Shown here: one piece after another, positions 1-64,000 of the stretch
Position numbering within the stretch: position 1 is the first letter of the stretch
Layout: the number at the start of each line of letters is the position of its first letter
Translations under genes and position numbers: made by a program
Notes under the pieces: generated by a model
The model's input: the letters and a program-made list of their open reading frames with translations, nothing else
The model's database searches: none
Told to the model about the DNA's origin: nothing
Assembly (NCBI GenBank): GCA_000091205.1
Contig: AP006493.2
Length of the DNA stretch: 64,000 nucleotides
Direction: 5' to 3' (one strand)
From: Cyanidioschyzon merolae
Taxonomy: Eukaryota

Positions 1-1137
1 CTTGCTGGTACTCCGACGACACCCCGCTCAGGCACCGGAGTTAATGCGTTGTTCTAGATTTTGGATACTGGCGAAAGATTTCCAGTTGGGCCTGTTTACT
101 GCCACTAATGCACACATAGCTTGTAAAAGTGATATGTAAGCATGCAGGCAGGTATCCCGAGCCGGTCGTGTTGCAGTGGTTCCCGGATTTTCAGCACCAG
201 GTTTTCCACGTTTACCATGAACGTCTGCGAGTTGACTTGCAGCGTGATGCCCCCAGAGAGATGGGCATGCCAAGAGACTTTTTTCTTGACCCTACGGGAG
301 CTTTTCCCTGGGCTCGGCACAAGGGCCCGGCGTTATCGAGCATGAAATCGCGAAGGTACCTGCGGCGATTTCTGTCGAATGCGTCGATTGGGCGGGAGGC
401 TTCGCGCTGCGCCTCTTTCCAGCGCGCACGCAGGAGAACTAGCGCAGCTGCTGTCACCGCAGCCTGAGATGATGATGACAGCAATACCCGTAATCACGAC
501 GAAGCTGAGTCTGCTGGAGACAAAGCTGTTCCTCCGGTCGTTCGAGCGCTGGGTCCGTCCGCTTGATGCTGAAAGCGCAGGCATGCGAGCGATGAGGTAC
601 GGCTCAGTGCATCATAACCCTTGATAAGTCTATTGTTTTTAAGAATCAACTGGTGCAAGCAAAGCCTCATTGCAAGTAGCGAGAGGTAAAAGATACAGTT
701 ACTCGAACTGCCGCGACGGAACGAAGCACCATTGCGTGCGGTCTGTGCATTTTTCATGAAAACCAAGAACATCCTCTAGCGCAGTACTGACCCAAACTTG
801 TCCTGACCACCCCAACAAGTCAAATGATTGGCGGCATCGCTCAGGGCCAAACTGCGTGGCCTGCAGGTGCACCCGCGTATCCGACGTCCATCGCTAGACT
901 CGAGTCGATTAACGCCTAGGGCGCGTATCGTAGATGTGTCCAAGGCCCGCACAATGACTCGTGAACATGAACGCCACTAGGTCGACAAGGCGATATGCTC
1001 CAACTGAGACGAGAAAACTGCTGCCAAGGATAAGCTACGACTGGTTTTCTCGACCCGACACTAGTGACAGTCACAAACTGCGAGCGCGGGCCATCCAACG
1101 GTGTCGCCCAGAGGCTCCACGTCCGCGAAAGCGACAC

Positions 1138-1190
1138 CTGACCTGTAAGCGCCATGCGATGCCATGCGATGCCATGCGATGCCATGCGAT
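1138..1190. repeat. 10-bp minisatellite (GCCATGCGAT)n, about 4.5 units
   Basis: Direct reading: gccatgcgat repeated head-to-tail. Confidence 0.85.
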
Positions 1191-2124
1191 GAAATTGCCA
1201 CGTCGCGCGCTGGGATATGACGATCGCCACGGAGCAGTGCCCCGGAGGCCAACTGAGAATTGAGACATTTCACCCTTCGATGGATGGGCGTCAGCCGCGC
1301 GCGCACCCGCCGTCGAGTCCAAATGGATCGCGCACCGGCAGCGTATCGATTCCGCATACGCTGGACGCGGTGATGCCCAGCAACTGGATTTCAAATCCAG
1401 GATCTTGCGACAAGGTGCTGTAGCCGCCGCCGCCTCCACTTTGTTTCAGGTTTGTGCTCGCCATTGCGGCGCGACAAGGTCTGTACGCACAGAGCAACGA
1501 CAGCGTCTCATCGGACACGCGCAACTGCTTTCGGGTGCTTGACACAGACAGAGACAGACTTTGGTTTGATCGAGCTGGTGAACTGCTCGATACGGGAGAG
1601 CCTGCCGGCACAAGACGCTTTCTTCTCGTCACGTGCTCGATAGGATAGCGCTCCTTCAAACAGGTTGAAGCGGTATAGACGCAGCAACAAGCGCGCCAAA
1701 GATCGAAAAGATCCGTTCCAGAAGAAAAGCCCTTGTGCACAAAACACTTACTGCACGTTCCTGAACGCGCCACAAAATTCACCGAACAACTCGCGTGTGA
1801 AATGAAAAAGGGCCCCAGTGCAATCTACACGGAAACTCGCAGGAGGTTGGTTGAGGAGCTTGAACAGGAGGTTTTCAGTACCGTCGATAACGCCAAACGC
1901 CTCCGACGAAGTCTCGAGGTCCTCGTCGAAATGCATGTTTCCTTGGTACAAGTCGCGCGTAGCTGTGCGTTGCTTGCTCGGCCGCAGTCGCCGCTGCCAC
2001 ATTCATCATCATCGTCGTCGTCGTCGTCATCGTCGTGCAAGACGCCTTCCCCAGCTCGTGTCGCAGCGTCGGAAGCGAGCAGCCTATCAGCAACCCGCAG
2101 CATTTAAGCCGTGTACAACCTTCC

Positions 2125-2754
2125 TCAAAGCTCCCGCTCTGCGTCTTGTCGCATCATGTCTAGCGAAATTTCCAGGTTCCGAAGGAGATCCTCTCTTCGC
2201 ATACCAAACTGCGCAAGCCATGCATCCAACTGCTTCAGGTAAAGCTGTGCCTGAAAGTCAGTACTGAGTTCAAAACGTTTCAGAAATACTTTCCAGCGAT
2301 CGAAGACGGACTCCATCTGCGCGATATACGCCAGCTTCCCTTCCCGGTCAAAAAGCTTATATTTCTGTCCAAGCCGCAGTAGCTCTGCGTGGTCACGCAT
2401 GAGCCGGTTGCCTTCTTCGAGCACCACGGGTGAGCCGAAAATCCCGTCTCCACCGGGGCCCGCGCTGCGCCCACTCGCGAACGCATCGCCGCCTCTACCC
2501 AAAAAACCTCCGTCCGAGTCGTTACCGGAACCGTCATCGTCACGCTTACCACGCGAGCGCGGCGACCGGTACTGCCCACGAACGTGTGATAAAGCGGCCG
2601 GCAGGCGGTGCGAATTCTTACTTCGATGCCAGCAGTGGCGGCGGTGCCTGCGCAGCCAAGTCGTTGCTCCAGTACTCTCAGGTGCCACAGCAGCCCGAAC
2701 TGACGAGTTGGAAACAGGAAAAATCGACCAAGCCAGAGTCTCAGCCATAAGCAC
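2125..2754 (-). CDS. hypothetical protein (no recognised domain; Gly/Asp/Ser-rich N-terminal part, helical C-terminal part)
   Basis: 209-aa ORF on the minus strand. The C-terminal 90 aa are not low-complexity (…LRLGQKYKLFDREGKLAYIAQMESVFDRWKVFLKRF…). An in-phase ORF continues at 1748..2002 after a gap of about 120 nt, which may be an intron or a frame break. No family recognised. Confidence 0.25.
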   Translation of the reverse strand: MLMAETLAWSIFPVSNSSVRAAVAPESTGATTWLRRHRRHCWHRSKNSHRLPAALSHVRGQYRSPRSRGKRDDDGSGNDSDGGFLGRGGDAFASGRSAGPGGDGIFGSPVVLEEGNRLMRDHAELLRLGQKYKLFDREGKLAYIAQMESVFDRWKVFLKRFELSTDFQAQLYLKQLDAWLAQFGMRREDLLRNLEISLDMMRQDAEREL

Positions 2755-2929
2755 TAGCCTGATACAATGCCTGACAAAAGCACACGGTGGCTACACTCCA
2801 AGTCGACAACGGTGAACGGACGGAGAACTCCGTCTCCAGCGTTCAGATGCATGATCCATGCACGATCCGACGACGGCGCTGACGGGATTGTGCGCTCGGC
2901 GTATCGCGCTGTACGGCGGCTGCGGAAGC

Positions 2930-5900
2930 GTCGCGCGCCTGACGCCGCCGCCAGCGCGATACGCCGATTGTTTTTCATTACGAGATGTTTACTTAGGCCA
3001 GCGTTCTCCGATTGAGCGCATTGTTCTTTTCTTACTTTTTTGTGTTATTTTTTCAGTGCGCGATAAGGCATCTATAAAACCCCCTCCCTCCAAGTTACAT
3101 ACCCTTTACTGATTCCAGGATATTCTGGTCGTTTCATACGTCCTATCGAGTGTGCCTAGTACCTGCAGTTCCGTATTCGCCTTTGCACCGTACATGCTAG
3201 AGCAGATAGTTCATCGAGCTAGAACGGCGTTGCAGTGCCACACAGAGGACGTCGGCTCGAGGTGTGCTTCACCCGGCGTAGAATCGGGTCTCATTGTCTG
3301 TCTGTGCTCGGACAGTCTGCGGATGCAGGCTTGCCTTCGCTGCCCGACACGCTGGAGAAACTTGGTTGTTAGGATAAATCCTGGGAGCCGCCTCTCTCCT
3401 TCGTGATCTTGCATGGAATGCGTTGTTGTCGGTCGGCAATGCGGGTTTGTGCTTGACACCCACCATAGTGGGTAGGCGCAGAGAGCGCACTGAGCCCGTG
3501 TGCGCATCCGATTCGTTGGACCTTACGCCTAGAAGGTAGCATGTGAGTTTGTTCGCCACTAATGAGCGCTGAGGCTCGGTTAGCGGACCACCAGTTGCCA
3601 GTGCTACACTCAGAGTGAGTGTCCGGCCTTGGACTATCACGGTGATGCCAAGCTGCTGCTGTCCTTCAAGGAGCTCGCTGCGCGGCTGTTTCCAGCGCGG
3701 GCACTGTAAGCCTAAATATGTCAGCGTCTCGGGGGTCTCGTCTCCACAGCAGGGACAGTGTGATTCCCAGTGCGATTCCAGTGTTCCTATACGGCTTAGA
3801 GCCGGTGATGGTCGCCAGAAGCCACCAACGCGGATTTTCGCGAGCCACTGGGTACCTCGAGCAAGTCCCGGGAACTCCAGCGCCTCCCACCAGTACTTGC
3901 GTGTGTATGCTAGGTTGTAGTTCCGATATAGAGTCAAGCTGGCGTTACGGGCCCGACTGGTTCCGTGTCTACGTTCCCATATTGTTGTTTGGACGGTTCG
4001 CTTGAGGCGGCGGGAGCCTTGTACATTCCTGGGGAACGACTGGAGCGTGTTGTCTCCTAAGAGGCGCTTCAGCCAAATCTGCGTCGATTTCATCCAAGTG
4101 TTCTTGCGGCGCGTTGGGGTCTGCATGAAACTCCGACTCAAAGAGGTGCGCATGGTGGGCCCTTTTGGCCCACACACGTGCCTGGCAGCCTGCTGCTATC
4201 GCCTCTATCGAGGGTATTTCGAGTTCAAGTCCGAGTGCCAGGCAGGTTGGTCGCTCTGCTTTGCATTGAGCATCCAACAACAACGAGTCGCATTGCCCTG
4301 TTGGCGGCTGTCTGCAGACGTGAGGCGTTTGTGTGCTTCATGCCGCACCATTCAGCACCACAGGTCGCAGGCTGGATGATACACATCCTTGGTGCGCTGG
4401 TACGGATTGCTAAGCGGATAGAGGGGTCGGATAGGACTGGGCGTGCGATCGCTGTACGTCTGTGCATCTTGGCGATCATCTCGTCGATGTGTGCCTTTTC
4501 GTCGAGCGTCGGCGTGCGACAGACCCTCCAGGTAGCGATATTTTTCCACGATCGGAACTTCCTGATTCTGCAACCGCGACGAGCGATTGCGAATGCTCTG
4601 CGAGTCTCCATGGATGACCGCGACGCCGCACTTCGATGCTGCAATGCTCATCTCCCAGCAATCGGCCCAGGCGCTGACTTGTTCCATGCTAGCCGCAAGC
4701 GTTTCCGGGGCGGGTGCCAACAGCACGACATCGTCCGCAACTAGACGGCCTGCGAGGCGGTTTCTATGTGAGGGCTCCTCATCGGGCATCTCCACAGTTT
4801 ATCCGCGGCACCTCAAGCCCGTATTGTCTGCAGTTGTTCAGCAGATCGTTGATGAAGATGTTGAAAAGGAGCGAGGATGCGCGGTCGCCCTGTCGCAGTC
4901 CACGGCGCATTCTTATCGAAGGGGTTCTTGAGCCGTCGCCCAGTCGGATGCGCATCCATGAGTCTGCATAGAGCGCACGGAAGAACGCCAAGCACTTTTC
5001 GGAGACTCCGCCGCGTTCCATCTTGAGAAATGGAGCCTCGTGCGGGACCGTATCAAAGGCCTTTTGAAAGTCGATGAAGCATACGTAAGTTGGTTGTTGG
5101 CCGCTAATGGAGCGACGTTGCACCACTTCAGTTAGGGTCAGGGCATGGCTCATGCACTCCTCGCGGCTCCGGAATCCATCCTGTTCTGGGGCGAAGAACT
5201 TGCGTTCCTCGAGGCCCCTCTGGATCCAGTTCGTGAGGCTGGCGCAAAGTAGCTTCATGATTGACGGGATGAGGCGCATAGTCCGGTAGTTGCTCACGTC
5301 TGTGTCTGTGGGTTTGGGAGTCCTTTTTTAGGATCGGTACGACCTCGACAGTCCTCGGTACATCCGGGATGTACGCCTCTTCGAACATGCGTTGGATGAG
5401 CTCCAGAAGGCGTTTGCTTAAGATTGTGTCAGGTTCATCTGGTATCGATATTGTCCCTGTTGTCCCGTCTTTTGGGGTCGCCAGTCTCATCCACTCCGCA
5501 GGGATACCGTCGATGCCAGGTGTTTTGCGGTTGCTTGAGCATAGCAGGGTCCGAACAGATTCAGGCCAGAAGATTGGGTCGTTCCATTCCGGTACCGGTT
5601 CGAGGCGCCGTAGTTCCGCAGCATATTGGTGCCGATAGATTCGGTTTTGGCAGTGCCCAGTTGCGTCTTCATGCAGCTCTGGCCCGTGGTCCGTCCAGGC
5701 CTCATTCACTGAGGCACGCTCCGTCCTCAGCGCTTCCTCATAAACGATTGGTGTGAGTCCCAGGCACTTTTTTGGTGGGTCAAGTCTCGATCGAATATAG
5801 CGCCATGTCTCATCTTCGTTGGTGCTCTCTAGCATAGATTTCGCCAGGGAGGCGATTCTGCGGTTTCGATCCTCTCGTTTGTCTTCTCTGGAAAGTTTCT

Positions 5901-6650
5901 TCTTTCTTTTGATAGCTTCTTCATGTTGCGCCTGTGGCGCCGGTAGCGCTGCCTTCGCTTCCATGTCTCCGGCGTTTGCGCGTATGGCGGTGCGGTTGAC
6001 GATCTTGTTAAGTCGGTGGCATTCATCAATTCGAGTTTTGGTACGTCGTTTCAGGTACTGAGGTTTGCAACTGTTGTGTTCTGGTGCAAGCAGTCCCAGC
6101 TCTCCGGCAATCTTCTGATTCCCATCTACAAAATTGCTTCCCAATGGGTTTAAAGATTTGTATGCACGGCTTTTCGGATCTACAGCGCTGTGAGTAGGTG
6201 ACTGGGTTTGGTGGCAGCTTTCTTGAGTTCCCGCTGGGGGTGCCCTTTCGGGGGATGACTTGTGATGGGCTCGTTTGGGAGTTCTTCTTTCTATTCTTCT
6301 GTTATTTTTTCTTCTTCTTCTTCGGGCTCTTTCCTGAGCTACTTTCTCTGGTTACTCTTCTGGCATGTGGATCATGATGCCATTGTGTCTTTTCTTCTGT
6401 ATCCCGTTGGGCCTTTTTCGCTAATATAGATTCCTCGACTTGTATCAGTTTTTCATTACTGTACTGGTAATTCGATATCTCGTCGTCTAGTATCGAGGCT
6501 ATCCCACAAATATTCCATGATGCGAAACCTATCGAGTCGTAGCGCGTAAGGGAATAAGAATAGCGCTGCGGTACTCCAGAGATACGTTGTCGATTTAGAT
6601 GCACCCTCCACGGGGTGTGTGAACGCACATGCCACCAGCGCCTCCTGCAT
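2930..6650 (-). mobile_element. degenerate non-LTR (LINE-like) retrotransposon, full extent approximate
   Basis: Minus-strand ORF pieces carry reverse-transcriptase motifs (FIDFQKAFDTVPH, RGLRQGDxxSxLLFNIFINDL and a VADD variant of the F/YADD motif). The C-terminal piece has a Cys-rich knuckle (CPCCGDETPETLTYLGLQCPRW). A possible endonuclease start (SWNICGIAS) lies near 6.5 kb. The roughly 100-nt 3' tail (2935-3045) is repeated at 63.48-63.60 kb. Confidence 0.65.
3269..6144 (-). pseudogene. LINE ORF2 (endonuclease/reverse transcriptase) remnants broken into at least four frames (3269..4177, 4352..4795, 4779..5297, 5128..6144)
   Basis: The reverse-transcriptase motifs are split across overlapping ORFs in different frames, so frameshifts are present. 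Confidence 0.65.
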
Positions 6651-7499
6651 TCCAGTCGTTCACTGAGTGTCTGCTGCAGCGCTAGCGTAGAATCAGATGT
6701 ACATTAGTCAAGGTCGATTCAAATGCGACCTTTATCTTGCCGGACGTGTGAAGCTACCCGCAACCACAGGGGATACTCTATGAACCACCCTTTCAGCGGC
6801 TTCGTATCCGCTCCCCAAATACACAGGCGGGCAAGTCGCTTACTCCACTTTCGACAGCGAACATGCTGCCAGCCGTCTTCAAAAGTAGCCGCCGAAATTG
6901 TTTCCAAAGTTGAGGTAGCTACCCAAGGTAGGAGGTAAAACTGAGCCCGAGTTCGAGGATGGATCCAGGATTTGCGCCCGAACCTGCAGCGTTGTTTCGG
7001 GAGTGGCGGATGACTACCCAGAACTCTCGTCATCATTCTCTGCTGCTATTGCCGCCGCCATCCGTTCGATGCGGTCAAGGTCCCTGGAGAGGGCTTCCTT
7101 CCTCGTCGCCCGAGCACCCCGCGTTAACCCACTTTCAGAGTTTCTCCGCAAAAACCGGACTTCTTAGGCGCGCATACTGTATGGGGCTTTTAAGATAGTT
7201 GTTCTTTAATAAATAATTTGTTACTAGTTTGCATCACGCTCGGTGAGCGCACCTCGGAGATCCGGCAGGCATGAGACGCTACGCGTATGTCGCCGTTGAA
7301 GGGGAACGCGATCCTGATCTCTAGTATGTAGATCTAATGTAAAAGTTGTATTTTCGTTAACTTCATAGCCAAGTACAGTTTTTCAGTTCGTTTTTGTTTC
7401 AAACTTCATACAAGTCTAGTCAAGTGTTTTTTTGCAGTATATAACAGAAGCGTTCACAGAGCGTTGTTTTCCAAAAAAACTAAAAAAGGAAAGTTATGA

Positions 7500-9570
7500 A
7501 AACGCAAGTCGACGATCCTGGAGGCCCAGGGTCGCCGGCTGCCAGAAAAAAACAAAAAACAGTACCGAGTCCAGAAGAAAAGAAAGAGAAGAAGAACCGA
7601 AACGGGGACCCAACGTCGAAGGCGACAAGAAAGACGACTTTACGACGAGATGGTGGTGAAAACCTTTCTTCTTGGACATATCAAGGATCCGTACAGGGAA
7701 AAGTTGCGAGACGTTATCGAAATACGTGTCGACTCGTACTCCAAGAGTATTGTCAAGGCGTCGTCAGGACTGATGCATTTGGCGAGGGAGATGTATCGCG
7801 ACGTGACGGACATGGAAACGGTCGAGATTCCAGGCGAGTTCTTCGACAAGGCCTTTATTCGTCACGTGATGCATGGCACAGAGGAAGCGCGGAAGGAAAA
7901 ATGAGCTAGTGCATGCCCACCACGAAAACTTCGCGGAATTCTGCTTCGAGAGTAATCGATACAGCGGTGACGGAAATATTTACACATACGGGGTAATGAA
8001 GTACATTACGAACCTGAAGAACCATTTGACAGAGAACCTCGAACGTTTTATGATACGCGCCGTAGTTGCACTCTACCCGGGCCTCTCTCGCAACGGAAAA
8101 TGGGCGATTATCAATGGCATCAAGAACGATCGATAGTATGAAGATGAGGTCGAATTCGTCGACAAGAAGGCGTCACGCAGGAGCACGAATGAGGATTCCG
8201 TCATCCGCGCGGTTATACAAGAGCACCGTGCGGTACTGGGGTTGGCAAATCCAACAGACAAGATATCAGAGTTGAAAAAAGATAAGGAAAAATACTATCG
8301 CCTCGTCCTGCGCTATTTCGTGTTTCTGGATCGAGAGCTCGAACGCAAGGCGGAAATGAAGCTGAATGTAGAGACAAATGAAGAGTGGGAGAGACGGAAG
8401 GCTTTCCTAATGAGTAAGTGCCTCAGCGTCGTTCCGTTATGCAATATCCAGTCACATTTCGTGATTATCGACTCCACAGTCCTTCATGGCATAATGAGGG
8501 ACATCAGTCCGGTGTTCAATGTTAGCAGGGAGGACTTCACCGGCGAAAATCGGGAGACGTACTAGATGAGTATCTTCGATTTCAAACGTATCAAAGTCAG
8601 CAGGCAAAAGTTGTTCACTAGGATGATCGAAACCGATGGAGTAGCCATGTGTGTACACGATCGGCGGTTGAAGAAAGATCGTCCAGTTCCGCCCTCGGCT
8701 GCGCCCATCACGAAGGATGAAGAAAAGGAACAGGCGGATCCTGTGACGCAGGAGGTGCAGGACAACGACTTTGTTGTTTGCGCGGACCCTGGGAATACGA
8801 ATATCATAACCATTGCAGCACCGAAGCGTGCAGAAGATGGTACTGACGGCAACTTGCGTCAGAAAGACATGCGTCTTTTGAGGTTCTCGAGAGCGAGATA
8901 CTATCGAGAATCCGGTATAATGAATGCGAGGAAGAGAATTGCTGCATGGAATTCAGGAATGAAGGATCACCTGGAAGCTTTGAGCGAGGTGACGAGCCGA
9001 GGAGCGGACTTTGAAGCTTTTCGGAAATTCATGGAAGTTCGCATTGCGCATTGGGATGCGCTATGGGAGGAGTATACCAAGCCCCGGTGGGCTCGTTTGC
9101 GAATGAATCTATACGGTGGGAAGCAGCGGGCGTTCGCGAATTTTTTCAATGAGTTGAGTGCCCTCAAGGAGGATGAAAGTCAGAGGCCCGTAGTAGCATA
9201 CGGAGCAGGGCGCTGGAAGACCCAAAAAGGGACTACTCCAGCTCCAAAGACGAGGGTGTACAAGGAGTGTGCACGGCGTTTTGTTACATTACCTGTAGAT
9301 GAGTTCCGAACGTCCCATACACACCACGAGCTGGATTGTACACTTCAGAGGGTCGAAATGGAAAAGTGCCAGAGGAGCACTGAGGAAATACCAAAGTACG
9401 GTGCGCTGACGGAGGAGCAAATGTAAAGGAGGGCGAAAGTTCGTGGACTACTCGCACTGGTGAGTACAACTCCCAACGGCACGAAACGTATGGAGTTTGT
9501 GCATCGTGACTTACATGCCGCTATCAATATCAGGAAATGTGCGGTGCTGGAGAAAAGACCTCCAGAGTAG
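7500..9570 (+). pseudogene. TnpB/Fanzor-like RuvC nuclease reading frame (about 690 codons). It is interrupted by one apparent +1 shift near 7900 and by three in-frame stops (TAG at 8134, TAG at 8563, TAA at 9424), so it is either pseudogenised or intron-containing
   Basis: RuvC-I is present as [16 protein letters not shown] (a GxDxG-type motif). A candidate rearranged RuvC-II glutamate sits in LPVDEFRTSHTHHELDC. RuvC-III is present as RMEFVHRDLHAAINIRKCAVL. The N-terminus is very basic and NLS-like (KKRKRRR…). The ORF pieces 7650..7904, 7873..8136, 8242..8565, 8566..9426 and 9427..9570 lie in one frame apart from the 7900 shift. Confidence 0.6.
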
Positions 9571-9676
9571 ACACGAGAGAGTTTTGTGGGACACCCTCTC
9601 AAAGTGGAACTATATGAGAAGAAGTTGAAACCAGTAGTAGGTGGCCGGTCCAAAACGACGGGGAGGCCTCTGCACG
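9480..9676 (+). ncRNA. candidate omega-RNA scaffold of Fanzor copy 1. It overlaps the RuvC-III coding end and extends to the transposon right end; the putative guide would be 9677 onward (tcaattggagacttcttg…)
   Basis: At nucleotide level this block is conserved with the rc of 18185-18385 and with 55700-55896, and similarity ends at the same position in all three. Conserved segments include CTGAAACTGA, GGCGGCCAGTCAAAA and GGGAGGCCTCTGCNCG. Confidence 0.35.
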
Positions 9677-9925
9677 TCAATTGGAGACTTCTTGTCCAGG
9701 GCGCGGTTGCTGCCACTACTGGACACCGCTGGCGTCGTTCGACTTTCGATCGGTGCGCAATCGCGGCAGCGTCTCGACAGTCGCGATGCATCGCGTGCTT
9801 TCGATTCGAGGATGCCCGGTACCTGACCGGAGAGCACCATAGCAAAACGTTTCGACTGTTTATTCACCTTCCAGGCGTCTGGGTTTGTTCGTGTTTGCGA
9901 TAAATCTAGTGCGAAAAAAATAAAC

Positions 9926-10729
9926 ATGTCACCACAGGATACTTGCTGTCCGCCTGATAGCTGGCCCGCGCTCAAGGTCGACTACAAACCAAAGGGTAAG
10001 CTAGAGGATATCGGGAAAGGCCTGAAGGCGTACGTCGTTGGCAACGGGCCGCGAGCGGTTATCGCACTGAACGATGTATTCGGGATTGAAAGTGGACATT
10101 CAAAGGAAATTTGTGATGCAATTGCGGACAAGGGTTTCACTGTGGTCTTCCCGGACGTATTTCGGGGGAAACCGCTGCAAGTCAGCGATATGAGCAAGCT
10201 ATTCGACGAGCTCCCTGGCTGGGCGAAGCAGTTCGACTACGAGCCGGCTTTGCGTAAGGATGTGGTCGAGGTTATCTTGCCTTATCTCCACGATAAGCTT
10301 GGGTTCAAGAGCAACGACCAGATCGCGCTCGCAGGGTTTTGCTGGGGCGCGTTCATGTTATTCCACCTGGCAGGCGATACGAAGCTTCCCGGTGGGCCGT
10401 TTGCCTGCGGTGTCTCGTTCCATCCCAGTGTCCAGATTGAGGGCGTCTTTCAGCGGGATCCGCTGCAATTGATCGATCGGGCAACTTGCCCGCAGCTTCT
10501 GCTTCCCTCTGCAGGCGAGCCAGATTATATGAAGGAGGAAGGGGACGCGATCAAGAAGCTTCGAGCGAAGCCTTTCGGAGCTAGCTGCGGGGTGAAGACT
10601 TTCCCGAGCATGCAGCACGGCTGGGTGAACCGTGGAGACCGGAATGATCCGCAGGTTGTGAAGGAGGCTCAGGAAGCCCTTCAACTTGCAGTTGATTTCA
10701 TGATGCGACACACGAAGCCGAAAGCATGA
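9926..10729 (+). CDS. dienelactone hydrolase family protein (carboxymethylenebutenolidase-like alpha/beta hydrolase)
   Basis: 267-aa ORF with the characteristic layout of the dienelactone-hydrolase family: an N-terminal CCPP…KVDY…GK…Y.VG region, then VI…DVFG and PDVF.G.P. The stop codon is TGA. Confidence 0.7.
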   Translation: MSPQDTCCPPDSWPALKVDYKPKGKLEDIGKGLKAYVVGNGPRAVIALNDVFGIESGHSKEICDAIADKGFTVVFPDVFRGKPLQVSDMSKLFDELPGWAKQFDYEPALRKDVVEVILPYLHDKLGFKSNDQIALAGFCWGAFMLFHLAGDTKLPGGPFACGVSFHPSVQIEGVFQRDPLQLIDRATCPQLLLPSAGEPDYMKEEGDAIKKLRAKPFGASCGVKTFPSMQHGWVNRGDRNDPQVVKEAQEALQLAVDFMMRHTKPKA

Positions 10730-11456
10730 GCTAGAAACACACGACGTATGAGCGGCTTCGTCGTGGGCCAACTGCATGAGCTGGATGACGACTTTGCAGA
10801 TGCAAATTGAGTCTCTCTCTCTATAGGACCTGTATTTGCCACGGTGTAAAGGACAGTTGCATGAAATCTCGAGTCGCACCGATAAGCACATCGCAAATCC
10901 ATTCGGTTTCTTGGGATGTAGCGTTGTTCAGACGGTCCAGGGAGCCTCGGAAGCGCGACGGAACTCGCTATCCTGGCGAGCATCCATCATGCCGCATCGG
11001 ATTCTCCGAGTTCCACGAGGCCCAGCCCAGACTTCCCTTCGGAGATAATGGTCCGTTCATGCGATTCACAGGCTGCAGAGCCTGTCGTGAGCGCCCGAAA
11101 CGACGCCCGTTGCGTCAATATGATCGTTGTACGGATAGAGAGTGACTTTGCCGTACCCTGGTGGGCGTCGGCTCGATGAATCCACCTGTTGCGGATGCAC
11201 TGTCGATCGATAGGCACTTGGCCAGTCATTCGATCTGGAGCGTCCCGTAGGCGTTGCATACAGGCTTCGTACTCGCGTGCAGTGCACTTGATCCGCAACC
11301 GTCTCCATCCGAGTGCAGGGGCCTGCACATGTGGTCTGGTACCGAATTGCAGAGCGCCTTCAAGAACGCATATTATAAAAGGCGCTGGTAGAGGCGCAGG
11401 CTCTTCGCTTTCTGCGATAAAACATAAGCACTCTACTGGTCTACTAGAGACAGCGT

Positions 11457-12737
11457 TTGAACGTCTACGCACTCGGAAGAGGCGCAACGTTGCTGGATAC
11501 GAGCGTATACGTGATGGTCCACCTTTACAGTGTGGTGCGGGACACGCTGCCTTTGAAGGCGTTCGACGAAAGTAGCAAAGGTGTTGCCTTCGCTCTGGCT
11601 CTGCTGGGTTTCGCTATCGTCGCGTGCTCTTTGCTCTACTGGATCTGGTTTTGGCGGTTACAGCGGTACTATGAGGACGCTGCTCGTGCATACTTGATTC
11701 GAGCCAACGCCGAGGGCAAGCTGGGAGCAACGCACCTGCGCCGCCAGAGCCTGCGGCTCCTCAGCTACAACGTTTTCGTGCGACCCCCCGGCATATCGGC
11801 TCGAGGTAACGATTTCAAGGATGAGCGTCTCGCCCGCTTGCTTGCGCAGCTTGTTCGCCTCGACGTGGATGTCGTTGCGCTGCAGGAGCTCTTCCGCTTT
11901 GGTTCGCCTCGACAGCGAGCGTTCGTCTGGGCGGCGTGTCGTCTCGGCGGCTACCGGTACAGCGCAGCCCTGCCGTATCCACCACGAGGCTGGCACTGGC
12001 CTCCGCGAATACTGGACGGAGGCGTGACTGTCCTCAGCCGGCTGCCAGTGGAACGAGTCGCGTTCACGACGTATCGCTCGGCCCACTGGCATTATATCGA
12101 TTGTCTGGTAGCAAAGGGCGTGCTTTGTGTCCATCTTCGAATGCCGTTTCATGAACCTAGTACCGGGGCAGTGCATCCCGGAAAAGTAGCACTATTCGCG
12201 ACGCACGCACAAGCAGGAAACGCATCATATCCAGGCATCCGTGTGATTCGGCGGAAACAACTCCAACAACTCGCAAGGTTCGTTCAGGAGGAGGCCGGAG
12301 AAGGCATATTACCCGCGATCATCTGCGGTGATTTGAACCTGAACGGCATGGATGGTGATCTAGCGGATCGAGACTCGTCGGAGTACACCGAGATGATGTC
12401 CATCCTGAATGGCGATGCCGATGCGTCAGCGAAACCGGTACGTGTTTTTCGATTTCGCGACCTGGTAAAAGAGGCCAATGATCATCGCCATCCTGTGACT
12501 GTAGATGCGGTTACCGCAGAGGGAACACCTCGAGAGCCTCTTCTGATACCAGCAAAAGCGCGGAAACAGCCGAAACGACTTGATTATATTCTGTGTGACC
12601 CAGGGCCGAGAGTGAGCTGTCGCGTGCTGGCGGCCCGAGTCGAGCCGTTTATCCTGGATTCCTGGGATACAGCGCCGTTTCGACAATTGTCCGATCATGA
12701 TGCGATTTTCGTGGAAATGGAATTCACCGAATCGTAG
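11457..12737 (+). CDS. endonuclease/exonuclease/phosphatase-family phosphodiesterase, neutral sphingomyelinase-like, with an N-terminal transmembrane segment
   Basis: LRLLSYNVF near the start of the catalytic domain, ICGDLNLNG, and a C-terminal SDHDAIFVEMEF (the SDH motif of neutral sphingomyelinases and ISC1). A hydrophobic segment VAFALALLGFAIVACSLLYWIWFW is present. The start codon is uncertain. The stop codon is TAG. Confidence 0.65.
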   Translation: MNVYALGRGATLLDTSVYVMVHLYSVVRDTLPLKAFDESSKGVAFALALLGFAIVACSLLYWIWFWRLQRYYEDAARAYLIRANAEGKLGATHLRRQSLRLLSYNVFVRPPGISARGNDFKDERLARLLAQLVRLDVDVVALQELFRFGSPRQRAFVWAACRLGGYRYSAALPYPPRGWHWPPRILDGGVTVLSRLPVERVAFTTYRSAHWHYIDCLVAKGVLCVHLRMPFHEPSTGAVHPGKVALFATHAQAGNASYPGIRVIRRKQLQQLARFVQEEAGEGILPAIICGDLNLNGMDGDLADRDSSEYTEMMSILNGDADASAKPVRVFRFRDLVKEANDHRHPVTVDAVTAEGTPREPLLIPAKARKQPKRLDYILCDPGPRVSCRVLAARVEPFILDSWDTAPFRQLSDHDAIFVEMEFTES

Positions 12738-15700
12738 AAGCGTCTGGTTGAAAGCAGCGCCTCTGTCGTGCGGCGTCTGGCCGGTCGGTACGAACTTGTT
12801 TCGTTACATGCCACCGGCCTCTGAAAGAAACGCTAATGCATGTCGTGAATGCTCCGAGCCCGACTATATTTGTTGCGTTTCGCATGAGGTTGCATGATTC
12901 TTCCCTGCGGGCCGGCTTCGGTGGCATCATTTCCTTTTGCGGAACGCAGACCTGCGGTGATCTGAACAGCAATCTCGGGACGAACTGTACCATTGCTTGC
13001 ATTCATTTTTTCTCACAGGTATTGGACGACTGGAGTATATCGTGTAGATAGGAGAAAGGTTGCAGAATGGATTTATGCTTGAAGCGCTAGCCCGCGAACA
13101 ACGGTCTACTTGACCACTTCAGGTTTTCTACAGTCCACAGTTAGATGGACTGTCATTCTCGAGGTCGGTATTCTGAACGTCGCGCTCCCGAAACACAACA
13201 TGACAAATGCTGTCTGCACCTACGACTGGCTCCTCGCTGATCACTTCCATGCCACATGTCCTCTAAGAAATACTGCCGAATAAGCTAAAGGATGTGTTGG
13301 GCGCGTGCCACTCTTACGAACAGTGATGAAGAGACGCGGATGGACAACTGAACAAGCATGCTTGTATGGCAGACTGTCGCGCATTGCGCAACACACTACC
13401 GAATCGAAGTGAAGCACGAAAGCGTATGATAGTTGGGGCAAAAGTTCGTCTCATTGTATGAGACTTGATTCGGTCAACATGCTCGCCCTGTATATATGTG
13501 CCCAAAGGGGCAAACCGCTGTTCTTACAGAAGAAACATGCGAGGATGACCACAACATCAGCGCTAGCGGCGATGCTGTCGATTAATCGCCTACTTACCGG
13601 CAAACGCACAGGATCGTTCAACATTTCATCCGTCACCGCAGCATACCTTGGTTTCTTTTTCGTGCTTTCCTGAATACTGCTCGTAGGAAACGCCGCTGTC
13701 CATCATGGAACACAAGTCAAGTCGTACGCGACTGAGATTATTGACGTTGTGCTACTCGTCGTGACAGTCTATTTTCGCTCGTTCAATCGCGTCGAAGTTG
13801 TATATTTGGTCGTCAAAAACCATTTTTTACCCTGTAAGTTCAAGAATAGAGTCGTTTCCATCCCCACGGCACCAAATTTCTGTGCCATATCCTCCACTGA
13901 CGTCTCGCTGCCTACCGTAACCAGCTCCGAACTGCGGTCGTGCTTCTCTGCTAGTGCGCTGGACAGATCAAAGACGCTCGCTTCGGTCTATGGGCGTGCT
14001 CGGGACGGAGCAGTTGAATACAAGGTCCCTGATGAGCAGTAGATACATTCATCGAGAATGCGAGCTTCCGAGCCACCGTCCACCCCATGCTTCTGAATCT
14101 CAAGAAAAAATTGTCTGTAGCGTGTAGCGACCAAACTTATGCCACGCTACCAAGAAAACGAGAATGGAAAGATTCCAACAGACAACGAAGTGCAATATGC
14201 TTTCGAAAAGGGACGGCAACGTACATGAAGAAAAGCCTGTTGGGGCGGAAGGATTTGCCGCAAGCAGTTGCCACGAAATTCGTTCTATCACACATCTGCC
14301 AGGAGAATCTACGAAAAATTGAGGCACGTGACACCATGAAGAATCGCCAGGCTGCTCACTCGTACAAAGCTCGTCTGGCTTTTCTAGCTCTAACGCACCA
14401 CGTAAAGCAAGTATACATAGGAGTTCTGGGCGCAAGGCTACTACTTAGCCGCATTTCTCCGGAATTATTTGAGAAAACGTTCATGCGATGATACAGCAGA
14501 TGCATGGAACAGAGGATGCAAGACAACCTGATCGTAAGATACGAAATGTGCACACCTAAGCTTCCCAGCATACCGTGACACGTTGCCAGGCAGCGTCGGC
14601 GATCGCTGCGATGCCTGCCATCCGAGTCCAGGACTCTATTCCGTGTAAAGAGCAGAGACGTGAGCGTCGAGCAGCATATCGTATGAGAAATATATCATGC
14701 TGCCGTCGAATGCCGTTTCGCTGATAGCCGGAGCGATCGGTGGTGGAAACGTCTTTCGAACGGAATCCATCATTGAATGGTAGAAGTTCTGGGAACTTTC
14801 CTAATGGGTTCGCGAGCAAGTCCTCAAGAGACGACGTTGGGCATTTTTCCTCGTCAGTCCAGCGGTCTGCGTCGCTTCGCCCACAACTTGCGACCGAAAG
14901 ACCGAAAAATGAAGCATGCGAGGTTTGAGCATGCTACCTGTAAGGGAACGAGAAGATTCCAGACTCGTGCGTATGCAGTGGATAATAGTATCGGTGCAAT
15001 GACCAACCCGTGTTCGAAGGCGTCGCGAATCATCTTGATGACGATGACGCAGCAAAGTCCAGCGGTACAGTGTCGAACGAGCCACTCCCTAGAGACTTCG
15101 GAGATTCCTGAAATCCGCATATACATTCGTAAGCTCTTGTTGCTGTGCTTCGCATACCCATGCCGCACAGCTATACAAGTTCGGAGACTATCGAAAAGCA
15201 GGAACATATCGGGTAATTGAGCGTTCCACTCTAATCCGACACACTTGCAGCGCACCTAGCTACAGGAACGCTTTTCCACCACAACAGCGGCGATGTTTGT
15301 ACGAAACCTGCACTCGTCTGCGATCCAGGAGCGACACCGAAATCGTGCGCTCGGAGCAAGGCCTCGGAGGAGAATCATCCCTGCCAGAGATCCGTGACGC
15401 TGCTCCCTACCGAACAAGACGTAGCAGTTCGCGTCATGTCCGGAATGCTGTAGCAAGTATCGCGATGATCGCTTCCTACGGTTTGTTGCAGTGCATTCAG
15501 GTTCAAGGAGGCTCAGCACGCATCCTCAAGGTTCACTTCAAGCGTGCATGTTCCATGTCATCGTATGTGAGGCAACGCTCAGTACGCAGCCGAAAGCTCA
15601 AGAACAGCCATCCAAGCAGGCATTGCTCAACGGGCGACAACAGACTCCAATGCATTTCACGGGGTTCCGTTCTTGGACGCTTCGGTGCAGGGATATGGAC

Positions 15701-16181
15701 GCAGTCAAGGCTAACGCAACACCTGTCATCTGTCGGACTCGATGCCGTCACCGTAGAGCTCACAGCCTCTGTTCTCATGGCGCAACCAATGAGCGCGACC
15801 GCTCTGGGCCAGTAGACGTGAAAACGCTCCTGAGAAGCGCAGGATCTGCGGATGAAGTCATTGATGAATCATACACGCCGTATCAACCATGGTTTGCGAT
15901 AGTGTCGTTTGCCGTGAGGTCACCATGACATGAAGTGTCTTCTCACTGCGTTTATGTGAGCGAACAAACTGTTCGAGTGCTTCATCCTTGCGGTAGTCGC
16001 AGCCGGCTCCAAGATACCTGCAGAGCGACCTCCATCCGTTACGTGCTTGTGCGCGCTGTGATTCTCAGCGCAAAAACACCATCGACAAGAAAGCCACCTC
16101 AGTCAGTTCGAAGGAAACGATACGGAACGCTCGGCGACGCAGAACTCGTTCCGTGCCCGGCATGCGGAACGCATCCGCTGA

Positions 16182-17555
16182 TCAACGTGTTGGCTGGGCT
16201 CCAGCCGGTTCTGTGATGCGGGATGGAGTGTGCCGTTCGGGCGGCACTTGAATGCGCTCCAATCCAGCGAGAAACGGTCGAAGCACTTGCGGAATCGTAA
16301 CCGAACCGTCTTTTTCCTGAAAGTTTTCCAGAATAGACACAATCATCCGAGGCACTGCGCAGGCAGTCGCGTTGAGTGTATGCACGAAGCGCAGTTTTTC
16401 CGAAACCTGCTCTCTGTATCGGATATTCAGACGCCGGGCCTGGTAGTCGGTGCAGTTGCTTGCACTGCTGATTTCGCCAAAGGCGTTGCGACCCGGCATC
16501 CAGGCCTCAATATCAAATTTGCGATAGGCCGGGTTTCCCAGTTCCCGAGTCGGCATGTCGAGCACCCGATAATGGAGACCAAGTGCATCGAAAAGCTCCT
16601 CCTCGATAGATCGAAGCTCCTGATGAACTCGATCGCTTTCCTCTGGTCTTGAAAGCACGAACATTTCCACTTTGGTGAATTGATGGACTCGATACAGACC
16701 GCGCGTCTCGGTGCCGGCAGCACCGGCTTCACGACGGAAACAGTGACTGACGGCTGCCATCTTGATCGGAAGCTGCGTCTCGTCGAGTATCTCGTTCGCA
16801 TAATATCCCCCAAGCGGTATTTCCGCTGTGCCCGCCAGGCATAACGAGGTATCTGCCACCGAATATACTTGAGACGCTTCGCCGCGGGGCTGGAATCCGC
16901 AACCCCAAACCGTTTCCTCGCGCACAAGGTCGGGTGCGATCAGAGGTATGAAACCGTGCTTACCGGTAAGGTGCTGCATTGCCCAGTTCACCAACGCCAG
17001 CTCGAGCATTGCCCCTGCATTGCGAAGAAAATAGAAGCGCGCCCCAGCTACTTTGGCGGCGGCCTCGAAATCCACTATATCAAGTCGCTGCGCCAACTCC
17101 ACATGGTCTTTCGGCGAAAAGTCTGTAAAATCACGAGGCTTGCCCGCCATTCTCAAGAGTCGGGCTTGATCCTCGCCGCCTACAGGAGCATCAGGATGGG
17201 TCCGGTTGGGTATCCGTACTGCTTCTGCATAGAGTTGTTGCTCGGTCTCGGCAAGTTCAGCCTCAAGCGCAGTCACTCGCTCTTTCAACTGCTTACCAAG
17301 TGCGATACACTCGGAGCGCTCCTCAGGCGAGAGCTTCTGCATATTCTTCATGCGGGCTGCCACCTCGTTGCGCTGTTTTCGGACTAGATCCACCTCCGCC
17401 GTAAGCGCGCAGAAACGCTCATACAGCTGCACTACAAGGGTGGCGTTGACGTCGACTCCGCGCCGCTGGATATTCTCCTGGACCTGCGCCAAGTGATCTC
17501 GTACGTACCGAAGGTCGACCGGTGGCGGCGTGCCAGACACTCGCGTCAGCATCAT
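16182..17555 (-). CDS. SARS: seryl-tRNA synthetase (class II)
   Basis: Class-II motifs and core are clear (…FIPLIAPDLVREETVWGCGFQP…, CFRREAGAAGTETRGLYRVHQFTKVEMFVL). The listed ORF extends upstream to 17822, but homology begins at MMLTRV…, so I placed the start at 17555. An upstream organellar presequence cannot be excluded. Confidence 0.85.
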   Translation of the reverse strand: MMLTRVSGTPPPVDLRYVRDHLAQVQENIQRRGVDVNATLVVQLYERFCALTAEVDLVRKQRNEVAARMKNMQKLSPEERSECIALGKQLKERVTALEAELAETEQQLYAEAVRIPNRTHPDAPVGGEDQARLLRMAGKPRDFTDFSPKDHVELAQRLDIVDFEAAAKVAGARFYFLRNAGAMLELALVNWAMQHLTGKHGFIPLIAPDLVREETVWGCGFQPRGEASQVYSVADTSLCLAGTAEIPLGGYYANEILDETQLPIKMAAVSHCFRREAGAAGTETRGLYRVHQFTKVEMFVLSRPEESDRVHQELRSIEEELFDALGLHYRVLDMPTRELGNPAYRKFDIEAWMPGRNAFGEISSASNCTDYQARRLNIRYREQVSEKLRFVHTLNATACAVPRMIVSILENFQEKDGSVTIPQVLRPFLAGLERIQVPPERHTPSRITEPAGAQPTR

Positions 17556-17820
17556 GTTTGTTGGAGTAGCGCAACGGCTATCAGAATGTCGACAACGAAA
17601 CGCACTGGGTCGGAAACTGGTGCCGTCACCGAGCCAGCCTCGCATTCGGTACGGACGCGTTGCCCGTGCCTCCGCAATGGACCCGGCAACTGCTGGATAG
17701 CCAGTACGAAGCACTCGCAACCAGTTCCCTGCTGATTGGATCCATCGCATTCTCTTTCTTAAACCTATCGAATGTACGAAGGAGGTGAGCGATCTTTCCT
17801 CGCCTCCACGAGCAGGTTCC

Positions 17821-17950
17821 ATGGCTCACCACCCAGCGCTACAGCTTCTGGTGCACTGCAACAGCTTCTGGTGCACTGCAACAGCTTCTGGTGCACTGCA
17901 ACAGCTTCTGGTGCACTTCAACAGCTTCTGGTGCACTTCAACAGCTTCTG
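17821..17950. repeat. 20-bp minisatellite (CAGCTTCTGGTGCACTGCAA)x6, with the last units diverged
   Basis: Direct reading. It lies in the 5' flank of the seryl-tRNA synthetase gene and about 235 bp beyond the right end of Fanzor copy 2. Confidence 0.9.
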
Positions 17951-18184
17951 GTGCGAAGCGCAAGCACGAAGGGCGCTTGTACTGAGCGTTCGCCGGCGAT
18001 GATCCGGGGCGCCGGCACGCCGCATGAAGAGGTGCTCGGGTGGATCGCGGGATACTGCACCTATGGCTGGAGTGGGGATCTGACGCCCGTGAAAGAAATT
18101 GGACCTGCATAACCACCCAGACGTTATAGATGAGGACAACGATACATGTTTGATGGCCATGGAGGGTGAATATGTATGTATTTA

Positions 18185-18385
18185 CGCGCAGAGGCCTCGC
18201 AGCCTTTTTTGACTGGCCGCCTTCGATCAGTTTCAGCTTCTCGTTGTATCCGATGAGCCTGAGAGGCTGCCCAACCAAGTCACATCGCGTCAGCTCTTGG
18301 GGTATCGTTTTCAGCACCGCACATAGCCTGATATTGAGTACAGCGTTAAAATCCCGGTTCACGAACATCTCGCGTTTATAGCCTC
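18185..18385 (-). ncRNA. candidate omega-RNA scaffold of copy 2; the putative guide is the flank below 18185 (minus-strand reading: taaatacatacatattcaccctcc…)
   Basis: Its reverse complement aligns with 9480-9676 and 55700-55896, and the conservation boundary falls at the same place. Confidence 0.3.
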
Positions 18386-19297
18386 TGTTAGAACGCGCCA
18401 TTGCAAAGAAAGCTGGAACTCGTGCCCTCATTGCCATTTGGTGCTCAGTCAGCTCTCTGTCATTTTCTATCGCACAAGCGATCCACTGGCGTGTCTCTAT
18501 GCCGGCCGTCTGAAGTGCATATGCCCGCTCGTCCCAGAGATTTTTTAATCTTTGAAAGCGGCCGCACTTGTACACACCCATAGGTGAGGAACTTCTCGGA
18601 AAGACAAGGATTTACGCAGGATAGACGAAAGATGCTTCGGTGCTACCGTGGTGGAAGCTTTTGCGATTCGCCCATCGGAGCTATTATGATATGTGTCATG
18701 ATAGAAAACGCTCCTTCTATAGATATGGACCTCGGAGCCTAAGGAGGAATGAAAAGCAGCTCTGTCCCCGATAGAATCAGCAAAAGCTCGAAAGAGAATG
18801 TTGAAAGGCCACGGTGTCCAATAGATGCACGTCGCAAGAAGTCAGAGAACAATCTTCCATGATTCGACGAGTTGGGAGCTAATGTATACGCCCTCTCTAC
18901 GAGAGAAACTGAGGCCGACAAATGCATCTACCAAAGTTCGAACAGATGATGATGTCGGTGCTCTCTTCGAGTTCGTTGTACGTACAAAGAACTCCGTCTC
19001 TGCGAATACCCGTATACGCTTCGACCGTCTCATCCGAGGAAAGTATGATCGACTGAAAAAAAACAACCGACGTTCCTGTGCTTCATGCAGATCGCAACGT
19101 TCCAGGAACACTAGAGTTGCGATTTCGATGGACCATGACCGGGTGTGAACCAGGACTCTTTTTATGCGACTGTATCCGAGTGCTTTCAGGGCTGCACGAA
19201 CAAGATCTTGAGAATCAGAAATGCCACTGCTGGCTATGATCATCGCTTTCGCTTTTCTTACGATGATCAACGGGTCGTTTTCTACCATTGACCGCAA
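18300..19297 (-). pseudogene. truncated and decayed Fanzor nuclease ORF of copy 2 (C-terminal RuvC-III portion plus an upstream segment shared with copy 3)
   Basis: ORF 18842..19297 (minus) has …VRAALKALGYSRIKRVLVHTRSWSIEIATLVFL…, matching …VRVALETLGHSYVKRVLVHAQSSSTEIGTLVFL… in copy 3. No RuvC-I motif is present. The listed ORF 17826..18581 reads through the element end into the minisatellite and is spurious beyond about 18185. Confidence 0.45.
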
Positions 19298-20283
19298 GCA
19301 CCTTCAAGAATATCAGAGTTTGTCCCAGAGAGCATATCCTTCCTTCTTTCAGTGTCCCTGTATCGTCAGAATACAATGGTATGCCTGACATGAAAGATGA
19401 ATGCAGTCCTGCGCTGCACTGCTCAGTAAAGAATATATATGTATCATACAGGCAATTCGACTAGGATCTAAACCGATACATCGCATTTTTTGTTTTCGAT
19501 CTCCTGCGACACACCAAATCGGGGATGAAACACTTTTGACTTGAAAGACGCTACGAGGCCTTGAGTTTTAAACTAGCGTGTTCTGCATACACATCAAAGA
19601 GCATTTCCCGATTTCTCATTTCTTGACGAAGGTTATCGCGCCATGCATTCGTAGTATTCGACCCGCACTTGAAGTACCTACCGGTCAGGTTTGAAGTCCA
19701 ACGGATGCGACATACTGCGTCCCGACTTTGCTCTAGGCAAGCCTGAATGGGACCGGACTCGCTTCAGCGGCTCCCTTAAACAGCCTCTCGCATTCCAAAG
19801 GCCGGACTTGTTCCTTCGCTGAGGCGCTGGAACACATCTCCCGTACCGTGCAAACTTTAAAATGGAAAAAATGCTACGCTCCACGTCTTGCGACCCGAAA
19901 CTGCGTCGTCTCCGCAGTGCGTTGGGCAGGCGTTGCGCCCAGAGAGATGCACTGACTTTCGTTAAACTCCAGCCGCATCTCGAAAATACAAGAATCGATA
20001 CTCGCTGTGTCTGTCACTTGGTGGCAGTTTATGCGCCCAAGTAACGAGGAACCGACAACGATGCGGTTCACTGAGGTCTAACCTGCAAGCACCAACGCAC
20101 AGATCGAAAGCCGCATGTGCGGCAGTGCAAGGCCGGAGGCGCTTCAACCCTGCCCCAGCTGATACTTTTTGACGCCTTCATCACAGCGCATGAAACGCTG
20201 AGCTTGCCTTTATCGCACCTGGACGCTAAGAATGTCCTATTCCTCGAACAACTTCAAACAGCGCAGCGCTGGACCAGGAACGC

Positions 20284-22362
20284 TCATGATAGGAAACTCT
20301 GGATGACGGCGTCGACAGCACTCGGGTCCGCAAGGGTGCTCAGGTCGCCGAGAACACTGCGGTCCAAGTCCCGACCCTGTTCGGAGATTTTTCGCAGAAT
20401 TCGCCTCATGATCTTTCCACTGCGAGTTTTGGGCAGTGCTGGCGTCCAGATGATGCGCTCTGGTGCGGCAAAGGCGCCAATCTCTTTGCGACACGTCTGC
20501 ACAAGTTCGTTGCGCAGTGTATCGCTCGGTGTATAGCCATCAGCCAAGATAACGAAGCACGCAATACATTCGCCCTTGATCTCGTGCGGCATACCAACAA
20601 CTGCTGCCTCAGCAACTGCGGGATGCCGTACCAGTGCGCTTTCCACCTCTGCGGTGCCGATTCGATGTCCGCTCACATTAATGACATCGTCGACTCGTCC
20701 AGTGATCCAGATATATCCATCACCGTCGCGGCGGCAGCCATCGCCAGTCATGTAATAGCCGGGGAACGGTTTGAAGTAGCCGTTCTCGAAGCGCGCTTGG
20801 GCTCCGAATATCGTGCGCAGGCACGAGGGCCACGGATCACGGATGCAGAGATATCCCTCACTTTCTTGGCCGGGTACAAAGGGGATCTCCTTGCCCCGGT
20901 CATCAAGCACCGCCAATCGAATACCGAAAAACGGTACACCTGCTGATCCAGGTTTTTGTTGAAAGCCACGAACTGGAGGCGAGATCACAACGTGTGCGCC
21001 AGTCTCTGTCTGCCAGTAGGTGTCGACAACATTGCAACGACTGTCGCCGACCACCTGATGGTACCACTCCCAGACCTGCGGGTTAATGGGTTCCCCAACG
21101 GTGGCCAGGATCTTGAGGGACGTCCGTTTGTATCTTTTGACGTACTCGTCGCCGGCCTTTTTCAGGGAACGTATCGCAGTTGGCGCCGTGTACAAGTGCG
21201 TCACCTGATATTTGTCGACAATGGCCCAGAGTCGCCCGGGATCCGGCCATGTCGGGACACCCTCGAAAAGCACCTGGGTCGCAGCATTGAGCATGGGTCC
21301 GTACACTACGTAACTGTGGCCCGTGATCCACCCGCAATCAGCGGTGCAAAAGTACACATCACCGGGCTGGTAATTGAACGAGTACTTGAATGTGAGCGCG
21401 GCATTAACCATGTAGCCGCCCGTGGTATGCAGGACACCCTTGGGTGTCCCAGTGCTGCCCGAGGTGTACAGAAGAAAGAGCGGATCTTCGGCTTTCATCC
21501 ACTCAATGGCATCATCAGGTCCAGAGACAGCCTCTTCCATGGCAACGCGAAGGTCAACATCGCGTCCGGCCTGCATCGTCAAGTTTGGTAGCATCGATTC
21601 ACCCAAACGCCGCAGCACCAACTGGCAAGAAACGTGGAAACTGGGATCCCTCGTTTGGCATATTTCGATCGCTTCATCGACCGTCGCTTTCAGTTCGATT
21701 CGTTTCGGGCCACGTCTGATGCCATCACAAGAGAGGATCACCGCCGATCTGGCATCGAGAAGCCGCCCTGCAAGCGCCTCAGCGGAGAAGCCCCCAAACA
21801 CTACATTGTGAACGGCTCCAATACGCGCACATGCCAACATCGCGGCTGGTAGCTCGGGCACCATTGGCATGTAGATCGTAACGGTATCCCCGCGCCGCAC
21901 ACCCTGTCGACGCAGCACTCGAGCGATCCGTTTCACCATATCTAGCAGCTCGGCATAGGTTATCGCACGATGTGTATCCATGTCGTCCATATCGTTTGCC
22001 TCACAGTAGAGCGCAACCCTATTGCCTAGCCCTTGTTCAACATGGCGGTCAAGCGCGTTGTAGCAGATATTAGTCTCTGCTCGGAAAAACCATTCGACTT
22101 GAATGGGTCCTTGGCGCACGTCAAAGTTATAGCGGTAGACGCTGTCTGGTGTGATTGCATTAGGGTCCCGCCAATAGAAGTTATTCCTCGCCATTTCTAA
22201 CCAAAACCCAGTAGGGTCACGTAAGGAACGCGTGTACATTTCGCAGTAAGTCTCATAGTCAGGAATATGGAACGCAGAATTGCGCAGGTACTCTGGCGAC
22301 GCCGAAACGCCGCTAGCACGCAGCGTCGACGCCAACGCAGCGTCAACTTCCTGGGGCGGCAT
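20284..22362 (-). CDS. ACS: acetyl-CoA synthetase (AMP-forming)
   Basis: LLYTSGSTGTPKGVLHTTGGYMV, YWQTETGAHV and the C-terminal GKIMRRILRKI are diagnostic. The listed ORF begins at a non-ATG codon at 22665; the first ATG that agrees with homology (MPPQEV…) is near 22362. The stop codon is TGA. Confidence 0.9.
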   Translation of the reverse strand: MPPQEVDAALASTLRASGVSASPEYLRNSAFHIPDYETYCEMYTRSLRDPTGFWLEMARNNFYWRDPNAITPDSVYRYNFDVRQGPIQVEWFFRAETNICYNALDRHVEQGLGNRVALYCEANDMDDMDTHRAITYAELLDMVKRIARVLRRQGVRRGDTVTIYMPMVPELPAAMLACARIGAVHNVVFGGFSAEALAGRLLDARSAVILSCDGIRRGPKRIELKATVDEAIEICQTRDPSFHVSCQLVLRRLGESMLPNLTMQAGRDVDLRVAMEEAVSGPDDAIEWMKAEDPLFLLYTSGSTGTPKGVLHTTGGYMVNAALTFKYSFNYQPGDVYFCTADCGWITGHSYVVYGPMLNAATQVLFEGVPTWPDPGRLWAIVDKYQVTHLYTAPTAIRSLKKAGDEYVKRYKRTSLKILATVGEPINPQVWEWYHQVVGDSRCNVVDTYWQTETGAHVVISPPVRGFQQKPGSAGVPFFGIRLAVLDDRGKEIPFVPGQESEGYLCIRDPWPSCLRTIFGAQARFENGYFKPFPGYYMTGDGCRRDGDGYIWITGRVDDVINVSGHRIGTAEVESALVRHPAVAEAAVVGMPHEIKGECIACFVILADGYTPSDTLRNELVQTCRKEIGAFAAPERIIWTPALPKTRSGKIMRRILRKISEQGRDLDRSVLGDLSTLADPSAVDAVIQSFLS

Positions 22363-22853
22363 CAGCGACGTTGTGGCTCGCGACCTCTCCACCCTGTGTG
22401 CACACGCCCGTAGTTCTCGAATTATGCCCCGCTGCCGATGCACAGTTCTGAATCTGAGCACTCGCTGGTTGCAGGGGAAGCAACGCCGCTGCTTCCCAGG
22501 AACGTCAAAGCCCCGAGCGCGAACTTGAACTGGGAGCTGGACAAGGCCAACGAATGCTGCCTGAATGAGTCCGGTACTAGGCATGCAGTTGCTCGCAGAG
22601 GGTATGCTCTCGGCACGGGTTGCTTTGAAAACCAGCGCTCGCTGTCGTGCGATAAGGGTACGCACCGGAGAGTAAACGCTTGGAATGGGTAAATTTAGAA
22701 TGGAGACGCTTTCGCGACGAAGGCGCAGGTGCGTTATCAGGTCGCCGGCGTATGCGCAGGGCTGCTACGGACAGCGCGTGGTCGCTTCGCGGCGTCGGGG
22801 TACCGAGATCGATGTCCTTAAAGTGCAGTTATGTACAGAAACATCCGTTGGGC

Positions 22854-25438
22854 TATAATTATACAACTATATCCTATTTGTTTCCGTTCGTGTTCGCACA
22901 GGCACTCAGTGCCCGGCACGCACCGCGAGCGACTGGAGCACTGTCGCGCACAGCTCTGATGCTGGCAAAGATAGCTCGCGATACGCCGCATTATTTCTAC
23001 AAAGCAGTCATTCTGTGGACACTACGACAATACACCGCCTGTATCGTTATCGGTATCCTGAACATCGTGCGCCCGCACCAAAACACGTTCAACAATCTCT
23101 ACGCAACTGCCTACTCGCCAAGCCATTCCAGCTTATGCCTTCTCGAAGGAATGCCGCGCAACAGGCGCCAGCATCTGAGGTTCGCGTACCGTTGCATCGC
23201 ACGACGACAACGAGACATTGAGGGTCAGCGCAGAAGGCAGGTTTCTGTGCGAGACCGTCGCGCTGCGCACATGACGCCGTCAATGGCGTCCCTCAAGGAG
23301 CATACATATCCCAGAAGCGACAGGAGTTCACCTCGCTCGATTCCAGTCCACGACGGGAGCACTGCTTGGCCTGTATGCAGGCAACCAAAACGTGGCAATC
23401 CGCTGTTCGCAAGGAAGCGACATGCGCGTACGACAAAAAGAACAGCACCAACAACAACAGCGGCAGCAGCAGCAGCAGCCCAGGAGCCGATGCTGGCGAG
23501 CGGTCGCCTACAAACCGCCACACAGACGGCGTCGTTCCTCACCTCATCCTGCGTTGAAACATTTCGAGGCTTCTCCATCGCGCTTGCTGATGCCCTGTCC
23601 TTGGACAGCGCCGCCTAGCACAGCACGGGAGAAGCACCGGCGTACGCATCTGGGATTCGTGTTCAGCTGCTCTTTGTAGCAGTTTGTTTTCCGCGGCCTC
23701 ATCCAGCGGCATGCGGCCTGTCTCTGCGTCGCCAACAACCGTTTCTACGCCCACGGACACGTTTCGAAAACACGACTCGCTCGCGTCCCCGGCACCGAGA
23801 CAAGCCGGACGCCGTGAGCGATAGCGTAGCACCGTCCCCGAGAGACTCTCGCCTCCTTGATGGACGTCGCGTCCGAATGGTCGCTGAACCGTGATGCCTG
23901 GCTTCCCGGCATCTCGCGCTACTCCGTTTCCGTAAATAGCGCTGGGCAGCGCATACCAGACTGCCTCCGGGAACGTGAGCGCCCCCCGCTCCCTCAACAG
24001 TCTAGTGGATATGGTCCATGGTTACGAGACCAGGACCCATGAGGGTACCCGCTGAGACACTCTTTGTCGCGTGTGGCCTTCCTGGTGCGCGATGCCCGGT
24101 CTATCTACGCAGCAACCAGGACACATTCGTACTGCTCCGCAGCGGGCATCGGCCGAGCTCGTCCAAGCTCTTTCGCCTACGCGCTCGGAGCCCAAAGACG
24201 TTTACAGCGACCACGGACACTGACCGAATATCACTTTGGATGTGCTCTGTGAGACCCAGGCCTGCGTCTCGAAACAGGACTCGATTTACGCCCATAGAGA
24301 TAGATGAAGAGCAAGTATTCAGGGCGGGCGTGGATCCCGAGTTCGAGTGCGTCACGACTGCCGCCGTGCCTCCAGCCCAGCGGGGCAGAACCGGCGATCA
24401 GCACCGCGAGCAGGTGTCGCTGCTCAGCCTGCTCCACGACTCGGTACCAGCGGGCGTCGTGCACCACACACACACCAGGAGGCGTACCAGCAGGTGCAGT
24501 GACTACCTCAGGGGCTATCTCGGCAATCAAAGCATCCTATCGAGCAGCGGCGGATGCTTCGTGCAGTGCACTCAGAGCGCCTATACGAGCGTCCGAATGC
24601 AGCACGCGGACGCTTTTCGACACAGGTACATGACACCGTGCTGCTGTCGCCAATGGCATCGATTGTGCGGAGCCAAGGAGCGTACATCCACACCGCCTAG
24701 TTCGGTGCGTCGGAAACGGGAATCATCGACGAGGCGCGCGGTATGCCTGAAACCTCTGGTACGGGGTGTGCTTTTGGAGCACACGGGCTGCACTCGTGCT
24801 CCTTCGATGCGAGCGTGCGACAGGCACAAGAATCGATTCCGTACAGATCCCGTCGACGAATGCACGACAACATACAAGTATCACGAACTGGGGTTCAGCC
24901 TAATCCAGTTCGAGAAGAAAAAGAGCATGAAACAGAGATCAATGCACGGGATGGTGTACGGGACGCCGAACGAACGTCAGATGGCGACAGCGTCAAAGTT
25001 CGGTGACCTCGTAGAGCCTGAAACAGAGACCAATGCACCAGGTGGTGTACGGGACGCCGAACGAACGTCAGATGGCGACAGCGTCAAAGTTCGGTGACCT
25101 CGTTTGGTGCGAATGTGCCAGCACCTAGGCGCCCAGGCTCTTTCCATACTACGACTTGAGCCGCTCGATCAACACGCGGAAGCGAGTCTTGGTTTGAGTC
25201 GAGCGAGCTTTCGACGCAGTCGTTCAGTACTCAGTATCGGTGCGCTGCTGAAACGCTGATGACGCTCGATGGAAAACTCAGTGGTCAGCAGAGAGGGAGT
25301 TGGATTCCAGACTGGAGCAAGGCACTGGTATGGTGCGGTTGGGAAATCCCGCAATGCGAGAGCGGCTTGGGTATGCTCTGAAGACGATGTTCTTTGCCAA
25401 CAAGCGAGCGATAATGATGCTCCGTTATTCGATGTTCG
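22854..25438. repeat. large direct repeat DR1, copy A (about 2.59 kb, non-coding as far as I can tell)
   Basis: About 98-99% identical to 29305..31887. It contains a (CAA/CAG)n tract near 23440 and a 91-bp tandem duplication at 24930..25104. The listed ORFs inside it are low-complexity. Confidence 0.85.
24930..25104. repeat. tandem duplication of about 91 bp inside DR1 (also present in copy B at about 31380-31560)
   Basis: The unit aaacagaga(t/c)caatgcac…gatggcgacagcgtcaaagttcggtgacctcgt occurs twice head-to-tail. Confidence 0.7.
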
Positions 25439-26053
25439 TTCGCATCAGTACACCATGATTCGCGAGACAGACTCGCACCACCAGCGCATCCAGTCCGCCC
25501 AGCACCTGACCATGGGCAGCAAGTTACGTCATGTGGACTCACATTCACAAGAAAAATGAGGATGCTGTCATGTCAACCGCGGGCGATCGCGTTGCCAGTG
25601 AACTTGGGCTAAACTCTCCCATTATGAAGATTGCGGTTCGAAGCAAGCGTTTCGGGGATGGGATACCGGCGTGATGCCACGCCTAGGCGCGATACGGTTG
25701 CGATGTGACGAACCGATGCTCGCATACACAGCAACGGCACCAGTCAAAGGCAATACCTTTTCGACAGCCTCCGTCCGATCGCTCGTCGCACAGAGAACCT
25801 AGACGCTCTGATGTACGCTAAAACGAATGCGCATATCTACAGCAATGCATGGTGTACGCTCCCAAAGCCTGTTGCAGCTCGGCAGGTATAGCCTGCCTGA
25901 CATGTATGTAGCGGAATCGATACTCCACGAGCTTGTCCACATGTCATGCTTGCCCGGACAGCTGGACGAGCTGAACAGGCGTGGAAATGAGCGCTTTATC
26001 CATGAACCTGCATCACTACCGTTCCAACTTCCGCATTAGATGATGCGCATGGA

Positions 26054-27367
26054 ATGCTCTTTCAACATATGCGTGGAGGAAAACGTGTGGAGTCACTGCT
26101 CCGCCGCCTCGCTCGCTATCTATCCAGGGGCGCTGCTATTGCTGGCTTGCTTCTCTGTTGCCTCTGGGTGACTTCGTACCTGGTGCGCTCGCCTAGCACC
26201 GGGCTGCGTGTTCCCGACGCGAATGACGGTCGCGCAGGTGCTGGAGCAGCTGCGCTCTCAGAGCCCCTGGTCAGCACAACAACAACAACAACTGGGGACA
26301 CGGCGCGACGCCAGGTCGCCGACGATGCTGTGACCTTTGCACTCGTTGTCATCAACCACGGCAGCGTACCTTTCTTTCTGAACTGGGTTTGTCACTACCG
26401 TTGCGTGCTTCAGTCGCAGTTCCTCGCGGGCACCGTGCGGCTTCCGGTGACCGTCCGGGCAAGAGCCACCGACGGTAAAGTCCTCGACTGGTTACGGCAG
26501 CGGAGCCTGGACACTCCATGGCTCCGGATACGAGCAGCCCGTGCCCCTCTTGCTAGGGCAGTCGCTTCCTATCAAGCTATGAAAGCGTCAAACAGTCTCT
26601 TTTATGAAATTGAAAGACAAAAATTCTCGGCAGTGCATGCAATGTTTGCGCGGACGACGCACCTTCCATCTCGATTCTATCTGCTCGTCTGCGATGTCGA
26701 TGTAGTGTTTCTGCACGAGCCAGTTAGAGCCATACTTAGATACGGCGACGCTGACCTCTACATGCAGTGCGATGGATGCAACACCGAGCTGTACGGGGCG
26801 CAGCAGGTGCAGTGCCCCTATGAGTACAACACAGGTTTCATGCTCTTTGCCGTTGATCAGCGAACCCGCAGCGGCAGATTACGATTTCAGGCGATACGAC
26901 AACTGATTGCAGAGGTTGTTCACGAGTCCATTAAGACAGAGCGCGCACGTCAACTACAACCTGAACGAAAGTCTGTACACGATCAATTCATTTTCAACAA
27001 GGTTCTGAAGAAATGGACTCATAACCATATGGTACAGTTACGTTCACCGTATGAGAACATGACGTCTATCGCAGGAATAGAGTATGTGCGCCCACGCATC
27101 ATGTATCTCCCGTATGAGGTGTTCCCGAACGGATGTGTGTTGTTTGGATACCGGCATCGCGAGCCGTCTCCAGCTGTTCGTGCCCTGCTCGAGAGAGGCC
27201 TCGTCGTGGCTGTACATGCAAACTATCGAAATGGCGCCTCTGAAAAATGGAGGGCGCTTCGCAGTGTGAATCTAACGATCGCATCGACACAGGAAGAGTC
27301 GCTCAACGCTCAGTTATGTCCTCCGTGCGATGAAATCCAAGCTACAGCATCAACGGGGCACATGTAG
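26054..27367 (+). CDS. type-II membrane glycosyltransferase, nucleotide-diphospho-sugar transferase (GT77/PF03407-like)
   Basis: An N-terminal signal-anchor segment, then FALVVINHGSVPFFLNWVCH, a DxD-type motif (CDVDVVF) and a C-terminal HANYRNGASEKW, which together resemble GT77-family transferases. The family assignment is from memory. Confidence 0.5.
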   Translation: MLFQHMRGGKRVESLLRRLARYLSRGAAIAGLLLCCLWVTSYLVRSPSTGLRVPDANDGRAGAGAAALSEPLVSTTTTTTGDTARRQVADDAVTFALVVINHGSVPFFLNWVCHYRCVLQSQFLAGTVRLPVTVRARATDGKVLDWLRQRSLDTPWLRIRAARAPLARAVASYQAMKASNSLFYEIERQKFSAVHAMFARTTHLPSRFYLLVCDVDVVFLHEPVRAILRYGDADLYMQCDGCNTELYGAQQVQCPYEYNTGFMLFAVDQRTRSGRLRFQAIRQLIAEVVHESIKTERARQLQPERKSVHDQFIFNKVLKKWTHNHMVQLRSPYENMTSIAGIEYVRPRIMYLPYEVFPNGCVLFGYRHREPSPAVRALLERGLVVAVHANYRNGASEKWRALRSVNLTIASTQEESLNAQLCPPCDEIQATASTGHM

Positions 27368-28186
27368 ATTCGCGAAAGCCACAGAACGCCGGGCAACGTG
27401 TCTACATGCTTGCTGCTAAGGCGCTCTATCCACTGGTGTCCGCAACGATGGTGCATTTCGCGCTCGTGGCATGCTTTTGCGCGTTCCTGACAACGCTAAC
27501 AGCTTGCCGGCTGTCGCTTGGGTAAAGTCGCTTCTGTGCCGGAAATCCCTGCACAATGTCCGTGACAATTTCCTAAAGCGTTCATGAAAGCTCTGATCGG
27601 GGATTAACAGTTGAGCGAATGGCATCGAGCGGCCAGCGTCGGTGTGCATCCTAGCTATCGCGTTTTGTCCACTTCATACGGGATTGGCATCTGCGGCTCC
27701 CTCCGCTGCGCTCTCCATTCATCCATGACCGATGCTTGAGCAACTTCATTTCGTGAAGTTTCAACGGAGTAAGCGCTAGCGCCGCAAATGCTCGCTCGTG
27801 CTCACCTACGTGGCAGATCTCAGAGAGGCACCACGCGATTGACTTCTCCTGACGTGACATTCTGCGCCAAGTCGGCAAGCGTGCCGCGCTCCAGCCTCCA
27901 TGACGGAAGTTGGGCGTCTTCCCGTCTCTGCTTTCTGCTATGCTTCCATACAGGTCGACAAGAGTCACTGAGAAAATGCGATTAGCACGGATCTACCCCC
28001 TGATGCGCCAGCAGCGGTGCTTGCTGCTTTCAGACATCTCTCGACGAGGCCACACAAATGCTGTCATCCGCTCCGTCTTGATGATTTCGGCACTAATAGG
28101 TGATCCTGCAAGGGTCCAACGCCCACTTATACAGCGTAGATGCTACCTATGAATGCCAGGTTCTCTAAGCTGTCACTTACAGACGC

Positions 28187-29176
28187 CTACACCGAATCGC
28201 GAAGAAGCTTACGGTCCTTAGCGGCAGCTTCGCGTTCTCGTCGCTCGAGATGCCGTTTCCAACCTCGATGCTTTTTCATTGACGCGTCGCGCTCCTTCTG
28301 CAACTGGTCTCGAATCATGCTGCGTTTCCAAAAGAAGGGACGCGTCTTCCTACCGGCAGCAAGCTGCTCAGTCTCTTCTCGTTTGTGGCGTCTAAGTAGC
28401 GCTTGGAAGCTCTCGGTAACTTCGTCTCGTCGAACTTGATTCTGACGTCGGTCGACTTCGGAGCGCAACTCCTTGTGCAGCGAGCGCAGCGTATCGCGTT
28501 CGGATTCATGGGCAATTTTCAACCGCTTCTCTAGAGCGGCTAGCTTAATTTTTGCTTCATCCAAAGCTTTTCGACGAAGGTCTCGGAGAAAACTGTATCG
28601 CTGCTCGAAGACGTTCTCATCGAATCGGCCGCAGAGCGGGTCAAACCGAGGATCAACCGGTTTCGCAACCCGCTGGCTTACAACTTGGCGCGCGTTTCGC
28701 GTAGAGAGCTTACCTCCTGCATCCATAACAGCTGGTGCGTTCTTATGAGGTCTGCGCAAGCCGTTGTCCGCCGAGCTTTCAGTGGTTCGCACGCTGCCTT
28801 CCTCCTGCTTCTTCTGGCGCAGTTGGCGCACGTGTTCGGCTAAAGTGCGTACTGCTTCACTGGACTGTTCCTCTGATTTGAAGGGTTTCGTAGGGCCCGC
28901 CCCCTCACGCGCTCCGCGCTGAAACTTTTGCGATACGAGTGCGGGAATGGCGCTCATCGCGCTCGAGACTTCTGCAGCGAGCGGGCCGGAGCTCGTGCTT
29001 CGACCAGTTCGCTGCAGCACCTGAGGTCGCGACTGTGCTGCCTTCTCGGACGGTTGCACAGTAGCTGGCGCACCACCGGTCCTTGAGCGCTTGTTCTCCA
29101 TCCAAGAGTTACAAGGGCGCACGTTGCTGCTTGACGTGCACCAGTACTTGACACCGTACGGTGGCTTGAATTGCAA
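28187..29176 (-). CDS. RRP36: rRNA biogenesis protein RRP36-like (DUF947)
   Basis: The basic, coiled C-terminal half carries …PVDPRFDPLCGRFDENVFEQRYSFLRDLRRKALDEAKIKLAA…, typical of RRP36. The true start may be an internal ATG. Confidence 0.5.
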   Translation of the reverse strand: MQFKPPYGVKYWCTSSSNVRPCNSWMENKRSRTGGAPATVQPSEKAAQSRPQVLQRTGRSTSSGPLAAEVSSAMSAIPALVSQKFQRGAREGAGPTKPFKSEEQSSEAVRTLAEHVRQLRQKKQEEGSVRTTESSADNGLRRPHKNAPAVMDAGGKLSTRNARQVVSQRVAKPVDPRFDPLCGRFDENVFEQRYSFLRDLRRKALDEAKIKLAALEKRLKIAHESERDTLRSLHKELRSEVDRRQNQVRRDEVTESFQALLRRHKREETEQLAAGRKTRPFFWKRSMIRDQLQKERDASMKKHRGWKRHLERREREAAAKDRKLLRDSV

Positions 29177-29304
29177 TAGTTTTCGGGTAGCTGCTCAGGC
29201 GCCATACTGGCAGCAGCACAGCAGTCGATGAGGAATATGCATATTTATACAGCGATGTCTAGTAATGTCGCGGACGCTTCCTTGCAAGGAGTTGTGCATC
29301 TGGA

Positions 29305-31887
29305 TATAATTATACAACTATATCCTATTTGTTTCCGTTCGTGTTCGCACAGGCACTCAATGCCCGGCACGCACCGCGAACGACTGGAGCACTGTCGCGC
29401 ACAGCTCTGATGCTGGCAAAGATAGCTCGCGATACGCCGCATTATTTCTACAAAGCAGTCATTCTATGGTCACTACGACAATACACCGCCTGTATCGTTA
29501 TCGGTATCCTGAACATCGTGCGCCCGCACCAAAACACGTTCAACAATCTCTACGCAACTGCCTACTCGCCAAGCCATTCCAGCTTATGCCTTCTCGAAGG
29601 AATGCCGCGCAACAGGCGCCAGCATCTGAGGTTCGCGTACCGTTGCATCGCACGACGACAACGAGACATTGAGGGTCAGCGCAGAAGGCAGGTTTCTGTG
29701 CGAGACCGTCGCGCTGCGCACATGACGCCGTCAATGGCGTCCCTCAAGGAGCATACATATCCCAGAAGCGACAGGAGTTCACCTCGCTCGATTCCAGTCC
29801 ACGACGGGAGCACTGCTTGGCCTGTATGCAGGCAACCAAAACGTGGCAATCCGCTATTCGCAAGGAAGCGACATGCGCGTACGACAAAAAGAACAGCACC
29901 AACAACAACAGCGGCAGCAGCAGCAGCAGCCCAGGAGCCGATGCTGGCGAGCGGTCGCCTGCAAACCGCCACACAGACGGCGTCGTTCCTCACCTCATCC
30001 TGCGTTGAAACATTTCGAGGCTTCTCCATCGCGCTTGCTGATGCCCTGTCCTTGGACAGCGCCGCCTAGCATAGCACGGGAGAAGCACCGGCGTAGGCAT
30101 CTGGGATTCGTGTTCAGCTGCTCTTTGTAGCAGTTTGTTTTCCGCGGCCTCATCCAGCCGCATGCGGCCTGTCTCTGCGTCGCCAACAACCGTTTCTACG
30201 CCCACGGACACGTTTCGAAAACACGACTCGCTCGCGTCCCCGGCACCGAGACAAGCCGGACGCCGTGAGCCAGAGCGTAGCACCGTCCCCGAGAGACTCT
30301 CGCCTCCTTGATGGACGTCGCGTCCGAATGGTCGCTGAACCGTGATGCCTGGCTTCCCGGCATCTCGCGCTACTCCGTTTCCGTGAATAGCGCTGGGCAG
30401 CGCATACCAGACTGCCTCCGGGAACGTGAGCGCCCCCCGCTCCCTCAACAGTCTAGTGGATATGGTCCATGGTTACGAGACCAGGACCCATGAGGGTACC
30501 CGCTGAGACACTCTTTCTCGCGTGTGGCCTTCCTGGTGCGCGATGCCCGGTCTCTGTACGCAGCAACCAGGACACATTCGTACTGCTCCGCAGCGGGCAT
30601 CGGCCGAGCTCGTCCAAGCTCTTTCGCCTACGCGCTCGGAGCCCAAAGACGTTTACAGCGACCACGGACACTGACCGAATATCACTTTGGATGCGCTTTG
30701 TGAGACACAGGCCTGCGTCTCGAACCAGGACTCGATTTACGCCCATAGAGATAGATGAAGAGCAAGTATTCAGGGCGGGCGTGGATCCCGAGTTCGAGTG
30801 CGTCACGACCGCCGCCGTGCCTCCAGCCCAGTAGGGCAGAGCCAGCGATCAGCACCGCGAGCAGGTGTCGCTGCTCAGCTTGCTCCACGACTCGGTACCA
30901 GCGGGCGTCGTGCACCACACACACCAGGAGGCGTACCAGCAGGTGCAGTGACTACCTCAGGGGCTATCTCGGCAATCAAAGCATCCTATCGAGCAGCGGC
31001 GGATGCTTCGTGCAGTGCACTCAGAGCGCCTATACGAGCGTCCGAATGCAGCACGCGGACGCTTTTCGACACAGGTACATGACACCGTGCTGCTGTCGCC
31101 AATGGCATCGATTGTGCGGAGCCAAGGAGCGTACATCCACACCGCCTAGTTCGGTGCGTCGGAAAAGGGAATCATCGACGAGGCGCGCGGTATGCCTGAA
31201 ACCTCTGGTACGGGGTGTGCTTTTGGAGCACACGGGCTGCACTCGTGCTCCTTCGATGCGAGCGTGCGACAGGCACAAGAATCGATTCCGTACAGATCCC
31301 GTCGACGAATGCACGACAACATACAAGTATCACGAACTGGGGTTCAGCCTAATCTAGTTCGAGAAGAAAAAGAGCATGAAACAGAGATCAATGCACGGGA
31401 TGGTGTACGGGACGCCGAACGAACGTCAGATGGCGACAGCGTCAAAGTTCGGTGACCTCGTAGAGCCTGAAACAGAGACCAATGCACCAGGTGGTGTACG
31501 GGACGCCAAACGAACGTCAGATGGCGACAGCGTGTAAGGTCGGTGACCTCGTTTGGTGCGAATGTGCCAGCACCTAGGCGCCCAGGCTCTTTCCATACTG
31601 CGACTTGAGCCGCTCGATCAACACTCGAAAGCGAGTCTTGGTTTGAGTCGAGCGAGCTTTCGACGCAGTCGTTCAGTACTCAGTATCGGTGCGCTGCTGA
31701 AACGCTGATGACGCTCGATGGAAAACTCAGTGGTCAGCAGAGAGGGAGTTGGATTCCAGACTGGAGCAAGGCACTGGTATGGTGCGGTTGGGAAATCCCG
31801 CAATGCGAGAGCGGCTTGGGTATGCTCTGAAGACGATGTTCTTTGCCAACAAGCGAACGATAATGATGCTCCTTTATTTGATGTTCG
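29305..31887. repeat. large direct repeat DR1, copy B
   Basis: Collinear with 22854..25438. It begins about 130 bp upstream of the RRP36-like start codon. Confidence 0.85.
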
Positions 31888-32320
31888 GTTGTCTAGTTCG
31901 ACACAGCTTTCGTGCTCGTTCGCTTCGGATGCCGGTCGCGCTAGAGTCTCGAGTGCATACCTGCGCATGTAAATTGGTTCTGCATAGCTTGACGTGCTCT
32001 CTGGGTGATGCAGTTTGCAGAAATCACAAGAGCGCCGACGCACGTCCTTTCAGAAAAACGACATTGCTCGCGAGTTTCCGGGCGATGCAGTGCTTCATCT
32101 TTGTAGGGCCAAGTTTTCGCACCGCTCCGAGAGTTTTCAGAGCATTCGCCTTCTACTGAGCACCACCGGTTACCTGCAAACTGCTCGAATGCACGGCTAG
32201 ATGCTCCTGGGATGGCCCATGGCACCCGGCTGCAGTACATCACACTGCGATAGAGGCAGACAGATTGGCTGCCAGTCGCAGCGGCACCGGCAAGCAGCGC
32301 GCTTTGCAGCGTGCTGCGAC

Positions 32321-33769
32321 TCAGTATGCAATGCTTGTTATCGCTGTCGACGCTGGACTATCGATATGAGCACTGTTGTTGTTGCAGTCCTCTGGAGCAG
32401 CGGTTTCCGACTCCGACTGCATTGCCATCCAGGTGGTATTGACGTACCAGGGGTCCAGGGTGCTTTCTGCAACTTGTGGTAAAAAAGTCTCCCAGGAAAA
32501 GTTGCTTTTGACGGAGCTGTTGCGACGGATTCGAGTCTGTTCGTCAGTTGCTTGCTGAACTCGTTTCCGCCATTCCTTGCTCCGCGGAACACCCCAGAAA
32601 AGGTTCAGAATCGGTTTGAGAAGAACATGGAGGCTTGGCGTCCACTGCGATCCGCGGCTGCAGGATTCCCGCTCATCCGTTTCCTGTCCATAAATAGAGG
32701 CCGCATGCAGTTGCTTATCCACGTAGGCTCCGTAAGCTTGCAGTACGTCTCGGCGTGTTCGCTGCGCACATGAGTCGTCGCCGAAAATGACCGCATCCAC
32801 GCCCGCAAGCGCTTCCCACGGGTGATTCATGACTGCTCGCCCAACCATAACACCATATAGATGTTCGGTGTCAAGAAAATGACGCACCTGGGGCATGGTA
32901 CGTATGCCACCATTTATACTGAAATGCAGATGAGGGAAATCGCGCGCAAGTGCCAAAACTCGATCGTACCGCAGCGGTGGTACCGTGCGGTTTTCTGCTG
33001 GACTGAGGCCCTTCAGGTACGCCTTTCGTGCGTGGATAATGAAATGTCGCACGGGTGCATTTTCAGACACAACTTGCACAAAGTCGCGAGCGAACGAATA
33101 CGTATCAAGATCGTCGACACCAAGGCGGCACTTCACGGTTATTGGTGTTGAGGCTGGTACTACTTCCGCGATCGCTCGGCAGAGTGCAGCGACCCCGGGC
33201 GCATCTTTCATGAGTGCCGCCCCAAAGCAACCACGCCCCGCTACCCTATCAGACGGACACCCGCAGTTGATGTTAATGGCGCTATAGCCGTAGGGGGCAG
33301 CGATTTCGGCGGCAGCACGCATCTTTTGTGGATCGCTTCCCCCGAGCTGGAGTACAATCGGCTGTTGCGCGGGATGGAAAGCGAGCCAGTGATCAGCATT
33401 ACTAGCATTATATACAAGGGTAGAGTCAACGACCATTTCAGTGTAAAGAAGTGCATGCTTGCTCAGTAGTCGACAAAGCGTGCGAAAATGGTTGTCGGTT
33501 ACGTCCATCATGGGCGCCACGGAAAAGGCGTCCGCAGGGCGCGACATTTGCAGCGTAGCGTGCTGCCTCGTGAACGAACGAATGCGCGGGGTAGTGTTTG
33601 GAAAAAAGGGCCCGGCCACGTACGCGCTCCGCGCAACGCTCACAGCCAAGAAACGACTGTGGAGGGGTCGCTCGAACTTACGGTGCGTCAGACAGCGTGT
33701 TGAGCGTTTCAGCGGCCCCAGCAGCTGTCCTGTGACAAGGTGCTGGTAGCCAACCAGAGCCATGCCCAA
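32321..33769 (-). CDS. tRNA-dihydrouridine synthase (DusA-type) with an N-terminal extension of about 90 aa
   Basis: PMMDVTDNHFRTLCRLLSK…LYTEMV, QLGGSDP and NINCGCPSDRVAGRGCFGAALM are classic Dus motifs. The extension may be an organellar presequence. Confidence 0.8.
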   Translation of the reverse strand: MGMALVGYQHLVTGQLLGPLKRSTRCLTHRKFERPLHSRFLAVSVARSAYVAGPFFPNTTPRIRSFTRQHATLQMSRPADAFSVAPMMDVTDNHFRTLCRLLSKHALLYTEMVVDSTLVYNASNADHWLAFHPAQQPIVLQLGGSDPQKMRAAAEIAAPYGYSAININCGCPSDRVAGRGCFGAALMKDAPGVAALCRAIAEVVPASTPITVKCRLGVDDLDTYSFARDFVQVVSENAPVRHFIIHARKAYLKGLSPAENRTVPPLRYDRVLALARDFPHLHFSINGGIRTMPQVRHFLDTEHLYGVMVGRAVMNHPWEALAGVDAVIFGDDSCAQRTRRDVLQAYGAYVDKQLHAASIYGQETDERESCSRGSQWTPSLHVLLKPILNLFWGVPRSKEWRKRVQQATDEQTRIRRNSSVKSNFSWETFLPQVAESTLDPWYVNTTWMAMQSESETAAPEDCNNNSAHIDSPASTAITSIAY

Positions 33770-34207
33770 TCACGTCGACCCGCAAACGCACTAGCCCGCT
33801 GATGCCAACTAGTGTACCACCGTCGTTTTGTGCGTCCTACAAGAGACGTTGCGTCGTGGAGGCGGCACCACGAAACGCCCACACCACCGCATGGACATGC
33901 ACCACGGTGCCGGCACGCTGGACACGCCAATATGCAATAGCGTTCAAACTGAATTTTTCTGTATGTTTTGGATCAATATGGACAGGATTGATGCGGTCGC
34001 CATCAACCCTTGCAAAGTTGAAACTAGATCTTTCTGTAATTTTTGCGTTCAATACGGACATGCTTGCTGCAAGAGCCATCGATACTTGTCGGGTGTCGCC
34101 ACTGCTGCGATCCCGTAAACTTGTCGTGCGGCGCAGTATACGGGGCAGCGCCGGGCAGAGGATTCAGGAGCAGTTCGCATCTGTTTTACGAGGAGGTCGA
34201 AATAACC

Positions 34208-34801
34208 ATGGCAAGCCTCTCAGATCAAAGCGGTTCGATCGGAAGCGAACAGACGAGGCCTTCGGGCGCTATACCTGTCGAATCGTTGCCACCCCAAGCG
34301 CTGGAGCAGCTCATCGCCTCTCTGCAACAGGAGGTCGAGCAACTCGCCGACGCGTTGCAACAACTCAACTTTGCAAACCAGCGTTGGACACTATGTAAGC
34401 AGTCGATTGAAGCTTTTGCAGAAGAGACCACGCGGGTAGACTTGCCTGGCGCTCAAAGCCGTGCTACGGACGCCATTTCGTCAACCGCGAGCGCTAAACC
34501 AGAAACCTCTGTGGAAGTGAACCAAAATCAGCGTTTACTCGTTCCACTGAGCCGGTCTTTGTACGTACTTGGACGAGTCATCAATCCTGAACGCTGTCTC
34601 ATCGACATTGGCACCGGGTACCACGTTGAACGGAAACTCGCGGACGCAGCCGAATTTTTCGACAGACGTCTGAAGCACGTCCGGGGAAGCATGCGACAGC
34701 TAACACTGAAGATTGATCAAAACCAGCAACAAATGCAGACCATTCGCGAGATTCTGGTTCGAAAACTGGCTGGTGCACAGCAAGCCGCAGAGCATACTTG
34801 A
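34208..34801 (+). CDS. PFDN5: prefoldin subunit 5 (alpha-type)
   Basis: LLVPLSRSLYVLGRVINPERCLIDIGTGYHVERKLADAAEFF, flanked by coiled-coil segments. The start was moved to the first ATG that agrees with homology (MASLSD, 34208) within the listed ORF 34043..34801. Confidence 0.7.
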   Translation: MASLSDQSGSIGSEQTRPSGAIPVESLPPQALEQLIASLQQEVEQLADALQQLNFANQRWTLCKQSIEAFAEETTRVDLPGAQSRATDAISSTASAKPETSVEVNQNQRLLVPLSRSLYVLGRVINPERCLIDIGTGYHVERKLADAAEFFDRRLKHVRGSMRQLTLKIDQNQQQMQTIREILVRKLAGAQQAAEHT

Positions 34802-37053
34802 GGTAGTCGGAAAGCCGGTTACTTGCGAGCAGGTGCAGCGCCAGATTTCGAGCCCAGTCGTGGACAACACTGCTTGTGGGCCGCTCGGCTGACGACTCAC
34901 GACGGTGAAACAGGCCGCGCATGCCTCTCTGTGCAATAGATGGGCGGGGAGCAACTCATCAAAGCGCTTGATGCTGTCGCCAGCATGCCGAGGCGATGTG
35001 AAACACACGCGGCTTACGAAATGGAAACGAGTGAGGGCATATCGTGAAGGGCAAGCGCGCACGCTTTATGCGTTTCTCGTCCACCTCGCCAATGGTAATG
35101 CATCTGCCATCCAGCAAGGTGCAGTGCGCAGTTCGATTCAGTCATGATGCGGACACTGCGTCGACCCGAGCAGGCGGGAAGGAAACTGTTCCGGGCGCTC
35201 TCGATTATTCCGTGCACGGATCATATGTCCAGCGACAAGTGCCCTATTTGTGAGCAGGGAAGCCAGTCGCCTCGAGTTTACGCGCACAAGGGCACGGCAA
35301 GGCTGACCTGTCTCGGTGCTGCGTCCATGACGGCACCTCAGGCTTTAATGCGGACGCGTACGGCAGGCTCTGCGCCCTGGGGATCTGACGAAGGAACCAT
35401 TATCCTCAGAGGCGAGCCAGCATCATCGTGGCCCATGCAACGTGAAAGCCTCTTGCGGGATGACGGGTGGCTCCCCAGATGCCGATCGCCATCGCGCAGT
35501 ATGGCGGATCCCTGATTCGAGTAAACGATCCAACATCCCCAAAAATAAGGAAAATCAGCCTCCTAGCATGATGCCTCCCGTAACCTTGCCCAGGCATCAA
35601 TTCGCTTGCTATTGTCAGAGTATCGTATCATTTGTGCCGGTGGGTGGACTGCACCGGTGAATCGTCGCATGCCGCCACCTTGGAGGACGTACCCGGTAAA
35701 CCTGGTCGCATCATCTGTGGCCACAGATCGATCACAGCTACTGCGCGCTCCATGCAGTCGCTTCATAACGTAGTATTTCGTCGATGCTGTGAAGACTTGC
35801 CGCATGCACAGCGACTGATTCGCCTATCACGTCACCGAACTGCTACGCAGGCCTTTCTTCGGGAGCGCATGCACCGCGTGCCCCGAGTTCGACAGATGCA
35901 ATAGCGATGCAACGGACGCCAAATCGCTCCGTTCGTTCGCGAGAGAGCAATGGCACTCGCGAGACCTCTGTGGCGCTCACAAAACCATAGCATCATGCCA
36001 GGACATGCTGCACTTGGCGAGCGGTGCTATGCAACGCTGGCGAACTTGCGGCAACGACATTGCCATAACCGGGTGGCTCCCGAAAACCACCGACCGGATC
36101 GAGAAGCAGCTGGTACACAGTTCGAACTTTCTTATCTTTGCGCAGGAGTCCGAATAGCTCTACGAGCATACATAGCGGTTCAGGATAAACAGGGACTCGG
36201 CAAGCACACCAGAATTTGTTGTCATTGGAGTGTTCAGGCTGGTGCTTGCGACTTACGCGCTCTGCTGTGAAAAGTCAAGTTTTGGCGCACTGCCACCCTT
36301 TTCAGCCAAAGCCCAGAATCCGTCGATAATTGCTCGGTTCCGGGTCCATGAACATCGCCGACTATAGCCTTCATTCACTTCTACTGGCCAAGCTTGCTCC
36401 AGTCTGAGCTGGGCGTTCAGTCTAAACACGCTAACCGCAAGTAGATTGCACGGTATTCGGTAGATGTTCATGAGCAATTTTGCGTTCACACATCCCGGAT
36501 GTCTGACGTTCTGTCAGGGAACCCAGCCGAGCTACATGCGACGTTCAATATCACGGTCTTTCGCAGCTCAGCAGAGCGCTCAAAGCTGACAAGCGGGTAT
36601 CGCGCGTTCCTTTCCAAGACATGGGCCCAAGAGACCCATTGGCTGATGCATACATCCAGAATCTTGACAAGAAGTGATATTTAGGATCAATGAGCCGTGA
36701 CGATTCATAGACAATAGACTAGCCTGGTGTCTGCTTCGTTTGGCGAAGCGTCAACGAGCTACGCTAGTGGGCGCTAGTCCATCAGCCTAGAAACGTCACG
36801 CACTGACCAACGGTGTCTTTAGGCTAGGTAAACCACACGGAACCTTGGCACAGCTCATTCTTTGCCCTGATCTTCGCAACCAGTCAACTGGTCAACGAGG
36901 ATACGCACCATCCAGCCAACCGGTTACCAGTAACGTCCGCTATGCACACAAGGAGGATTCTCTGGCGCGTGCACGCGACGGCTGCCGTCGTCAGTGCACA
37001 ACAGCCAGTGTCGACACCAGACTTGCTATTGCGGTTGCAAGTGACCACAATCT

Positions 37054-38616
37054 ATGGGGCGAAACCGGATATCGCAGCTCGCGATCGTTCAGATCTTGAC
37101 TCTCGTTGTCTACTGGCTGATCTTCGCGGTGAGTGTGCAGTCGGTTGAACCAAAGCTCTGCGGCGGAAAGCCGCTTGCCGGTGGCGGCACACTTTCCCGT
37201 CACATCAGCAGCCGAAGCACGCCCCCGGTTGGACGTCAACTGCTGGCTCTGGTCGACGGAGAGACCTCGTCGTATTCCATTCTTTTTGGTGTACTTAGAG
37301 ATAGGGGCTATACAGTGACCGTGCGCACACCAAAAGACCGTTCTCTGACACTCTGGAACGAAGCAGGAACGCACTATCTCTATGACGCGGTGCTGCTTCT
37401 GGCACCGTCCATTAAAGGATTTGGTAGGGACGGTACCGCAAATGCTTTGCTCGATTTCGTGGACGCTAATCGGACTCTGATTATGGCCGCATCACCAAAC
37501 GCTGGCGCACTCTTCAGGTCGTTGGCGGAAGGCATCGGTCTCGAGCTCGACGAGGCAGGAACAGTGCTACTGGATCACGTGCGGGCAGCGCATCGAAGCG
37601 GAGCCGGGCAGGACACCGAAGGCTCGAGGATATTTCTGGTTGATCCGAAACCTTGTCCATCCTTGGACCTGGGGGCGACCCTTCCATACTGGGAGAAGGA
37701 AATGCCCCAGCGTCCGCTACTGTTTGCCAACGCGACCGGGTCCCTGGTCGCTCCTAAGCAGGATTTGCTCCGCCCGGTACTGTGCGCACCAGCCACAAGC
37801 TACTCCTATGAAGACGGCCAAGTAGTCGAAACGGATGAGGATGCAGCGCCCTTCACCATTGGCACGGAGGCCGTTCTGGTTGCTGCGCTCCACGGCCGCT
37901 ACGGCGGACGTGTTCTATACATCGCATCGACAGAAGCGCTCCAGGATCGCTTGATGTCTGGTGAGCATGGAAACCGAGCATATTTCGAGGATCTTTTTAC
38001 ATGGGCCCTTGGGGAACGGGGGATTTTGCGGATTACCCGAGCAGAGCACCGGCATGTGCCGCAGGGAAACGAACGGCCGCGCTCTACTCCGTATCGCGTC
38101 GGAGATCGACTCCGCTTTGAGCTTTGCGTGGAAGAGTGGGACGGTCGACAGTCGCAACAGCGCTGGCGACCCTGGCTCGGAGGTAATGAACCTCAACTGG
38201 AGTGGGTCATGTTGGACCCGTATGTGCGCACGAGCCTACGAGCAACGAAGGATCAGGGCTGCTACGCCACCGAGTTTGACACACCGTCGAAGCACGGCCT
38301 CTTCAAATTCCGTATTGAGCACTTTCGCGACGGCTACACTCCACTGCTCTTGTCTCAGGTGGTGCCGATCCGTCCTTACTGGCACAACGAATATCCGCGG
38401 ATGCTGGTACGCGCGTATCCCTACTATGCAGCTTTATTTTCAACCATGATGATTTTCTGGATCATGGCCTACGCAGTTCTCTGGAAAGGGCTCGTCTCAT
38501 CGAAGCGACTTGGAATCCAGACAACATCTAGGAGTCCGCACGCGACCGTTTCTTCCAAGGATGCAGCGGCGTCCTCTACCGAAGACTCTGACGCTGACCA
38601 CCAGAAACAAGAGTAA
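37054..38616 (+). CDS. DDOST: oligosaccharyltransferase 48-kDa subunit (OST48/DDOST/WBP1)
   Basis: N-terminal signal segment; LALVDGETSSYSILFGVLRDRGYTVTVRTPKDRSLTLWNEAGTHYLYDAVLLLAPS…LIMAASPNAGALFRSLAEGIGLELDEAGTVLLDH matches the conserved luminal domain; C-terminal TM. The stop codon is TAA. Confidence 0.8.
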   Translation: MGRNRISQLAIVQILTLVVYWLIFAVSVQSVEPKLCGGKPLAGGGTLSRHISSRSTPPVGRQLLALVDGETSSYSILFGVLRDRGYTVTVRTPKDRSLTLWNEAGTHYLYDAVLLLAPSIKGFGRDGTANALLDFVDANRTLIMAASPNAGALFRSLAEGIGLELDEAGTVLLDHVRAAHRSGAGQDTEGSRIFLVDPKPCPSLDLGATLPYWEKEMPQRPLLFANATGSLVAPKQDLLRPVLCAPATSYSYEDGQVVETDEDAAPFTIGTEAVLVAALHGRYGGRVLYIASTEALQDRLMSGEHGNRAYFEDLFTWALGERGILRITRAEHRHVPQGNERPRSTPYRVGDRLRFELCVEEWDGRQSQQRWRPWLGGNEPQLEWVMLDPYVRTSLRATKDQGCYATEFDTPSKHGLFKFRIEHFRDGYTPLLLSQVVPIRPYWHNEYPRMLVRAYPYYAALFSTMMIFWIMAYAVLWKGLVSSKRLGIQTTSRSPHATVSSKDAAASSTEDSDADHQKQE

Positions 38617-39353
38617 GTCGCCTGTAAGACGGGTGTCCCTTGCGATGACCCCGGCTTCATAGCACATCATTCTGGGCAGGGCGGGTTCGCACTTGTACGA
38701 AGAGCAGTCGTGCACAGTGTGCGCGCAGCGTAGCGATATAGTCGCAAATGAAACGCTAGCGCGCGGGGCTCGCGGTGCCCAGGGTTTCAGCAGTAGCGAG
38801 CACTCTGCTTGTTGACGAAATCGCGCGCTGGAGGAGAACAAGCGCCCCCGACGCATGCTCTGATTTTTGGTTCAGGGCAGTCAACGATATACGAGGCAGG
38901 AGAGTTCCAAGTACGGTGGCTCGAGTCAACGCTCATGTTGCGAGGTTCATCGCATCTATTCGCGTTGAGCCTCGCGAGAGATAAAAAGCTGCATCTAGGC
39001 CAGGGTAATAGTGACCGGCTGCTCTACAAATGCGCTCTCGTTGAGGCTTCAGCTTTTAACGTTGTAAACAGTATTTGGATTAGCCTGCAGACACGGAATC
39101 TTTACACCTGTCAAGAAGCTCGTGTTGCTTTTGGGCCCTTACAGTGATTGACACTTGGCATGAACGTCCTTGAAAGCGCCAAGCCGCTGGGCGCTGCACG
39201 AGGCCTCGTTTGTGCACGCGCGTACGCAAGCGGGAAAAGCTGGGCAATGTGCCGCTCTTATCTGTTTCTCGACTGGTGTCCGGGTAACATCGTCCAGGTC
39301 TGCAGGTTGCCTTTGGGATGTACTTCGCGGTACCCAAAGAATAGAAGATGATT

Positions 39354-41402
39354 ATCGAGTACCAATGGCCCAGGAGAATCGTTCTTGATGTTCATATGTA
39401 GAGCGCTCCAGTTGTGCTGGATTGCTCAATAGCTCCATCCCGGTGCCGTGCTTCGAATGAGAATCCAAAGCGCTGTCACTTCATGACGGATTCTATTCCA
39501 TCGGAGCGTTTCGGCATTTCACCACATTGCCTAGACCGATTCCTCCACAGTTCAATCGAAAGATCGCTCGGCACCAAGGCGCTGGGCGCCCCGAAAGCAC
39601 GCGACATTCTCGGATATCCATCAGGGTGTTCAAGTCGAGATCCAGAGAGAGATAGAGAGAGACAGAGACAGAGAGAGCTCGCGTGCATGCTTGCCGGTGG
39701 AATCGTACCATAGCAGGCCGCTCATTTTCGATCGCCTCCCCTGATGACATTTGCTCAGCTTCGTGTTCGCCATCTCGTGCACCAGACTCGCTCTGCTTCA
39801 CGCTCGTTTTCTCGGCAGGTTCCGGCTCGTACTCGCGCCCGTGATGCACCCTTTTGTGGTCTCGAATCCATCGATGGGAATCGTGCAGGAATCGATTCTG
39901 GAGTTGTTGAGTTGTTGCAAGCTTTCGTCGAAGGCACAGGGCGGTACCCGTCGCACGCTACAGCGTGTCCAGCGCCCTACGCTACCACCGAGCGACGCGA
40001 CTTGTCAGGCCCAGCCTTTTCCATTTCATTCCGGAAGTTGGTGAATGCGCGATTCTTGCCTCTGCGCAACCGCATCGCGGTCTCTTGGACGCTTGCCGGA
40101 GACCTTTCGCATCAGCAGAGTGAACGCTCAAGAGCACACTGAATGAGGCACGGGAAGCGTCCGTCTCTCCCGGACGCGGTGCACGGGGTGTCGAGACGGC
40201 TCACGCTGCCGTCAGTCAGCTTGCTGGCGGTTTGTCTCTCGGCACCCATCGGATCTGAACCGCAATCACATAGAGTCCTGGGGAAGTTGCGCAGGTGTAT
40301 CCACTTTCAGTTCATATCTTCGGACAAGTCCTCTCGATTGAGCGGTATGGCGGCGGTCATGATATATTCTGCAAACCGGGAACAACGCTCACCACAGAGT
40401 CTGGCTCCTCACTTGCCATGAACAGATGAAAACGAGGGTCGCTGTGCGACTGAGGCATAGGTTTCACAAAGTGCACGCTCGCTGGTATTCCATCGGTCTC
40501 CATGGTCGCTGGAAACCGCTTCTCAAGTGCTGCTTGCAAAGGAGAAACCTGGAACGAGCTCCGCCGATGCCCTACGCGAAGCTGTTCGCAAGAAGCACAG
40601 TTGCTCGCAGAGATCAGCTGCAGCTTACTCAGGAGGATATCAAGTAGGCGGCGCAAGGATCTATGCCGACATCATGGGTCTGTACCCGACGTACAGAGAT
40701 GACATGGAGTAGACGCTTCGGGAGACAAGGTCGCTCGGGTTCGGGGAGGGCGCCTCTACCGCGCTGCACCACTAGGCTCTGTGCTGCTCTGCAGCGCTCT
40801 GCTCTGGAATACGTCGCAGCGCAAGACGCTAGTAGGGCAGGCGTCACGTCTCAAGTATCCTTCGCGCACGACGGTTACCAGTCCGAGACCGAGAGCAACA
40901 CGATGCGCTTGGGTGGTATAAAACGTGTGTCGCTCTCGTTGCGACAGCTCTTCTGAACCCGCTCCATCTCGACCGCTGGTGGCTCCACCAGCTCGCCATC
41001 TGTCTTCATGAACAGACCCAAGAAAACCTTTCACCAGCGCCCAGTTTCCTGGGCCAGTAAGCGAATGCACAAAGGTCACAGGGTGCGCTTCACCAGGCGC
41101 TCCAGACTGGCTTGCATACTGTTTTCGTGTTCGAACCTAGTTTCGTACGTTTTGGCACCGGTTTCATCGATGTTGTCATAGAGGACGCGGTGCGACGAAG
41201 CGTGACGTTAGTCTGGGAAGTGTTTGTGTGCTAATCCCGTATCCGATTTTCAGACCTTGAGCCGTCTTGAGTCGCGAGCGTCAGCTGTGCTGCATCACGA
41301 GGGTTTCATCGAAACACTGCACAGAACTGAGGACCGCTCGCAACTCAGGTACCGTAACGCTTATGTGCAACTGCTAGGCAAGAAGTGTCAAGAATAAAGA
41401 AA
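39354..41402. repeat. large direct repeat DR2, copy A (about 2.05 kb)
   Basis: Offset 10302 bp from copy B. Every overlapping ORF translation between 39414 and 41079 is identical in the two copies, so the core is effectively 100% identical; the edges are slightly diverged. It contains a (GA/GAGA)n-like tract near 39645. Confidence 0.9.
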
Positions 41403-41479
41403 CAAGAAAAGGCTATATTTTGTAGAAAAGTGCTGAATGACGTCCAGCCACACAAGCTTTGCAAGATTCTTCCCATTGA

Positions 41480-41950
41480 TGTGTTTAAGGAGGAACGCCC
41501 TGACAAGAGCATCCCGCTGATGCTCCCCCTCCGACAGTTTTTTCTCGCTGACCTTCTTCACCCTCTATCCTAGATGATGTTTATCTTCTTCGTCTGGTAT
41601 TTCGTTCTCCTTATGCTTCGTAGCCTTCGCCTTTACTCAGCGGGATGGCGTTGGTGTGTTCTTCATACTTCAAAATCGTTCTTCCTCGAGTGTCATGCGC
41701 ACTGGATCGAGGATGGTAATGGAGCTCGCTTTTTTTCTTTAATGTATCTACAATTCCTCAGATACCTTTGCGTCATTTTCTCCGTCGCGAGCACAGCCAC
41801 GGAGCCAAGCGCGCATTTCCGCCCCCCATCTGCAAATAATCACAACAGCCCTAGACCAGAACAGGTCCGGAGAAGATAGAGAGCGATTTGCCAACGAGCG
41901 ATTTTACGGATGCAAACGACTCGTCTATGGATTAGAGGGTGTCAATACGG
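41480..41950. repeat. dispersed repeat R3, copy A (about 400-470 bp), directly abutting the end of DR2 copy A
   Basis: Aligns with 59460..59870 (…gggatggc…aaaatc.gtt.ttcctcgagt… and …gatttgc.aacga…gcaaacgactcgtc.atggat…ggcgtttg…). Confidence 0.5.
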
Positions 41951-43096
41951 CGTTTGGCAGCAGAGCATACGCAGGCACGAAGAATAGCGCAACACCATGC
42001 CCAGACCCGTGCTTTCCCAGCGCATTTCAGTGAAGGAAAGCGACCTCGTCTACGAGCAGAACAAAAGAATTTTCGCTGGACAAGCCACGAAAATTGCTTC
42101 GACAAAGAAGTATGGGATACCAATGGATCATTGTCGTTTGAAAATTTTTAGGCGACCAAATGATCGAAGCGCCTCTCGAGCTGATGCTGTCGGAATGCTC
42201 GCGTGTTTCTGTCGTACCCGCTGGGGTGTACCCCACTTGTACGCCAGCACGGATCGAATATTTCTCCCAAAGGACGTCTCATTGAGCGATATGAACACTT
42301 GTGCCGCATGCGGTAAGCGTTCGCATCTCAGGACGACATTGATCATGAGTTGTTCAACGCGCATCCTACCCGGATGGCGGCCAGCTTTTTTCCGTTCAAC
42401 CGATTCATTTCTGCACGATTCATCATATCGGTCCTGAATATTCTCATCCTGCTGGTTTTCTGATTGTATTTTTTAGAGAATGTATAGTAAGGAATGAATC
42501 GACGAGAAGCTGGCGTTTGGATAGCGTTTGATAACTTATGTGTAGTGTTCACTTCAATCAGGATAGGGGCTCAAACCGGGGCGGGTCATCCACCACCTGC
42601 TAGTCCTACAAAAACTGACTCGTGTTCATAAAGCCGCTTCTTGGCCAACTTGCTGTGACAACGTAACGTCCTTCCGCCAACCTTATCCAGTCTATAAGGT
42701 GCAAATCTTTTGTTGACTTCCAGTTACCAAAAGCAAGTATAAACAAGAACACCGTTTTCATCCAAGGATTCTACAATGCACCGTTCTGAGTATAACCCGA
42801 ACCAACGTATTCGCTCACAAATCCTCTACACGTACACCATTGTCAATAGAGGAGCACCACTGCACTGCGACAGGAAACAACATAGCCTCTTCCAGTCTGA
42901 AAAATCCCTCTATGCAACCAGAGAAGAGACAACGTTCATGACGTGGAATCCTGCACTTTTCCGCAACAGGGCGATCGCGATGTCAACGTCTCCCGGTTGG
43001 CCGAAACGTTCGCGGAGCAGACTCGCGGGCAACGTTCCACAGCGCGTTTAAGAAGACACCATTCCAGGGGCTCTTGTCCTGATTCACTCCTTCTTC

Positions 43097-46000
43097 ATGA
43101 ATATTGCCGCAGTTTATGTTCAGCGAAAGCGAGATGGTTATACCGTAGCCCGCTGGGAGCAGACGTGGCTCGCTCCATCTGAAAGCAAGCACTTAGCCTG
43201 GCGCGTTGCAAACTACTTCGACCCGCGTAACGTACACGAGCCTGCAACGAGTAGGTTGGAAACACTCATGGCAGAACAAGGCTTTGCTGAGTACGGCCTG
43301 GAGCACTTGGGTGCCGTGGGAGCCAACATCAGCGCCTGGTCAAGTGGAGGCTACTACCAACTCTCCAACCGCCGACTCGCGGGGAGCTACCCAACTTACT
43401 GGCTTGACCCTTTCGAGCTTGCCGTGTCTGAAAACCTCGGTTTGACCGGTGTCGATGCGGAAACTGGCAAACCAGTGGTTTCAGCGCTTCGTGTCTGTGT
43501 GCTGTGGGAGCGAGCGGACGGCCTCTCGGACACGTTAGCCGCGTACGACCTGCTCCACCGGGTGTCAGCGCTCGTTCGTCGATACGATCGACTATTCCAG
43601 TCCGACGTTTTGACGGGAACAGACGCCTCTGATCTATCGGAGTCAGATGAGGAGCTGACGGCGAGCGAGCTCGGACAACGCTGTCGTTTGAACTTGCTCC
43701 TGCAGTACTGTATGCAGGGTGTAGATATGGCGGACGTCGAAAAATGGGTCCAAAACGCTCCGCTTTGTCGAGAATACGATGGAAAAGCCATGAATGCGTG
43801 GCGAAGTCTCTGGGAACGAAAGGAACAGTTACGAGAGCGAGCATTGGCAACCGGCATCCTAAGTGCGGCGGAACTGATAGCTATAGAAAGCGCGAAGGCC
43901 ACCGAGGCACTAAACTCTTCCCAGACACCGGCAGTGGCATCAAAACCTTCGGAGGCAACACAGAAGAAGAAGCATTCCCGAGGGAAAAGGCACAAACGAG
44001 ACAAAGGAAGCAAGCATGCCAAGGAAGCCTCACCAGCAGCAACATCGTCACCCAAGGAGCAAACGGATCCGTTGCAGACCATTATCTTCACACGCACTGC
44101 TTATACGGATGCAACGTTCATGCAAAAAACGCGACAAGCAATCGCTGAAACCCTCTTCGGTACATCCCATGTCCCGGAGAACGAGTGGATGGAGGACTTC
44201 GCATACGCAAAAGCGCTCGATGTACCACCGGTGGAGGCTACCATTGATGATTGGCTCGCCATGCTGGATGCCAAAGCCGCAGAGGAACGAGCAACAGCAG
44301 AAGCAGCAGCCGCAATCAAACGAGTGAACTTGTGGCTTGTAGATGATGAATTCCTCGATCAGAATCCCGGGTTAGCAGCGGAATTGTTCGAGCGAGCACC
44401 CTATTTCGATGGTGAGCGCCTCCTGCAACGCGCATACGATGAATCGTTCTCTGAGCGTGCTTACGCCTATTTCCAGAACGTCTTTTACCTGTTGGAACGT
44501 GGTCATTTTAAGGACGCTCTGGCGATTCTCCAGGATAACATCATGGCTGGTATGGTGCGGCAACGCGTGCTTCGAACAAACCGCGTTCCGAGAGCGCCAG
44601 CGCCCGATTCAGCGAAGACCGAAACCGAAGCAGCCAACACCTCTGCGCAGCAACGTTCTCAGTTTGAGACGGCAGCGGGGCATTCGGCACCGCGGGAAGA
44701 CGTCCTCACCAGCGCTGCAGGTGCCTCCACAGCTGAACGCATGGACGCGCCACGGCAGGACGCTGAGCAGGCCATTCACTTTGCCACGATACCCCGAGGG
44801 GGCCAAACGCAGCCTCTCATCGAGGAAGTCGACGATGCGCCGGAAAGCGCTCCAAAGAGGGAAGCTCTGACGGCATCGGAATCGATGCAACTTACCTCTA
44901 CGGCGATTATCGAAGTGCTGCCCGATGAACAGACCGACGCAGGGTCAGCGCCGGAGCGCCAGACAACAGCACAAGCATTACCGGATGTCGCGGGTGCGGC
45001 TTCAAGCGAATCCCACGCACGAACGACCGGTACTGCAACGGAGAAACCGCACTCGGAACCGGATTCAAACACCTGGGAGCAGAGTGGAACGGAAACTGGT
45101 GTGAAAGCAGGTTCGGCATCGGAGCAGGAATTTGGCAGCGACGACCAGAGCGGCAGGCAAGCTGAAGCCCCGAAACCACGGGCTCGTTTGGAAACCACGG
45201 AGGAGGCGGTGCACCCCCAGGTCTCCGGACTCGGAGAAGAGTCGCAGGATTCGCTGCTATCGGCTGGCGAACATCGGGTTGCACACGAGCTGGTCAAGAA
45301 TGTGATCGACGCGGCACTTGGAGACGCTGTCGACAACGTGTATTCGGAAAACGCCACATTGTCCGCAGTGCCGATGCGATCGGGTCTGAACGAGGCCCCG
45401 ACTGCTGCTTCAGCGACCGTGGACACAGCCTTGGGGTGTCGGCGTTCCCGTTCGACACCGGACGGCGTTCAGGCAGCGTCTGATGAGGGATCGATCACCG
45501 AAACGACTCCACGGGAAGGTGATACCGTAATCGTTCTTGCGCTTGAATCTCAAACAGAAAGGATTTCACTGACAAGAGACGAGAGCAGCGCTCTCGATAA
45601 TGCAGCCACAGCTGGGGCGGTGTCGATTCTTGGTGATCGCGAAAGTCTTCAAGAGCAGCAGCTGGAGCGGATGCCTCTACAAACAATGACAACTACTGCG
45701 TACCAAACAGGTGCAGTTGACGGGAACGCTGCCAACGGGGCACTCGCAATAGCGGACTCGAGTGCACAGCAGCGTACGGGTTCCGAGTCATCATTGCCGC
45801 CTGAGAGCGAAGGACCCGACCCTTCACCAGACCACAAACGTCTTTACCTTCTCGGTTGCTGGTACAAGCTCGCTCTCCACATCCTCGAGAGAATCACTTC
45901 ACTCGACCGAATAGCGACCGAGCAGCGTACGCGCTCCCGCCAGGGAGCCAACGTTCGCATGTCTCCCGAAGACGAGCGGGCTCAGGCGCATTTAAGCAAC

Positions 46001-46468
46001 CTTTTGGCGTACCTGCCGTTGCTACCCAGGCATCGTCAGGCTGCGGTCAATGTGAGTATTGAGAAAAACATGCAGCTGGGCAATTACGGCTACGCGAGAG
46101 GCTGGATCGACTGGGCCTACGACCGGTTCCCTTTTGCGAACAGTGAAGCGACGCGTGCTCGCTACGATCGTATCCTAGATGAATGTGAGGATGCAGCATG
46201 GCAGAACGAATACGTGGTCCCCGAACTTGATCGACTGATGGAGTACTACGGGCGTGGTGCTCTCAAACTACGCGAGTACCTCTTGCTTGCTCAAGAGGAG
46301 GTGAGCGGCCTCTGGAACCTGCCATCTGAGCAGCATTCAAGCGGATCTGAGTCGTCGTCATCGTCCTCGGGAACTGAAAGCGCAAACGAATCCTCTATTG
46401 AAGACGCATCTTCTGTAGAAGAAGATTTAGAAGGCATCGTGCTCAGCGACACCTCCAGTGATGCATAA
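43097..46468 (+). CDS. large hypothetical protein (1123 aa) with long disordered Ser/Ala/Glu-rich regions and an acidic Ser-rich C-terminal tail; no recognised domain
   Basis: A long ORF with complex, non-repetitive N- and C-terminal blocks (…YFQNVFYLLERGHFKDALAIL…; …GWIDWAYDRFPFANSEATRARYDRILDECEDAAWQNEYV…). Confidence 0.45.
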   Translation: MNIAAVYVQRKRDGYTVARWEQTWLAPSESKHLAWRVANYFDPRNVHEPATSRLETLMAEQGFAEYGLEHLGAVGANISAWSSGGYYQLSNRRLAGSYPTYWLDPFELAVSENLGLTGVDAETGKPVVSALRVCVLWERADGLSDTLAAYDLLHRVSALVRRYDRLFQSDVLTGTDASDLSESDEELTASELGQRCRLNLLLQYCMQGVDMADVEKWVQNAPLCREYDGKAMNAWRSLWERKEQLRERALATGILSAAELIAIESAKATEALNSSQTPAVASKPSEATQKKKHSRGKRHKRDKGSKHAKEASPAATSSPKEQTDPLQTIIFTRTAYTDATFMQKTRQAIAETLFGTSHVPENEWMEDFAYAKALDVPPVEATIDDWLAMLDAKAAEERATAEAAAAIKRVNLWLVDDEFLDQNPGLAAELFERAPYFDGERLLQRAYDESFSERAYAYFQNVFYLLERGHFKDALAILQDNIMAGMVRQRVLRTNRVPRAPAPDSAKTETEAANTSAQQRSQFETAAGHSAPREDVLTSAAGASTAERMDAPRQDAEQAIHFATIPRGGQTQPLIEEVDDAPESAPKREALTASESMQLTSTAIIEVLPDEQTDAGSAPERQTTAQALPDVAGAASSESHARTTGTATEKPHSEPDSNTWEQSGTETGVKAGSASEQEFGSDDQSGRQAEAPKPRARLETTEEAVHPQVSGLGEESQDSLLSAGEHRVAHELVKNVIDAALGDAVDNVYSENATLSAVPMRSGLNEAPTAASATVDTALGCRRSRSTPDGVQAASDEGSITETTPREGDTVIVLALESQTERISLTRDESSALDNAATAGAVSILGDRESLQEQQLERMPLQTMTTTAYQTGAVDGNAANGALAIADSSAQQRTGSESSLPPESEGPDPSPDHKRLYLLGCWYKLALHILERITSLDRIATEQRTRSRQGANVRMSPEDERAQAHLSNLLAYLPLLPRHRQAAVNVSIEKNMQLGNYGYARGWIDWAYDRFPFANSEATRARYDRILDECEDAAWQNEYVVPELDRLMEYYGRGALKLREYLLLAQEEVSGLWNLPSEQHSSGSESSSSSSGTESANESSIEDASSVEEDLEGIVLSDTSSDA

Positions 46469-46856
46469 CGCGCTCCACCAGCGCACAGCGTAAACATTGG
46501 CAGAAGCGGTATCACGAGAAGCAGGCACAACTGGGAGTATAAATCTGGCGTCTGGTGGGCGATCATCCCATGAGAGCATCCACGGGACCGGTCTCGCCCC
46601 GTTCGGAAGACATCCAAGACGAGACCTCTGCGACGACGACGAAGCTGCAAAGAGTCTCGGATCTGGCTTCGGCAGAATGCCGAGGTTCGGTACCCAACGA
46701 AACCGGTGCTTCCTCTGAAGCTTGCAGTACCAGATGACGGGTCTGGTACCAGGCGGATCGCGTTCCTTGATCCGGGATCGAATCAGGTGTTCCGCAGCGG
46801 AGAACTTGCTCTTTCACATACAAATCCATGCTCCTGATCAAGGGTGTGAGGTTGTT

Positions 46857-49130
46857 TTACGAGTCTCCGGCGCGAGACGATGCATGCGACGCTGGTAGAC
46901 TGCTCTGCAAATGCCGCTGGGTCAGTCGCAGAGCGTTACGCTCCTCCAGCATGGCCACATAGGGACTGGATAAGTAGGTGCCGGTGCGCAAACGCTGCAA
47001 CGTAGCCTCGTGGATATGTAGATGGACTCGAAGGAGCGCCAGATCTCGCTGAAGCTGTCGGAAGCGTGTTTCATAGACATTGCAGGTCGTACACATGGCA
47101 TCCGCATTCGCGGTGCAGCTCGGAACATCCAAGGCTTCTGTCGTTCCCGCGTTCTTGTCTACAGCATCGCAAAACGACTGCTGCCAGCCCAGGTAGACGC
47201 AACTCGAACGAAGCCAGTCGAGTTCATTCCATAGTCGAAACCGCCGATCACTCACATGTGCCCGTATTCGCATTCTCCATAGACGAATCTGCGTCTGGAG
47301 ATGTTCCAGCTCCTGTCGACCGTGCTGTTCCAGCTGTTCCAGGGCAGCAATCGCTCTCTCCCATCGAGTTGCGGCTGTACAGACGGTTGAAGCTCGCACA
47401 TGGCGAGACTCCGAGACGGCGAGCGCCGTGCTCGCGGTCAAAGCCGAAGCTCGCGCCTCTCCGTGATGAGCAGTGTTGCTCGTTGATTCGTCAAGAACCC
47501 TGTCCTGGTTCGCGGAAAGCGTGTCACTTTCGACTGATGGACGCTGCTGATGCCTGTTACGCTTCTCTGCGCTGTCCGTCGCTATGAATAGCGTCGCAAG
47601 CGTCTGCGGAGACGTTGTGGCGTTGAGCGCAACATGCTCATTCATAGAGCGTTGTCCATTCGTATTCTCGTCGAGACCTGAGCCTGCGCTTTCCAGCAGC
47701 GGGCCTGATACGGGTTCCGCATCCGCGATTCCGGTGGTTTCTAGGGCCATCCTCACTGCTTCCTCGTTTGCTAGTGCATGACCCAATGGTTCTGACATCG
47801 ACACCGTGGGCCTCTTCGCGACTTCACCTTGCGATGTTGCGATCCGACGCTCTGCTGCTGCATTCTCGTGCAGCGCTGCTGAGCTGTTCTGCCGTGATCC
47901 CACCAGGCTCGCCGGTGAAGGCCGCATGGGATCAGCATTTCCATAAGATTGCGTCTCCGTTGCTAGAGCTGGCGTCCTCAGGGTTTCAGGCACAGAAATC
48001 GTTGTTGCATTCGCTGAAAAATCCGTATCGGCTTGTGCTGCGGATGGCACAACGTCTTCGTCTGCGTGAAGCATCGCTAGCGATCCTGCAACGTTGCTCG
48101 CGTGCTCATATTCACATACGCGATGTTCAGCAGTCTTCGAGCGCTTTTTGAGCTCCGAAGCATCCATACATTGCTTCACAGGTTCTGTGTCAGACATATG
48201 GGCCAGCATTCCCGTACCCGTGAACGCATGCTCCTCCTCGTGAGACGTTGATGTACCGCCATCGCCGACGACATGCTCTGGAGCATCCCCGTGCAATGCA
48301 TGTTCGTCAAGGAAATCATCGTCTCCGCTGGTCTCATGTTCATATCGAGGACTTGTCATCGAAGCGTATTCAGAGAGTGTCGGACTCGCGACTGAGCGGC
48401 TCGCTTCTGCCGAATTCCACGATGCGCTCAGGCTGCCTGCTCGAGATGCGAAAGACTCAAAAGTTTCCCGCTCCGCCGATTCTCTGGATGCGTCTTCATC
48501 CGATGTCGTGACTTCGGGCGACCTCGCTGGCGTTGCCAGCACGGCATTTGCTGGAGCACACGTTCCCTGTGAACCGCACTGTTCCGAAGAGCCAACCTGG
48601 GGTTCCAGCTTCGACTCCAGGGCGCTTTCGAGACAACGACAATCATCACCTGCACAAGCCGGACTCTGATCAGCGGCTGTTCTTCGTGCGTGTGTTTCAA
48701 GCGATGAGTGTGAGCCATGGGTACCAGGTGCGCGCTCCTTCGGCAGCGTCTGCGAGGTTTCAGAGTCTAGTCTGGTCGATCGAACCCCGTCTTGGCCTTC
48801 TGACTGCTTTCGGACCAGCTCGCGTTGCCACTGGCGCCACGCAGTACGCTCAGAATCCAGTCGCAAACGTCGCTCATAGAAGGGCGATAGGAGCGGCTCT
48901 GCACCACACTCGGTACAACAGCCGCAGAAGCGCGACGCAGGGATGCCGTAGCTCCGAGCCATATTTTCCCGGTTCTTCGCCGCTTGCTCCTCGAAAAGCT
49001 TACGAATTGCATCCATGCTGGAGCGTCCGGTCAGCCTAACGACCGGTAGCGCGAGCTTCAGCTTTGCGCAGAACGAGGGCCGAATCCCTGCGGGTCCGTG
49101 AGGCACCGGGAAACCCCCGCGAGGCTGCAA
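46857..49130 (-). CDS. hypothetical protein (757 aa), Ser/Ala-rich and low-complexity, with a coiled C-terminal region
   Basis: A long ORF convergent with 43097..46468. No family recognised, and the composition bias raises the chance that part of it is spurious. Confidence 0.35.
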   Translation of the reverse strand: MQPRGGFPVPHGPAGIRPSFCAKLKLALPVVRLTGRSSMDAIRKLFEEQAAKNRENMARSYGIPASRFCGCCTECGAEPLLSPFYERRLRLDSERTAWRQWQRELVRKQSEGQDGVRSTRLDSETSQTLPKERAPGTHGSHSSLETHARRTAADQSPACAGDDCRCLESALESKLEPQVGSSEQCGSQGTCAPANAVLATPARSPEVTTSDEDASRESAERETFESFASRAGSLSASWNSAEASRSVASPTLSEYASMTSPRYEHETSGDDDFLDEHALHGDAPEHVVGDGGTSTSHEEEHAFTGTGMLAHMSDTEPVKQCMDASELKKRSKTAEHRVCEYEHASNVAGSLAMLHADEDVVPSAAQADTDFSANATTISVPETLRTPALATETQSYGNADPMRPSPASLVGSRQNSSAALHENAAAERRIATSQGEVAKRPTVSMSEPLGHALANEEAVRMALETTGIADAEPVSGPLLESAGSGLDENTNGQRSMNEHVALNATTSPQTLATLFIATDSAEKRNRHQQRPSVESDTLSANQDRVLDESTSNTAHHGEARASALTASTALAVSESRHVRASTVCTAATRWERAIAALEQLEQHGRQELEHLQTQIRLWRMRIRAHVSDRRFRLWNELDWLRSSCVYLGWQQSFCDAVDKNAGTTEALDVPSCTANADAMCTTCNVYETRFRQLQRDLALLRVHLHIHEATLQRLRTGTYLSSPYVAMLEERNALRLTQRHLQSSLPASHASSRAGDS

Positions 49131-49655
49131 CGTCCCCAGAAGCGCCCTCAGCCCTGTAAAGACAGTAGCTTGAGCGTACCGAACAGCTCAAAGTATTTGA
49201 TGCTGCACACGAGGAGTCAAGTTGCCGGTTAAGGTTCCGAACGAGTCGAGGGCCAAGAACGCCAGTTACGAGTTGCGCATCTTCGCGGTCCCGTTTACGC
49301 CCTGGTGCGGTGGAACGTGGACGTTCGTTTGGAGAATCCGCAAAAGGCCGCGAGAGTATCTCAAAGCCTCAGGGACGCTTCGGACGCGACTCTGCCAGGG
49401 AATGGGTGCAAGTATTGAAGAAATTTGGGATAGGTCGATATGATGCAGCCGCTGGTAGGGACCCCTGGCGTCGCAGAGCATGCGGCACGTGTGGCCCACG
49501 CTACACGTTGCCAGGGCAGCGCTCCAAGGCACAGAGACGATATCGGTATCACGAGACCCCGGTAGTGACGTGTGACAATAGCAGAGCGGGGAACGTGTTT
49601 TATGGTGTTGATTCGCTGGCCTAAACTCATTCATATCGAATGATGGAACATCATG

Positions 49656-51704
49656 ATCGAGTACCAATGGCCTACGAGAATCGTTCTTGATGTTCATATG
49701 TAGAGCGCTCCAGTTGTGCTGGATTGCTCAATAGCTCCATCCCGGTGCCGTGCTTCGAATGAGAATCCAAAGCGCTGTCACTTCATGACGGATTCTATTC
49801 CATCGGAGCGTTTCGGCATTTCACCACATTGCCTAGACCGATTCCTCCACAGTTCAATCGAAAGATCGCTCGGCACCAAGGCGCTGGGCGCCCCGAAAGC
49901 ACGCGACATTCTCGGATATCCATCAGGGTGTTCAAGTCGAGATCCAGAGAGAGATAGAGAGAGACAGAGACAGAGAGAGCTCGCGTGCATGCTTGCCGGT
50001 GGAATCGTACCATAGCAGGCCGCTCATTTTCGATCGCCTCCCCTGATGACATTTGCTCAGCTTCGTGTTCGCCATCTCGTGCACCAGACTCGCTCTGCTT
50101 CACGCTCGTTTTCTCGGCAGGTTCCGGCTCGTACTCGCGCCCGTGATGCACCCTTTTGTGGTCTCGAATCCATCGATGGGAATCGTGCAGGAATCGATTC
50201 TGGAGTTGTTGAGTTGTTGCAAGCTTTCGTCGAAGGCACAGGGCGGTACCCGTCGCACGCTACAGCGTGTCCAGCGCCCTACGCTACCACCGAGCGACGC
50301 GACTTGTCAGGCCCAGCCTTTTCCATTTCATTCCGGAAGTTGGTGAATGCGCGATTCTTGCCTCTGCGCAACCGCATCGCGGTCTCTTGGACGCTTGCCG
50401 GAGACCTTTCGCATCAGCAGAGTGAACGCTCAAGAGCACACTGAATGAGGCACGGGAAGCGTCCGTCTCTCCCGGACGCGGTGCACGGGGTGTCGAGACG
50501 GCTCACGCTGCCGTCAGTCAGCTTGCTGGCGGTTTGTCTCTCGGCACCCATCGGATCTGAACCGCAATCACATAGAGTCCTGGGGAAGTTGCGCAGGTGT
50601 ATCCACTTTCAGTTCATATCTTCGGACAAGTCCTCTCGATTGAGCGGTATGGCGGCGGTCATGATATATTCTGCAAACCGGGAACAACGCTCACCACAGA
50701 GTCTGGCTCCTCACTTGCCATGAACAGATGAAAACGAGGGTCGCTGTGCGACTGAGGCATAGGTTTCACAAAGTGCACGCTCGCTGGTATTCCATCGGTC
50801 TCCATGGTCGCTGGAAACCGCTTCTCAAGTGCTGCTTGCAAAGGAGAAACCTGGAACGAGCTCCGCCGATGCCCTACGCGAAGCTGTTCGCAAGAAGCAC
50901 AGTTGCTCGCAGAGATCAGCTGCAGCTTACTCAGGAGGATATCAAGTAGGCGGCGCAAGGATCTATGCCGACATCATGGGTCTGTACCCGACGTACAGAG
51001 ATGACATGGAGTAGACGCTTCGGGAGACAAGGTCGCTCGGGTTCGGGGAGGGCGCCTCTACCGCGCTGCACCACTAGGCTCTGTGCTGCTCTGCAGCGCT
51101 CTGCTCTGGAATACGTCGCAGCGCAAGACGCTAGTAGGGCAGGCGTCACGTCTCAAGTATCCTTCGCGCACGACGGTTACCAGTCCGAGACCGAGAGCAA
51201 CACGATGCGCTTGGGTGGTATAAAACGTGTGTCGCTCTCGTTGCGACAGCTCTTCTGAACCCGCTCCATCTCGACCGCTGGTGGCTCCACCAGCTCGCCA
51301 TCTGTCTTCATGAACAGACCCAAGAAAACCTTTCACCAGCGCCCAGTTTCCTGGGCCAGTAAGCGAATGCACAAAGGTCACAGGGTGCGCTTCACCAGGC
51401 GCTCCAGACTGGCTTGCATACTGTTTTCGTGTTCGAACCTAGTTTCGTACGTTTTGGCACCGGTTTCATCGATGTTGTCATAGAGGACGCGGTGCGACGA
51501 AGCGTGACGTTAGTCTGGGAAGTGTTTGTGTGCTCATCCCGTATCCGATTTTCAGACCTTGAGCCGTCTTGAGTCGCGAGCGTCAGCTGTGCTGCATCAC
51601 GAGGGTTTCATCGAAACACTGCACAGAACTGAGGACCGCTCGCAACTCAGGTACCGTAACGCTTATGAGCAACTGCTAGGCAAGAAGTGTCAAGACTAAA
51701 GAAG
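49656..51704. repeat. large direct repeat DR2, copy B
   Basis: See DR2 copy A. Confidence 0.9.
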
Positions 51705-53018
51705 CTACGTAACCAATCATGGCATCCTGCATCTTTCGGTGCCAAGCTTGTGATCGACTTGTGCTCTGACCTCTGAACGTAAATGGTTTTTGATGACAGC
51801 GTACATGACATTGACCGGATTAAACTAGGGAGCGTAGACCGACACGAAGAGCCGCTCAACATCAATCTCCGCAGCGCACTCCTTGACAGCATTTTAAATA
51901 CAGAAGGCGACGTTGTCGCGGAGCAGAAGAGACGAATACGGGAAGTGAAAGCCACGACGTGCTTCTACGACGGATGAGATATTGAGCGTTCGTATTCTAC
52001 TTGGGATTTTTAGGCTACAACACGAGTTGTGTACATGCACAGGTCTCCCATACCAACCAAATGAACGCTGATAGAATCAGATGAAACCCGTCCCTTTTGC
52101 AATTCGCGGTCGCGTTCAAGTGTGAAATCGAGAGTGTGTTGAACAGCGAACAGACTTCTCGCACAGAAGCGTACATATTTCTTTTCCCGTCTGTGTCGCT
52201 TCATAATCGTTCATATCAATGGTATGGAATATCACGTCCTGTTGCTTGTATGATGGCATTTCTTTGCGCACGCACAGAGTGGAAGGGATTGACGAGGGTA
52301 CCATGGGTACATAGCGTTTGACCTTTTCTGGTTTGGGTGCTCGACGTTCACAACAGGAACAAGCGCACGGATTGCTCAACCACCCGCTGACTATAGAATG
52401 AATGACGCGACGAGTACTGTCGTTTCTCGACAAGCTAGCATTGGCGTCACAGACAGCTCTACGCGACCATTTTCCAATCTAGAGGATATACTCCTTTTGT
52501 TGGATACTTGCCGAAAAACAGACAACGACAAAGAGAGCGTTGCTGTAATGATGTACGAGATTTCACTGCTCTGAGTATAACTGCATTTGAGTAGCATTCT
52601 GTAGGAAAAAGCGTTCAATAGTGCTCACCTACCAGCTTCAAACGGTGTGCGATGAGCGCCTAAATGCGCTCTCCCTCTTGAGCCTTCCTGGAGCAAAGGA
52701 CTCTCCACAGGACTGGAAATATACGCATGTACACGTCCAATAGAGATATTGAAATGCTTCCGAGCTATGAGCAGCCAGCATCTCTGAAGAACACAGGAAA
52801 AGTGCGCATACGTACGACCAAGATCGACGTGTCACTGTATTCGCGCAGTTGAGCTGCGACGTTCTCTCTAAATGGACAACAACGACGCGCATTTCGTTGT
52901 CCAAATATAAAGCGTTGACATTTTTGAACGTTTGCATTCCTTGAAGACTCACGAATTTGGTCCAGTCTTCCGCTGCACATGATGCGGCCCGAGTCGCCAT
53001 CCAGGGCGCTCTTGTCCC

Positions 53019-54425
53019 ATGAAATCAGGCAGCGACAGCCAAAGCCGTCATTCTGAGAACCCAGAGCGACCCAACCCCTGCCCAAGTCTGGAATACATGA
53101 TCTTTTATCGATTTCGTCAAAAGAAAACCCCAGCTCTGTATGAATTGCGCGAACAGGTCCCCCTCGGGTCAAGCATGAACCCGGCCTTTGCGCTCTGGCA
53201 ACGCGTGCGGAAAACCATCACAATAGCGATATTGCAGTATCCAACTGTTTGCTTCTTCAACAGCTCCGGTTCACATGGCCGTGACTTTTTATATACTGCA
53301 CTGCTTGTAGAGCGGGTTTTGTCTGCCATTGCATACCCGTCTCCATACTCACCGAGAGCGAAGAAATTGTCAAGGTTGACGGAGCACTGCCTCATGCAGG
53401 GTCTGCGGCGAACGCTGCTCCACCTACGAGGCGCACTCCAGCGGTCGAGACGCTTGCCCTGCTCTTGCTATCCTGCTGGAGCGGTCTCGCTCTTTGCTCT
53501 GCCTGAGCGAGAGACGGTCACGGGTGCTCACAGAGGGAACACTTCAGGACGACAGGCCCTAGCGAGTTGTACGTCACGCTTGATGACGAGCTTGCGTGCT
53601 CGTCTGCGGGAGCGGATCGACTGGCAGTCGAGCCTGCCACTTCTGGACGCGTTGGTGGACGCTCGCCGGACAATGTTGTCCCCGGCTTACTTAGCTCAAT
53701 ATGCTGCTGCATCAGCAGCAGCTGCCGGGCTCTATGGAGCAACTGCTTGGACTGGCGATGCAACGGATGATTCCAGAACCGGTGCTAGAAACGACACATC
53801 AACTAACGGTGAACGCAAGTTGGCTACTTCGTCACTCCCGACTATTACAGAAGCGAGCACCGCTAACGGAACCCGATCCGACGGGCCGTACCGAGCACCA
53901 CCTATCACCGCTCGAGTGGTGGAACGAGCCGGACGTCGGGTTGCGTCTCGGGAGGGACCTCATCACATAGGACTCGGCTGGTTAACGACTGTCGCTTCAG
54001 CTGGTGCGAAGGCACTAGCTCTGATTCTAGTGCAGACGCTTATTGCCGGTGCAGTGATGTATGTTTGGACGCATCCACAGGCACTGTTGACCGCCTCGCT
54101 GATCGCCATGATTGCGTACGCTTCGAATCCGACAGAAACGAGCTTCCTCGAATGGAGTCGTCGGAAGGCACCGGTTATTGCTGCTCAGAAACAGGGATTT
54201 GACGCCTTTCGAACTCGTCTGGCGCCCTACCTCCTTCGCTTTCAGGACTGGGAGTACTTTGATTTTGGTTTGTTCAGTGTTGTTCGAGTCCGTGATTTTG
54301 CCGACTACGTCTACCTTTACATCGGTGTGCTGAATCGATGGTATTTGACGGGTTGGTACCTGGATGCCCCCGAAACAGATATCCGATGGGAGGAAGTGCG
54401 ACAAGCCAATGGTAGCCGCTCATAG
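53019..54425 (+). CDS. hypothetical membrane protein; only the C-terminal roughly 120 aa (TM helix plus DWEYFDFGLFSVVRVRDFADYVYLYIGVLNRWY) look domain-like
   Basis: ORF only. The N-terminal 300 aa are Ala/Arg/Ser-rich, and no family is recognised. Confidence 0.35.
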   Translation: MKSGSDSQSRHSENPERPNPCPSLEYMIFYRFRQKKTPALYELREQVPLGSSMNPAFALWQRVRKTITIAILQYPTVCFFNSSGSHGRDFLYTALLVERVLSAIAYPSPYSPRAKKLSRLTEHCLMQGLRRTLLHLRGALQRSRRLPCSCYPAGAVSLFALPERETVTGAHRGNTSGRQALASCTSRLMTSLRARLRERIDWQSSLPLLDALVDARRTMLSPAYLAQYAAASAAAAGLYGATAWTGDATDDSRTGARNDTSTNGERKLATSSLPTITEASTANGTRSDGPYRAPPITARVVERAGRRVASREGPHHIGLGWLTTVASAGAKALALILVQTLIAGAVMYVWTHPQALLTASLIAMIAYASNPTETSFLEWSRRKAPVIAAQKQGFDAFRTRLAPYLLRFQDWEYFDFGLFSVVRVRDFADYVYLYIGVLNRWYLTGWYLDAPETDIRWEEVRQANGSRS

Positions 54426-54650
54426 GTCACCCCTGATCATGAGTGCCGCCACTGGTGCAACGCAAGTTGGTTTCGTCCCTGATGCGCGTAATCGAATACT
54501 TTTTCGCAGTGTAGAGCCGGAGATTGAAATCCCGATGCAGTGTACCGTATAGATCGCAGACGAACTGCCTGTAAGGTGTATTCCTTACTGAGCCGTGTAA
54601 CGATGACTGCGTTCCTCATCCAGGTCAGTCATACCATAGTAATCTAATGG

Positions 54651-55758
54651 TTGAGGAACACTGAAAGAAACAAGCACATGCGCACGGCGCCAAAAACAGA
54701 TATTCTCAAAGCGTGTTTGCGATCAACGGTAGAAAAAGACCCATCGATCACCTTGCGGAACGAGAAACTGACGGTGATGGCCACCATGGGCCTCTACATC
54801 GCTCAACAGCTTGTTCGTGTGGCCCTGGAAACACTGGGGCACAGTTACGTGAAAAGAGTCCTAGTTCACGCACAGTCATCTTCCACTGAAATCGGAACTC
54901 TAGTGTTCCTGGACGTCGCGATCCGTATAAAGCAGAGGAGCGTCGATTTGTTTCTTCAGTCGATGAGGCTTGCGTTGGACGAACCGTACAGAGCTGATAT
55001 AAGTATTGGCAGAGAGAGAGCCCATTGTATGGATGATTGAACTCGAAGAGAACGACAACATCATCTATTCTAGCTGCAGAGGATTCATCTGGCTGCCTCA
55101 GTTTTGCTCGCAAAGAAGGCTCATACAACAGAGCCCACTTTTTCGAGTCATTGAAGACTTTTTCCTTTACGTCTGGCGACGTCCTTCTATTGCACAATGT
55201 GGCGTTTCACCATTCCCCTTGCGTTCGAGCTTTTGCCAATTCTACCAGGGGGTAGAGCTGTTTTACATTCCTCTCTACGCTCCGTGATTCAACCGCCTCG
55301 AACAAGTGTTTTCTATCGTAAAACGTAATGATCGCTCCACTTGGCGAATCGCTGCGTGGCTCAGCACGGTGACACTGGGGCGCATGTCGTCCTTCTTCCG
55401 CAAGTCTTGTTCGCTCCCGGTAGGTCGTCACCTACGGGCATGAAAAAGTGCGTTCATGTTCAAGGAAAAAATCCAACGGAAATTTAAGGACATGAAAGGC
55501 AAGGATCCCGGAGAGCTGTCATCACCGGGTGTCGGAAATTCAAAAAATCCCCTGCTCGCCGACTATGGAGCGAATGAGAGGAGGGAGAAGAGGAGAGGTC
55601 GACGAGAAAAAGTGTCTGCCGTACCGGGCGATGTCGAGCCTATAGTGGCACTGAGAGCACGGGCTCTAGCAATCCTTGCATTGGTGAGTTCAACCAGTGT
55701 CAACAAACGCAAGGAGTTCATGACCAGAGACTTCAACGCTGTTATCAATATCAGATGA
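54651..55758 (+). pseudogene. decayed Fanzor nuclease ORF remnants of copy 3 (pieces 54651..55040 and 55456..55758; no RuvC-I)
   Basis: Sense-frame amino-acid conservation with copy 2 is about 60% over the aligned piece, higher than in the antisense frame. The RuvC-III motif is intact but the upstream frames are broken. Confidence 0.45.
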
Positions 55759-55896
55759 TGTGCGGTGCTGAAGACGAGACCCGAGGAGCTGACGCGAACG
55801 AACTTGATGGGGCAGCCTCCCAGGCTCGAAGCGTACAGCCAAACACTGAAACTGAGAACAAGCAGCCGGTAAAATAGGCTGGGAGGCATCCGCGAG
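55700..55896 (+). ncRNA. candidate omega-RNA scaffold of copy 3; the putative guide is 55897 onward (ggggcatctatttaccctgcatcg…)
   Basis: Aligns with 9480-9676 and with the rc of 18185-18385, ending at GGGAGGCATCCGCGAG. Confidence 0.3.
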
Positions 55897-56104
55897 GGGG
55901 CATCTATTTACCCTGCATCGTCGTAAAACATTTATCGTTCCATGCGAAGAGAGCGCGATCTTCATGGACCGCCTCGAGCACCAGGCGTCGCACTGATGGA
56001 TCATGGTCGTGATACCTCGCAGCTGGGCAAAACCACGTCTAGTCCGGTGAACAACCAGTTTCGTACGATTTGTTCGGACCCGAGTAGATCACACGTGGCC
56101 GGCA

Positions 56105-57568
56105 ATGAAACGGGCTGTGTCACGTCTAGTCGTGTCGGTGGCTATCGGCATCGGCGTCGTCGACTTTGTTCTGCTGGTGCTGGTTGTCGTTCGCAGGCCG
56201 TACACCGAGATCGACTGGATCGCATACATGGAACAAGTGAAACAAGCATTTGAAAACAACGAACGGGACTATGCACGAATTCATGGTCGCACGGGACCAC
56301 TTGTATACCCAGCTGGCTTTCTCTGGATCTATTACCTGCTTTACCGCTGGACCAATGGAGGAACTTTGCGCACTCGAGCGCAGGTCGCGTTTGCTGCGCT
56401 GCACGCACTCGGAGTAGCCCTGACTTGCGCAGTGTACCAGATAGCTACGCTGGACTTGGACATGGAGAGAGACCGCCCGTCAGTCGCGAAACCTCAGCGG
56501 AGTGCTCGCTTCCTGGCGCCAACAAGCATCGGCCTGATCGCTGCGCTTCTTGTCGCGCTGAGCTCCCGCCGAGTGGCCTCGATTTTCGTGCTTCGTCTGT
56601 TTAATGATGGTGTAGAGAGCGTTCTCATGCAGGCTAGTGTGCTGTTCTTCGTCATTGCGCGTTCGCGCTCGCACAGCGGCCAACACATACGCCACCAATG
56701 GCTCATGGATGTGATCGCCTGCCTTCTCTACTCTATGGCCGTGAGTGTGAAAATGAACGCCCTTCTCTATGCCCCTGCAGTGCTTGTGCTGCTCTGGGAA
56801 GCACACGGTTTCCTTCAAACACTTATCTACCTAGTTGGGGTCTGCGGCTCATGGCAGCTGGTAATTGGGTGGCGTTTCTTACGCCAACATCCCTGGAGTT
56901 ATCTCCGCAAGGCATTCGAGTTTGGACGCGTGTTCGACCAGCGCTGGAGTGTAAATTTTGCCTGCCTGCCAGAACATGTATTCGTTCATCCGTGTTGGGC
57001 GGCCCTGTTATTGACGCTTCATGTGCTAGCATTGGCTCTCTTCGGTGTTCGCGCTGGTGTACCGCTGTGGTTGCGATGTCGTCCATCAGAGAATGCTGAA
57101 TCTCGGGTGAACGCGTTTCGCACAGCGCTACTGCTGTGGTCAAGCAATTTGATCGGCATGGCTTTTGCTCGATCGCTGCATTACCAGTTCCTTGCATGGG
57201 TCTGGTGGTCGTCGCCCTTTATCGCTCTCGCCGACTGGATGATGGCAGTAGAGCTGTTTCGACCGCGAGTCGACTTGATGGCTATAGGCTGGCGCCTGGT
57301 GCCGGTCTTGCTCATCGAACTCGTGTTCAACCGATACCCGCCAAAGTGCTGGGCTAGCGTCGTGCTGCATATCGCGCACGCCTGTCTCCTGGTTCGCGTG
57401 TGGGCCACCGTGGCACGCTGGCGCAGGCGTGACGAGCAAACCCCGCAGCGTCGCCCAGTCTATGGACAGCCGAGGCCGGGCATGGACGATGAACGGCAAT
57501 CAATGTACGTTCCCGAGCGAGCCGCAGCAGAACGGAGGCAGCGACCTGGAGTTGCAGCCACCAAGTAG
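56105..57568 (+). CDS. ALG3: dolichyl-P-Man:Man5GlcNAc2-PP-dolichol alpha-1,3-mannosyltransferase (ALG3)
   Basis: YTEIDWIAYMEQV…ERDYARIHGRTGPLVYPAGFLWIYYLLY is the ALG3 signature region. It is a multi-pass hydrophobic protein. Confidence 0.85.
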   Translation: MKRAVSRLVVSVAIGIGVVDFVLLVLVVVRRPYTEIDWIAYMEQVKQAFENNERDYARIHGRTGPLVYPAGFLWIYYLLYRWTNGGTLRTRAQVAFAALHALGVALTCAVYQIATLDLDMERDRPSVAKPQRSARFLAPTSIGLIAALLVALSSRRVASIFVLRLFNDGVESVLMQASVLFFVIARSRSHSGQHIRHQWLMDVIACLLYSMAVSVKMNALLYAPAVLVLLWEAHGFLQTLIYLVGVCGSWQLVIGWRFLRQHPWSYLRKAFEFGRVFDQRWSVNFACLPEHVFVHPCWAALLLTLHVLALALFGVRAGVPLWLRCRPSENAESRVNAFRTALLLWSSNLIGMAFARSLHYQFLAWVWWSSPFIALADWMMAVELFRPRVDLMAIGWRLVPVLLIELVFNRYPPKCWASVVLHIAHACLLVRVWATVARWRRRDEQTPQRRPVYGQPRPGMDDERQSMYVPERAAAERRQRPGVAATK

Positions 57569-59459
57569 GGAATGATGTAACATCCAGATTGGAGTTGTCT
57601 GTGCAGTGATAGCGTTCAACGAGCGAAATCGATAGGCACGGGCTTGAATTCGCTGGAATAGGAGCGTATCCGGCGGAAAGAATTGGATGCATGCAACCAG
57701 CGTTTCTCGCATGCAACGCGAACGCTCTCATGGGAATAAAACAACCGGTATTCTCCAGTGATATTGCCGTGTAGATGAAGTCACCTGGAAGAATGTTCCG
57801 ATGAGGTCACTGGTCGTTATCGCCGAGCCTGTGGAAACGAGCTCCTTGGGCAGGACAATCGGGCGACTGTTTCCGTCACATTCCCGAGAGCTTTCGAACT
57901 TGCAGCCGCTGACTGACATCTGTAGCTCTCACTTGACTCGCACTGCTGCGATCGCAACCATAACGGAGCCATAAGCTTTTCTGCTGCGCCATCGTTTACA
58001 CCAATCAGTTATCATGTGCAAGCTGCGTTAACTGGTGCATTCGCGCTGCTCGCCTGGGTCGAGGTATCCTGTCAAGCACGGAAGTGCGCCTTCACCGACT
58101 GCTTCGGTCACTGCTGAATCAGTGTGTTTTATAAGGTTCCCGCCCGTGAGCATCGCTTGCAGCGTAAGCCAAAGCGAGCGGCGCCAGTTACACTACATTT
58201 TTACGCCAGCACTGCAGCCCAGGGTTGGATATTTAGAGTCATATGCTCGGGAGGGTATGGTGTAATGAGTAGTATCGCTTCCTAGAACACCATTATCGTC
58301 TACAAATTGCCAAGGAAGCATGTTCCCGGAATATACATACGACGCTCCAGCCGTTCGACATGACTAATCCGTAAAATACGACTGCCTTTCTGCATGTGAT
58401 CATCCGATGTGCTGCCTTCTGGACACTGATTTCTTTCATTGCAAGTCCGCAGCGTTTCCACATAATACCTACGCTGAGTGCTAAGCGATTCAATCGAAAG
58501 ATCGCCAGACACAAAGCATCTGGGCACACTCCGAAGGCACGAGACTTTTTCAGAAGTTTGATGTAAGCGTGTACGTTTCGCTGCAGAACGTGCTTGCGTA
58601 CATTGCAGCTGGTGGAGTCGCACAGCAGCAGGCCTCTCGCTTTCGATTCCCTGGCCATCTGACGATCGGTCAGCTTGCCGTACACCATCTCGTGGATCGG
58701 TCTCTGGTTCACTCCGTGATTCTCTACTAGTTTGCGCATGCATATCTGCTTTGGATGCGTTTACGTCACCCCGACACATCGATAGGGATCTTTCAGCATC
58801 GGTTCCTGCCCTCGCTGCACGCTCTGGTGGAAGGAGCGTGAGAGCAGACTCGAAGCGCTAGAGCAGATTCAGCTCCGTAGGCTACCCACAAACAATGCCC
58901 ATTATCGTTCTTCTCCTTTTCGCACTCAACAAAGAAGTTGGCCAATGCATGACACGTCCCTCCGGAGAACGGGAAACTTTCGAAACCCCAGCGCTATCTC
59001 AATTTCTTTTGAAAGCGAACGTGCGCTTGAGCCACTTGGACGCTCGTATTCTCTCTAAATGAAGCGTCGAACGCGTCATCCGCTGCTCGGTACGGGCCCT
59101 AGAGCCACCAGATACGTCTTAACTCCGCTAGTTAATTTTCTGATATGCTACCTGACGTTCATTGAGCCGTCTTCCAATCATCCTCTGCCTTGGAAAACCT
59201 GAGCAGCCTCGGATGCTCTTCATTCGAGTCTTTGGTCCCGCCCTCTTGAGACAGAGCGAAGGCGACGGCTATGGCGCCCTCCAATGCGGGATGCCCGATC
59301 ACCATCAACGCTTTCTGCACATCTACCGAAAACGCCTGAAAATTCGTCTGGTTCCGAGACTCAGGCCTAGGTATCACAGAGAGCATACAGAATGATACTC
59401 CTTCGACCTAAATCGCACGTGAATCATTCCCTCGTTTTCCTCCTTGGAAACGAGAAATC

Positions 59460-59870
59460 TTGACCGGGCGCCGCCAATACTCCTCGACAAGTTTTTTGAA
59501 CGCTCCAATCATGCTCGCAGAGACCTGCTCACTCTTTGCTTCTCATTTCCCTGACGGGATGGCATGGATGCCGCCATTATACTCAAAATCCGTTTTTCCT
59601 CGAGTCTCGTAAGCAATGGGTGAAGGCTGACGCTGAAGCTCGTCTTTTTCTATGTGTTTACATTAGCTCAAATACCTCTTCAAGACCTCCTCCGTGGCGA
59701 ATGCGCCCATGCAACATAGCGCGAATCTCCACTCCCTCTATTATACAATTCGAACAGCAAGAGAGCAGACTAAGGCTGGTAAAGATCGACACCGATTTGC
59801 TAACGAAAAACGGAACGAGTGCAAACGACTCGTCCATGGATCCGGGGGCGTAAACCTGGCGTTTGACCCC
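59460..59870. repeat. dispersed repeat R3, copy B
   Basis: See R3 copy A. Confidence 0.5.
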
Positions 59871-61140
59871 AGGCAAGACGCGACCGACTGGATTGCACTG
59901 AGCAGAATACGCTGGTACAACGAGCAGCTGAGCGCTAGACTGAGCAGCATACTACTTGATCGCACATGAGTAACGTAAAGCGAAGTTGTCTAAAACCAGG
60001 ATGAAATGATGTGCGATAAAGAAGTCATGAAATGCTTGGATCAAGAATGAGATGTTGAAAGATGCTGTTCGGTCAGCGACCTGTAGGCGATCACACCACT
60101 GAACCGCCACAAGGCCTGCTACGCTCGCCATGGTCGCTTGCCTGCTCTTTACAAGTAGCGGCCTCGTCCTTTTTGAGCTACGGTATATGTATATACAGGT
60201 CTAGCGTTTCTCCCGAATAAACGCTCATCGAGTTAGAGGGGTACGCTTGCTTCCTGAAAAAGCCGTACGCGCCTCAGTCCAATATCAACAGGGTGTTGTC
60301 CAAAGCACGGCGGTATCCCACAGAATCGCCCTTTTTCCATATCCGCATCTGGTCATCACCGTTCGTATACACGCTACGATACTTCATACCCTGTGGCTTC
60401 TTTGGTGGGTTTTCATCGGCAAACACATGCAATCGAATGCTATGACGAGAAGACAGTGATGTAGATAGCGTTTCAAGAGCTCTGTTTCAGCTGTACGACG
60501 TCGAGGATATGAAGGAAAAGTAGGACCTGGGATCCATCTGCTGATCGCAGAATGACCGACTTGTACGGAGAAGGACTTTACGCGCAAGCTAGCAGTGACG
60601 GCATCACGTTTTCCACGACTTTTCGCCATTCTCAAGAATGCATCCCGTCGCTGAGCACCTGCGAGAAAAAGACAAATAACAGCGAAAAGGACGTGCTGTT
60701 CCACGTAATCCAGCATTTACTGCTCTGGGGATAACGTTCCCGTGGTGCATAGATGCTTCGCCTGCGATGATGACTCCCGAGTATTCACGTTCGCCAGAGA
60801 CGGCCCACGAAGGCTGTTTGATTTGCAAGCGACCCAGGGAGCACAGCGGCGACTGCCGTGCATAGGAACGTCATCAATTGACACGCTTCGCGCCATTCAC
60901 AAACATCTCCAGTGCAATGCAAACGGTACACCAGCATTGGCAATAAAAGCAGCAACGCTACCATTGGCTGATATTATGCCACTGAGTGCAATCGCTATTC
61001 TCGGCGCTTTAGAAGATCCAAACAAGTCTATCTCATACATAATCGGCTCTAAGCGACCTTTAAGTCGTCAACGTCAGTCTCACGCAACCGTACCCATATG
61101 CCTGGACCGCCTGTTTACCGCAGATGCCTCGATCCTCTGC

Positions 61141-61295
61141 GTCTAGGACGGATGCTGCATGCGGGTGTGCGTGCGTGCGTGCATACGTGTGTGTGTGTGC
61201 GTGTGTGCGTGCGTGCGTGTGTGCGTGCGTGCGTGCGTGCGCGCGTGCGTGTGTGCGTGCGTGCGTGCGTGCGTGCACGTCTACACGACATATGC
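61141..61295. repeat. (GTGC/GTGT)n microsatellite of about 150 bp
   Basis: Direct reading. It generates spurious His/Ala/Arg/Thr-rich ORFs on both strands. Confidence 0.9.
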
Positions 61296-61991
61296 AACCC
61301 ACATCCCGTGGGTTCCTTGCTGATCGCCGCGCCCGTATATACGCTTGCGTCCTTCGAGGTTGTGGCGGCAACCGAAGTATGCCCATGGCTTCGGCGCAAG
61401 ACCCCATCGCTCACTAATACGCAAGGTCAATACATTCAGTTGGTGCTGTGGATACGCAGGACGCTCATGCACGTATCCAATTCGACGGTAGATGCTGAGA
61501 TGCCTTCTGAAACCCTGCGGCAAGGGATAATGCCGCAAGCTTTTACGTCGAAGCATATCATGGGGCGGAGTCATCGCTGTTTAGAGCGCATTCTGCATAC
61601 CGTTGCATGAATCGGTGAACGGTTCGCCAATACGGTTCCTGCTATAACTTTGGGACGGCCGAGGGGAGCGCCCGTGGACCTTTGTTGTCGTCGACGTCTC
61701 GCCATGGCTGCAGTGCAAATGAAGGGCCTGCCGCAGTGCCCCGAGCGTGCATCTCCAAGGTACCAGTGAAAACAGGGCCAGCAATTCGTTCGACGTCTTT
61801 GACGAGCAAGCACACCCCGTACGTTCCGCGGCCCGTGGCCCTTTCACAAGCTCGAGATCGCAAGAGAACAGCGTACCCAGAATCGGAATGCATCGCCGAA
61901 GCAGCCCCGACAACGGTCTCCAATGCTATTATGGTTCCGCGATCAAGAACGCTGTACTTGTCCGAGGCGGAGCCAACGACTGGTTTCTCCC

Positions 61992-63269
61992 TCACCTCTG
62001 CTGTTTTGAACCCCGCGTCTCGTAGTAATTTTTCACGAGAGAATAGAGCAGGACACCCCCGATTGCAATCGCACTGCCGAGCCATCCGCGCCAGTCAATG
62101 GGATTCTTGAAAACGATCACGCTAGCAATGATGATGACCACTCGTTTCACCGTATTCCCAACAGCATGAGTAATTGGGTGGACCGAATCCAAAGCCATGA
62201 AAGCGATTTCATTGTACAGGTAGAAAAAGAGGCCGCTAACGCCTACCCATACCAGAAGCTTCGGTAAGGTCATTGCGGCGACGGCCGCTCGCCAGGCCGC
62301 GGGAAACACCCGCCATTCAGCGATGAGAGCGAATGGCAGCAGAAGAAAAGTCGATAAGATTGTTAGAACAGCGTACAGGTTCATGGGCGTCATATTCTGC
62401 CCCTTTGGTGTCGTCATGTTGATCTTGCTGAAAATATTCCGCGCTGTGAACGCAAAATTCGAGCCCATTGCAGTCAGGAATCCCATCCAGTTAAAGGTGG
62501 CCTCTGAGACGGACGCCATAATGACGCCAGCAACGACAGGGATCAGTGACGCATAGACCGGCAGCGGGAATACGCTCCGCAGAAAGATGGCGGAACCCAC
62601 CACATTCACGAAAGGTTCAAGCGCTTTGACCACATGCGTGAAACTTATCGCGACGGCACCAAACGACAGCACCGTGCACAGGTGACCCAGCGTATGCGCC
62701 GCCGCCACCGGCAATAGCTTCTGCACATCGTTCAGAGAAATAGTAGGTGCTTTGCGTATTCCCAGCGTCCACACCAGCAAGATGTACGGAATACCTAGCG
62801 CGAGTTGCAACCAGGCGACAATCCAGCCACCGCCGCCCATCGCGTTCAGTACAGTCTTGTTGCTGATATTGTAAACGATGTTGAACAGGTACCATAGGAG
62901 AAAATAAGACCCGATTTTCAACCGCCGGGCGATACCCAGCTCGCTCACTGGTTTTGGCACACCACCTGAAGCGGCATCCTCGGCTGCAGCCGCCATGCGT
63001 ACAGCCGCGACGGCCAGCTTACCCGTGCGTGCCTGGACGCCACGCCACTGGTACTCGGGTCGCCGCGGGAAACCCCATCTCCGCGGAGCCCAGGAAGTTG
63101 CACTGCGCGCAAGTACCGACGTCACAGGCAGCGCAGATGTTTTTGAACAAACCGGCCCCCTGCTGCTCCGTCCGGCTAGGCCCCGAAGCGACGCACAAAT
63201 CCGGAACGGCGTGAAGCCTCCAACGAACGCCAATGTTTTCGTATATGCCCGGTTGTAGTCTGTGGTCAT
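61992..63269 (-). CDS. plastidic phosphate translocator (TPT/PPT/GPT family) with a Ser/Arg-rich presequence of about 100 aa
   Basis: SFTHVVKALEPFVN, HAVGNTVKRVVIIIASVIVF and the overall 2x TM arrangement match the plastid pPT family (compare spinach TPT SFTHTIKALEPFF and HAVGNVLKRVFVI). The start is set at MTTDY (63269); the listed ORF extends to 63593. Confidence 0.8.
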   Translation of the reverse strand: MTTDYNRAYTKTLAFVGGFTPFRICASLRGLAGRSSRGPVCSKTSALPVTSVLARSATSWAPRRWGFPRRPEYQWRGVQARTGKLAVAAVRMAAAAEDAASGGVPKPVSELGIARRLKIGSYFLLWYLFNIVYNISNKTVLNAMGGGGWIVAWLQLALGIPYILLVWTLGIRKAPTISLNDVQKLLPVAAAHTLGHLCTVLSFGAVAISFTHVVKALEPFVNVVGSAIFLRSVFPLPVYASLIPVVAGVIMASVSEATFNWMGFLTAMGSNFAFTARNIFSKINMTTPKGQNMTPMNLYAVLTILSTFLLLPFALIAEWRVFPAAWRAAVAAMTLPKLLVWVGVSGLFFYLYNEIAFMALDSVHPITHAVGNTVKRVVIIIASVIVFKNPIDWRGWLGSAIAIGGVLLYSLVKNYYETRGSKQQR

Positions 63270-63479
63270 TTTCTGAGGCACCAGATGGAGTCCAGCGCTT
63301 ATTTCAAACTGGAGACTCTCGCCGCTACGATACCAGCAGCCAATGCTCTGCCTGATGCGCACCCACGAAGCAAATCGTGCCCAGCGCAGCGACCTCGACC
63401 CGGAGGAGCACAGGGCGCACCGCCGGCGGTCGCGGCGACGGCGACGGTGGCGGCGGATCGGATCCCAGGCGCATCGCAT

Positions 63480-63600
63480 CGGCGGCGATGCACAAAAAAA
63501 AGGAAGAAAAGAACAATGCGCATCATCGGAGAACGCTGGCCTAAGTAAACGTTTTGTCAATGGAAAAAAACCGGCGGCGATGCCGATACCCATCGCCTGC
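63480..63600 (+). mobile_element. solo 3'-tail fragment of the same LINE-like family as at 2.9-6.65 kb
   Basis: aagaaaagaacaatgcgc…ggagaacgctggcctaagtaaac plus flanking A-runs match the rc of 2935-3045, the region just 3' of the LINE ORF end. Confidence 0.45.
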
Positions 63601-64000
63601 TTCTGAGCCCCACCGGCTGCGATGATTGCGGAGAGAGCTGTCGCCTGCCGGGGCGTTTTGCTGCAGTGAAAGTTGGATGCATTGAAGCTGATTCCGAGTG
63701 CATGTGCGTGTGCGTGTTACAAGAGGAAACGAATGCGTTCTTGGTCTCTGTGGATACGCGTTCGCGTACCATAAACTTTAGCGACTTTTTGTCAGAGAAG
63801 CTAGGTTCAGCGGCTTCTGGATGAAGCGTTGCTCTGATGAGGCGGGACGGCGGTGCAGTGCCTTTGTGGGCGTCGGCTCGCTGCGTTGTTCACTTGGTAC
63901 GGGCACAGGTCTCATGATCGGTCTGGGAGCTAGCAGGCCGCTCAGACGGACCTGATGCCGATGGTGGCGCGACAAGACACGCTGGGAGACCACAGCGTCC

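Follow-up and report, generated by a model that had tools for sequence, protein, structure and literature searches.

The closest described relative of the locus analyzed here is CMe-1A, a Fanzor1 family of Cyanidioschyzon merolae reported by Bao and Jurka in 2013 (Mob DNA 4:12, PMC3627910; Repbase), in the same paper that defined Fanzors. CMe-1A comprises ~150 copies of ~3 kb that are ~80% identical to the consensus and devoid of TIRs, and some of these copies are still intact; its 5′ 635 bp correspond to TE-N2_CMe, an independent element (PMC3627910). Fanzors have also been described to possess a rearranged RuvC-II, with Gly or Pro replacing the canonical Glu and an alternative Glu located downstream (Jiang et al. 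2023, PMC10530073).

We analyzed a stretch of 64,000 nucleotides, hereafter the window, from the nuclear chromosome 11 of the red alga C. merolae 10D. The proteins encoded by neighboring genes matched CMK genes of this strain exactly, thereby confirming the eukaryotic nuclear context, OST48 included, recognized in the initial annotation. The Fanzor1 relic is intergenic, with a reverse-transcriptase relic on one side and a dienelactone hydrolase gene on the other, and no NCBI protein is annotated over it. Locus L019, its ortholog, shares 99% identity with the window copy, and the insertion is common to related environmental populations, also at 99% identity. With high confidence, we assign this region, a decayed and non-autonomous copy, to CMe-1, the Fanzor1 family of C. 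merolae, and most likely to subfamily CMe-1A. Its major components are as follows.

6589..7220, strand not assigned: 632-bp repeat directly 5′ of the core unit, also present separately in L040
7231..9757, + strand: Fanzor1 element of the CMe-1 type, core repeat unit (5′ UTR, Fanzor1 pseudogene, and 3′ terminal region), from blastn
7496..9699, + strand: Fanzor1 pseudogene (~733 codons if repaired), from translations and alignment with relatives

Comparison by blastn with 83 related loci placed the start of the core homology at 7227-7250 in most copies and its end at 9720-9757, and end alignments revealed boundaries consistent between copies. This shared unit (~7231-9757) supersedes the span of 7190-9676 initially assigned to the element. 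It is common to more than 70 other copies, to which the window copy is 80 to 86% identical at the nucleotide level (repeat-family set: 80 loci kept out of 242 matching stretches). The 5′ regions are modular: at least four classes of repeated sequence flank the copies on the 5′ side, tracing of the 5′ end rendered inconsistent junctions with window positions 3000-4242 and 3000-3537, and several copies appear to be 5′-truncated. In L008, L010, L013, L014, and L020, the 632-bp repeat adjoins the core without interruption, whereas its separate occurrence in L040 is inverted. Its size matches that of the 635-bp TE-N2_CMe, and the repeat probably represents the 5′ module, TE-N2_CMe-like, by which subfamily CMe-1A is defined. 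The subfamily name itself is inferred from the published description rather than from alignment to the consensus. No inverted repeat joins the 6589 or 7231 end with the 9757 end, and neither a transposase gene in the core unit nor a DDE_3 remnant in the window copy was found. The family is already known; the initial view of it as uncharacterized holds in biochemical terms but not for the family as such, which Bao and Jurka described as CMe-1A (PMC3627910).

As anticipated, RuvC-I, VDEFRTS, and RuvC-III all lie in one + strand frame and in the expected order. The features recognized along the reading frame are listed below.

7496..7649, + strand: N-terminal region, basic and NLS-like, interrupted at the first frameshift (translations)
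8710..8785, + strand: acidic repeat of ~75 nt (25 aa), present here as one unit, in a disordered linker that precedes RuvC-I
8773..8817, + strand: RuvC-I motif of 15 residues including ADPG (alignment); catalytic Asp codon at 8788-8790
9187..9216, + strand: PVVAYGAGRW, the canonical RuvC-II strand, in which Gly replaces the catalytic Glu of TnpB
9295..9315, + strand: VDEFRTS, whose Glu (codon 9301-9303) is the alternative catalytic residue in the rearranged RuvC-II
9313..9378, + strand: His/Cys cluster, without CxxC pairs, where the zinc ribbon (TNB domain) would lie
9505..9549, + strand: RuvC-III motif RDLHAAINIRKCAVL, with the catalytic Asp (codon 9508-9510)

The pseudogene begins with an ATG at 7496, and the position of the family stop codon (TAG), 9697-9699, reads CAG here and GTCTAGGG in most copies. 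The predicted basic N-terminus was indeed present at 7496-7637, although distributed over two frames, with MKTQ..ARKKQKTVPSPEEKKEKKNRNGD at 7496-7609 followed by RRRRQERR at 7614-7637; the intact relative P0047 has a comparable Lys/Arg-rich N-terminus. The acidic repeat occurs in two to four units in other copies (extra HSPs in L005 and L007; P0001 sequence) and coincides with a coverage peak at 8701-8800, within a linker predicted to be disordered (pLDDT <50 at residues 374-471 of the P0001 model). The RuvC-I Asp occupies an invariant column (D421 of P0047) and aligns to DPGR of Parasitella Fanzor1. Equally invariant are the Gly at the canonical RuvC-II (G559 of P0047) and, 33 residues downstream, the Glu of VDEFRTS (E592), a motif that aligns to DEFRTS in Parasitella Fanzor1 and to DEYKTS in SpuFz. 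RuvC-III reads HRDLHAA, i.e., both flanking Asn of the consensus NRDFNAA are His, around another invariant Asp (D659 of P0047). Judging from these alignments, the window copy keeps all three catalytic D/E/D residues and the family has the rearranged RuvC-II typical of Fanzors. PF07282 was significant in 5 of 19 family members, P0058 alone being shown above the gathering score.

For the conceptual protein we retrieved 64 homologues (E 0 to 1e-53; closest, 70 to 86% identity), a signal far beyond chance. As a single query it had no match in Pfam, NCBIfam, or PDB. Profile A1, built from the family with the window sequence included, matched Parasitella Fanzor1 (9cf0; E=1.4e-14) and SpuFz from Spizellomyces (8gkh; E=2.1e-7); in both matches the catalytic motifs were aligned. 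We also built an AF2 model (pLDDT 73.7, pTM 0.69) of P0001, the closest near-intact relative, which has 78% identity to the window copy. Foldseek placed seven Fanzor1 chains of SpuFz, GtFz, and PpFz on top (E 2e-14 to 2e-12; TMq 0.46-0.56, TMt 0.48-0.70). Matches to Cas12 and Fanzor2 had E-values of 0.02 or worse in profile and fold searches. Membership in Fanzor1 is therefore assigned through the family profile and the predicted structure of the relative P0001. Both lines of search had been proposed in the initial annotation, and their best matches to solved Fanzor1 proteins sustain its reading of a TnpB/Fanzor-type RuvC nuclease element, assigned here to Fanzor1, as opposed to a bacterial IS605/IS607 TnpB. 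Arrival of a bacterial IS200/IS605 or IS607 TnpB through contamination or recent horizontal transfer would agree with the TnpB-like order of the RuvC motifs and with the matches of some family members to PF07282 (Cas12f1-like TNB). Nonetheless, we consider the probability of such an origin practically nil, given a relic set among nuclear genes of C. merolae chromosome 11, Fanzor1 as the best profile and fold match, a protein of ~730 aa with a basic N-terminus, Gly in place of the canonical RuvC-II Glu, and no TnpA (Y1 or serine recombinase) found near the relic.

The reading frame of the window copy is interrupted by two frameshifts and four in-frame stop codons, instead of the three stops counted initially. 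The first frameshift results from the absence of 2 nt after 7608 (indels mapped against L005, L018, and L034), and the remaining disruptions are the following.

7893..7897, + strand: second frameshift, a run of A with one extra A (gap versus L005, L018, and L034)
8134..8136, + strand: in-frame TAG, Lys in relatives (alignment)
8563..8565, + strand: in-frame TAG, Trp in relatives (alignment)
9424..9426, + strand: in-frame TAA, Glu in relatives (alignment)
9568..9570, + strand: in-frame TAG, Ser or Trp in relatives (alignment)

The window copy is a multiply disrupted pseudogene and is therefore unable to encode a nuclease, which rules out the RNA-guided nuclease that had been expected from it. 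Most other copies of the repeat family are broken too. Introns and recoding as the cause of the disruptions were discarded by the alignment blocks and the indel mapping. It is extremely improbable that the gene is functional, with stops and frameshifts that are removed by introns or recoding or are due to sequencing error. The stops replace conserved Lys, Trp, Glu, and Ser/Trp in well-aligned blocks and not in intron-like gaps, the 2-nt deletion and the 1-nt insertion are relative to three other copies, and neighboring genes use standard stops. Furthermore, the broken ORFs recur in four independent metagenome assemblies, where matching fragments of 84, 87, 107, and 286 aa were called at the locus. 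The very few introns of C. merolae also count against a functional gene, which would in turn be favored by the retention of all catalytic D/E/D residues and by the intact CMe-1A copies (Bao and Jurka, PMC3627910).

The 286-aa ORF (8566-9426) is still open in the window copy and, together with the insertion being common to related environmental populations at 99% identity, would fit a relic exapted by the host, either through this ORF or through a 3′ RNA. However, the ORF lacks RuvC-III and the N-terminal half of the protein, it is further split into 99 and 168 aa in assembly L003, and the window copy is indistinct from dozens of other decaying copies, all of which makes exaptation very improbable. 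Two further features lie at the 3′ end of the relic.

9632..9757, + strand: 3′-terminal region with complementary segments, candidate omega-RNA scaffold by position (single-sequence folds)
9733..9755, + strand: terminal stem-loop CGTCGTTCGA-CTT-TCGATCGGTG, just inside the 3′ boundary and slightly degraded here

The complementary segments include CAGTAGT at 9632 and ACTACTG at 9715, and 78% of the cells are paired versus 30 to 63% in slid controls. Covariation in a hand-specified three-helix structure of this region was no higher than in shuffles, and RNAalifold rendered a weak consensus for the last 270 nt (−3.2 kcal/mol). Of 43 distinct 3′ ends, ~30 have the terminal hairpin, which exists in two sequence versions. 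We infer a putative omega-RNA at the 3′ end from its position.

Besides the Fanzor1 relic, the window holds eight further decayed pairs in which a Tc1/mariner-type (DDE_3) transposase is followed by a Fanzor, with orientation and order alike in all of them; DDE_3 was matched with E=1.8e-13 in the relic at 54.5-55.9 kb. No convincing TIRs were detected in the relics at 54-56 kb or 18-20 kb. DDE_3 also lies upstream of CMe-1-like copies in L047, L048, L052, and L053. Intact relatives at 30 to 40% identity are common in environmental assemblies, at odds with the lineage-specific family proposed initially. Two of them, P0047 and P0048 (40% identical), reside in 3.65-kb elements with the arrangement TIR-DDE_3 transposase-Fanzor1-TIR, and the relatives L088-L094 have a DDE_3 gene and TA-flanked TIRs of 30 to 32 nt. 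The eight pairs and the TIR-bearing relatives go beyond the description by Bao and Jurka (2013) and, because of them, CMe-1A may be read as a transposase-less derivative of a Tc1/mariner-type element carrying a Fanzor. This origin is indirect, since the window copy itself has neither a DDE_3 remnant nor TIRs.

Alternatively, the family would not derive from Tc1/mariner but be Helitron-like or unclassified, using its 3′ terminal hairpin in transposition, a scenario that we find unlikely, albeit with a probability that is not trivial. It would accommodate the lack of TIRs, both in the window copy and in CMe-1A as described (Bao and Jurka, PMC3627910), the conserved stem-loop a few bases inside ~30 of 43 distinct 3′ ends, the modular 5′ regions, and the apparent 5′ truncations, and the occurrence of Fanzor1 in Helitrons (PMC10530073) counts in its favor. 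Against it stand the eight same-orientation DDE_3-Fanzor relic pairs in the window, the DDE_3 sequences upstream of four CMe-1-like copies, and the intact relatives with TIRs and a DDE_3 gene. Moreover, no Rep/helicase gene was seen, and the stem-loop can equally be explained as the last stem of an omega-RNA.

An intact protein of this family would have acted in the nucleus as an RNA-guided endonuclease that cuts double-stranded DNA. Its putative guide RNA, an omega-RNA, would arise by transcription of the 3′ end of the element and overlap both the last part of the reading frame and the terminal stem-loop; the guide segment itself would be read from the flank. Mobilization would have occurred in trans by a Tc1/mariner-type DDE transposase like those encoded beside Fanzor in the other window relics and in the intact environmental relatives. 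The window copy would now be nothing beyond repeat DNA.

The Fanzor1 protein of this clade combines an N-terminal half classified as DUF8286 with a rearranged RuvC-II and a zinc ribbon from which most cysteines are missing. Environmental copies L088-L093 are 98 to 100% identical at different insertion sites, which, at the sequence level, suggests current mobility. The clade could thus represent an unexplored, still active branch of RNA-guided nucleases on Tc1/mariner DDE_3 transposons, a proposal that we advance only tentatively. If it is correct, the near-identical pairs of dead relics in C. merolae (98.5% and 99.6%) would be relics that are still being copied, and the structurally conserved stem-loop at the 3′ ends of the copies in this alga would form the final stem of the omega-RNA.

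The window copy on its own matters little, being one dead member of a transposon family that Bao and Jurka (2013) had already included when defining Fanzors. Its recovery confirms that Fanzor motifs are recognizable by eye from sequence. As the window shows, a sizeable part of the intergenic DNA in this "compact" genome is Tc1/mariner and Fanzor debris; the blank reference annotation at this locus, together with a Pfam DUF for the N-terminus of the clade, indicates that repeat and gene annotation of this model alga can be improved. For biochemical tests of this Fanzor1 clade, candidates are available in the intact environmental relatives, whose ends are clear.

Compared with known systems, the family shares with the bacterial TnpB proteins of IS200/IS605 and IS607 (OMEGA) the RuvC fold, the motif order, and the expected location of the guide RNA, 3′-terminal in the element and overlapping with the last part of the reading frame. 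It differs from them in its eukaryotic host, approximately twofold larger size, basic NLS-like N-terminus, rearranged RuvC-II, and absence of a TnpA partner. The solved Fanzor1 nucleases SpuFz1 (8GKH), PpFz1 (9CF0), and GtFz1 (9CER) resemble the clade of the window copy in fold (Foldseek E ~1e-14), the RuvC-I DPG, the Gly at the canonical RuvC-II, the alternative Glu in DE(F/Y)xTS, the NRD motif of RuvC-III, and a long helical N-terminal half. However, sequence identity to them is only 12 to 14%, the zinc-ribbon cysteines (CxxC pairs) are largely absent from the clade, and its N-terminal region is filed by Pfam as DUF8286 (a literature search on PF26935 was without result); the window copy, in addition, is a pseudogene. 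Tc1/mariner (IS630-like, DDE_3) transposons with Fanzor1 have the gene order of the eight window relics, whereas the window copy lacks transposase and TIRs, and its 5′ part is the unrelated 632-bp repeat. The closest likeness is to CMe-1A, with which the window copy has in common the C. merolae host, Fanzor1 coding capacity, an old multicopy family without TIRs whose copies are 80 to 86% identical among themselves, a comparable length (~3 kb versus 3.17 kb for 6589-9757, including the 632-bp upstream repeat), and a 5′ part that is also an independent short repeat. Compared by description, the two show no substantive difference, the window copy being one degraded member of the family.

Comparison by blastn with 83 related loci revealed a shared unit at ~7231-9757 (80-86% identity) that lacks a transposase; no terminal inverted repeats (TIRs) were found at its ends in the window copy. 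The unit is immediately preceded by a 632-bp repeat (6589-7220) that adjoins the core without a gap in five other copies and also occurs alone and inverted in the related locus L040. Bao and Jurka, who defined Fanzor1 and Fanzor2 in 2013, list one C. merolae Fanzor1 family, CMe-1A, whose roughly 150 copies match the consensus at about 80% identity; this consensus is about 3 kb long, without TIRs and with undetermined target-site duplications, and its 5′ 635 bp share 95% identity with the distinct element TE-N2_CMe (PMC3627910). The window copy plus the 632-bp repeat (6589-9757, 3.17 kb) agrees point by point with this description, which makes it a decayed copy from a family on record since that paper. 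We infer the name CMe-1A from the published description rather than from alignment to the consensus. The initial annotation was not right in proposing a new, lineage-specific family.

Fanzor cores have upstream flanks of at least four repeated classes, which makes the 5′ part of the elements modular. Another repeated sequence, window 3000-4242, adjoins the core directly in the related locus L005; seven other Fanzor copies ("class D") are flanked upstream by its first ~170 bp in inverted orientation, and 3000-3166 is repeated near 63492-63537. Between the 632-bp repeat and 4242 sits a non-LTR retrotransposon reverse-transcriptase relic (~4300-6150, minus strand; Pfam RVT_1, E=9e-16) with the motifs FIDFQKAFD and VADD, its frame broken by stops and frameshifts.

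Translation of the plus strand bears out the three RuvC motifs in one frame, but the earlier count of three stops was too low: four stops and two frameshifts are present.

Features of the window copy (plus strand; stops and motifs from translation, frameshifts from indel comparison)
7496 onward: Lys/Arg-rich stretch, from the ATG at 7496, upstream of the motifs
After 7608: frameshift 1, 2 nt missing relative to other copies
7893-7897: frameshift 2, one extra A in an A-run relative to other copies
8134 (TAG), 8563 (TAG), 9424 (TAA), 9568 (TAG): in-frame stops
8710-8785: acidic 25-aa repeat, one unit (up to four in other copies; L005, 6226-6450)
8773-8817: RuvC-I motif, same frame as the other two
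9295-9315: VDEFRTS, then a His/Cys cluster
9505-9549: RuvC-III motif RDLHAAINIRKCAVL

The stops occupy conserved sense codons (Lys, Trp, Glu, Ser/Trp) within well-aligned blocks of the family alignment, and both frameshifts are small indels as judged against three other copies. At 9697-9699, the family stop codon (TAG in most copies) is CAG. Gene calls from four independent assemblies give the same broken fragments at this locus (84, 87, 107, and 286 aa), an orthologous contig (L019) is 99% identical, and NCBI annotates no protein there. Introns or recoding were rejected as causes, accounting for none of the damage. The window copy is non-functional, and nearly all other copies are broken too. 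The acidic repeat (75-nt unit) falls within a linker predicted to be disordered, just before RuvC-I, and copies carry between one and four units of it. In this Fanzor1 clade, the two CxxC pairs of SpuFz/PpFz are mostly absent from the zinc-ribbon place (9313-9378), which holds scattered His and Cys residues only (family alignment A1).

The eukaryotic nuclear context assigned initially is confirmed by three neighbors exactly matching C. merolae 10D entries: BAM80483.1 (dienelactone hydrolase), BAM80487.1 (CMK101C), and BAM80491.1 (OST48). The CMK gene names point to chromosome 11, and the copy thus lies in a nuclear chromosome of a red alga.

Characterized Fanzors are nuclear endonucleases that cleave double-strand DNA under RNA guidance, and the end of the transposon gives rise to their guide RNA by transcription (PMC10432273, PMC10530073). 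By extension from these, the CMe-1 family would function as an RNA-guided nuclease with a 3′-end guide RNA. In CMe-1 copies the reading frame runs into the last ~125 nt. Complementary segments in this stretch pair at 78% in a formal count, with covariation not above shuffles. A stem-loop a few bases within the 3′ boundary occurs in about 30 of the 43 distinct ends, either as TTCGA-CTT-TCGAA or as TTTTTC-TTTT-GAAAGA. By position, this end is a plausible candidate for an omega-RNA.

The class of CMe-1A was left open by Bao and Jurka (PMC3627910). A tblastn search of the 64-kb window detected eight further Fanzor-like relics (26-56% amino acid identity), each with a DDE_3 (Tc1/mariner/IS630-type) transposase relic upstream on the same strand, the best preserved matching Pfam DDE_3 with E=1.8e-13.

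DDE_3 plus Fanzor-like relics
13035-14606, plus strand
18261-19516, minus strand
22970-25182, plus strand
29421-31631, plus strand
39678-42400, minus strand
49980-52028, minus strand
54528-55818, plus strand
58548-60599, minus strand

Including the main copy, nine Fanzor-derived loci thus occupy 64 kb of a genome reputed poor in transposons. Two near-identical dispersed repeat pairs (22851-25438 and 29302-31887, 98.5% over 2.59 kb; 39341-41401 and 49643-51703, 99.6% over 2.06 kb) each comprise a DDE_3 plus Fanzor relic in an advanced state of decay, with genes between the pair members; the relics are old and their duplication or conversion is recent. Immediately downstream of the ORF for seryl-tRNA synthetase (16182-17822) is a 251-aa ORF (17826-18581, minus strand). 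It partly coincides with the relic of a Fanzor C-terminus (18261-18452) and has no annotated counterpart in the protein collection.

P0047 and P0048, two intact relatives at 40% identity, are encoded inside 3.65-kb elements with 30-32-nt TIRs starting TATAC. In these the Fanzor gene is preceded by a DDE_3 gene bearing a Tc3-type HTH, and copies at differently flanked loci share 98-100% identity. Such Tc1/mariner-type elements, found on environmental contigs (L088-L094; 46-50% GC), are possibly active; besides the DDE_3 transposase they carry an intact Fanzor1 of 698-699 aa and a short tandem-repeat ORF. DDE_3 also lies upstream in a few CMe-1-like copies (L047, L048, L052, and L053). A Helitron-like or other mechanism using the 3′ hairpin, instead of a Tc1/mariner origin, seems unlikely to us. 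The most economical reading, indirect for the window copy, derives the transposase-less CMe-1A from a Fanzor1-carrying Tc1/mariner element.

The Fanzor interpretation itself was right, as family-profile and fold matches to solved Fanzor1 proteins indicate. As a single query, the repaired window protein matched nothing in Pfam, NCBIfam, or PDB; the matches came from a 19-member family profile and from the model of a relative. Clear homologues number 64, mostly fragments (55-86% identity) from hot-spring metagenomes in which the window-copy locus itself is also present; the remainder are intact proteins of 580-710 aa (30-41% identity). Many are precomputed in Pfam as PF26935 (DUF8286), and a few family members reach PF07282 (Cas12f1-like TNB). 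The profile matched the solved Fanzor1 proteins of Parasitella parasitica (9cf0, E=1.4e-14) and Spizellomyces punctatus (8gkh, E=2.1e-7), and weakly that of Guillardia theta, with the DPG, DEFRTS, and NRD motifs aligned to their Fanzor1 counterparts. The closest nearly intact relative (P0001, 78% identity) was modeled by AlphaFold2 (pLDDT 73.7, pTM 0.69); its best Foldseek matches were seven Fanzor1 chains (E 2e-14 to 2e-12, TM up to 0.70), followed by Cas12 and Fanzor2 at E of only 0.02 or worse. The RuvC-I Asp, DEFR Glu, and RuvC-III Asp are invariant in the family alignment, and an equally invariant Gly (AYGAG) takes the place of the RuvC-II Glu of TnpB. This Gly and the DEFR Glu correspond to the same rearranged catalytic site that is reported as typical of Fanzors (PMC10530073).

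Follow-up and report, generated by a model that had tools for sequence, protein, structure and literature searches.

The window analysed here, a 64,000-nucleotide stretch of the Cyanidioschyzon merolae contig AP006493.2, contains three decayed 3' ends of genes for Fanzor1, a eukaryotic TnpB-like RuvC nuclease, and these belong to two related repeat families, A and B. The first copy, W1, spans 2.5 kb, belongs to family A and comprises the whole Fanzor gene, now a pseudogene; the other two, W2 and W3, are family-B elements of ~1.45-1.57 kb in which a DDE_3 pseudogene is followed directly by the last 54-84 Fanzor codons and a B tail. A block shared by all three (9480-9676 on the plus strand, 18185-18385 on the minus strand and 55700-55896 on the plus strand) ends at a column, 9676 / 18185 / 55896, which, judging from the alignments of relatives, is the point where families A and B diverge and not a transposon end; the elements go on to true right ends at ~9757 in W1, ~18125 in W2 and ~56003 in W3. 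We consider it probable that Fanzor1 3' ends of two families, with a hairpin-ended shared block and tails running to these true ends, explain the arrangement as a whole. The last ~50 nt of the block together with the tail may constitute a candidate omega-RNA scaffold that overlaps the ORF end and reaches the element end, an assignment that we regard as about evenly balanced. The features are collected in Table 1.

Table 1. Positions of the Fanzor1-derived copies, their parts and the adjoining retrotransposon in the window.
Feature	Position	Strand	Basis
Non-LTR retrotransposon (LINE); adjoins the W1 left edge, not part of the Fanzor unit	2965..7230	-	RVT_1 PF00078, E=9e-16
W1: family-A Fanzor1 gene unit, pseudogene	7231..9757	+	BLAST against 120 fetched loci, many copies spanning 7230-7238 to 9745-9755; identity to sister copies falls to 19% from ~85 nt past 9676
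Fanzor1 ORF remnant in W1	7650..9699	+	Six-frame translation; blastx to P0001 and P0049-52
Shared block in W1	9480..9676	+	9480 to ~9626 homologous to coding sequence in all relatives
RuvC-III motif coding (RDLHAAINI)	9505..9531	+	Translation; aligns to the C-terminal RuvC segment of Parasitella Fanzor1
Long-range helix, CAGTAGT (9632-9638) with ACTACTG (9715-9721)	9631..9722	+	RNAalifold; part of the minimum-free-energy folds of both W1 and the family-A consensus
Two-tier hairpin ending the block shared by A and B	9637..9673	+	Pairing counts; in the minimum-free-energy fold of the family-B consensus
Family-A-specific 3' tail (earlier read as flank and guide)	9677..9757	+	Conserved in >30 sister copies
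W2: family-B element, DDE_3 pseudogene, last ~84 Fanzor codons and B tail	18125..19560 (left edge approximate)	-	BLAST extents; right end from the family-B alignment
Family-B 3' tail in W2 (second 'flank')	18125..18184	-	Aligns with W3 and 16 other family-B copies
Shared block in W2	18185..18385	-	In frame inside ORF 17826-18581
W3: family-B element	54434..56003	+	BLAST extents; inverted-repeat arms
DDE_3 (IS630/Tc1-mariner superfamily) transposase pseudogene in W3	54528..55416	+	blastx to the DDE_3 protein of locus L124, three frames
Fanzor 3' remnant in W3: ~54 C-terminal codons carrying stops and a 1-nt deletion	55646..55896	+	blastx; includes block 55700-55896
Family-B tail in W3 (third 'flank')	55897..56003	+	Compared with the family-B consensus ...CATTTTTCGTTTCACTGATCATA

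The nature of the encoded protein, which the sequence-only reading of this DNA had taken for a TnpB/Fanzor-type nuclease, was borne out by a profile search. In total, 67 homologues were found, annotated as PF26935/DUF8286, and a profile of 14 of them matches the Fanzor1 of Parasitella (PDB 9cf0) with E=5.1e-15. The match covers the REC/RuvC-I region (chain residues 640-981) and the RuvC-II/III end; the profile was needed, a single-sequence search of the PDB with P0050 having given no match. Another homologue, P0061, exceeds the threshold of the Cas12f1-like TNB family PF07282 (29 vs 26.3 bits). The catalytic D421, E592 and D659 (RuvC-I, II and III, respectively; P0050 numbering) are invariant in the 14-protein alignment, and so are the RuvC-III residues R658, D659, N661, A663 and N665. 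The conceptual translation of W1 retains ..CADPGN.., ..VDEFRTS.. and ..HRDLHAAINI.., the last of which confirms that the block begins in the RuvC-III coding end. In the CCCC zinc-finger region between RuvC-II and RuvC-III, the related intact family D reads ..C..(n)..RGLLWC.. and family A reads ..HHELGC..EKC..RGLLALVS.., one conserved Cys position therefore being gone. None of the three copies has an ORF able to make the nuclease: the ORF remnant of W1 carries one frameshift near 7900 and four in-frame stops (8134, 8563, 9424 and 9568), and W2 and W3 hold C-terminal remnants only, hence any activity would need intact copies elsewhere. Pfam scans of the window ORFs of the Fanzor element returned no match because these ORFs are too decayed.

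In W2 and W3, blastx to Fanzor reaches the last 35-84 residues only, and what precedes them is the remnant of a transposase. In W3 it matches residues 98-392 of the 401-residue DDE_3 protein of L124, which carries the Pfam label PF13358, with E=8e-40; the match in W2 is weaker (E=5e-6; 19300-19097, 18860-18795 and 18771-18697), and Pfam scans of the short window ORFs themselves gave no match. The family-B consensus extends to ...GTTTCACTGATCATA, its end sequence being ...CACTGATCATA, and in the tail of W3 an insertion of ~50 nt (55940-55990) splits the terminal hairpin. The 3' piece is thus still present in a family without a nuclease ORF, as had been claimed; all family-B copies come from one deletion event, and this retention is therefore one observation and not several. 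For an IS605-like layout, in which a TAM would stand beside the family-B left end, no support was obtained, the TTTCAAC-like motif lying within gradually decaying element sequence.

The similarity among the three blocks is real, and its coordinates and strands had been given correctly. The 17-mer ATGTGCGGTGCTGRARA, common to W1, W2 and W3, occurs exactly three times in the window against 0.04 expected, all motifs quoted in the sequence-only reading are found in the blocks, and W2 and W3 form a 229-nt inverted repeat (74%). An 8-nt palindrome noted at the end of the block, GAGGCCTC, is indeed present at W1 and W2, but the family consensus is GAGGCGTC: the palindrome was seen in 5 of 66 sequences, every one from the W1 or W2 locus, and the consensus form in 35.

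The common column had been interpreted as the transposon right end, with ~150 nt of omega-RNA scaffold before it and 16-20 nt of host-derived guide after it. It is true that W1 and W2/W3 are hard to align from the column onward, their similarity fading near it, and that the column sits 3-4 nt past a conserved hairpin. However, the presumed guides recur. The W1 20-mer, TCAATTGGAGACTTCTTGTC, shows a mean identity of 75% (55-90%) to the aligned positions of 32 non-redundant family-A sisters from metagenomes, and the similarity to the sisters runs ~80 nt beyond the boundary, to ~9757, with a mean identity of 71% over the 80 nt and a drop to 19% only after ~85 nt. W2 and W3 do not stop at the column either: past it 45-47 nt are alignable at 68% identity (alignment score 15 vs -4.8 ± 3.3 in shuffled sequences, maximum 10), BLAST matches 55646-55939 to 18436-18138, and their tails are common to 16 further family-B copies. 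In family B the conservation past the boundary amounts to ~60 nt, or ~107 nt in W3, which carries the insertion. Hence the 'next 20 nt' are unrelated when W1 is compared with W2 and W3, but not when W2 is compared with W3 or W1 with its family-A sisters. Loci L001 and L002 extend beyond the boundary, 66 distinct 3' ends sort into an A tail and a B tail, L028 has a B-type block joined to an A-type tail, and family A has an in-frame stop, common to most copies, 12 codons beyond the column. To judge by these alignments, the similarity among W1, W2 and W3 ends at the column because the A and B tails differ; since the boundary is then not a transposon end, the three 20-mers are element-internal sequence, conserved within their families, and not guides, and it is past the true ends that the sequence turns copy-specific. 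Conservation that goes on beyond the column in further genomic copies is, moreover, what the sequence-only reading itself had named as grounds for refutation. We find the right end and guides originally proposed hardly credible. An intron at GTGAGT near 9463, or at the boundary itself (CGC/GTAAAT in W2), was also considered and rejected, because no break in the frame occurs and the sites lack conservation.

The block, described as including ~150 nt of non-coding sequence, turned out to be in frame with the Fanzor ORF throughout. The greater part of it, about two thirds, shows homology to coding sequence, namely to the RuvC-III motif and the C-terminal tail; in the last 50 nt (9627-9676 in W1) an in-frame extension specific to the family coincides with the 5' part of a stem-loop-rich 3' domain, which runs on into the family-specific tails. 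It may be that the block did nothing but encode the Fanzor C-terminus in active ancestors, the copies being young, the helices incidental and an RNA function absent. The uninterrupted frame, the homology to the C-terminus of distant relatives and of Parasitella Fanzor1, and the clear third-position excess in the RuvC-III part (codon-position variability 0.059/0.032/0.208) are all in line with this, yet the excess is confined to that part and the codon-position profile is nearly flat in the last ~65 nt. Moreover, homologues of 30-40% identity all end ~22 codons before the family-A stop, and the last ~65 nt are therefore not ancestral coding sequence: distant intact homologues terminate with ...VGKTLRR (...FVGQPLVHRVGKTLRR) and a stop, aligned with ...YEKKLEA of family A, and several predicted family-A proteins end with ...HVSWRRFV. 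The usual family-A stop position, 9697-9699, is TAG or TAA in 19 of 28 scored copies and CAG in W1. The in-frame TAG of W1 at 9568 corresponds to TCG, CTG, TGG or TTG in most scored family-A copies and to CTG in the family-B consensus, and the ~60 nt after it correspond by homology to sequence that encodes the C-terminus in intact relatives; nevertheless, TAG is found at this position, after RPPE, in 8 of 24 scored family-A copies (9 were unscorable), roughly one third, with the downstream sequence kept. A purely coding origin also leaves aside that the stability of the consensus tails is unusually high (z about -3.5) and that the non-coding tails past the stop are conserved to a defined end. 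It would accommodate the hairpin differences between A and B, which are synonymous or conservative, and a covariation that is weak in A and absent in B; on balance we hold it to be rather doubtful.

A conserved and foldable 3' region that could serve as an omega-RNA scaffold was rightly proposed, with z=-3.6 and z=-3.5 for the folds of the A and B consensus tails, respectively; W1, W2 and W3 as they stand in the window show no more stable folds than shuffled sequences (z=-1.35, 0.08 and 0.68). In both families, a non-coding tail of ~60 nt at the ORF 3' end is conserved up to the defined element end. In the two-tier hairpin, the outer helix pairs GTAGGTG with CCTCTGC (consensus CGTCTGC) and the inner one CCGGTC with GACGGG; pairing in the outer helix is kept in 91% of cells in A and 83% in B, compared with 22-60% in slid registers, and in the inner helix in 86% (A) and 78% (B). 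All changes in this hairpin are one-sided, U.G to C-G, and are also synonymous or conservative in the protein. The long-range helix of family A, 87% paired, spans the earlier boundary and encloses hairpins at 9663-9693 and 9700-9714, and the hairpin at alignment columns 101-122 has CG in 12 and GC in 12 cases. Family-A copies end in ...GAACGGCGTT..., with a terminal hairpin CGTCGTTCGA-CTT-TCGATCGGTG at 9733-9755 (+) and a variant ACGTTTTTC-TTTT-GAAAGGCGT. The whole family-A model is paired in 82% of cells, compared with 38-54% in slid registers, and is biased towards the consensus, because it comes from a laxer run and hand curation; RNAalifold with default settings yields one 5-bp hairpin only. 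Covariation, which was suggested as a check on the block, is weak in family A, where 25 double-change cells stand against 17.2 in shuffles and 5 of 500 shuffles reach the observed value, a score that according to the tool's own warning can arise without structure. In family B it is absent (444 of 500 shuffles reach the observed score), and compensatory pairs picked out by eye in the family-B hairpins were not borne out by this control. A search of the window against Rfam at gathering thresholds gave no match.

From these observations, a scheme for the 3' end may be proposed: the last ~50 nt of the block and the family-specific tail would have formed the scaffold of a Fanzor omega-RNA. This scaffold would share sequence with the end of the ORF and extend as far as the element does, the layout of characterised Fanzor1 systems, and any guide would begin past the true ends (~9757 / 18125 / 56003). 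A candidate omega-RNA shifted in this way from its originally proposed position appears plausible.

Family D (loci L123-L131), which is intact, offers a comparison. It has a DDE_3 gene upstream of the Fanzor gene, a structured 3'UTR of 150-185 nt, and sharply bounded terminal inverted repeats of 30 nt that end in TA, with a clear TA duplication. Its 3'UTR shows 16 double-change pairs, against 6.7 ± 2.0 in shuffles, none of 500 reaching the observed value, and the covariance model built from it matches the window at 25273-25446 and 31722-31895. The same model gives no credible match to the tails of W1, W2 and W3 (the nearest, on the minus strand at 9568-9685, has E=4), and homology between the structured domains of D and those of A and B is therefore unsupported.

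The presence of a DDE_3 transposase gene in family B raises the possibility that tails and hairpins are DNA signals, i.e. transposase-binding or terminal-repeat sequences of the carrier (of DDE_3 type for B), and not RNA. By eye, the reverse complement of the family-B right end (TATGATCAGTGAAAC...) resembles the sharply bounded terminal repeat of family D (TATACTCATGAAAATG...), and W3 has matching arms of 21-25 nt at 54434-54458 and 55978-56003 (21 nt at 76% in a repeat search). Yet an inverted-repeat search in five family-B copies found arms in W3 only, and a search for target-site duplications in family-B copies found nothing consistent and no TA duplication. Neither consistent terminal inverted repeats nor target-site duplications were found in the family-A copies compared, the similarity of their left end to the reverse complement of the right end being borderline (score 26 vs 17.6 ± 2.8 in shuffled sequences, maximum 26). 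Furthermore, the helices depend on G.U pairs and are therefore strand-specific. We consider a signal of this kind unlikely as the full explanation, though it does not conflict with an omega-RNA whose sequence overlaps the terminal repeat, the situation in known Fanzors.

No transposase gene was found within 2 kb upstream of the family-A copies examined, and the left edge of family A abuts unrelated repeats, which in W1 is the LINE of Table 1. The reverse transcriptase of the neighbouring LINE might copy family-A units, with the 3' hairpin and a simple-repeat tail as recognition or priming signal. Variable (GGT/GTT)n-like runs directly follow the terminal hairpin in about half of the family-A copies, and at the left-edge nucleotide 7231 the copies join a full LINE 5' end, a truncated LINE or a LINE 3' end; the lack of detected terminal repeats in family A and the Fanzor1c-LINE associations in a published survey (PMC10530073) point the same way. 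On the other hand, no target-site duplications were found, the LINE 3' end has no sequence in common with the family-A tail, and related families clearly ride DDE_3 DNA transposons, which makes such retroposition very unlikely in our view.

Fanzor1 3' ends with two alternative tails thus remain our preferred account; the observation that prompted this analysis was real in part, and its interpretation right in part. Had the original proposal been true, it would have supplied three ready guide/target pairs for a eukaryotic RNA-guided nuclease, and these fall away, the sequences lying within the elements. There is still a Fanzor1 family with many members, >60 copies having been recovered from hot-spring metagenomes; its 3' tails are of two alternative kinds, some derivatives have lost the nuclease but not the 3' piece, and in nearby relatives (family D) covariation strongly supports an RNA in the 3'UTR. 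Such material can serve to map the start and end of Fanzor1 omega-RNAs and, if the host is a thermoacidophile, it is a place to seek heat-tolerant Fanzors. One may speculate further that the A and B tails are interchangeable omega-RNA/right-end cassettes, attached to the nuclease gene right behind the conserved hairpin, a swapping that the chimeras L028 and L020 suggest, and that family B keeps its cassette to borrow Fanzor in trans. We think this quite unlikely; if it were true and the host thermoacidophilic, an intact member of the family might be a eukaryotic RNA-guided nuclease with natural heat tolerance. The known working of Fanzor systems is left unchanged by our results. The same loci are present, 99% identical, on contigs of a Yellowstone hot-spring metagenome, and a thermoacidophilic alga with few introns is therefore the probable host.

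Among known systems, the closest parallels are SpuFz1 of Spizellomyces punctatus and GtFz1 of Guillardia theta, where the omega-RNA is placed between stop codon and right inverted repeat or overlaps them (Saito et al. 2023, PMC10432273). Like these, the elements described here are multi-copy eukaryotic transposons with a TnpB-like RuvC nuclease and a conserved 3' region in this position; unlike them, family A has ends without recognisable inverted repeats, covariation is weak and all three window copies are dead. The GtFz1 omega-RNA overlaps 17 C-terminal codons (PMC10432273), and the family-A ORF likewise overlaps the foldable domain, by ~22 codons; family B, in turn, retains the 3' piece without the nuclease, as do the non-autonomous 'ghost' elements of S. 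punctatus, which retain ends and the omega-RNA region (PMC10432273). The Parasitella parasitica Fanzor1 (9cf0) is the sole solved structure matched by the family profile, including the RuvC-II/III end; the similarity is remote and limited to two stretches, with the N-terminal parts unmatched, but the match contains the C-terminal ...RP..L/F.R tail. Compared with the Fanzor1 genes carried by Mariner/Tc1 elements (the Bao and Jurka class; Fanzor1c of Jiang et al. 2023, PMC10530073, for which LINE adjacency is also reported), family A differs in that its examined copies lack a transposase gene in the 2 kb upstream, whereas L123-L131 have DDE_3 upstream of Fanzor and W2 and W3 retain the transposase together with the Fanzor 3' end. 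Finally, the host is eukaryotic, the carriers are DDE_3 transposons and there is no Y1 TnpA, unlike in bacterial IS200/IS605 elements, but the general layout proposed here is that of the TnpB omega-RNA of the latter, in which the scaffold overlaps the ORF 3' end and reaches the right end, and the guide is drawn from the flank.

Three related stretches were present in the window and could be aligned with one another, as the sequence-only reading had proposed: W1 (9480-9676, plus strand), W2 (18185-18385, minus strand) and W3 (55700-55896, plus strand), names that we also use for their elements. Their similarity is real and far above chance, as follows from a 17-mer, ATGTGCGGTGCTGRARA, common to all three (3 occurrences in the window against 0.04 expected), from the recovery of W2 and W3 as a 229-nt inverted repeat of 74% identity in a repeat search of the window, and from a mean column identity of 73% in the three-way alignment. 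The window has a G+C content of 55% and its housekeeping ORFs are long and intron-free; the same loci, W1, W2 and W3 themselves included, occur at ~99% identity on Yellowstone hot-spring metagenome contigs (Ga0078972, Ga0080006; fetched loci L056, L078, L093 and L110). Taken together, these features make a thermoacidophilic, intron-poor eukaryote the probable source, perhaps an alga of the Cyanidiophyceae.

On translation, the entire block forms part of the reading frame of a long, decayed ORF. The main frame of W1 extends from ~7873 to 9699, with stops at 8134, 8563, 9424 and 9568, and an upstream segment (7650-7904) lies in a different frame. The conceptual protein carries the motifs ..CADPGNTNI.., ..VDEFRTS.. 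and ..HRDLHAAINIRKC.., and a protein search returned 67 homologues, among them four intact proteins (676-702 aa, 40-41% identity) and others of 30-39% identity. One of the 67 scored above the Pfam cut-off for the Cas12f1-like TNB domain. When 14 homologues were combined into a profile, it matched Parasitella parasitica Fanzor1 (9cf0, E=5e-15), the RuvC-II/III end and a short C-terminal RP..L/F.R tail being included in the match, and the RuvC residues D, E and D were invariant in the 14-protein alignment. The earlier assignment to a TnpB/Fanzor-type gene is borne out by this match and these residues: the W1 protein is a Fanzor1-type TnpB homologue. Within its ORF there is a tandem-repeat segment (8710-8785; KDEEKE..QEVQDND units), the copy number of which differs among family-A copies (defined below), the protein P0001 having several additional units.

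The similarity of the three stretches stops at one column (9676, 18185 and 55896), previously taken for the transposon right end, with the following 20 nt taken for host DNA supplying guides. That reading had itself named conservation past the column in additional copies as evidence against it, and such conservation was found. Two loci, reached via homologous proteins and fetched for comparison, both contained clearly related sequence beyond the W1 boundary. A pattern scan of metagenome contigs gave 120 loci, which yielded 66 distinct related 3' ends, and these split into two families. Family A comprises W1 and about 45 sequences, which after ...GGGAGGCGTCTGCACG continue as GTCAGTTGGAGACGTTTTGTCTAGGGCG..GCCACTACTGTACACCGCTGGCGTCGTTCGACTTTCGAACGGCGTT and diverge only thereafter: identity to sister copies averages 75% over the W1 20-mer (32 non-redundant copies) and 71% over the next 80 nt, and is 19% at positions 86-130. 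By BLAST, the W1 unit extends from 7231 to about 9755. Family B comprises W2, W3 and about 20 sequences continuing as GTGGGTAGATATATTTACCCTCCATGGTCGTGAAACATTTTTCGTTTCACTGATCATA; past the boundary, 45-47 nt of W2 and W3 are alignable at 68% identity (score 15 against -4.8 ± 3.3 in shuffles). Since related sequence continues in the sister copies, no element ends at the boundary and the 20-mers are not host DNA; conserved within families, they are family-specific element sequence, and the prediction that a common right end is followed by three guides is wrong. The W2 element ends near 18125 and that of W3 near 56003, where there is an arm of 21-25 nt with a counterpart at 54434-54458. An insertion of ~50 nt in W3 (55940-55990) splits the family-B terminal hairpin and, if overlooked, would place the right end ~50 nt wrong. 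The palindrome GAGGCCTC reported at the end of the block is present, but only at the loci of W1 and W2, and in 35 sequences GAGGCGTC stands in its place. Faint similarity persists at the starts of the A and B tails, and two chimeras, L028 (B-type block, A-type tail) and L020 (A-like block start, B tail), suggest that 3' tails have been exchanged at the boundary or close to it. The best reading of the sharp column is that a strongly constrained segment there meets a fast-evolving or exchangeable one.

Intact distant proteins all stop about 22-25 residues past the RP..L.R motif (e.g. ...RSTFVGQPLVHRVGKTLRR*), and this end aligns with family-A ...RENFVGQPLKVELYEKKLEA, so that 9480 to about 9626 is homologous to coding sequence. 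Family A extends in frame for ~22 further codons, VVGGRSKKTGRRLHVSWRRFV, to a stop at which several metagenome gene calls terminate exactly; of the 28 scored copies, 15 have TAG and 4 have TAA, and W1 reads CAG there (9697). The description of 150 nt as non-coding is true of present-day W1 but not of the family, and just the final ~50 nt of the block match sequence untranslated in more distant relatives. The TAG of W1 at 9568-9570 is the codon after RPPE, which in family A is TAG in 8, TCG in 5, TGG in 3, CTG in 3 and TTG in 2 copies, and Leu in relatives; CTG aside, it has the form T-N-G with all four middle bases, a single hypervariable second position adjoining conserved sequence. An alternative on which codon-position variability bears is that coding constraint alone conserved the block. 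In the RuvC-III segment of family A the values are 0.059/0.032/0.208, and coding constraint is clear; across the last ~40 codons they are nearly flat, and family B had no codon periodicity anywhere along the block.

W2 and W3 are not gutted copies of W1. By blastx they keep only the final 35-84 Fanzor residues, and the 1.1 kb on their 5' side is a DDE_3 transposase broken by frameshifts; the W3 remnant matches the transposase located upstream of Fanzor in intact relatives (see table). These matches argue that family B is a Tc1/mariner-type transposon with its Fanzor cargo deleted down to the 3' end. B-type tails also occur on full-length Fanzor genes (L059, L077, L021). As all family-B copies share one and the same deletion, retention of the 3' piece is a single historical event and not repeated evidence of selection. 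The tails may alternatively reflect DNA-level end recognition by the transposase. The window is rich in this superfamily, with scattered remnants and terminal-repeat-like matches (see table).

Features of the window
Feature	Position	Strand	Remarks
Two-tier hairpin ending the shared block	9637-9673		W1; G(U/C)AGG(U/C)G-GCCGGUC-loop-GRCUGG-GAGG-CGUCUGC
Family-A long-range helix	9632-9638 with 9715-9721		CAGUAGU with ACUACUG; straddles boundary
LINE (RVT_1)	2965-7230	-	adjoins W1 left edge head-to-head, junction at 7231
DDE_3 transposase remnant in W3	54528-55416		matches residues 98-392, E=8e-40
Degraded third Fanzor ORF	24018-25097		..VDECTTTYKYHELG..
DDE_3 remnants in 6.45-kb tandem duplication	22970-23747; 29421-30198
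Family-D covariance-model match	25273-25446	+	E about 0.004
Family-D covariance-model match	31722-31895	+	E about 0.002
Further DDE_3 transposase remnants	13035-13826	+	Tc1/mariner-type
	59760-60599; 41964-42400; 51780-52028	-	Tc1/mariner-type
Terminal-repeat-like matches	52517-52579	+	..TGATGTTCCAT.ATTC..TGAGTATA
	49622-49694	-	as above

The two-tier hairpin ending the shared block had 83-91% of its cells paired, a share that dropped to 22-60% when the register was slid, and differences between families A and B within it are of the U.G to C-G kind, with silent or conservative effects on the protein. Default RNAalifold kept a single 5-bp hairpin in family A; a laxer run with hand curation gave a model of four elements, namely the long-range helix, two hairpins inside it and a terminal hairpin of 10-12 bp. 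In this model 82% of cells were paired (38-54% slid), one pair was divided into CG 12 and GC 12, and double-change cells numbered 25 against 17.2 ± 2.9 in shuffles (5/500), a level that can arise without structure. The four-helix model of family B was 73% paired (36-43% slid), with no covariation beyond column composition, its score being reached by 444/500 shuffles. Covariation, proposed earlier as a check, gave weak support in family A and none in family B, and the structural evidence for both is suggestive only. Unusual stability was seen in the consensus tails (z=-3.56 for A, -3.47 for B) but not in the window copies (-1.35, 0.08 and 0.68), which fits decay of a once-structured region.

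The family-A tail may alternatively be a retroposition signal, an idea raised by the (GGT)n-like repeats that follow the terminal hairpin and by the three ways in which LINE sequences attach to one left-edge nucleotide. In other family-A copies (L002, L004, L010, L063 and L103 were compared) that nucleotide adjoins different LINE parts, either a 5'-truncated LINE (in the window, 4242 beside 7231) or the LINE 3' end, in opposite orientation; site-specific insertion, template switching or break repair are possible causes. Variable-length (GGT/GTT)n-like repeats stand right after the terminal hairpin (window ~9757) in about half of the family-A copies (among them L001, L002, L004, L034, L042, L063, L083, L098 and L117) and are unusual for a cut-and-paste end.

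The loci of the intact proteins with 40% identity, termed family D, consist of a DDE_3 gene, a Fanzor gene, a 3'UTR of 150-185 nt and a terminal inverted repeat of 30 nt that ends in ...GAGTATA, beyond which the flanks vary from copy to copy. Their 3'UTR forms seven helices in the model, with 92% paired; double-change pairs numbered 16, and shuffles gave 6.7 ± 2.0 (0/500). The derived RNA covariance model did not match the A and B tails, and matched two places in the window over its full length, both downstream of the third, degraded Fanzor ORF and inside the 6.45-kb tandem duplication. These two are the better-supported candidate omega-RNA of the window.

The block is thus the 3' end of a Fanzor1 gene: it contains the RuvC-III motif and the C-terminal tail together with an extension specific to the family, and family-specific tails follow it to the true element ends. 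W1, W2 and W3 are dead copies. In their active ancestors, ~9630-~9757 and its family-B counterpart would, at what we judge to be roughly even odds, have been transcribed as an omega-RNA scaffold that overlapped the end of the ORF, and guides would have been read from DNA past the true ends. To suspect an omega-RNA at the 3' end is reasonable, though unproven. In published Fanzor1 systems the omega-RNA lies between, or overlaps, the stop codon and the right inverted repeat, has its 14-15-nt guide beyond that repeat, and is kept by ORF-less 'ghost' elements (PMC10432273). A survey reports associations of Fanzor1 with Mariner/Tc1 and LINE elements, as well as rhodophyte homologues (PMC10530073). 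The elements described here are a further Fanzor1 family of the usual architecture.

Follow-up and report, generated by a model that had tools for sequence, protein, structure and literature searches.

Decayed repeats of Cyanidioschyzon merolae that join a transposase relic to a Fanzor1 C-terminal fragment

Two repeats on opposite strands of nuclear DNA of the red alga Cyanidioschyzon merolae 10D, here called copies A and B, are probably dead copies of a ~1.43-kb DNA-transposon family that derives from a composite of a transposase gene and a Fanzor1 gene, with the known family CMe-1A of the same genome as the reciprocal deletion product. Neither copy retains any function; both are long dead and display ordinary transposon decay. 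All positions refer to the window, the whole stretch of 64,000 nucleotides that was analysed, and the features are collected in Table 1.

Architecture of copies A and B

A sequence-only reading of this DNA had reported copies at 18.2-19.6 kb (minus strand) and 54.45-55.9 kb (plus strand) that are collinear with each other, and this was borne out by self-comparison and realignment. BLAST of the window against itself pairs 18138-19486 (-) with 54535-55939 (+) in two segments, one of 959 columns with 70% identity (E 1e-114) and another of 299 columns with 73%. Taken as a single alignment, the two copies are 66.7% identical over 1455 columns (E 3e-180), and MAFFT aligns them collinearly from end to end apart from one indel-rich stretch. 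An element does occupy the extent of 18185-19560 first given for copy A, with ends that become slightly wider after refinement with the family HMM, and the peptides cited at that time are present in the open reading frames (ORFs) 18842-19297 (-) and 54651-55040 (+). Self-BLAST also revealed that the window holds other large duplications.

Table 1. Positions of the repeats and of their parts in the window
Feature	Position	Strand	Evidence
Copy A, short family of ~1.43 kb (transposase relic + Fanzor1 C-terminal fragment)	18118..19549	-	family HMM (14 paralogs) positions 2-1418 of 1427
Copy A, Fanzor1 C-terminal fragment, corresponding to CMe-1 codons ~612-729	18184..18530	-	BLASTN, tblastn, Fanzor profile
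Copy A, transposase relic, more decayed than that of copy B	18650..19481	-	transposase profile; outer coordinates extrapolated from family consensus
Copy B, same short family as copy A	54455..55945	+	family HMM (14 paralogs) positions 5-1409 of 1427
Copy B, decayed Tc1/mariner/IS630-type DDE transposase gene	54540..55416	+	transposase profile and Pfam DDE_3
Copy B, Fanzor1 C-terminal fragment	55621..55893	+	BLASTN, Fanzor profile
Long copy, CMe-1A Fanzor1 element (consensus 650-3145), pseudogene without transposase	7237..9734	+	86.8% identical to published consensus
Transposase-deletion scar in long copy, short-family 5' terminus fused to spacer before Fanzor ATG	7376..7495	+	alignment of window 7340-7500, CMe-1A 781-915 and short consensus

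Both copies belong to a short family in which a ~70-nt 5' terminus leads into a ~275-codon transposase; a short spacer rich in A separates the latter from the ~115 C-terminal codons of Fanzor1, after which comes a short 3' tail. Copy A is 80.2% and copy B 80.3% identical to the family consensus. Substitutions between them show a codon-position bias in none of the segments, and the copies decay neutrally.

The internal ORF remnants, earlier ascribed to Fanzor, turned out to be a DDE transposase of the Tc1/mariner/IS630 type, as the DDE_3 matches of the consensus and of copy B reveal. In copy B a transposase profile matches 54543-54917, 54914-55246 and 55243-55416, which follow one another in frames of their own (E 1e-15 to 1e-31), and the frame-corrected translation matches Pfam DDE_3 (PF13358) with E 4.8e-15 and 56 bits, against a cut-off of 28.6. 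The start codon of this gene is now GTG, and the protein reads MYRIDRRR..., then a helix-turn-helix, DEA, LLLHNVAFHH and a decayed NPIE motif. Copy A is homologous to B over the full length of the gene, with profile matches at 18848-19447 (E 7e-22) and 18697-19065 (E 3e-8); Pfam by itself gave no match to its transposase region. The peptide VRAALKALGYSRIKRVLVH highlighted by the earlier reader is the helix-turn-helix region of this relic.

The transposase is detectable only through the 14-copy consensus and frame correction; run on the uncorrected ORFs, Pfam and NCBIfam found no match for A, for B or for the long copy. The translated consensus matches DDE_3 with E 2e-15 and carries the motifs DETCF, LLLDNVAFHH and PPYAPWFNPIE, with a D..D34E catalytic triad that is mutated in individual copies; no short-family copy combines an open transposase frame with an intact triad. 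Database homologues are DDE_3 transposases of 290-300 aa. With the IS630/Tc1-mariner DDE_3 transposases the short-family protein shares a DDE_3 match above the curated cut-off, an N-terminal helix-turn-helix, the DE(T/S), DN and NPIE motifs and the 34 residues that separate the last two catalytic residues, whereas it is short (~275 aa), decayed in all copies analysed here and accompanied by a Fanzor remnant in the same element. Since the short family has a transposase gene of its own, its description as probably non-autonomous is doubtful; what it misses is the Fanzor nuclease. A tblastx match between copy B and 13503-13730 was rejected as short-family homology, being unsupported at the DNA level, and represents another transposase relic.

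The Fanzor1 tail and the long CMe-1A copy

In A and B, as in all complete short-family copies, only the C-terminus of Fanzor is found. BLASTN against the CMe-1A consensus matches copy A only at 2739-3088 and copy B at 2807-3084, both at 68% identity, and tblastn gives 48% amino-acid identity for the fragment in A. From the conceptual protein of the long copy only the last ~92 residues match, at 49% (A) and 48% (B) identity, and tblastn with the long-copy and consensus proteins detected no Fanzor sequence upstream of the tail in either copy. A Fanzor profile of 700 positions matched A only at 605-689 and B only at 633-688, so that RuvC-I and the RuvC-II glutamate are absent. Neither the profile nor tblastn found the RuvC-I aspartate (DPG motif region), and homology begins at codon ~612 (ELGCTLQ), right after E603, leaving out the RuvC-II glutamate (DEFRTS motif). 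RuvC-III is present as NRDFNAVLNIR in A (ORF 17826-18581 (-)) and TRDFNAVINIR in B (ORF 55456-55758 (+)). The previous observation that RuvC-III was kept and RuvC-I lost is thus confirmed, both by the RDFNAV(L/I)NIR motif and by profile matches confined to C-terminal positions.

The long copy belongs to CMe-1A and is a deletion derivative missing the transposase. Its conceptual protein (7650-9700 (+)) is interrupted by in-frame stops at 8134, 8563, 9424 and 9568 and by a frameshift near 7900. CMe-1A is a Fanzor1 family with a 3169-bp consensus and ~150 copies of ~80% identity to it; it has no terminal inverted repeats (TIRs), and its classification was unknown to its authors in 2013 (Bao and Jurka 2013, Mob DNA 4:12). 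With ~150 copies the family is abundant, as had been surmised from the window. Some CMe-1A copies have a still-intact Fanzor ORF (Bao and Jurka 2013), an example being P0053, with 752 aa.

Neither Pfam (queried with CMe-1, P0053 and P0092-95) nor the PDB sequences (searched with the CMe-1 protein, as single sequence and as profile) returned a match. As these sequence searches were empty, the assignment of CMe-1 to Fanzor1 needed structure prediction and Foldseek. The AlphaFold model of P0093 has a mean pLDDT of 61, with 70-85 in the RuvC core, and its top seven PDB matches are SpuFz, GtFz and PpFz (E 1.6e-10 to 1e-7, TM 0.44-0.56). Residues D431, E603 and D672 are invariant across the CMe-1 clade (alignment A2). 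The predicted structure places the CMe-1 clade within Fanzor1.

The proposal that A and B derive from the long copy or its family is contradicted by the restriction of the CMe-1A match to consensus positions 2739-3088. In the short family some 900 nt find no equivalent in CMe-1A, and A and B are not members of the CMe-1A family. They do have an internal deletion relative to a full-length Fanzor-bearing transposon, but they did not acquire it from the long copy.

Spread and origin of the short family

Within the window, nhmmer with an A/B profile or with the family HMM found no further short-family copies. When metagenome contigs were scanned with seeds from the 5' region of the two copies, 36 loci emerged, reducing to 14 distinct ones. 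These contigs represent strains with ~99% identity to the window and set a minimum copy number of 14; a single metagenome supplies 12 of the 14. All but three of the loci are collinear and 1.35-1.5 kb long, the exceptions being a group (L011-L014) that ends at family position ~907 and two loci cut by a contig end. Complete copies are 77-82% identical to the consensus and on average 66% identical to one another (range 59-70.5%), in a star-like pattern. The deletion junction is identical in all 12 complete copies among these 14 paralogous loci, which supports the view that it was the short form that was propagated. A 1-nt insertion within the transposase is common to 10 of the 14 copies, and much of the amplification may therefore stem from an already frameshifted, trans-mobilised master; the indels behind the shared frameshifts fall in homopolymer runs. 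We found the short family described neither in Bao and Jurka 2013 nor in the literature covered by a full-text search.

At the syntenic locus of Cyanidiococcus yangmingshanensis, the genes for serine-tRNA ligase and acetyl-CoA synthetase are separated by 789 bp, compared with 2462 bp, including A, in C. merolae. That 789-bp interval contains no transposase or Fanzor signal, and the Cyanidiococcus intergenic DNA does not align to the C. merolae interval holding A. Insertion of A thus appears to be lineage-specific. Contigs from JGI and Logan that are syntenic to the window come from ~99.3% identical strains and have both A and B, so that they supply no empty site. Genes of the window include those for serine-tRNA ligase, ALG3 and dienelactone hydrolase, whose proteins match C. 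merolae 10D proteins exactly.

Segments of the short consensus recur in CMe-1A. The 5' 72 nt correspond to CMe-1A 793-862 (local alignment score 30, against 11 +/- 1.4 for shuffled sequences), positions 978-1016 correspond to 869-908, up to the Fanzor ATG (E 4e-5), and positions 1014-1362 correspond to 2737-3088 at 80% identity. In the long copy, the first two of these are fused at the scar of the transposase deletion (Table 1). Judged from their consensuses, the short family and CMe-1A seem to have arisen from one ancestor by reciprocal deletions, and the previously unclassified CMe-1A can now be tied to an ancestor of the Tc1/mariner type. CMe-1A copies have a further ~140 nt ahead of the shared 5' segment, an extension that the reciprocal-deletion model leaves unexplained. 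The statement that A and B keep both ends holds in part: the 5' ~72 nt are shared with CMe-1A at the consensus level, but are internal there, and the last 45-80 nt differ. A TIR search of the short-family consensus ends gave no statistical support (score 10, against 9.5 +/- 1.7 for shuffles); judged by eye, the termini resemble the TIRs of two composite elements, L045 and L046. About half of the short-family copies, and also the CMe-1A consensus, have TA or TAG in front of the 5' end; the 3' end is placed within ~20 nt.

These two elements lie on metagenome contigs. L045 carries its transposase and an intact Fanzor1 of 698 aa between 32-nt TIRs (81% complementary, with TA at both ends). In L046 the transposase frame runs uninterrupted for 228 aa (DDE_3, E 5.8e-28) and the Fanzor1 has 702 aa; the element is collinear with the short consensus except for the deleted block. 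P0092 and P0093 are the Fanzor1 proteins of these two elements. At the protein level these full-length relatives are only 40-43% identical, and in C. merolae-like DNA no full-length copy was found that unites a transposase with a Fanzor of the CMe-1 type. Six further decayed Fanzor relics in the window each have a transposase relic on the same strand immediately upstream.

We infer the following order of events and mode of mobilisation. The ancestor would have been a composite transposon whose TIRs surrounded first a transposase gene and then Fanzor1. A single deletion, from the Fanzor start codon to an internal ATG, would have taken out codons 1-611 and created the short form, which would then have multiplied by cut-and-paste transposition, at first probably through its own transposase. 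CMe-1A would have lost the transposase while retaining the 5' terminus, the spacer and a complete Fanzor gene. Since then, all copies have undergone neutral decay.

Characterised Fanzors make their guide RNA from the 3' region adjoining the right end of the element (Jiang et al. 2023), and the 3' block of A and B had been proposed as a preserved omega-RNA module. We found nothing to sustain this proposal: Rfam gave no match on the block, RNAalifold returned -3.4 kcal/mol and no meaningful structure, and the short-family tail had a fold z-score of -0.72, that of CMe-1A one of -2.14. The 3' block is not conserved beyond the level of the transposase part (0.61-0.78 against 0.73-0.85). A short block, GGCGGYCGGTC, is common to the 3' block and the 3' UTRs of L045 and L046.

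These results bear on the possibility that the two families are a functional split, in which the short family (transposase and guide-RNA 3' block) and CMe-1A (RNA-guided nuclease) were co-amplified and depended on each other in trans. The deletions are indeed reciprocal, both families are equally old (~80% to consensus), some CMe-1A Fanzor ORFs are intact, and differences between the two consensuses in the Fanzor block lean to third codon positions (23/13/31 by codon position, p = 0.03). If it were true, the 3' block would be a stand-alone Fanzor guide-RNA gene on a mariner-type element, in a very compact algal genome. However, complete termini are not shared (CMe-1A is 140 nt longer on the 5' side and the 3' tails are unlike), so that cross-mobilisation by one transposase is not obviously possible; moreover, the retained block offers no evidence of an RNA element and all short copies examined are dead. 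We consider such a split quite unlikely.

Quite unlikely, too, is the strict form of the sequence-only reading, in which A and B are internal-deletion derivatives of CMe-1A that retain both ends and the omega-RNA module and were mobilised in trans by Fanzor elements. It would account for the last ~350 nt of the Fanzor ORF shared with the long copy, for the missing RuvC-I and RuvC-II, and for the occurrence of the short form at at least 14 loci, and it would agree with the 3' origin of the guide RNA in characterised Fanzors. Against it, a DDE transposase missing from CMe-1A makes up ~1 kb of each copy, the 5' homology amounts to only ~72 nt and is internal to CMe-1A, the 3'-terminal 45-80 nt are unlike, and the 3' block has neither an Rfam match nor structure nor raised conservation. 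Both the parentage of the copies and the identity of their 5' kilobase already contradict this derivation.

A chance chimera, in which an independent mariner-like transposon joined a 5'-truncated Fanzor fragment and was then amplified with no composite ancestor in its lineage, would fit the lack of demonstrable TIRs around both parts, the 3' tail unlike that of CMe-1A and the failure to recover a full-length CMe-1-type composite. We regard it as very improbable. The spacer between transposase and Fanzor matches the 40 nt directly upstream of the CMe-1A Fanzor ATG, which implies that, until the deletion occurred, a complete Fanzor gene lay downstream of the transposase. In addition, the short-family 5' terminus is fused to that same spacer in CMe-1A, and the same gene order recurs in L045 (within one TIR pair), in L046 and in the six other relics of the window. 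Segmental duplication as the source of A and B, suggested by their distance of 35 kb on one chromosome that has other large duplications, can practically be dismissed, because homology ends at the element ends with unrelated flanks, and the 12 other paralogs, at unrelated loci, are equally distant in the star-like pattern that refutes it.

Significance and comparison with known systems

The composite origin that we favour does not make A and B a new kind of system. Fanzor1 within Tc1/mariner transposons was already known, for example in PUl-1 and PGv-1 (Bao and Jurka 2013; Jiang et al. 2023, Sci Adv), and a Fanzor family of C. merolae has been known since 2013. Our analysis adds a second C. 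merolae repeat family, composed of a transposase and a Fanzor tail, and for the annotation of this model alga it accounts for a good part of its few intergenic repeats. The short family is also a natural case in which the nuclease gene was lost and the transposase kept, which argues against Fanzor being required for the spread of the element. With apparently intact transposase and Fanzor1 genes, L045 and L046 are better experimental candidates than the copies of the window.

Some derivatives of IS200/IS605 elements are non-autonomous, keeping only the ends and the guide-RNA region of a TnpB element; they have no transposase gene, and their structured ends are conserved. The short family resembles them in having lost the nuclease gene while keeping its 3' end, but it retains a transposase, and neither an RNA signal nor extra conservation was detected in it.

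CMe-1A and the short family inhabit the same genome, are of similar age and have in common the ~350 nt at the end of the Fanzor ORF, the ~72-nt 5' terminus and the spacer before the ATG. They differ in that CMe-1A has a 734-codon Fanzor1 and no transposase, whereas the short family has a transposase and Fanzor codons ~612-729. CMe-1A further has 140-790 extra nt on its 5' side, including TE-N2_CMe, and the 3'-most 45-80 nt of the two families are unlike.

Compared with elements of the PUl-1/PGv-1 type, A and B are short of 84% of the Fanzor gene, and in the C. merolae copies, whose 3' boundary is approximate, neither TIRs nor TA duplications could be demonstrated. The transposase of the short family is only 29% identical to that of PUl-1 across the catalytic core. 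The layout is nevertheless the same, with a transposase followed by Fanzor1 on one strand and a DDE_3 transposase with DD34E spacing, and it is shared by L045 and L046.

The repeat pair and its family

Three ORFs in the window exactly match proteins annotated in Cyanidioschyzon merolae strain 10D (852,849-bp chromosome), which shows the window to be nuclear DNA from a red alga whose genome is very compact. When the window was compared with itself, 18138-19486 (minus strand) paired with 54535-55939 (plus strand) in two blocks, one of 959 columns at 70% identity and one of 299 columns at 73%. In a single alignment these two repeats, copies A and B, are 66.7% identical over 1455 columns (E = 3e-180), with collinearity broken only by one indel-rich stretch. 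The peptides highlighted by the sequence-only reading and the RDFNAV(L/I)NIR motif were found in them, and their flanks are unrelated to each other. A ~57-60-nt tandem unit (95% identical) lies at 17838-17954, in the stretch that separates copy A from the 5' end of the serine-tRNA ligase gene. Elsewhere, a 338-aa ORF (5128-6144, minus strand) in the 7-kb, TE-rich spacer that precedes the dienelactone hydrolase gene resembles a piece of a retroelement, perhaps a reverse transcriptase.

Several hot-spring metagenomes hold strains ~99% identical to the window, so that a scan of metagenome contigs serves as a partial genome-wide search. Using an alignment of the A and B 5'-ORF translations, we obtained 36 loci representing 14 distinct ones, A and B included (12 of the 14 from one metagenome). 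With three exceptions, the loci match A and B collinearly over the whole length and measure 1.35-1.5 kb. Complete copies are each 77-82% identical to the family consensus, and pairwise identity averages 66% with a maximum of 70.5%. Divergence in this short family is thus star-like, its age is the same as that of CMe-1A, the Fanzor1 repeat family of C. merolae, and the likeness of A and B is simply joint membership of one family. The sequence-only reading had described A and B as probable Fanzor deletion derivatives, spread or at least retained in short form; the A/B alignment and the 14 loci confirm the repeat pair and its propagation, but the supposed Fanzor remnants, the parent element and the reading of the 3' block do not stand.

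Positions of elements, relics and genes in the window and in two metagenome contigs
Feature	Sequence	Position	Strand	Remark
Copy A	window	18118-19549	minus	family HMM
Copy B	window	54455-55945	plus	family HMM
Long copy	window	~7240-9730	plus	CMe-1A consensus 650-3145, 86.8% identity
Transposase relic, then Fanzor relic	window	13038-13829, 14243-14494	plus	
Transposase relic, then Fanzor relic	window	22973-23696, 24111-25194		
Transposase relic, then Fanzor relic	window	29424-30147, 30562-31643		
Transposase relic, then Fanzor relic	window	42634-41964, 41630-39562	minus	
Transposase relic, then Fanzor relic	window	52010-51768, 51536-49864	minus	
Transposase relic, then Fanzor relic	window	60599-59814, 59524-58548	minus	
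Dienelactone hydrolase	window	9926-10729		exact match to C. merolae 10D protein
Serine-tRNA ligase	window	16182-17822	minus	exact match to C. merolae 10D protein
ALG3 mannosyltransferase	window	56105-57568		exact match to C. merolae 10D protein
L045 element	contig from JGI 3300007033	420-3810		698-aa Fanzor1, upstream DDE_3 transposase
L046 element	contig from JGI 3300008963	~90-3470		702-aa Fanzor1, upstream unbroken DDE_3 transposase

A transposase gene joined to a Fanzor1 tail

The 14-copy consensus of the 5' kilobase reads as a Tc1/mariner (IS630-type) transposase. An N-terminal helix-turn-helix, which includes the peptide noted earlier (consensus form VRVVLKTLGYSRKK), is followed by the motifs DETCF, LLLDNVAFHH and PPYAPWFNPIE with D34E spacing, and the database relatives are DDE_3 transposases of 290-300 residues. 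Pfam DDE_3 matches the short-family consensus (E = 2e-15) and also frame-corrected copy B alone (E = 4.8e-15, 56 bits vs a cut-off of 28.6); copy A alone is too decayed for a Pfam match, and is homologous to B throughout. These matches identify the "internal ORF remnants" once ascribed to Fanzor as a DDE_3 transposase relic. The ~1.05 kb of A and B outside the Fanzor tail has no counterpart in the CMe-1A consensus, and a Fanzor profile built from CMe-1 (the CMe-1A protein) and its database relatives gave no match there in any frame. Since the transposase ORF (MYRIDRRR...) starts ~70 nt inside the 5' end, the "5' sequence" shared by the copies is the terminus plus the beginning of the transposase gene.

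Fanzor similarity is confined to profile positions ~596-694 in every complete copy. The consensus tail starts with ELGCTLQKVEMEK (CMe-1 codon ~612), ends with the ORF, and is 80% identical at the DNA level to the CMe-1A consensus. It contains RuvC-III only, the RuvC-I aspartate and RuvC-II glutamate being gone; RuvC-I had rightly been called missing from A and B, to which the long-copy protein aligns over its last ~92 residues only. The CMe-1 clade genuinely belongs to Fanzor1. The D, E and D residues are invariant in its alignment, and the best seven PDB matches to the predicted structure of P0093, an intact relative from a metagenome contig, are the solved Fanzor1 proteins SpuFz, GtFz and PpFz (E = 2e-10 to 1e-7).

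One Fanzor1 family has been reported for C. merolae: CMe-1A, with a 3169-bp consensus, ~150 copies each ~80% identical to it, no TIRs found, target duplications not determinable and classification left unknown, the first 635 bp being a separate repeat, TE-N2_CMe (Bao and Jurka 2013, PMC3627910). We compared the consensus from the supplementary file of that study with the window. It matches A at 2739-3088 only and B at 2807-3084 only (68% identity), so that the long copy, a CMe-1A member, was wrongly taken as the parent of A and B; it is itself a pseudogene with one frameshift and four in-frame stops. The CMe-1A copies of the window (7237) and of metagenome contig L047 (3675, intact ORF) begin at consensus ~648-650 and not at position 1, so the TE-N2 portion of the published consensus may not be integral to the element. 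TE-N2_CMe-like fragments (60-69% identical to the first 535 nt of the consensus) lie at 3083-3538, 10926-11195, 35255-35527 (minus) and 63839-64000, attached to no Fanzor sequence. The intact 752-aa ORF of L047 carries a ~77-nt consensus segment (2117-2195) in three tandem copies (L047 5221-5376), which makes the protein longer immediately before RuvC-I.

Guide RNAs of characterised Fanzors come from 3' sequence adjoining the right end (Jiang et al. 2023), and the block retained here accordingly has the expected position. However, calling it an omega-RNA-like module was an over-reading: the short-family 3' block has no Rfam match, the tail is no more stably folded than shuffled sequences (z = -0.72), no consensus structure was found across four lineages, and conservation of the block from copy to copy does not exceed that of the transposase part. 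The final 45-80 nt also differ from CMe-1A. A guide RNA from the retained block is unproven.

Composite relatives and probable reciprocal deletions

Two metagenome contigs, L045 and L046, each encode an intact Fanzor1 (43% identical to CMe-1), with a transposase 40% identical to that of the short family just upstream on the same strand. In L045, 32-nt inverted repeats flanked by TA enclose both genes; in L046 the translated part of the transposase frame (228 aa) is stop-free (DDE_3 E = 6e-28). Each carries ~160-200 nt of 3' non-coding sequence in which some blocks are conserved from one contig to the other, and these elements may be active. Collinearity of the short consensus with L046 is broken only at the block holding most of the Fanzor gene. 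Together with six other decayed Fanzor relics in the window, each closely preceded on its own strand by a transposase relic, they indicate that transposase-then-Fanzor1 is the normal layout in this lineage.

The relic-bearing regions have features of their own. Elements 13038-14494 (plus) and 58548-60599 (minus) give strong transposase profile matches (E = 4e-30 and 3e-29), and 12.8-16.1 kb is low in GC and without long ORFs. Segments 22851-25438 and 29302-31887 are direct 2.6-kb copies, 98.5% identical, each containing the decayed remains of a transposase gene and of a Fanzor1 from another family, with 91-bp tandem repeats at 24922-25103 and 31371-31552. Their identity is far above that expected from the age of the decayed genes, which suggests that they were duplicated locally or homogenised by gene conversion. 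A second direct pair, 39341-41401 and 49643-51703 (2.06 kb, 99.6% identical, 10 kb apart), contains a decayed Fanzor1 relic, the transposase relics lying just outside (41964-42634 and 51768-52010).

At the consensus level, three segments are common to the short family and CMe-1A. The 5'-terminal ~72 nt of the short family correspond to CMe-1A 793-862 (local score 30 vs 11 +/- 1.4 for shuffles), the 40 nt just before its junction to 869-908, ending at the Fanzor start codon, and its Fanzor tail to 2737-3088. The first two are adjacent in CMe-1A, so the transposase gene is exactly what CMe-1A lacks; the short family is without exactly Fanzor codons 1-611, with ATG at both breakpoints. The two families seem to derive from one ~3.3-kb ancestor by reciprocal deletion, in which the short family would have lost Fanzor codons 1-611 and CMe-1A the transposase gene. 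Where the two consensuses differ in the Fanzor block, third codon positions tend to be favoured (23/13/31, p = 0.03), which weakly suggests that the two lineages split while the Fanzor gene was still under selection.

Decay, age and classification

Substitutions between A and B are equal across the three codon positions in every segment, RuvC-III included, and no short-family copy combines an open transposase frame with an intact triad. In-frame joins of neighbouring segments differ from copy to copy, which makes an intact ORF in the founder probable. A 1-nt insertion is common to 10 of the 14 copies, and a broken master mobilised in trans is conceivable. Gene order in Cyanidiococcus yangmingshanensis (VWRR01000010.1) is conserved with window 2000-27000. 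The Cyanidiococcus spacers syntenic to those with transposon relics are short (~1.1 vs 7.3, 0.8 vs 2.5 and 0.7 vs ~4 kb in C. merolae) and show no transposase or Fanzor signal, including at the sites of A and the long copy; the insertions thus either postdate the split or were lost on the Cyanidiococcus side.

The A/B element is an ancient, dead, Fanzor-truncated Tc1/mariner transposon, and its analysis usefully supplies CMe-1A with a classification and an origin. The A/B element belongs to a known Fanzor1-carrying class. Over the catalytic core, its transposase shares 29% identity with that of PUl-1, a mariner element already described as bearing Fanzor1.

Follow-up and report, generated by a model that had tools for sequence, protein, structure and literature searches.

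A pair of near-identical direct repeats flanks two host genes

The locus lies on chromosome 11 of Cyanidioschyzon merolae 10D, within a stretch of 64,000 nucleotides that was analyzed as a whole (the window). Two direct repeats, DR1 copy A (22851-25438) and copy B (29302-31887), are 98.45% identical by self-BLASTN and MAFFT (E=0) and enclose a spacer of 3863 bp (25439-29301). The original prediction had described direct repeats of about 98-99% identity bracketing a GT77-like and an RRP36-like gene, and both genes are indeed located in the spacer. It also placed the ends of the copies correctly (25438 and 31887), while their starts lie 3 bp earlier than it reported. The features discussed below are, in order:

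12963-14606, + strand: E1, 5′ half of the repeat family (nhmmer E=1e-75 to E4, 4e-41 to E2)
20284-22584, − strand: acetyl-CoA synthetase (ACS; BAM80486), ATG 243 bp from the family-level 5′ end of E2
22851-25438, + strand: DR1 copy A, element E2 (BLASTN and MAFFT against copy B)
24465-24466, + strand: 2-bp indel, CA in copy A and missing from copy B, disrupting a 359-aa ORF in copy B
24922-25103, + strand: tandem duplication of a 91-bp unit inside copy A (repeat search, TRF, family alignment)
26054-27367, + strand: CMK101C, GT77-like nucleotide-sugar transferase (Pfam PF03407, Nucleotid_trans; exact match to BAM80487), in the spacer
28187-29101, − strand: CMK102C, RRP36-like (Pfam PF06102, BAM80488, outgroup synteny), in the spacer
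29302-31887, + strand: DR1 copy B, element E3 (BLASTN and MAFFT against copy A)
32321-38616, mixed strands: block of DUS (−), prefoldin (+) and OST48 (+), inverted relative to Cyanidiococcus (tblastn of the window proteins on L024 and L025, gene tables)
39336-42797, − strand: E4, full-length, 3.46 kb (BLASTN, nhmmer)
49634-52582, − strand: E5, full-length, 2.95 kb (BLASTN, nhmmer)
58282-60735, − strand: E6, full-length, 2.45 kb (nhmmer; colinear with E2 over its whole length)

The MAFFT alignment of the two copies spans 2588 columns and contains 38 mismatches and the single 2-bp indel. The 91-bp tandem duplication is found also in copy B (31371-31552), whereas in E4, E5 and E6 the family alignment shows a single unit. 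Both copies lie upstream of minus-strand genes, as had been proposed, but at other distances from the annotated start codons: copy A is 267 bp from the ACS ATG at 22584, rather than about 490 bp, and copy B is 201 bp from the RRP36 ATG at 29101, where 126-130 bp is obtained only for the longest TTG-initiated ORF.

The repeats are full-length members of a dispersed family

DR1 had been regarded as a conspicuous block present in just two copies. Our nhmmer searches showed otherwise, reporting at least six family copies on both strands within the window (E 1e-19 to 1e-102). Besides the DR1 pair these are the more diverged E1, E4, E5 and E6, three of the four full-length. Queried with DR1 copy A, E4 and E5 matched at E~1e-63 to 1e-65, E6 at ~1e-62 and E1 at ~1e-46, all of them colinear; a whole intergenic query aligned E2 with E6 at E=6e-102 (22873-25457 versus 60690-58256). 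The 3′ part of E1 was not found by nhmmer and is either absent or diverged beyond detection. The full-length copies measure 2454, 2610, 2612, 2949 and 3462 bp, and, of the window's 11 intergenic regions exceeding 1 kb, nine contain dispersed repeats.

E2 and E3, 6.45 kb apart, are 98.5% identical, in contrast to 53-57% in other family pairs, and conservation along the family is flat (~50-65%), with no conserved core. E4 and E5 are near-identical over part of each element: the 3′ 2061 bp of E4 (39341-41401) match E5 at 99.56%, while the 5′ third of E5 has diverged from E4.

The DR1 boundaries coincide with the family ends, within ~25 bp at the 5′ end and ~8 bp at the 3′ end. The 5′ ends of the copies align ~24 bp before the DR1 block begins, and comparison with E4, E5 and E6 by nhmmer placed the family-level 5′ ends of E2 and E3 at ~22827 and ~29278. 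The 3′ ends align at ...CGATAATGATG.TCC.T.ATTCGA. For the termini blastn-short was too insensitive, and a homology that seemed to continue into the upstream flanks of E3 and E6 was dropped for its low posterior support. Dispersed copies with defined termini, which the original prediction took as the mark of an ordinary repeat family, are thus found inside the window by nhmmer. As the boundaries are family termini and four further homologues are present, we rejected a unique segmental duplication.

The family lacks coding capacity and transposon hallmarks

The earlier statement that DR1 has neither terminal inverted repeats nor TG...CA termini agrees with a terminal inverted repeat search using an 8-nt seed, which found none in DR1, and with the end sequences, GGCTATAATT... 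and ...GATGTTCG. No target-site duplication was detected, the flanks of A and B having no duplicated bases in common (MAFFT), and there is no poly-A at the 3′ end of the family, which reads ...ATTCGA. The accompanying statement of no coding capacity holds in substance. ORFs in copy A reach 359 aa, the longest being the one interrupted in copy B, and it has no Pfam match; a homology search with it retrieved only the orthologous ORF in closely related metagenome strains. Pfam searches covered 15 ORFs from five elements and returned no match above noise and no RT or EN. In an all-versus-all BLASTP of the element ORFs, sense and antisense frames matched equally weakly, which indicates that the elements are homologous at the DNA level only. 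Rfam at the gathering threshold and ARAGORN reported no matches and no tRNAs, respectively, in the window.

None of the common element classes matches these results. DR1 resembles an LTR retrotransposon in having two direct repeats a few kb apart, but there are no TG...CA termini, target-site duplication or gag/pol, and the genes between the repeats are host genes, which Cyanidiococcus has in syntenic order without the repeats; no LTR elements were reported in the C. merolae genome (Nozaki et al.; PMC1955436). A TIR transposon or MITE-like class was rejected for want of terminal inverted repeats and a target-site duplication, and a non-LTR retrotransposon or SINE for want of an A-tail and RT/EN; moreover, E1 lacks the 3′ part and not the 5′ part.

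Family copies are insertions, probably specific to Cyanidioschyzon

In Cyanidiococcus (L024) and a related lineage (L025, L026) the ACS-GT77 intergenic region is 570-700 bp long and the region between RRP36 and the next gene 514-560 bp, and no family matches were found in these orthologous regions of the three. Subtracting the elements leaves 243+616 bp of unique DNA around E2 and 177+434 bp around E3, which matches the outgroup intergenic lengths. The family copies are therefore pure insertions, and without them the intergenic regions are of normal length; absent at the orthologous Cyanidiococcus sites, the family is probably Cyanidioschyzon-specific. The larger genome of C. merolae has been attributed to longer intergenic regions (PMC13353863).

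The inverted DUS-prefoldin-OST48 block lies between E3 (+) at its left breakpoint and E4 (−) at its right breakpoint. This coincidence suggests that the two oppositely oriented copies may have been the substrates of the three-gene inversion. Two points count against it: given the family density, the chance of both breakpoints falling on oppositely oriented copies is as high as ~0.05-0.1, and the comparison, with a single outgroup, does not set the polarity.

Alleles are shared between the copies across strains

We aligned seven sequences of the copies, all of which, except those of 10D, come from short-read metagenome assemblies that may merge near-identical copies. Both copies occupy identical positions in every strain sampled. 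Only sites 22853, 25424 and 25430 distinguish A from B in all strains; none of them is more than 15 bp from a block end, and there is no copy-diagnostic site in the 2.5-kb interior. Three lineages each carry substitutions common to their own A and B copies. In L001, an independent 33-kb metagenome contig with both copies and the spacer, the copies differ at the edges only, which may reflect merging by the assembler, and contig L035 is a demonstrable loop collapse. The “B-specific” 2-bp deletion and 23015/23019 haplotype of 10D are found in copy A of other strains, the deletion in that of L036, and in contigs whose unique flanks fix their place (L014, L015, L036) the alleles of the deletion, 23015/23019 and 24256/24274 occur in the opposite copy. 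In the two strains with both copies, divergence between A and B within 10D (1.55%) is about that between orthologous copies (1.53%, versus 0.80% for other intergenic DNA). Lineage-specific alleles in both paralogues and diagnostic sites at the edges are the pattern of concerted evolution, subject to the possible merging of copies by the assemblies. The pattern suggests a local duplication of the whole element, followed by continuing gene conversion.

Origin of the repeat pair

We consider it probable that DR1A and DR1B are neighboring, same-orientation, full-length copies of a non-coding dispersed family of ~2.5-3.5 kb that have undergone gene conversion. By local copying a whole element would have given rise to a second one 6.45 kb away before the sampled C. 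merolae strains split, and repeated gene conversion may then have kept the copies alike, which would explain why E2 and E3 stand so far above other pairs in identity. Direct repeats of 2.6 kb, together with efficient homologous recombination, would also form a substrate for loop-out by NAHR, a process shown experimentally for direct repeats in 10D (PMC13353863); since such a loop-out would remove RRP36, it is presumably counter-selected in a haploid. Two of the three candidates in the original prediction, a non-autonomous element and an NAHR substrate, came close, while its premise of a unique two-copy block did not hold.

It is unlikely that a single local or segmental duplication arose shortly before the strains split, its young copies diverging independently with no gene conversion. 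The distances do form a star (A10D-B10D 40, A10D-A_L001 43, B10D-B_L001 37), most of the differences in 10D occur as singletons in one copy, and merged copies in metagenome assemblies could mimic shared alleles. Against it stand the confinement of all three fully diagnostic sites to the edges, the exchanged alleles in the flank-anchored contigs, and the near-identity of E4 and E5 over part of otherwise diverged elements, for which simple whole-element duplication does not account.

A young mobile subfamily of a non-autonomous transposable element, with A or B a recent local transposition and near-identical copies elsewhere, appears rather improbable. That the identity block is the whole element and that the family has spread to many sites since the Cyanidiococcus split would fit, and contig L004, where an E4-like copy adjoins a DUF547 gene that is not present in the window, may indicate a further near-identical copy of the other subfamily. 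(As an allele lacking copy B, L004 was rejected, because the contig end is 42%-GC foreign sequence and the contig chimeric.) But DR1 has no target-site duplications, TIRs, LTRs, poly-A tail or ORF of such an element, both copies are fixed at the same positions in all sampled strains, and a DR1 29-mer scan of metagenome contigs recovered the two known contexts and no third, in a collection with few Cyanidioschyzon contigs, just two of them relevant.

Even less weight falls on a selected functional unit, such as an lncRNA gene, an upstream promoter or insulator, or a boundary, placed head-to-head with the ACS and RRP36 promoters. A divergently oriented start codon does occur 180-515 bp from the 5′ ends of E2, E3, E4 and E5, the published family discussed below was reported to be transcribed (PMC1955436), and about half of the annotated C. 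merolae repeats are marked by H3K27me3 (PMC5405695). Yet only two of the six placements are informative on orientation (p=0.25), the family has no conserved core, DR1 diverges faster between strains than other intergenic DNA, the sister genus has no elements at the same promoters, and Rfam matches are lacking in the window. No result favors the special regulatory or lncRNA unit raised in the original prediction, and the DR1 pair is probably no dedicated regulatory module.

The pair is also real. Each of the four distinct repeat/unique junctions is recovered in many independent assemblies. In contig L035 one copy alone separates the ACS flank from the DUS flank, but the contig was rejected as a loop-out allele, as the GT77-RRP36 spacer with repeat edges is present in its sample as contig L039, so that L035 represents a collapsed assembly loop. 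A single real copy duplicated by the reference, which the original prediction had considered and L035 at face value would favor, can be discarded, refuted already by the 40 positions at which the 10D copies differ, by both copies and the spacer in L001, and by the four junctions.

Having weighed these alternatives, we favor neighboring copies of a dispersed family kept alike by gene conversion. A 2.6-kb non-coding repeat, which had looked like a lead, is normal filling of the long C. merolae intergenic regions. Near-identical neighboring copies point to active ectopic gene conversion, and as potential loop-out substrates around essential genes they are relevant to the design of gene targeting and to the assembly of strain genomes. 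We tentatively raise the possibility that a hallmark-less element expanded in Cyanidioschyzon explains much of the ~4-Mb intergenic excess relative to the sister genera and shapes the genome via homologous recombination, with neighboring direct copies evolving in concert (all of E2/E3, the 3′ 2 kb of E4/E5) and inverted copies mediating the inversion.

Comparison with known elements and systems

The “novel interspersed repetitive element” that Nozaki et al. described in 2007 (BMC Biol 5:28; PMC1955436), and that Mikulski et al. (2017) named “WSV repeat”, is probably the same family as DR1. That element was reported in 253 copies averaging 3.2 kb, making up ~5% of the genome, with a truncated ORF weakly similar by BLASTX (1e-5 to 4e-2) to WSSV wsv486. 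The DR1 family shares the genome, the dispersed and intergenic location, the lack of an intact gene and of class I/II transposon affinity, and the size (2.45-3.46 kb for the window copies). Against the identification, the window with its six copies in 64 kb is ~five times denser than 253 copies per 16.5 Mb, a density that also bears on the larger genome of C. merolae relative to sister genera. The wsv486 similarity was not reproduced: among 5.8 billion proteins the 359-aa ORF matched no WSSV protein at E<=0.01, although so weak a similarity would miss the threshold with that many proteins searched, and a concatenated three-frame (sense-strand) query for wsv486 gave zero matches but missed even known orthologous ORFs and is uninformative. 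Gaps in the locus tags (CMK096C...101C, CMK102C...109C) leave room for non-CDS features at the repeat sites; we found nothing relevant on missing tags in the literature, and no repeat coordinates are given in the supplements of PMC5405695 and PMC1955436. A further survey, of 20 families over 72% of the genome (PMC11050394), used a method too permissive to help.

Low-copy repeats (LCRs) that mediate NAHR and gene conversion, such as human LCRs and yeast Ty/delta, differ from DR1, whose unit is no arbitrary segment but an entire dispersed-family element, and for which L035, the sole candidate for an allele with the spacer deleted or duplicated, proved to be a collapse in assembly. Like them, DR1 consists of kb-size, >98% identical direct repeats flanking unique genes, with evidence of sequence exchange between the copies and opposite copies at inversion breakpoints.

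Structure and reality of the repeat pair

Self-comparison of the window established that near-identical direct repeats (DR1) surround two host genes, with copy A (DR1A) at 22851-25438 and copy B (DR1B) at 29302-31887. The copies are 98.45% identical (38 mismatches and one 2-bp indel over 2588 alignment columns), and in both a 91-bp unit is duplicated in tandem and CAG is repeated in a short run. The spacer between them, 3863 bp long, holds two genes:

26054-27367, + strand, GT77-like nucleotide-sugar transferase (CMK101C)
28187-29101, - strand, RRP36 homologue (CMK102C)

The outer neighbours are acetyl-CoA synthetase (ACS, BAM80486) and a Dus-family protein (DUS, BAM80489). Protein accessions run consecutively across the locus, and thus no annotated protein gene lies within the DR1 copies. 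Measured from the annotated ATGs, copy A starts 267 bp upstream of ACS and copy B 201 bp upstream of RRP36, which corrects the approximately 490 and 130 bp of the original prediction. In one strain lineage (contigs L038 2799-4054, L039 2860-4121 and L040 2612-3825) RRP36 was called as 256 aa, versus 304 aa, and an ORF of 148-164 aa overlaps it upstream; a frameshift in the N-terminal region, or a different start there, may be responsible.

An assembly artefact was ruled out by the 40 differences between A and B, by a 33-kb metagenome contig (L001, from a strain 99.1% identical to 10D) carrying both copies and the spacer, and by the repeated recovery of four different junctions (ACS/repeat 5′ end, repeat 3′ end/GT77, RRP36/repeat 5′ end and repeat 3′ end/DUS) in many independent contigs. 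Short-read contigs usually end 35-220 bp into DR1, as expected of a genuine repeat.

A dispersed family of non-coding elements

Diverged homologues were sought in the window by profile searches with DR1A, and four were found:

12963-14606, + strand, E1, 5′ half only
39336-42797, - strand, E4, colinear profile match to DR1A
49634-52582, - strand, E5, colinear profile match to DR1A
58282-60735, - strand, E6, full length (E=6e-102)

All four are colinear with DR1A, highly significant and very diverged. Global identity between non-neighbouring copies is just 53-57%, and no segment is more conserved than the rest across family members. The 3′ ends of the family align at ...CGATAATGATG.TCC.T.ATTCGA, 8 bp short of the DR1 block end, and the 5′ ends come into register about 24 bp before the DR1 block starts. 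Since the family ends match those of DR1, DR1A and DR1B are whole family elements (E2 and E3, respectively). The view of DR1 as a singular duplicated block is therefore not supported; the original prediction had itself listed membership of such a family, with many dispersed copies and defined termini, as a result that would refute it. The DR1 copies are neighbours that belong to a dispersed, non-coding family of repeats specific to this lineage.

The longest ORF, of 359 aa, lies in copy A; in copy B the 2-bp indel interrupts it. Among 5.8 billion proteins its only homologues were its counterparts in related strains. No Pfam match was obtained for 15 ORFs taken from five elements, translated similarity between copies was as weak in sense as in antisense frames, and Rfam and ARAGORN searches found nothing. 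Inspection of the DR1 ends revealed no terminal inverted repeats (TIRs), target-site duplications or TG...CA termini. The earlier observation that DR1 lacks coding capacity, TIRs and TG...CA termini was thus borne out.

The window has 11 intergenic regions of more than 1 kb, and nine of them contain dispersed repeats. This family accounts for six, a second family for two and a small third repeat for one. The second, unrelated family (18138-19515 vs 54508-55939, inverted, about 73% identity, nhmmer E=4e-173; further piece at 9326-9682) is located between SerRS and ACS and between BAM80494 and ALG3, in intergenic regions whose outgroup counterparts are about 1 kb shorter. The third repeat, of about 310 bp (35236-35546 vs 10906-11220, inverted, nhmmer E=1e-17), sits in the prefoldin-OST48 intergenic region, which is about 1.3 kb longer than that of the outgroup. 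A 286-aa ATG ORF at 8566-9426 (+), without a Pfam match, is outside the NCBI 10D annotated proteome and is recurrently called in related metagenomes; its 3′ end overlaps a second-family fragment. Short tandem arrays are found at 17838-17954, just downstream of the SerRS start region, and at 61153-61276, between E6 and orf533. The window ends share an 85-bp inverted match of 87% (2962-3045 vs 63492-63576).

Origin by insertion

Cyanidiococcus yangmingshanensis (L024) and a related metagenome lineage (L025-L027) have the gene order DLH, CMK096C-like, SerRS, ACS, GT77, RRP36, OST48, prefoldin, DUS, CMK109C-like, and contain no family matches. Their intergenic regions measure 570-700 bp (ACS-GT77) and 514-560 bp (RRP36-next gene). 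The unique flanks of E2 (243+616 bp) and E3 (177+434 bp) in C. merolae sum to the outgroup intergenic lengths, and therefore E2 and E3 are pure insertions that postdate the Cyanidiococcus split. This agrees with the ascription of the larger C. merolae genome to longer intergenic regions (PMC13353863).

Probable homogenization of neighbouring copies

We aligned both copies of 10D and of L001, copy A of three contigs (L014, L015, L036), copy B of L013, and L035. The two copies are told apart across all strains by positions 22853, 25424 and 25430 alone, each at most 15 bp from the block ends; in this alignment no site of the 2.5-kb interior is diagnostic for either copy. Each lineage has substitutions common to its A and B, 10D and L001 differing at 22 sites in both copies. 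Alleles that appear B-specific in 10D (the 2-bp deletion, 23015/23019, 24256/24274) occur in other strains in copy A, in contigs anchored by unique flanks. The A-B divergence within 10D (1.55%) equals that of orthologous copies between strains (1.53% vs L001, over 22827-25438 and 29278-31887), and other intergenic DNA diverges about half as much (0.80%; coding, 0.39%). These patterns suggest homogenization of A and B by gene conversion, with the reservation that all non-10D data are short-read assemblies that may merge near-identical copies. An older local duplication would have been followed by concerted evolution through conversion between A and B.

E4 and E5 also form direct repeats (39341-41401 vs 49643-51703; 2061 bp, 99.56%, no gaps), with CMK109C and CMK110C between them. 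The near-identical stretch covers their 3′ two-thirds, and over their 5′ thirds they differ as much as any other family pair does. Judged from this pattern, which is otherwise hard to explain, it looks like one element was partly converted by the other.

Possible recombination between copies

Compared with both outgroup lineages (L024 13210-18934; L025 13469-19211), C. merolae has the DUS-prefoldin-OST48 block (32321-38616) in reverse orientation. The breakpoints carry E3 (+) and E4 (-), family members in opposite orientation, and recombination between inverted copies would yield such an inversion. E3 and E4 no longer show any specific similarity to each other, though, and with copies this dense such a coincidence would arise by chance with a probability of roughly 0.05-0.1. 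It is plausible that the DR1 pair serves as a substrate for rearrangement.

Loop-out between direct repeats has been shown experimentally in 10D, where it serves marker removal (PMC13353863), and DR1 is therefore a credible substrate for non-allelic homologous recombination, as the original prediction had proposed. A haploid without RRP36 would probably not be viable. In one contig (L035 2406-4993, JGI 3300005861) the ACS flank leads through one repeat copy directly into the DUS flank, and GT77 and RRP36 are missing. We rejected it as a deletion allele, because the spacer was assembled from that sample as well, on a contig of its own (L039). The repeat loop has collapsed in L035, which calls for caution when strains are assembled across this region. 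In another contig, L004, synteny is lost inside E4 at window-equivalent 41202, followed by a DUF547 gene absent from the window (1-2563), and the last 45 bp of DR1B run into foreign sequence of 42% GC (11921-12600). L004 is chimeric at one end at least, and its DUF547 junction could stem from a further copy, nearly identical to E4, at a different genomic site.

Comparison with the published C. merolae repeat

The observation of DR1 is real, but its reading as a special duplication is not supported, and the repeat family has most probably been described already for the C. merolae genome. Nozaki et al. reported an interspersed, transcribed element with 253 copies averaging 3.2 kb, about 5% of the genome, and with a truncated ORF that bears weak similarity to WSSV wsv486 (PMC1955436). 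Mikulski et al. (2017) named these 'WSV repeats' and detected H3K27me3 at roughly half of all annotated repeats (PMC5405695). The wsv486 similarity was not reproduced with the 359-aa ORF, although a similarity that weak would fall below threshold among 5.8 billion proteins, and the local density in the window is above that predicted from 253 copies; for these reasons identity with the published family is probable rather than proven. The window family agrees with the published element in size, dispersal and absence of genes, and the locus-tag gaps CMK096C...101C and CMK102C...109C also fit.

Follow-up and report, generated by a model that had tools for sequence, protein, structure and literature searches.

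The two near-identical direct repeats DR2a and DR2b of Cyanidioschyzon merolae are probably best explained, taken as a whole, as the Fanzor1 halves of two neighboring, same-orientation, long-dead transposon copies, which we designate Ea and Eb. By sequence comparison, DR2 can be assigned to the left part of these two ~3- to 3.5-kb members of a diverged interspersed family, and it consists essentially of a Fanzor1 remnant, read on the minus strand, together with the Fanzor-side end region. The near-identity most likely arose when the old neighbors underwent ectopic gene conversion or local templated repair. DR2 is a real repeat, but it is not a mobile cassette, and it does not represent a novel type of element.

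DR2 and the decayed transposon family

The window analyzed here comprises 64,000 nucleotides of chromosome 11 of C. merolae strain 10D, and all positions refer to it. Its proteins include exact matches to the 10D entries BAM80485, BAM80487, BAM80491, and BAM80495. Self-BLASTN and base-by-base comparison aligned DR2a (39341-41401, minus strand) with DR2b (49643-51703, minus strand) over 2061 nt without gaps, at a constant offset of 10302. Listing of all mismatches revealed nine differences (99.56% identity), six of them within the first 33 nt at the left edge (39343, 39347, 39350, 39353, 39371, and 39373) and three within the last 169 nt at the right edge (41233, 41366, and 41394). The core between them, 39374-41232 (partner 49676-51534), is 100% identical over 1859 nt. 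With nine differences spread uniformly over 2061 nt, a difference-free stretch of this length has P ~1e-9 by our own calculation, and a chance origin of the identical core is therefore excluded. The original prediction of 2.05-kb direct repeats with an identical core and substitutions at both edges was correct as to the repeat and the edge substitutions, and the copies have the boundaries given here; perfect identity spans more than the 1.67 kb proposed, and the 1-bp indel placed at the edges does not exist, the offset being constant over the whole alignment.

Both repeats lie within longer minus-strand elements. Ea (39337-42796) comprises a Fanzor1 remnant on the left, a spacer, and a DDE_3 transposase remnant on the right (~41964-42295), and ends at 42796 in the conserved family terminus ...GAGTATAAC. 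Eb (49623-52581), recognized by its homology to the family member E58 and by its termini, has a transposase remnant at ~51789-52436. Using sensitive BLASTN, we found family-level homology of Ea 41625-42796 to E58 59539-60735 (E=3e-45) and of Eb 52030-52581 to E58 60188-60735 (E=1.5e-27). In tblastn searches the intact transposase TP_L022 matched the transposase remnant of Ea at 42295-42179 and 42083-41964, and its residues 19-259 matched that of Eb at 52436-51789 (E=1.4e-8). Both remnants are outside the DR2 tract, which includes neither the transposase half nor the transposase-side terminus. The identity between Ea and Eb is ~100% over the tract and drops to ~50-60% past 41401/51703: the right part of Ea (41402-42796, minus strand) is ~57-61% identical to Eb 51704-52581, with 57% for Ea 42230-42796 versus Eb 52020-52581 and 61% for Ea 41963-42163 versus Eb 51830-52025. 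Each element also keeps its own diverged terminal 33-50 nt. From the coordinates, ~360 nt that should separate the end of the transposase from the beginning of Fanzor appear to be absent at the right boundary of DR2b.

The homology of DR2 to Fanzor1 was established with two protein queries in tblastn. The published CMe-1 Fanzor1 protein matched DR2a, with in-frame stops, at 40075-39788 (residues 537-634, E=3.5e-7) and 41061-40363 (residues 197-437, E=3.9e-4), with equivalent matches in DR2b at 50377-50090 and 51363-50665; DR1a (E=2e-13), DR1b, and E58 (E=3e-9) were matched as well. ORF2 of an intact relative, contig L022, which is 39% identical to C. merolae CMe-1 over 666 aa (E=3e-150), matched the same places in DR2a/b, DR1a/b, and E58. 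No intact Fanzor1 ORF with the RuvC-like catalytic residues D...[TS][TS]..C4 zinc finger..RD is present in DR2, where the longest ORF has 132 aa, and where NRDFNAAINIRRC belongs, the translation of DR2, in our own reading, runs ...PWCRAIFRLNCGG. Because of the short ORFs, the in-frame stops, and the altered motif, we regard DR2 as a pseudogene remnant that encodes no functional Fanzor. An Rfam scan of the window at the gathering threshold gave no matches.

The family comprises DR1, DR2, E13, and E58, which are collinear at 55-63% identity (E 1e-24 to 1e-45, sensitive BLASTN); in this search 20 shuffled queries gave 0 matches, and coding controls gave none either. Its copies are ~57% identical to one another and interspersed, with further members near 13 kb and 58-61 kb of the window, and they are too diverged for reliable alignment. 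DR1a (22851-25438, plus strand) is a whole family element in the orientation opposite to DR2, with a Fanzor1 remnant at 24174-25013 (E=2e-13) and its true transposase-side terminus (TTTCTGTACATAAC) at 22828-22850, 23 nt beyond the tract. DR1b (29302-31887, plus strand) is a 98.45% copy of DR1a, from which it differs by 38 substitutions and a 2-nt indel scattered over the entire tract, and past the tract, toward the transposase side, no terminus belonging to it is recognizable. The diverged member E58 (58273-60735, minus strand) served as the reference for element structure and has a weak DDE_3 match at ~59850-60041, TP_L022 matches at 60590-59814 (E=1e-19, tblastn), and a Fanzor1 remnant at 59485-58778. 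E13 (13007-14600, plus strand), also diverged, is mostly a transposase remnant, matched by TP_L022 at 13035-13826 (E=4e-20).

The majority consensus of the right halves contained Pfam DDE_3 in one frame (E=1e-9, 38.8 bits; cut-off 28.6 bits), and a frameshift-corrected, stitched consensus reached 53.6 bits for DDE_3 together with a weak HTH_Tnp_Tc3_2 match. Single copies, in which the transposase remnants are frameshifted and stop-rich, gave weak DDE_3 matches only (E58, E=0.0069). The corrected consensus retrieved intact 292- to 305-aa HTH+DDE_3 proteins at 100% coverage (E=3e-58); these carry PF13358 and HTH domains, and on their contigs the transposase is followed by a 546- to 624-aa ORF2. 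With its DDE_3-type transposase and N-terminal HTH, the family consensus falls within the Tc1/mariner/IS630 group, and it encodes a dead transposase of this type followed by a dead Fanzor1 gene. No convincing TIRs were evident among C. merolae family copies. The intact relative L022 has an imperfect 34-nt TIR (71% complementary) at the contig ends, and it terminates in GTTATACTC, to which the conserved terminus in C. merolae is reverse-complementary. A TA adjoins the conserved terminus in L022, Ea, Eb, and E58 and may belong to a target-site duplication.

This interspersed-repeat class and its link to Fanzor1 have already been published. The genome study described 253 interspersed elements of ~3.2 kb that carry a truncated, WSV486-like ORF (Nozaki et al., 2007; PMC1955436), and ~150 Fanzor1 CMe-1A copies in C. 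merolae were reported later, along with a Fanzor in white spot syndrome virus (Bao and Jurka, 2013; PMC3627910); we equate CMe-1A with the WSV486-like repeat. The DR family resembles CMe-1A in that both are dispersed, intergenic, ~3-kb elements of the same genome whose Fanzor1 gene extends as far as one of the element ends, the copies are old and mostly decayed with no TIRs or TSDs recognizable in C. merolae, and the CMe-1 protein matches DR2 and DR1 in tblastn. In contrast to CMe-1A, whose description gives no transposase and the label 'classification unknown' (Bao and Jurka, 2013; PMC3627910), the DR family has diverged further (~57% identity between copies) and has kept a DDE_3 transposase remnant upstream of Fanzor. 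The CMe-1A consensus showed no DNA-level match to DR1, DR2, E58, or E13, even under sensitive settings; a true CMe-1A copy, 87% identical, is located elsewhere in the window at 7237-9734. By architecture the family can be likened to PUl-1 of Pythium ultimum, which, like PGv-1, is a Mariner-Fanzor1 element of ~3.4-3.8 kb with a Tc1/mariner-type transposase followed by Fanzor1 (Bao and Jurka, 2013), whereas copies of the family in C. merolae are dead, with eroded TIRs and TSDs. The two-gene relative L022, with its TIRs and adjoining TA, is itself like the Mariner-Fanzor1 elements.

Origin of the near-identical tract

We infer gene conversion as the mechanism. The ancestral element, of ~3.1-3.4 kb, would have carried a Tc1/mariner/IS630-type HTH+DDE_3 transposase and then, on the same strand, Fanzor1 running to the element end, and one such element would have stood in each of the intergenic regions flanking the gene CMK109C and its neighbor. 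A 2.06-kb tract, starting ~35-50 nt inside the Fanzor-side terminus and stopping ~100-180 nt inside the Fanzor ORF start, would then have been copied non-reciprocally between the two elements, probably from Ea to Eb, a direction suggested by spacing arguments only. In at least one later and recent round, within the 10D lineage, 39374-41232 would have been re-homogenized, whether through ectopic gene conversion or through templated repair of a break, and this core, as delimited by the mismatch list and by the variants tabulated for the strains, is in our reading the latest conversion tract of 10D.

Known examples of ectopic (interlocus) gene conversion acting on dispersed repeats are the Ty/delta elements of yeast, duplicated genes, and segmental duplications. 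Like such cases of concerted evolution, DR2 combines a near-identical tract, abrupt boundaries inside older diverged paralogous sequence, and raised divergence at the edges. Gene conversion, which had been proposed from the identical core and diverged edges, is still the best reading now that the tract is seen to stop abruptly inside old elements of ~57% identity. The copy-specific edge differences at 39343, 39347, 39350, 39353, and 39373 are common to all strains; therefore, both copies are older than the strain split. At 40867, 40914, and 41167 the two 10D copies share states from which every other strain differs, and the 10D core departs from most strains at several further sites. The 10D paralogs, with their identical cores, are more alike than orthologs between strains, a comparison in which only the 10D copies are independently resolved and the metagenome copies are possibly collapsed. 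When resolving an A-R-B-R-C loop, De Bruijn assemblers take the same collapsed edge for each passage through the repeat, which renders the identity of the two copies within metagenome contigs uninformative, and the argument for conversion therefore rests on the Sanger-finished 10D sequence, with both copies correct. DR2 is unlike the known ectopic-conversion cases in the very low homology of its surroundings (~57%), at which canonical homology-driven initiation is not obviously possible. Homologous recombination is difficult to initiate at such identity, and the first copying event may have been microhomology-mediated or may date back to a younger stage of the copies.

Recent local transposition or a partial replicative copy, by which a Fanzor-only derivative of Ea landed 10.3 kb away beside an old transposase remnant, is an unlikely alternative; its variants include a non-autonomous derivative and a copy truncated by abortive gap repair or one-ended transposition. 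Fanzor-only elements have been mobile in C. merolae, as the ~150 transposase-free copies of CMe-1A attest, the DR1 and DR2 tracts both begin at the Fanzor-side terminus and stop 23 nt and ~1.4 kb, respectively, short of the other end, and the missing terminus of DR1b would fit as well. However, DR2b and an old transposase remnant of this family stand in exact collinearity, with matching order and orientation, an improbable outcome of random insertion; both copies retain their own diverged ends, the Fanzor gene was dead before copying, and neither a poly(A) tail nor a target-site duplication is visible. Moreover, the contigs carrying the DR2 ORF and one 40-mer metagenome scan yielded only the a and b contexts, contig L014 aside. 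In this contig DR2 sequence (up to 41202) is continued by a DUF547 locus unrelated to it, which hints at a further partial DR2 copy elsewhere or a chimera.

It is quite improbable, in our estimation, that the homogenized tracts are footprints of RNA-guided homing, in which an active Fanzor1 supplied in trans cut a resident element at or close to its Fanzor-side end and repair copied inward from the nearest related element. This reading derives from the anchoring of both tracts at the Fanzor-side (omega-RNA) end, DR2 starting ~35-50 nt inside it and DR1 reaching it. Gene conversion between transposon copies has been proposed for bacterial TnpB. Some CMe-1A copies have been reported as intact.

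Conversion between old neighbors also accounts for the locus better than a segmental or tandem duplication of DR2 together with the adjoining genes and subsequent loss of the second gene pair, a very improbable course of events. Direct orientation, short spacing, and the DR1 pair, which has the same layout at a spacing of 6.45 kb, would agree with duplication, but an extra precise deletion would be needed, the tract is bounded at or inside element structure and not at arbitrary positions, and beyond the tract the halves of the elements show ancient divergence; a weak further argument is that the intermediate R-B-R-B arrangement is absent from all contigs seen.

All four DR2 junctions (flank to repeat, repeat to genes, genes to repeat, and repeat to flank) were observed in independent JGI, ENA, and Logan assemblies, which makes an artifact confined to the 10D assembly unlikely. 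The metagenome and Logan contigs with these junctions are ~99.2% identical to the window, and strain divergence elsewhere in the region is ~0.8%. A collapsed consensus would yield a perfectly identical 1859-nt core, but an assembly artifact, one of the possibilities in the original prediction, by which a single copy was entered at two places or one 10D consensus was assigned to two diverged copies, is highly improbable in view of these junctions, the reproducibility of the copy-specific edge variants across the same assemblies, the exact correspondence of MEGAHIT contig L005 to the repeat node 39374-41401, as expected of a true two-copy repeat, and the Sanger finishing of the 10D genome to completion (PMC1955436).

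Enclosed genes and significance

The 8241 nt between the DR2 copies contain two convergent ORFs, CMK109C (43097-46468, plus strand; 1123 aa), whose protein cluster contains BAM80492 and whose window ORF has the 10D residues, and a neighbor gene (46857-49016, minus strand; 719 aa from the ATG at 49016). The neighbor ORF would reach 757 aa (46857-49130, minus strand) if started at the TTG at 49130; metagenome contig calls and ortholog alignment indicate that ATG 49016 is the likely real start. Two large convergent ORFs without recognizable domains had been predicted at 1123 and 757 aa, and of these sizes the second holds for the TTG ORF but probably not for the real protein. No Pfam domain, including RT and integrase, was found in either ORF, and a profile search found no PDB relatives. 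The genes, initially considered lineage-specific, have orthologs in Cyanidium caldarium (L003) and on a JGI cyanidiophyte contig (L001), so they are neither strain- nor species-specific. In both loci they occupy the same place in the same orientation, between Dus and a 333/468-aa gene, and no DR2-like DNA was detected in the fetched sequences. The N- and C-terminal regions of CMK109C are conserved across the three species, as are the Cys-rich N-terminus and the C-terminus of the neighbor (orthologs at 13634-15547 in L001 and 12984-14258 in L003). Based on these comparisons, CMK109C, a cyanidiophycean gene of unknown function, and its neighbor are conserved host genes and not mobile cargo.

It is scarcely credible, then, that the repeats form the composite insertion or unit primed for excision of the original prediction, with the 8.2-kb gene pair mobilized as their cargo. 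The repeats on either side do derive from transposons, and contig L018 (10,410 nt), running from the DR2a start to 134 nt into DR2b, looks circular, but this shape is, by our own reasoning, the product of an unresolved repeat loop in a graph assembler, DR2 has no transposase-side terminus, the flanking elements have no intact transposase or Fanzor gene, and the composite-insertion reading is rejected because the gene pair keeps its place and orientation in cyanidiophytes without the repeats. The block is like composite transposons and LTR retrotransposons in that ~2-kb direct repeats flank an 8-kb internal segment; unlike them, it encloses conserved host DNA in its ancestral position, has no gag/pol and no functional transposase, and its repeats are only part of the flanking elements. 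An LTR retrotransposon was likewise rejected, as the internal ORFs have no RT or integrase domains; no LTR elements were reported in C. merolae by the genome paper (PMC1955436). Recombination between the direct repeats could delete the 10.3-kb unit.

The WSV486-like interspersed repeat of the genome papers is now linked to Fanzor1 transposons, and the older sub-family with a Tc1/mariner/IS630-type transposase remnant points to a possible class for elements that had been left unclassified. The intact two-gene relatives in public contigs (L022 and L023-L025) are possible starting points for Fanzor nuclease searches. Homing, if true, would be natural evidence of eukaryotic Fanzor nucleases driving gene conversion between transposon copies. 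The near-identical neighboring dead copies suggest that ectopic gene conversion or templated repair acts at a ~10-kb scale in this haploid, recombination-proficient alga, and homogenization at this scale would be relevant to gene-targeting designs near repeats and to the short-read assembly of wild strains.

Anatomy of the DR2 repeats and probable direction of copying

In a self-comparison of the window, the two DR2 copies, a (39341-41401) and b (49643-51703), formed a single ungapped alignment of 2061 nt with nine mismatches, six within the first 33 nt and three within the last 169 nt (41233, 41366, and 41394). The 2.05-kb repeat with an identical core in the original prediction was real, with a core (39374-41232, 1859 nt) larger than the 1.67 kb proposed; the 1-bp indel described at its edges is absent, because the offset stays at 10302 along the entire alignment. 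The two convergent ORFs placed between the copies and said to lack recognizable domains were present in the 8241-nt spacer and had no Pfam domain. Pfam searches with single ORFs of DR2 or of DR1, the second direct-repeat pair, gave no matches, and neither Rfam nor tRNA scanning of the window found anything. DR2 also contains a GA-rich microsatellite, GAGAGAGATAGAGAGAGAC, at 39646-39663 (and 49948-49965), from which 14 or 18 nt are deleted in a number of strains.

Each copy lies within a larger diverged element, Ea (39337-42796, minus strand) and Eb (~49623-52581, minus strand), both of which run from a Fanzor-side end through a dead Fanzor1 gene, a spacer, and a dead transposase gene to a transposase-side end. 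The high-identity tract covers the Fanzor half only. The transposase halves (41402-42796 versus 51704-52581) are ~57-61% identical, as diverged as from any other family member, and each element retains its own diverged terminal 33-50 nt. Because the transposase halves and termini are diverged and the Fanzor half is near-identical, Ea and Eb appear from their sequences to be two old elements with one segment overwritten. In Ea, the spacing from the transposase end (~41805) through the Fanzor start (~41505-41580) to the tract boundary at 41401 is that of intact elements, whereas at the Eb boundary (51703) ~360 nt are missing and transposase residue 259 lies at 51789. This difference in spacing indicates that Ea was probably the donor and Eb the recipient; the Fanzor-half segment of Ea would have been copied into Eb, joined on its right side without homology.

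The best-supported explanation is ectopic gene conversion, or templated repair of a break, between adjacent elements of the same orientation; such copying between Ea and Eb would homogenize the Fanzor half. Gene conversion, one of the readings originally offered for DR2, is supported by a tract that ends inside otherwise diverged old elements. C. merolae is a haploid alga with efficient homologous recombination, which gene-targeting studies reportedly support, and conversion in such a host is plausible. The weak point of this reading is the initiation of copying between 57%-identical sequences; an active Fanzor cutting in trans near the omega-RNA end could conceivably have started it, a speculative step with no specific support here. 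Recent partial transposition, or a segmental duplication followed by loss, would compete with conversion as the source of the near-identical half, and would have to accommodate the diverged transposase halves and termini. Retro-copying of element transcripts, considered for the shared 3' end and truncated 5' end, was rejected, since there is no poly(A) or target-site duplication, DR2b lies in line with the remnant of an old transposase, and both copies retain their own diverged termini.

DR1 (22851-25438 and 29302-31887) has the same layout, consisting of direct repeats of 2588 nt, 98.45% identical and 6.45 kb apart. Its copies are whole family elements, oriented opposite to DR2 and flanking CMK101C and RRP36, and they differ by 38 substitutions and a 2-nt indel, evenly spread. 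DR1a retains the true terminus 23 nt past the tract and DR1b does not; at ~1.5% divergence, DR1 appears to stem from an earlier event similar in kind to that at DR2. A 91-nt unit is present twice inside each DR1 copy (24922-25103 and 31371-31552, 90-94% identical).

Genes between and around the repeats

The window ORFs include intronless eukaryotic housekeeping genes encoding OST48, ALG3, a triose-phosphate translocator (TPT), Dus, acetyl-CoA synthetase (ACS), and seryl-tRNA synthetase. Exact protein matches place the window in C. merolae strain 10D, and their CMK locus tags denote chromosome 11 under the locus-tag convention. The accessions of exact matches BAM80485, BAM80487, BAM80491, and BAM80495, together with BAM80492 (CMK109C), fit an unbroken run across the region, which suggests, by interpolation of the in-between accessions, that no annotated gene lies inside DR1 or DR2. 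A 20- to 40-nt periodic repeat (17838-17954) lies just 5' of the gene for seryl-tRNA synthetase. An imperfect repeat of short period (61153-61276, near 61.2 kb) also matches the Cyanidium caldarium contig L003.

The 1123-aa ORF between the DR2 copies is CMK109C (43097-46468, plus strand), with the 10D residues at three positions that distinguish it from a Logan variant; it converges with a neighbor at 46857-49016 (minus strand). Both L003 and L001, a JGI cyanidiophyte contig, show the gene order ACS(-), nucleotide-sugar transferase(+), RRP36(-), OST48(-), prefoldin(-), Dus(+), CMK109C ortholog(+), convergent neighbor(-), a 333/337-aa gene(+), ALG3(+), and TPT(-). CMK109C is 57% identical to its L001 ortholog, and in both CMK109C and its neighbor the N- and C-terminal regions are conserved and the middles disordered. 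PDB profile searches with the two genes gave no usable match, and an AlphaFold2 model of CMK109C from a three-sequence alignment was poor (mean pLDDT 36.4). The pair had been called lineage-specific; its orthologs in fact occupy the same site in L003 and L001, so that, as judged by synteny, it is in its ancestral place and orientation. DR1- or DR2-like DNA was not detectable in the fetched parts of the L001 and L003 loci. The DR2-genes-DR2 block had also been likened to a composite insertion or mobile unit, which would make the enclosed genes cargo. Such a composite insertion is ruled out, because the gene block is ancestral in place, with the same orientation in these relatives and no repeats detected around it in the fetched parts of their loci.

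The block of Dus (32321-33769), prefoldin (34043-34801), and OST48 (37054-38616) is inverted in C. merolae relative to both outgroups (~32000-39300). It sits exactly between DR1b and DR2a (Ea), which are oppositely oriented with their Fanzor-side ends toward the block. This is compatible with a possible inversion through recombination between inverted elements. The idea that the inversion itself produced DR1b and DR2a, as patches left by repair of its breakpoints, was dropped, as the inferred donors (DR1a, outer; Ea, inner) do not fit a single polarity.

Independent assemblies and strain comparison

All junctions of the DR2 structure were covered by contigs ~99.2% identical to the window from several JGI metagenomes, one ENA assembly, and one Logan assembly: flank-DR2a by L006 and L011-L014, DR2a-genes by L011-L013 and L018, genes-DR2b by L004, L007-L010, and L015-L017, and DR2b-flank by L007-L010, L015, and L017. 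Both DR1 copies were spanned by L019. The MEGAHIT contig L005 coincides exactly with the repeat node 39374-41401, as expected if the repeat truly has two copies, and a 40-mer scan of the metagenome found two contigs only, each in the known a or b context. Since every junction was recovered independently, an artefact restricted to the 10D reference is unlikely; mis-assembly, an option in the original prediction that would account for an identical core, is contradicted by these assemblies.

Two of the contigs have unusual structures. L018 (Ga0080006_1087329, 10,410 nt) runs from position 14 of DR2a to position 134 of DR2b with ends overlapping by ~121 nt, and looks circular with a period of 10.3 kb; the simplest interpretation is a repeat loop that the assembly left unresolved, rather than evidence of an excised circle. 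L014 (JGI 3300050390, 14,465 nt) shares 99.3% identity with window positions 31844-41202; its initial 680 nt and all sequence past DR2 position 1862, which includes a DUF547 gene, have no counterpart in the window. Identity to DR2 is only 95% in the 145 nt that lead up to the right junction. Either the contig is chimeric, formed via further repeat copies, or another strain carries a true rearrangement.

The copy-specific edge variants were identical in all strains compared, and both DR2 copies are therefore older than the strain divergence. The flanks differ by ~0.8% between 10D and other strains, and without homogenization in the 10D lineage we would expect, by our own estimate, on the order of at least 15 a/b differences in 1859 nt; the 10D core has none. 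At 40867, 40914, and 41167, the two 10D copies agree with each other and differ from all other strains. Copy a of 10D has an A at 41233 that is also present in copy b of L016, from another strain, consistent with exchange between copies. An a and a b that agree inside one metagenome contig are no evidence for conversion, as graph assemblers reuse one repeat edge at loops, and the reading of this agreement as concerted evolution was downgraded on account of such collapsed edges. For the same reason, the four-way DR1 site patterns (22 '0011', 21 '0111', 15 '0100', and 4 '0101'), which do not discriminate between real conversion and assembly collapse, are uninformative.

A dispersed family with transposase and Fanzor1 genes

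Sensitive BLASTN aligned DR1, DR2, and the intergenic elements E13 (~13007-14600) and E58 (58273-60735) collinearly at 55-63% identity (E 1e-24 to 1e-45), DR1 and DR2 in opposite orientation; 20 shuffled queries and coding controls gave no matches. The elements are ~2.5-3.5 kb long with conserved termini. They match the interspersed element of the C. merolae genome paper (PMC1955436), whose truncated ORF bears a weak resemblance to WSV486 from white spot syndrome virus, a virus in which Fanzor is also listed (Bao & Jurka 2013, PMC3627910).

In E58, Pfam scanning of all six frames yielded a weak match to DDE_3. The majority consensus of five right halves contained DDE_3 in a single frame (38.8 bits, above the curated cut-off), and its frameshift-corrected version scored 53.6 bits with a weak Tc3-type HTH match. 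This consensus retrieved intact 292-305 aa HTH+DDE_3 transposases in public contigs (E=3e-58), followed on the same strand by an ORF of 546-624 aa (ORF2), the C-terminus of which carries the TnpB/Fanzor motifs ...VPVDEFRTT... and ...NRDLNAAINIRRC. A PDB sequence search with the L022 ORF2 gave no usable match. Four contigs held apparently intact two-gene elements with a 292-298 aa transposase and a 546-624 aa Fanzor1-like ORF: L022 (Logan SRR32481250, 3384 nt, 50% GC) and L023-L025 (Logan SRR13287422 and others, 37% GC). L022 has 34-nt imperfect terminal inverted repeats (TIRs), and reverse-complementing its terminus gives the one conserved in C. merolae, ...GAGTATAAC. L023 additionally carries very tightly spaced Peptidase_M11, kinase, and 2OG-oxygenase genes.

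Pfam found nothing significant in six frames of a three-sequence Fanzor-half consensus, because Fanzor1 is too divergent; the DR family is linked to Fanzor1 solely by way of the published CMe-1 protein and the intact ORF2. CMe-1 (supplementary consensus, PMC3627910) shares 39% identity with ORF2 across 666 aa (E=3e-150), and by tblastn it matched DR2a/b (E=3.5e-7 and 3.9e-4), DR1a (E=2e-13), and E58; several of the matches, the DR2 ones among them, contain in-frame stops. The DR1a match is a 359-aa ORF (24018-25097), broken in DR1b by the 2-nt indel. About 150 copies of the CMe-1A element (3169 bp, 734-aa Fanzor1, no TIRs, unclassified) have been reported in C. merolae (Bao & Jurka 2013, PMC3627910). 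The CMe-1A consensus had no DNA-level match to the DR family, which we therefore regard as a distinct and older relative, a Fanzor1-carrying transposon of mariner/IS630 type. The same consensus (positions 650-3145) matched a pseudogene copy at 7237-9734 (plus strand, 87% identical) in a lower-GC stretch (48%), with a Fanzor1 frame 81.6% identical to CMe-1 residues 133-734, four in-frame stops, and a frameshift.

Further related sequences occur in the window. An inverted pair at 18138-19514 (minus strand) and 54509-55939 (plus strand), 67-74% identical with many 1-nt indels and non-coding by all-frame similarity, represents a further related family; 54540-55425 matches the intact DDE_3 transposase in three frames (E=9e-37), and 55621-55893 and 18184-18530 match the CMe-1A 3' end and the Fanzor C-terminus. 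Fragments at 3083-3538, 10926-11195, 35255-35527, and 63839-64000 share 60-69% identity with the CMe-1A consensus over its first ~530 nt, a part equated with the short element TE-N2_CMe (Bao & Jurka 2013, PMC3627910).

The repeat class of DR2 is already in the literature, and the finding is largely ordinary. The present analysis adds a Fanzor-only conversion tract, intact two-gene relatives in public data, and the remnant of a transposase of mariner/IS630 type, pointing to a class in which these elements may be placed.
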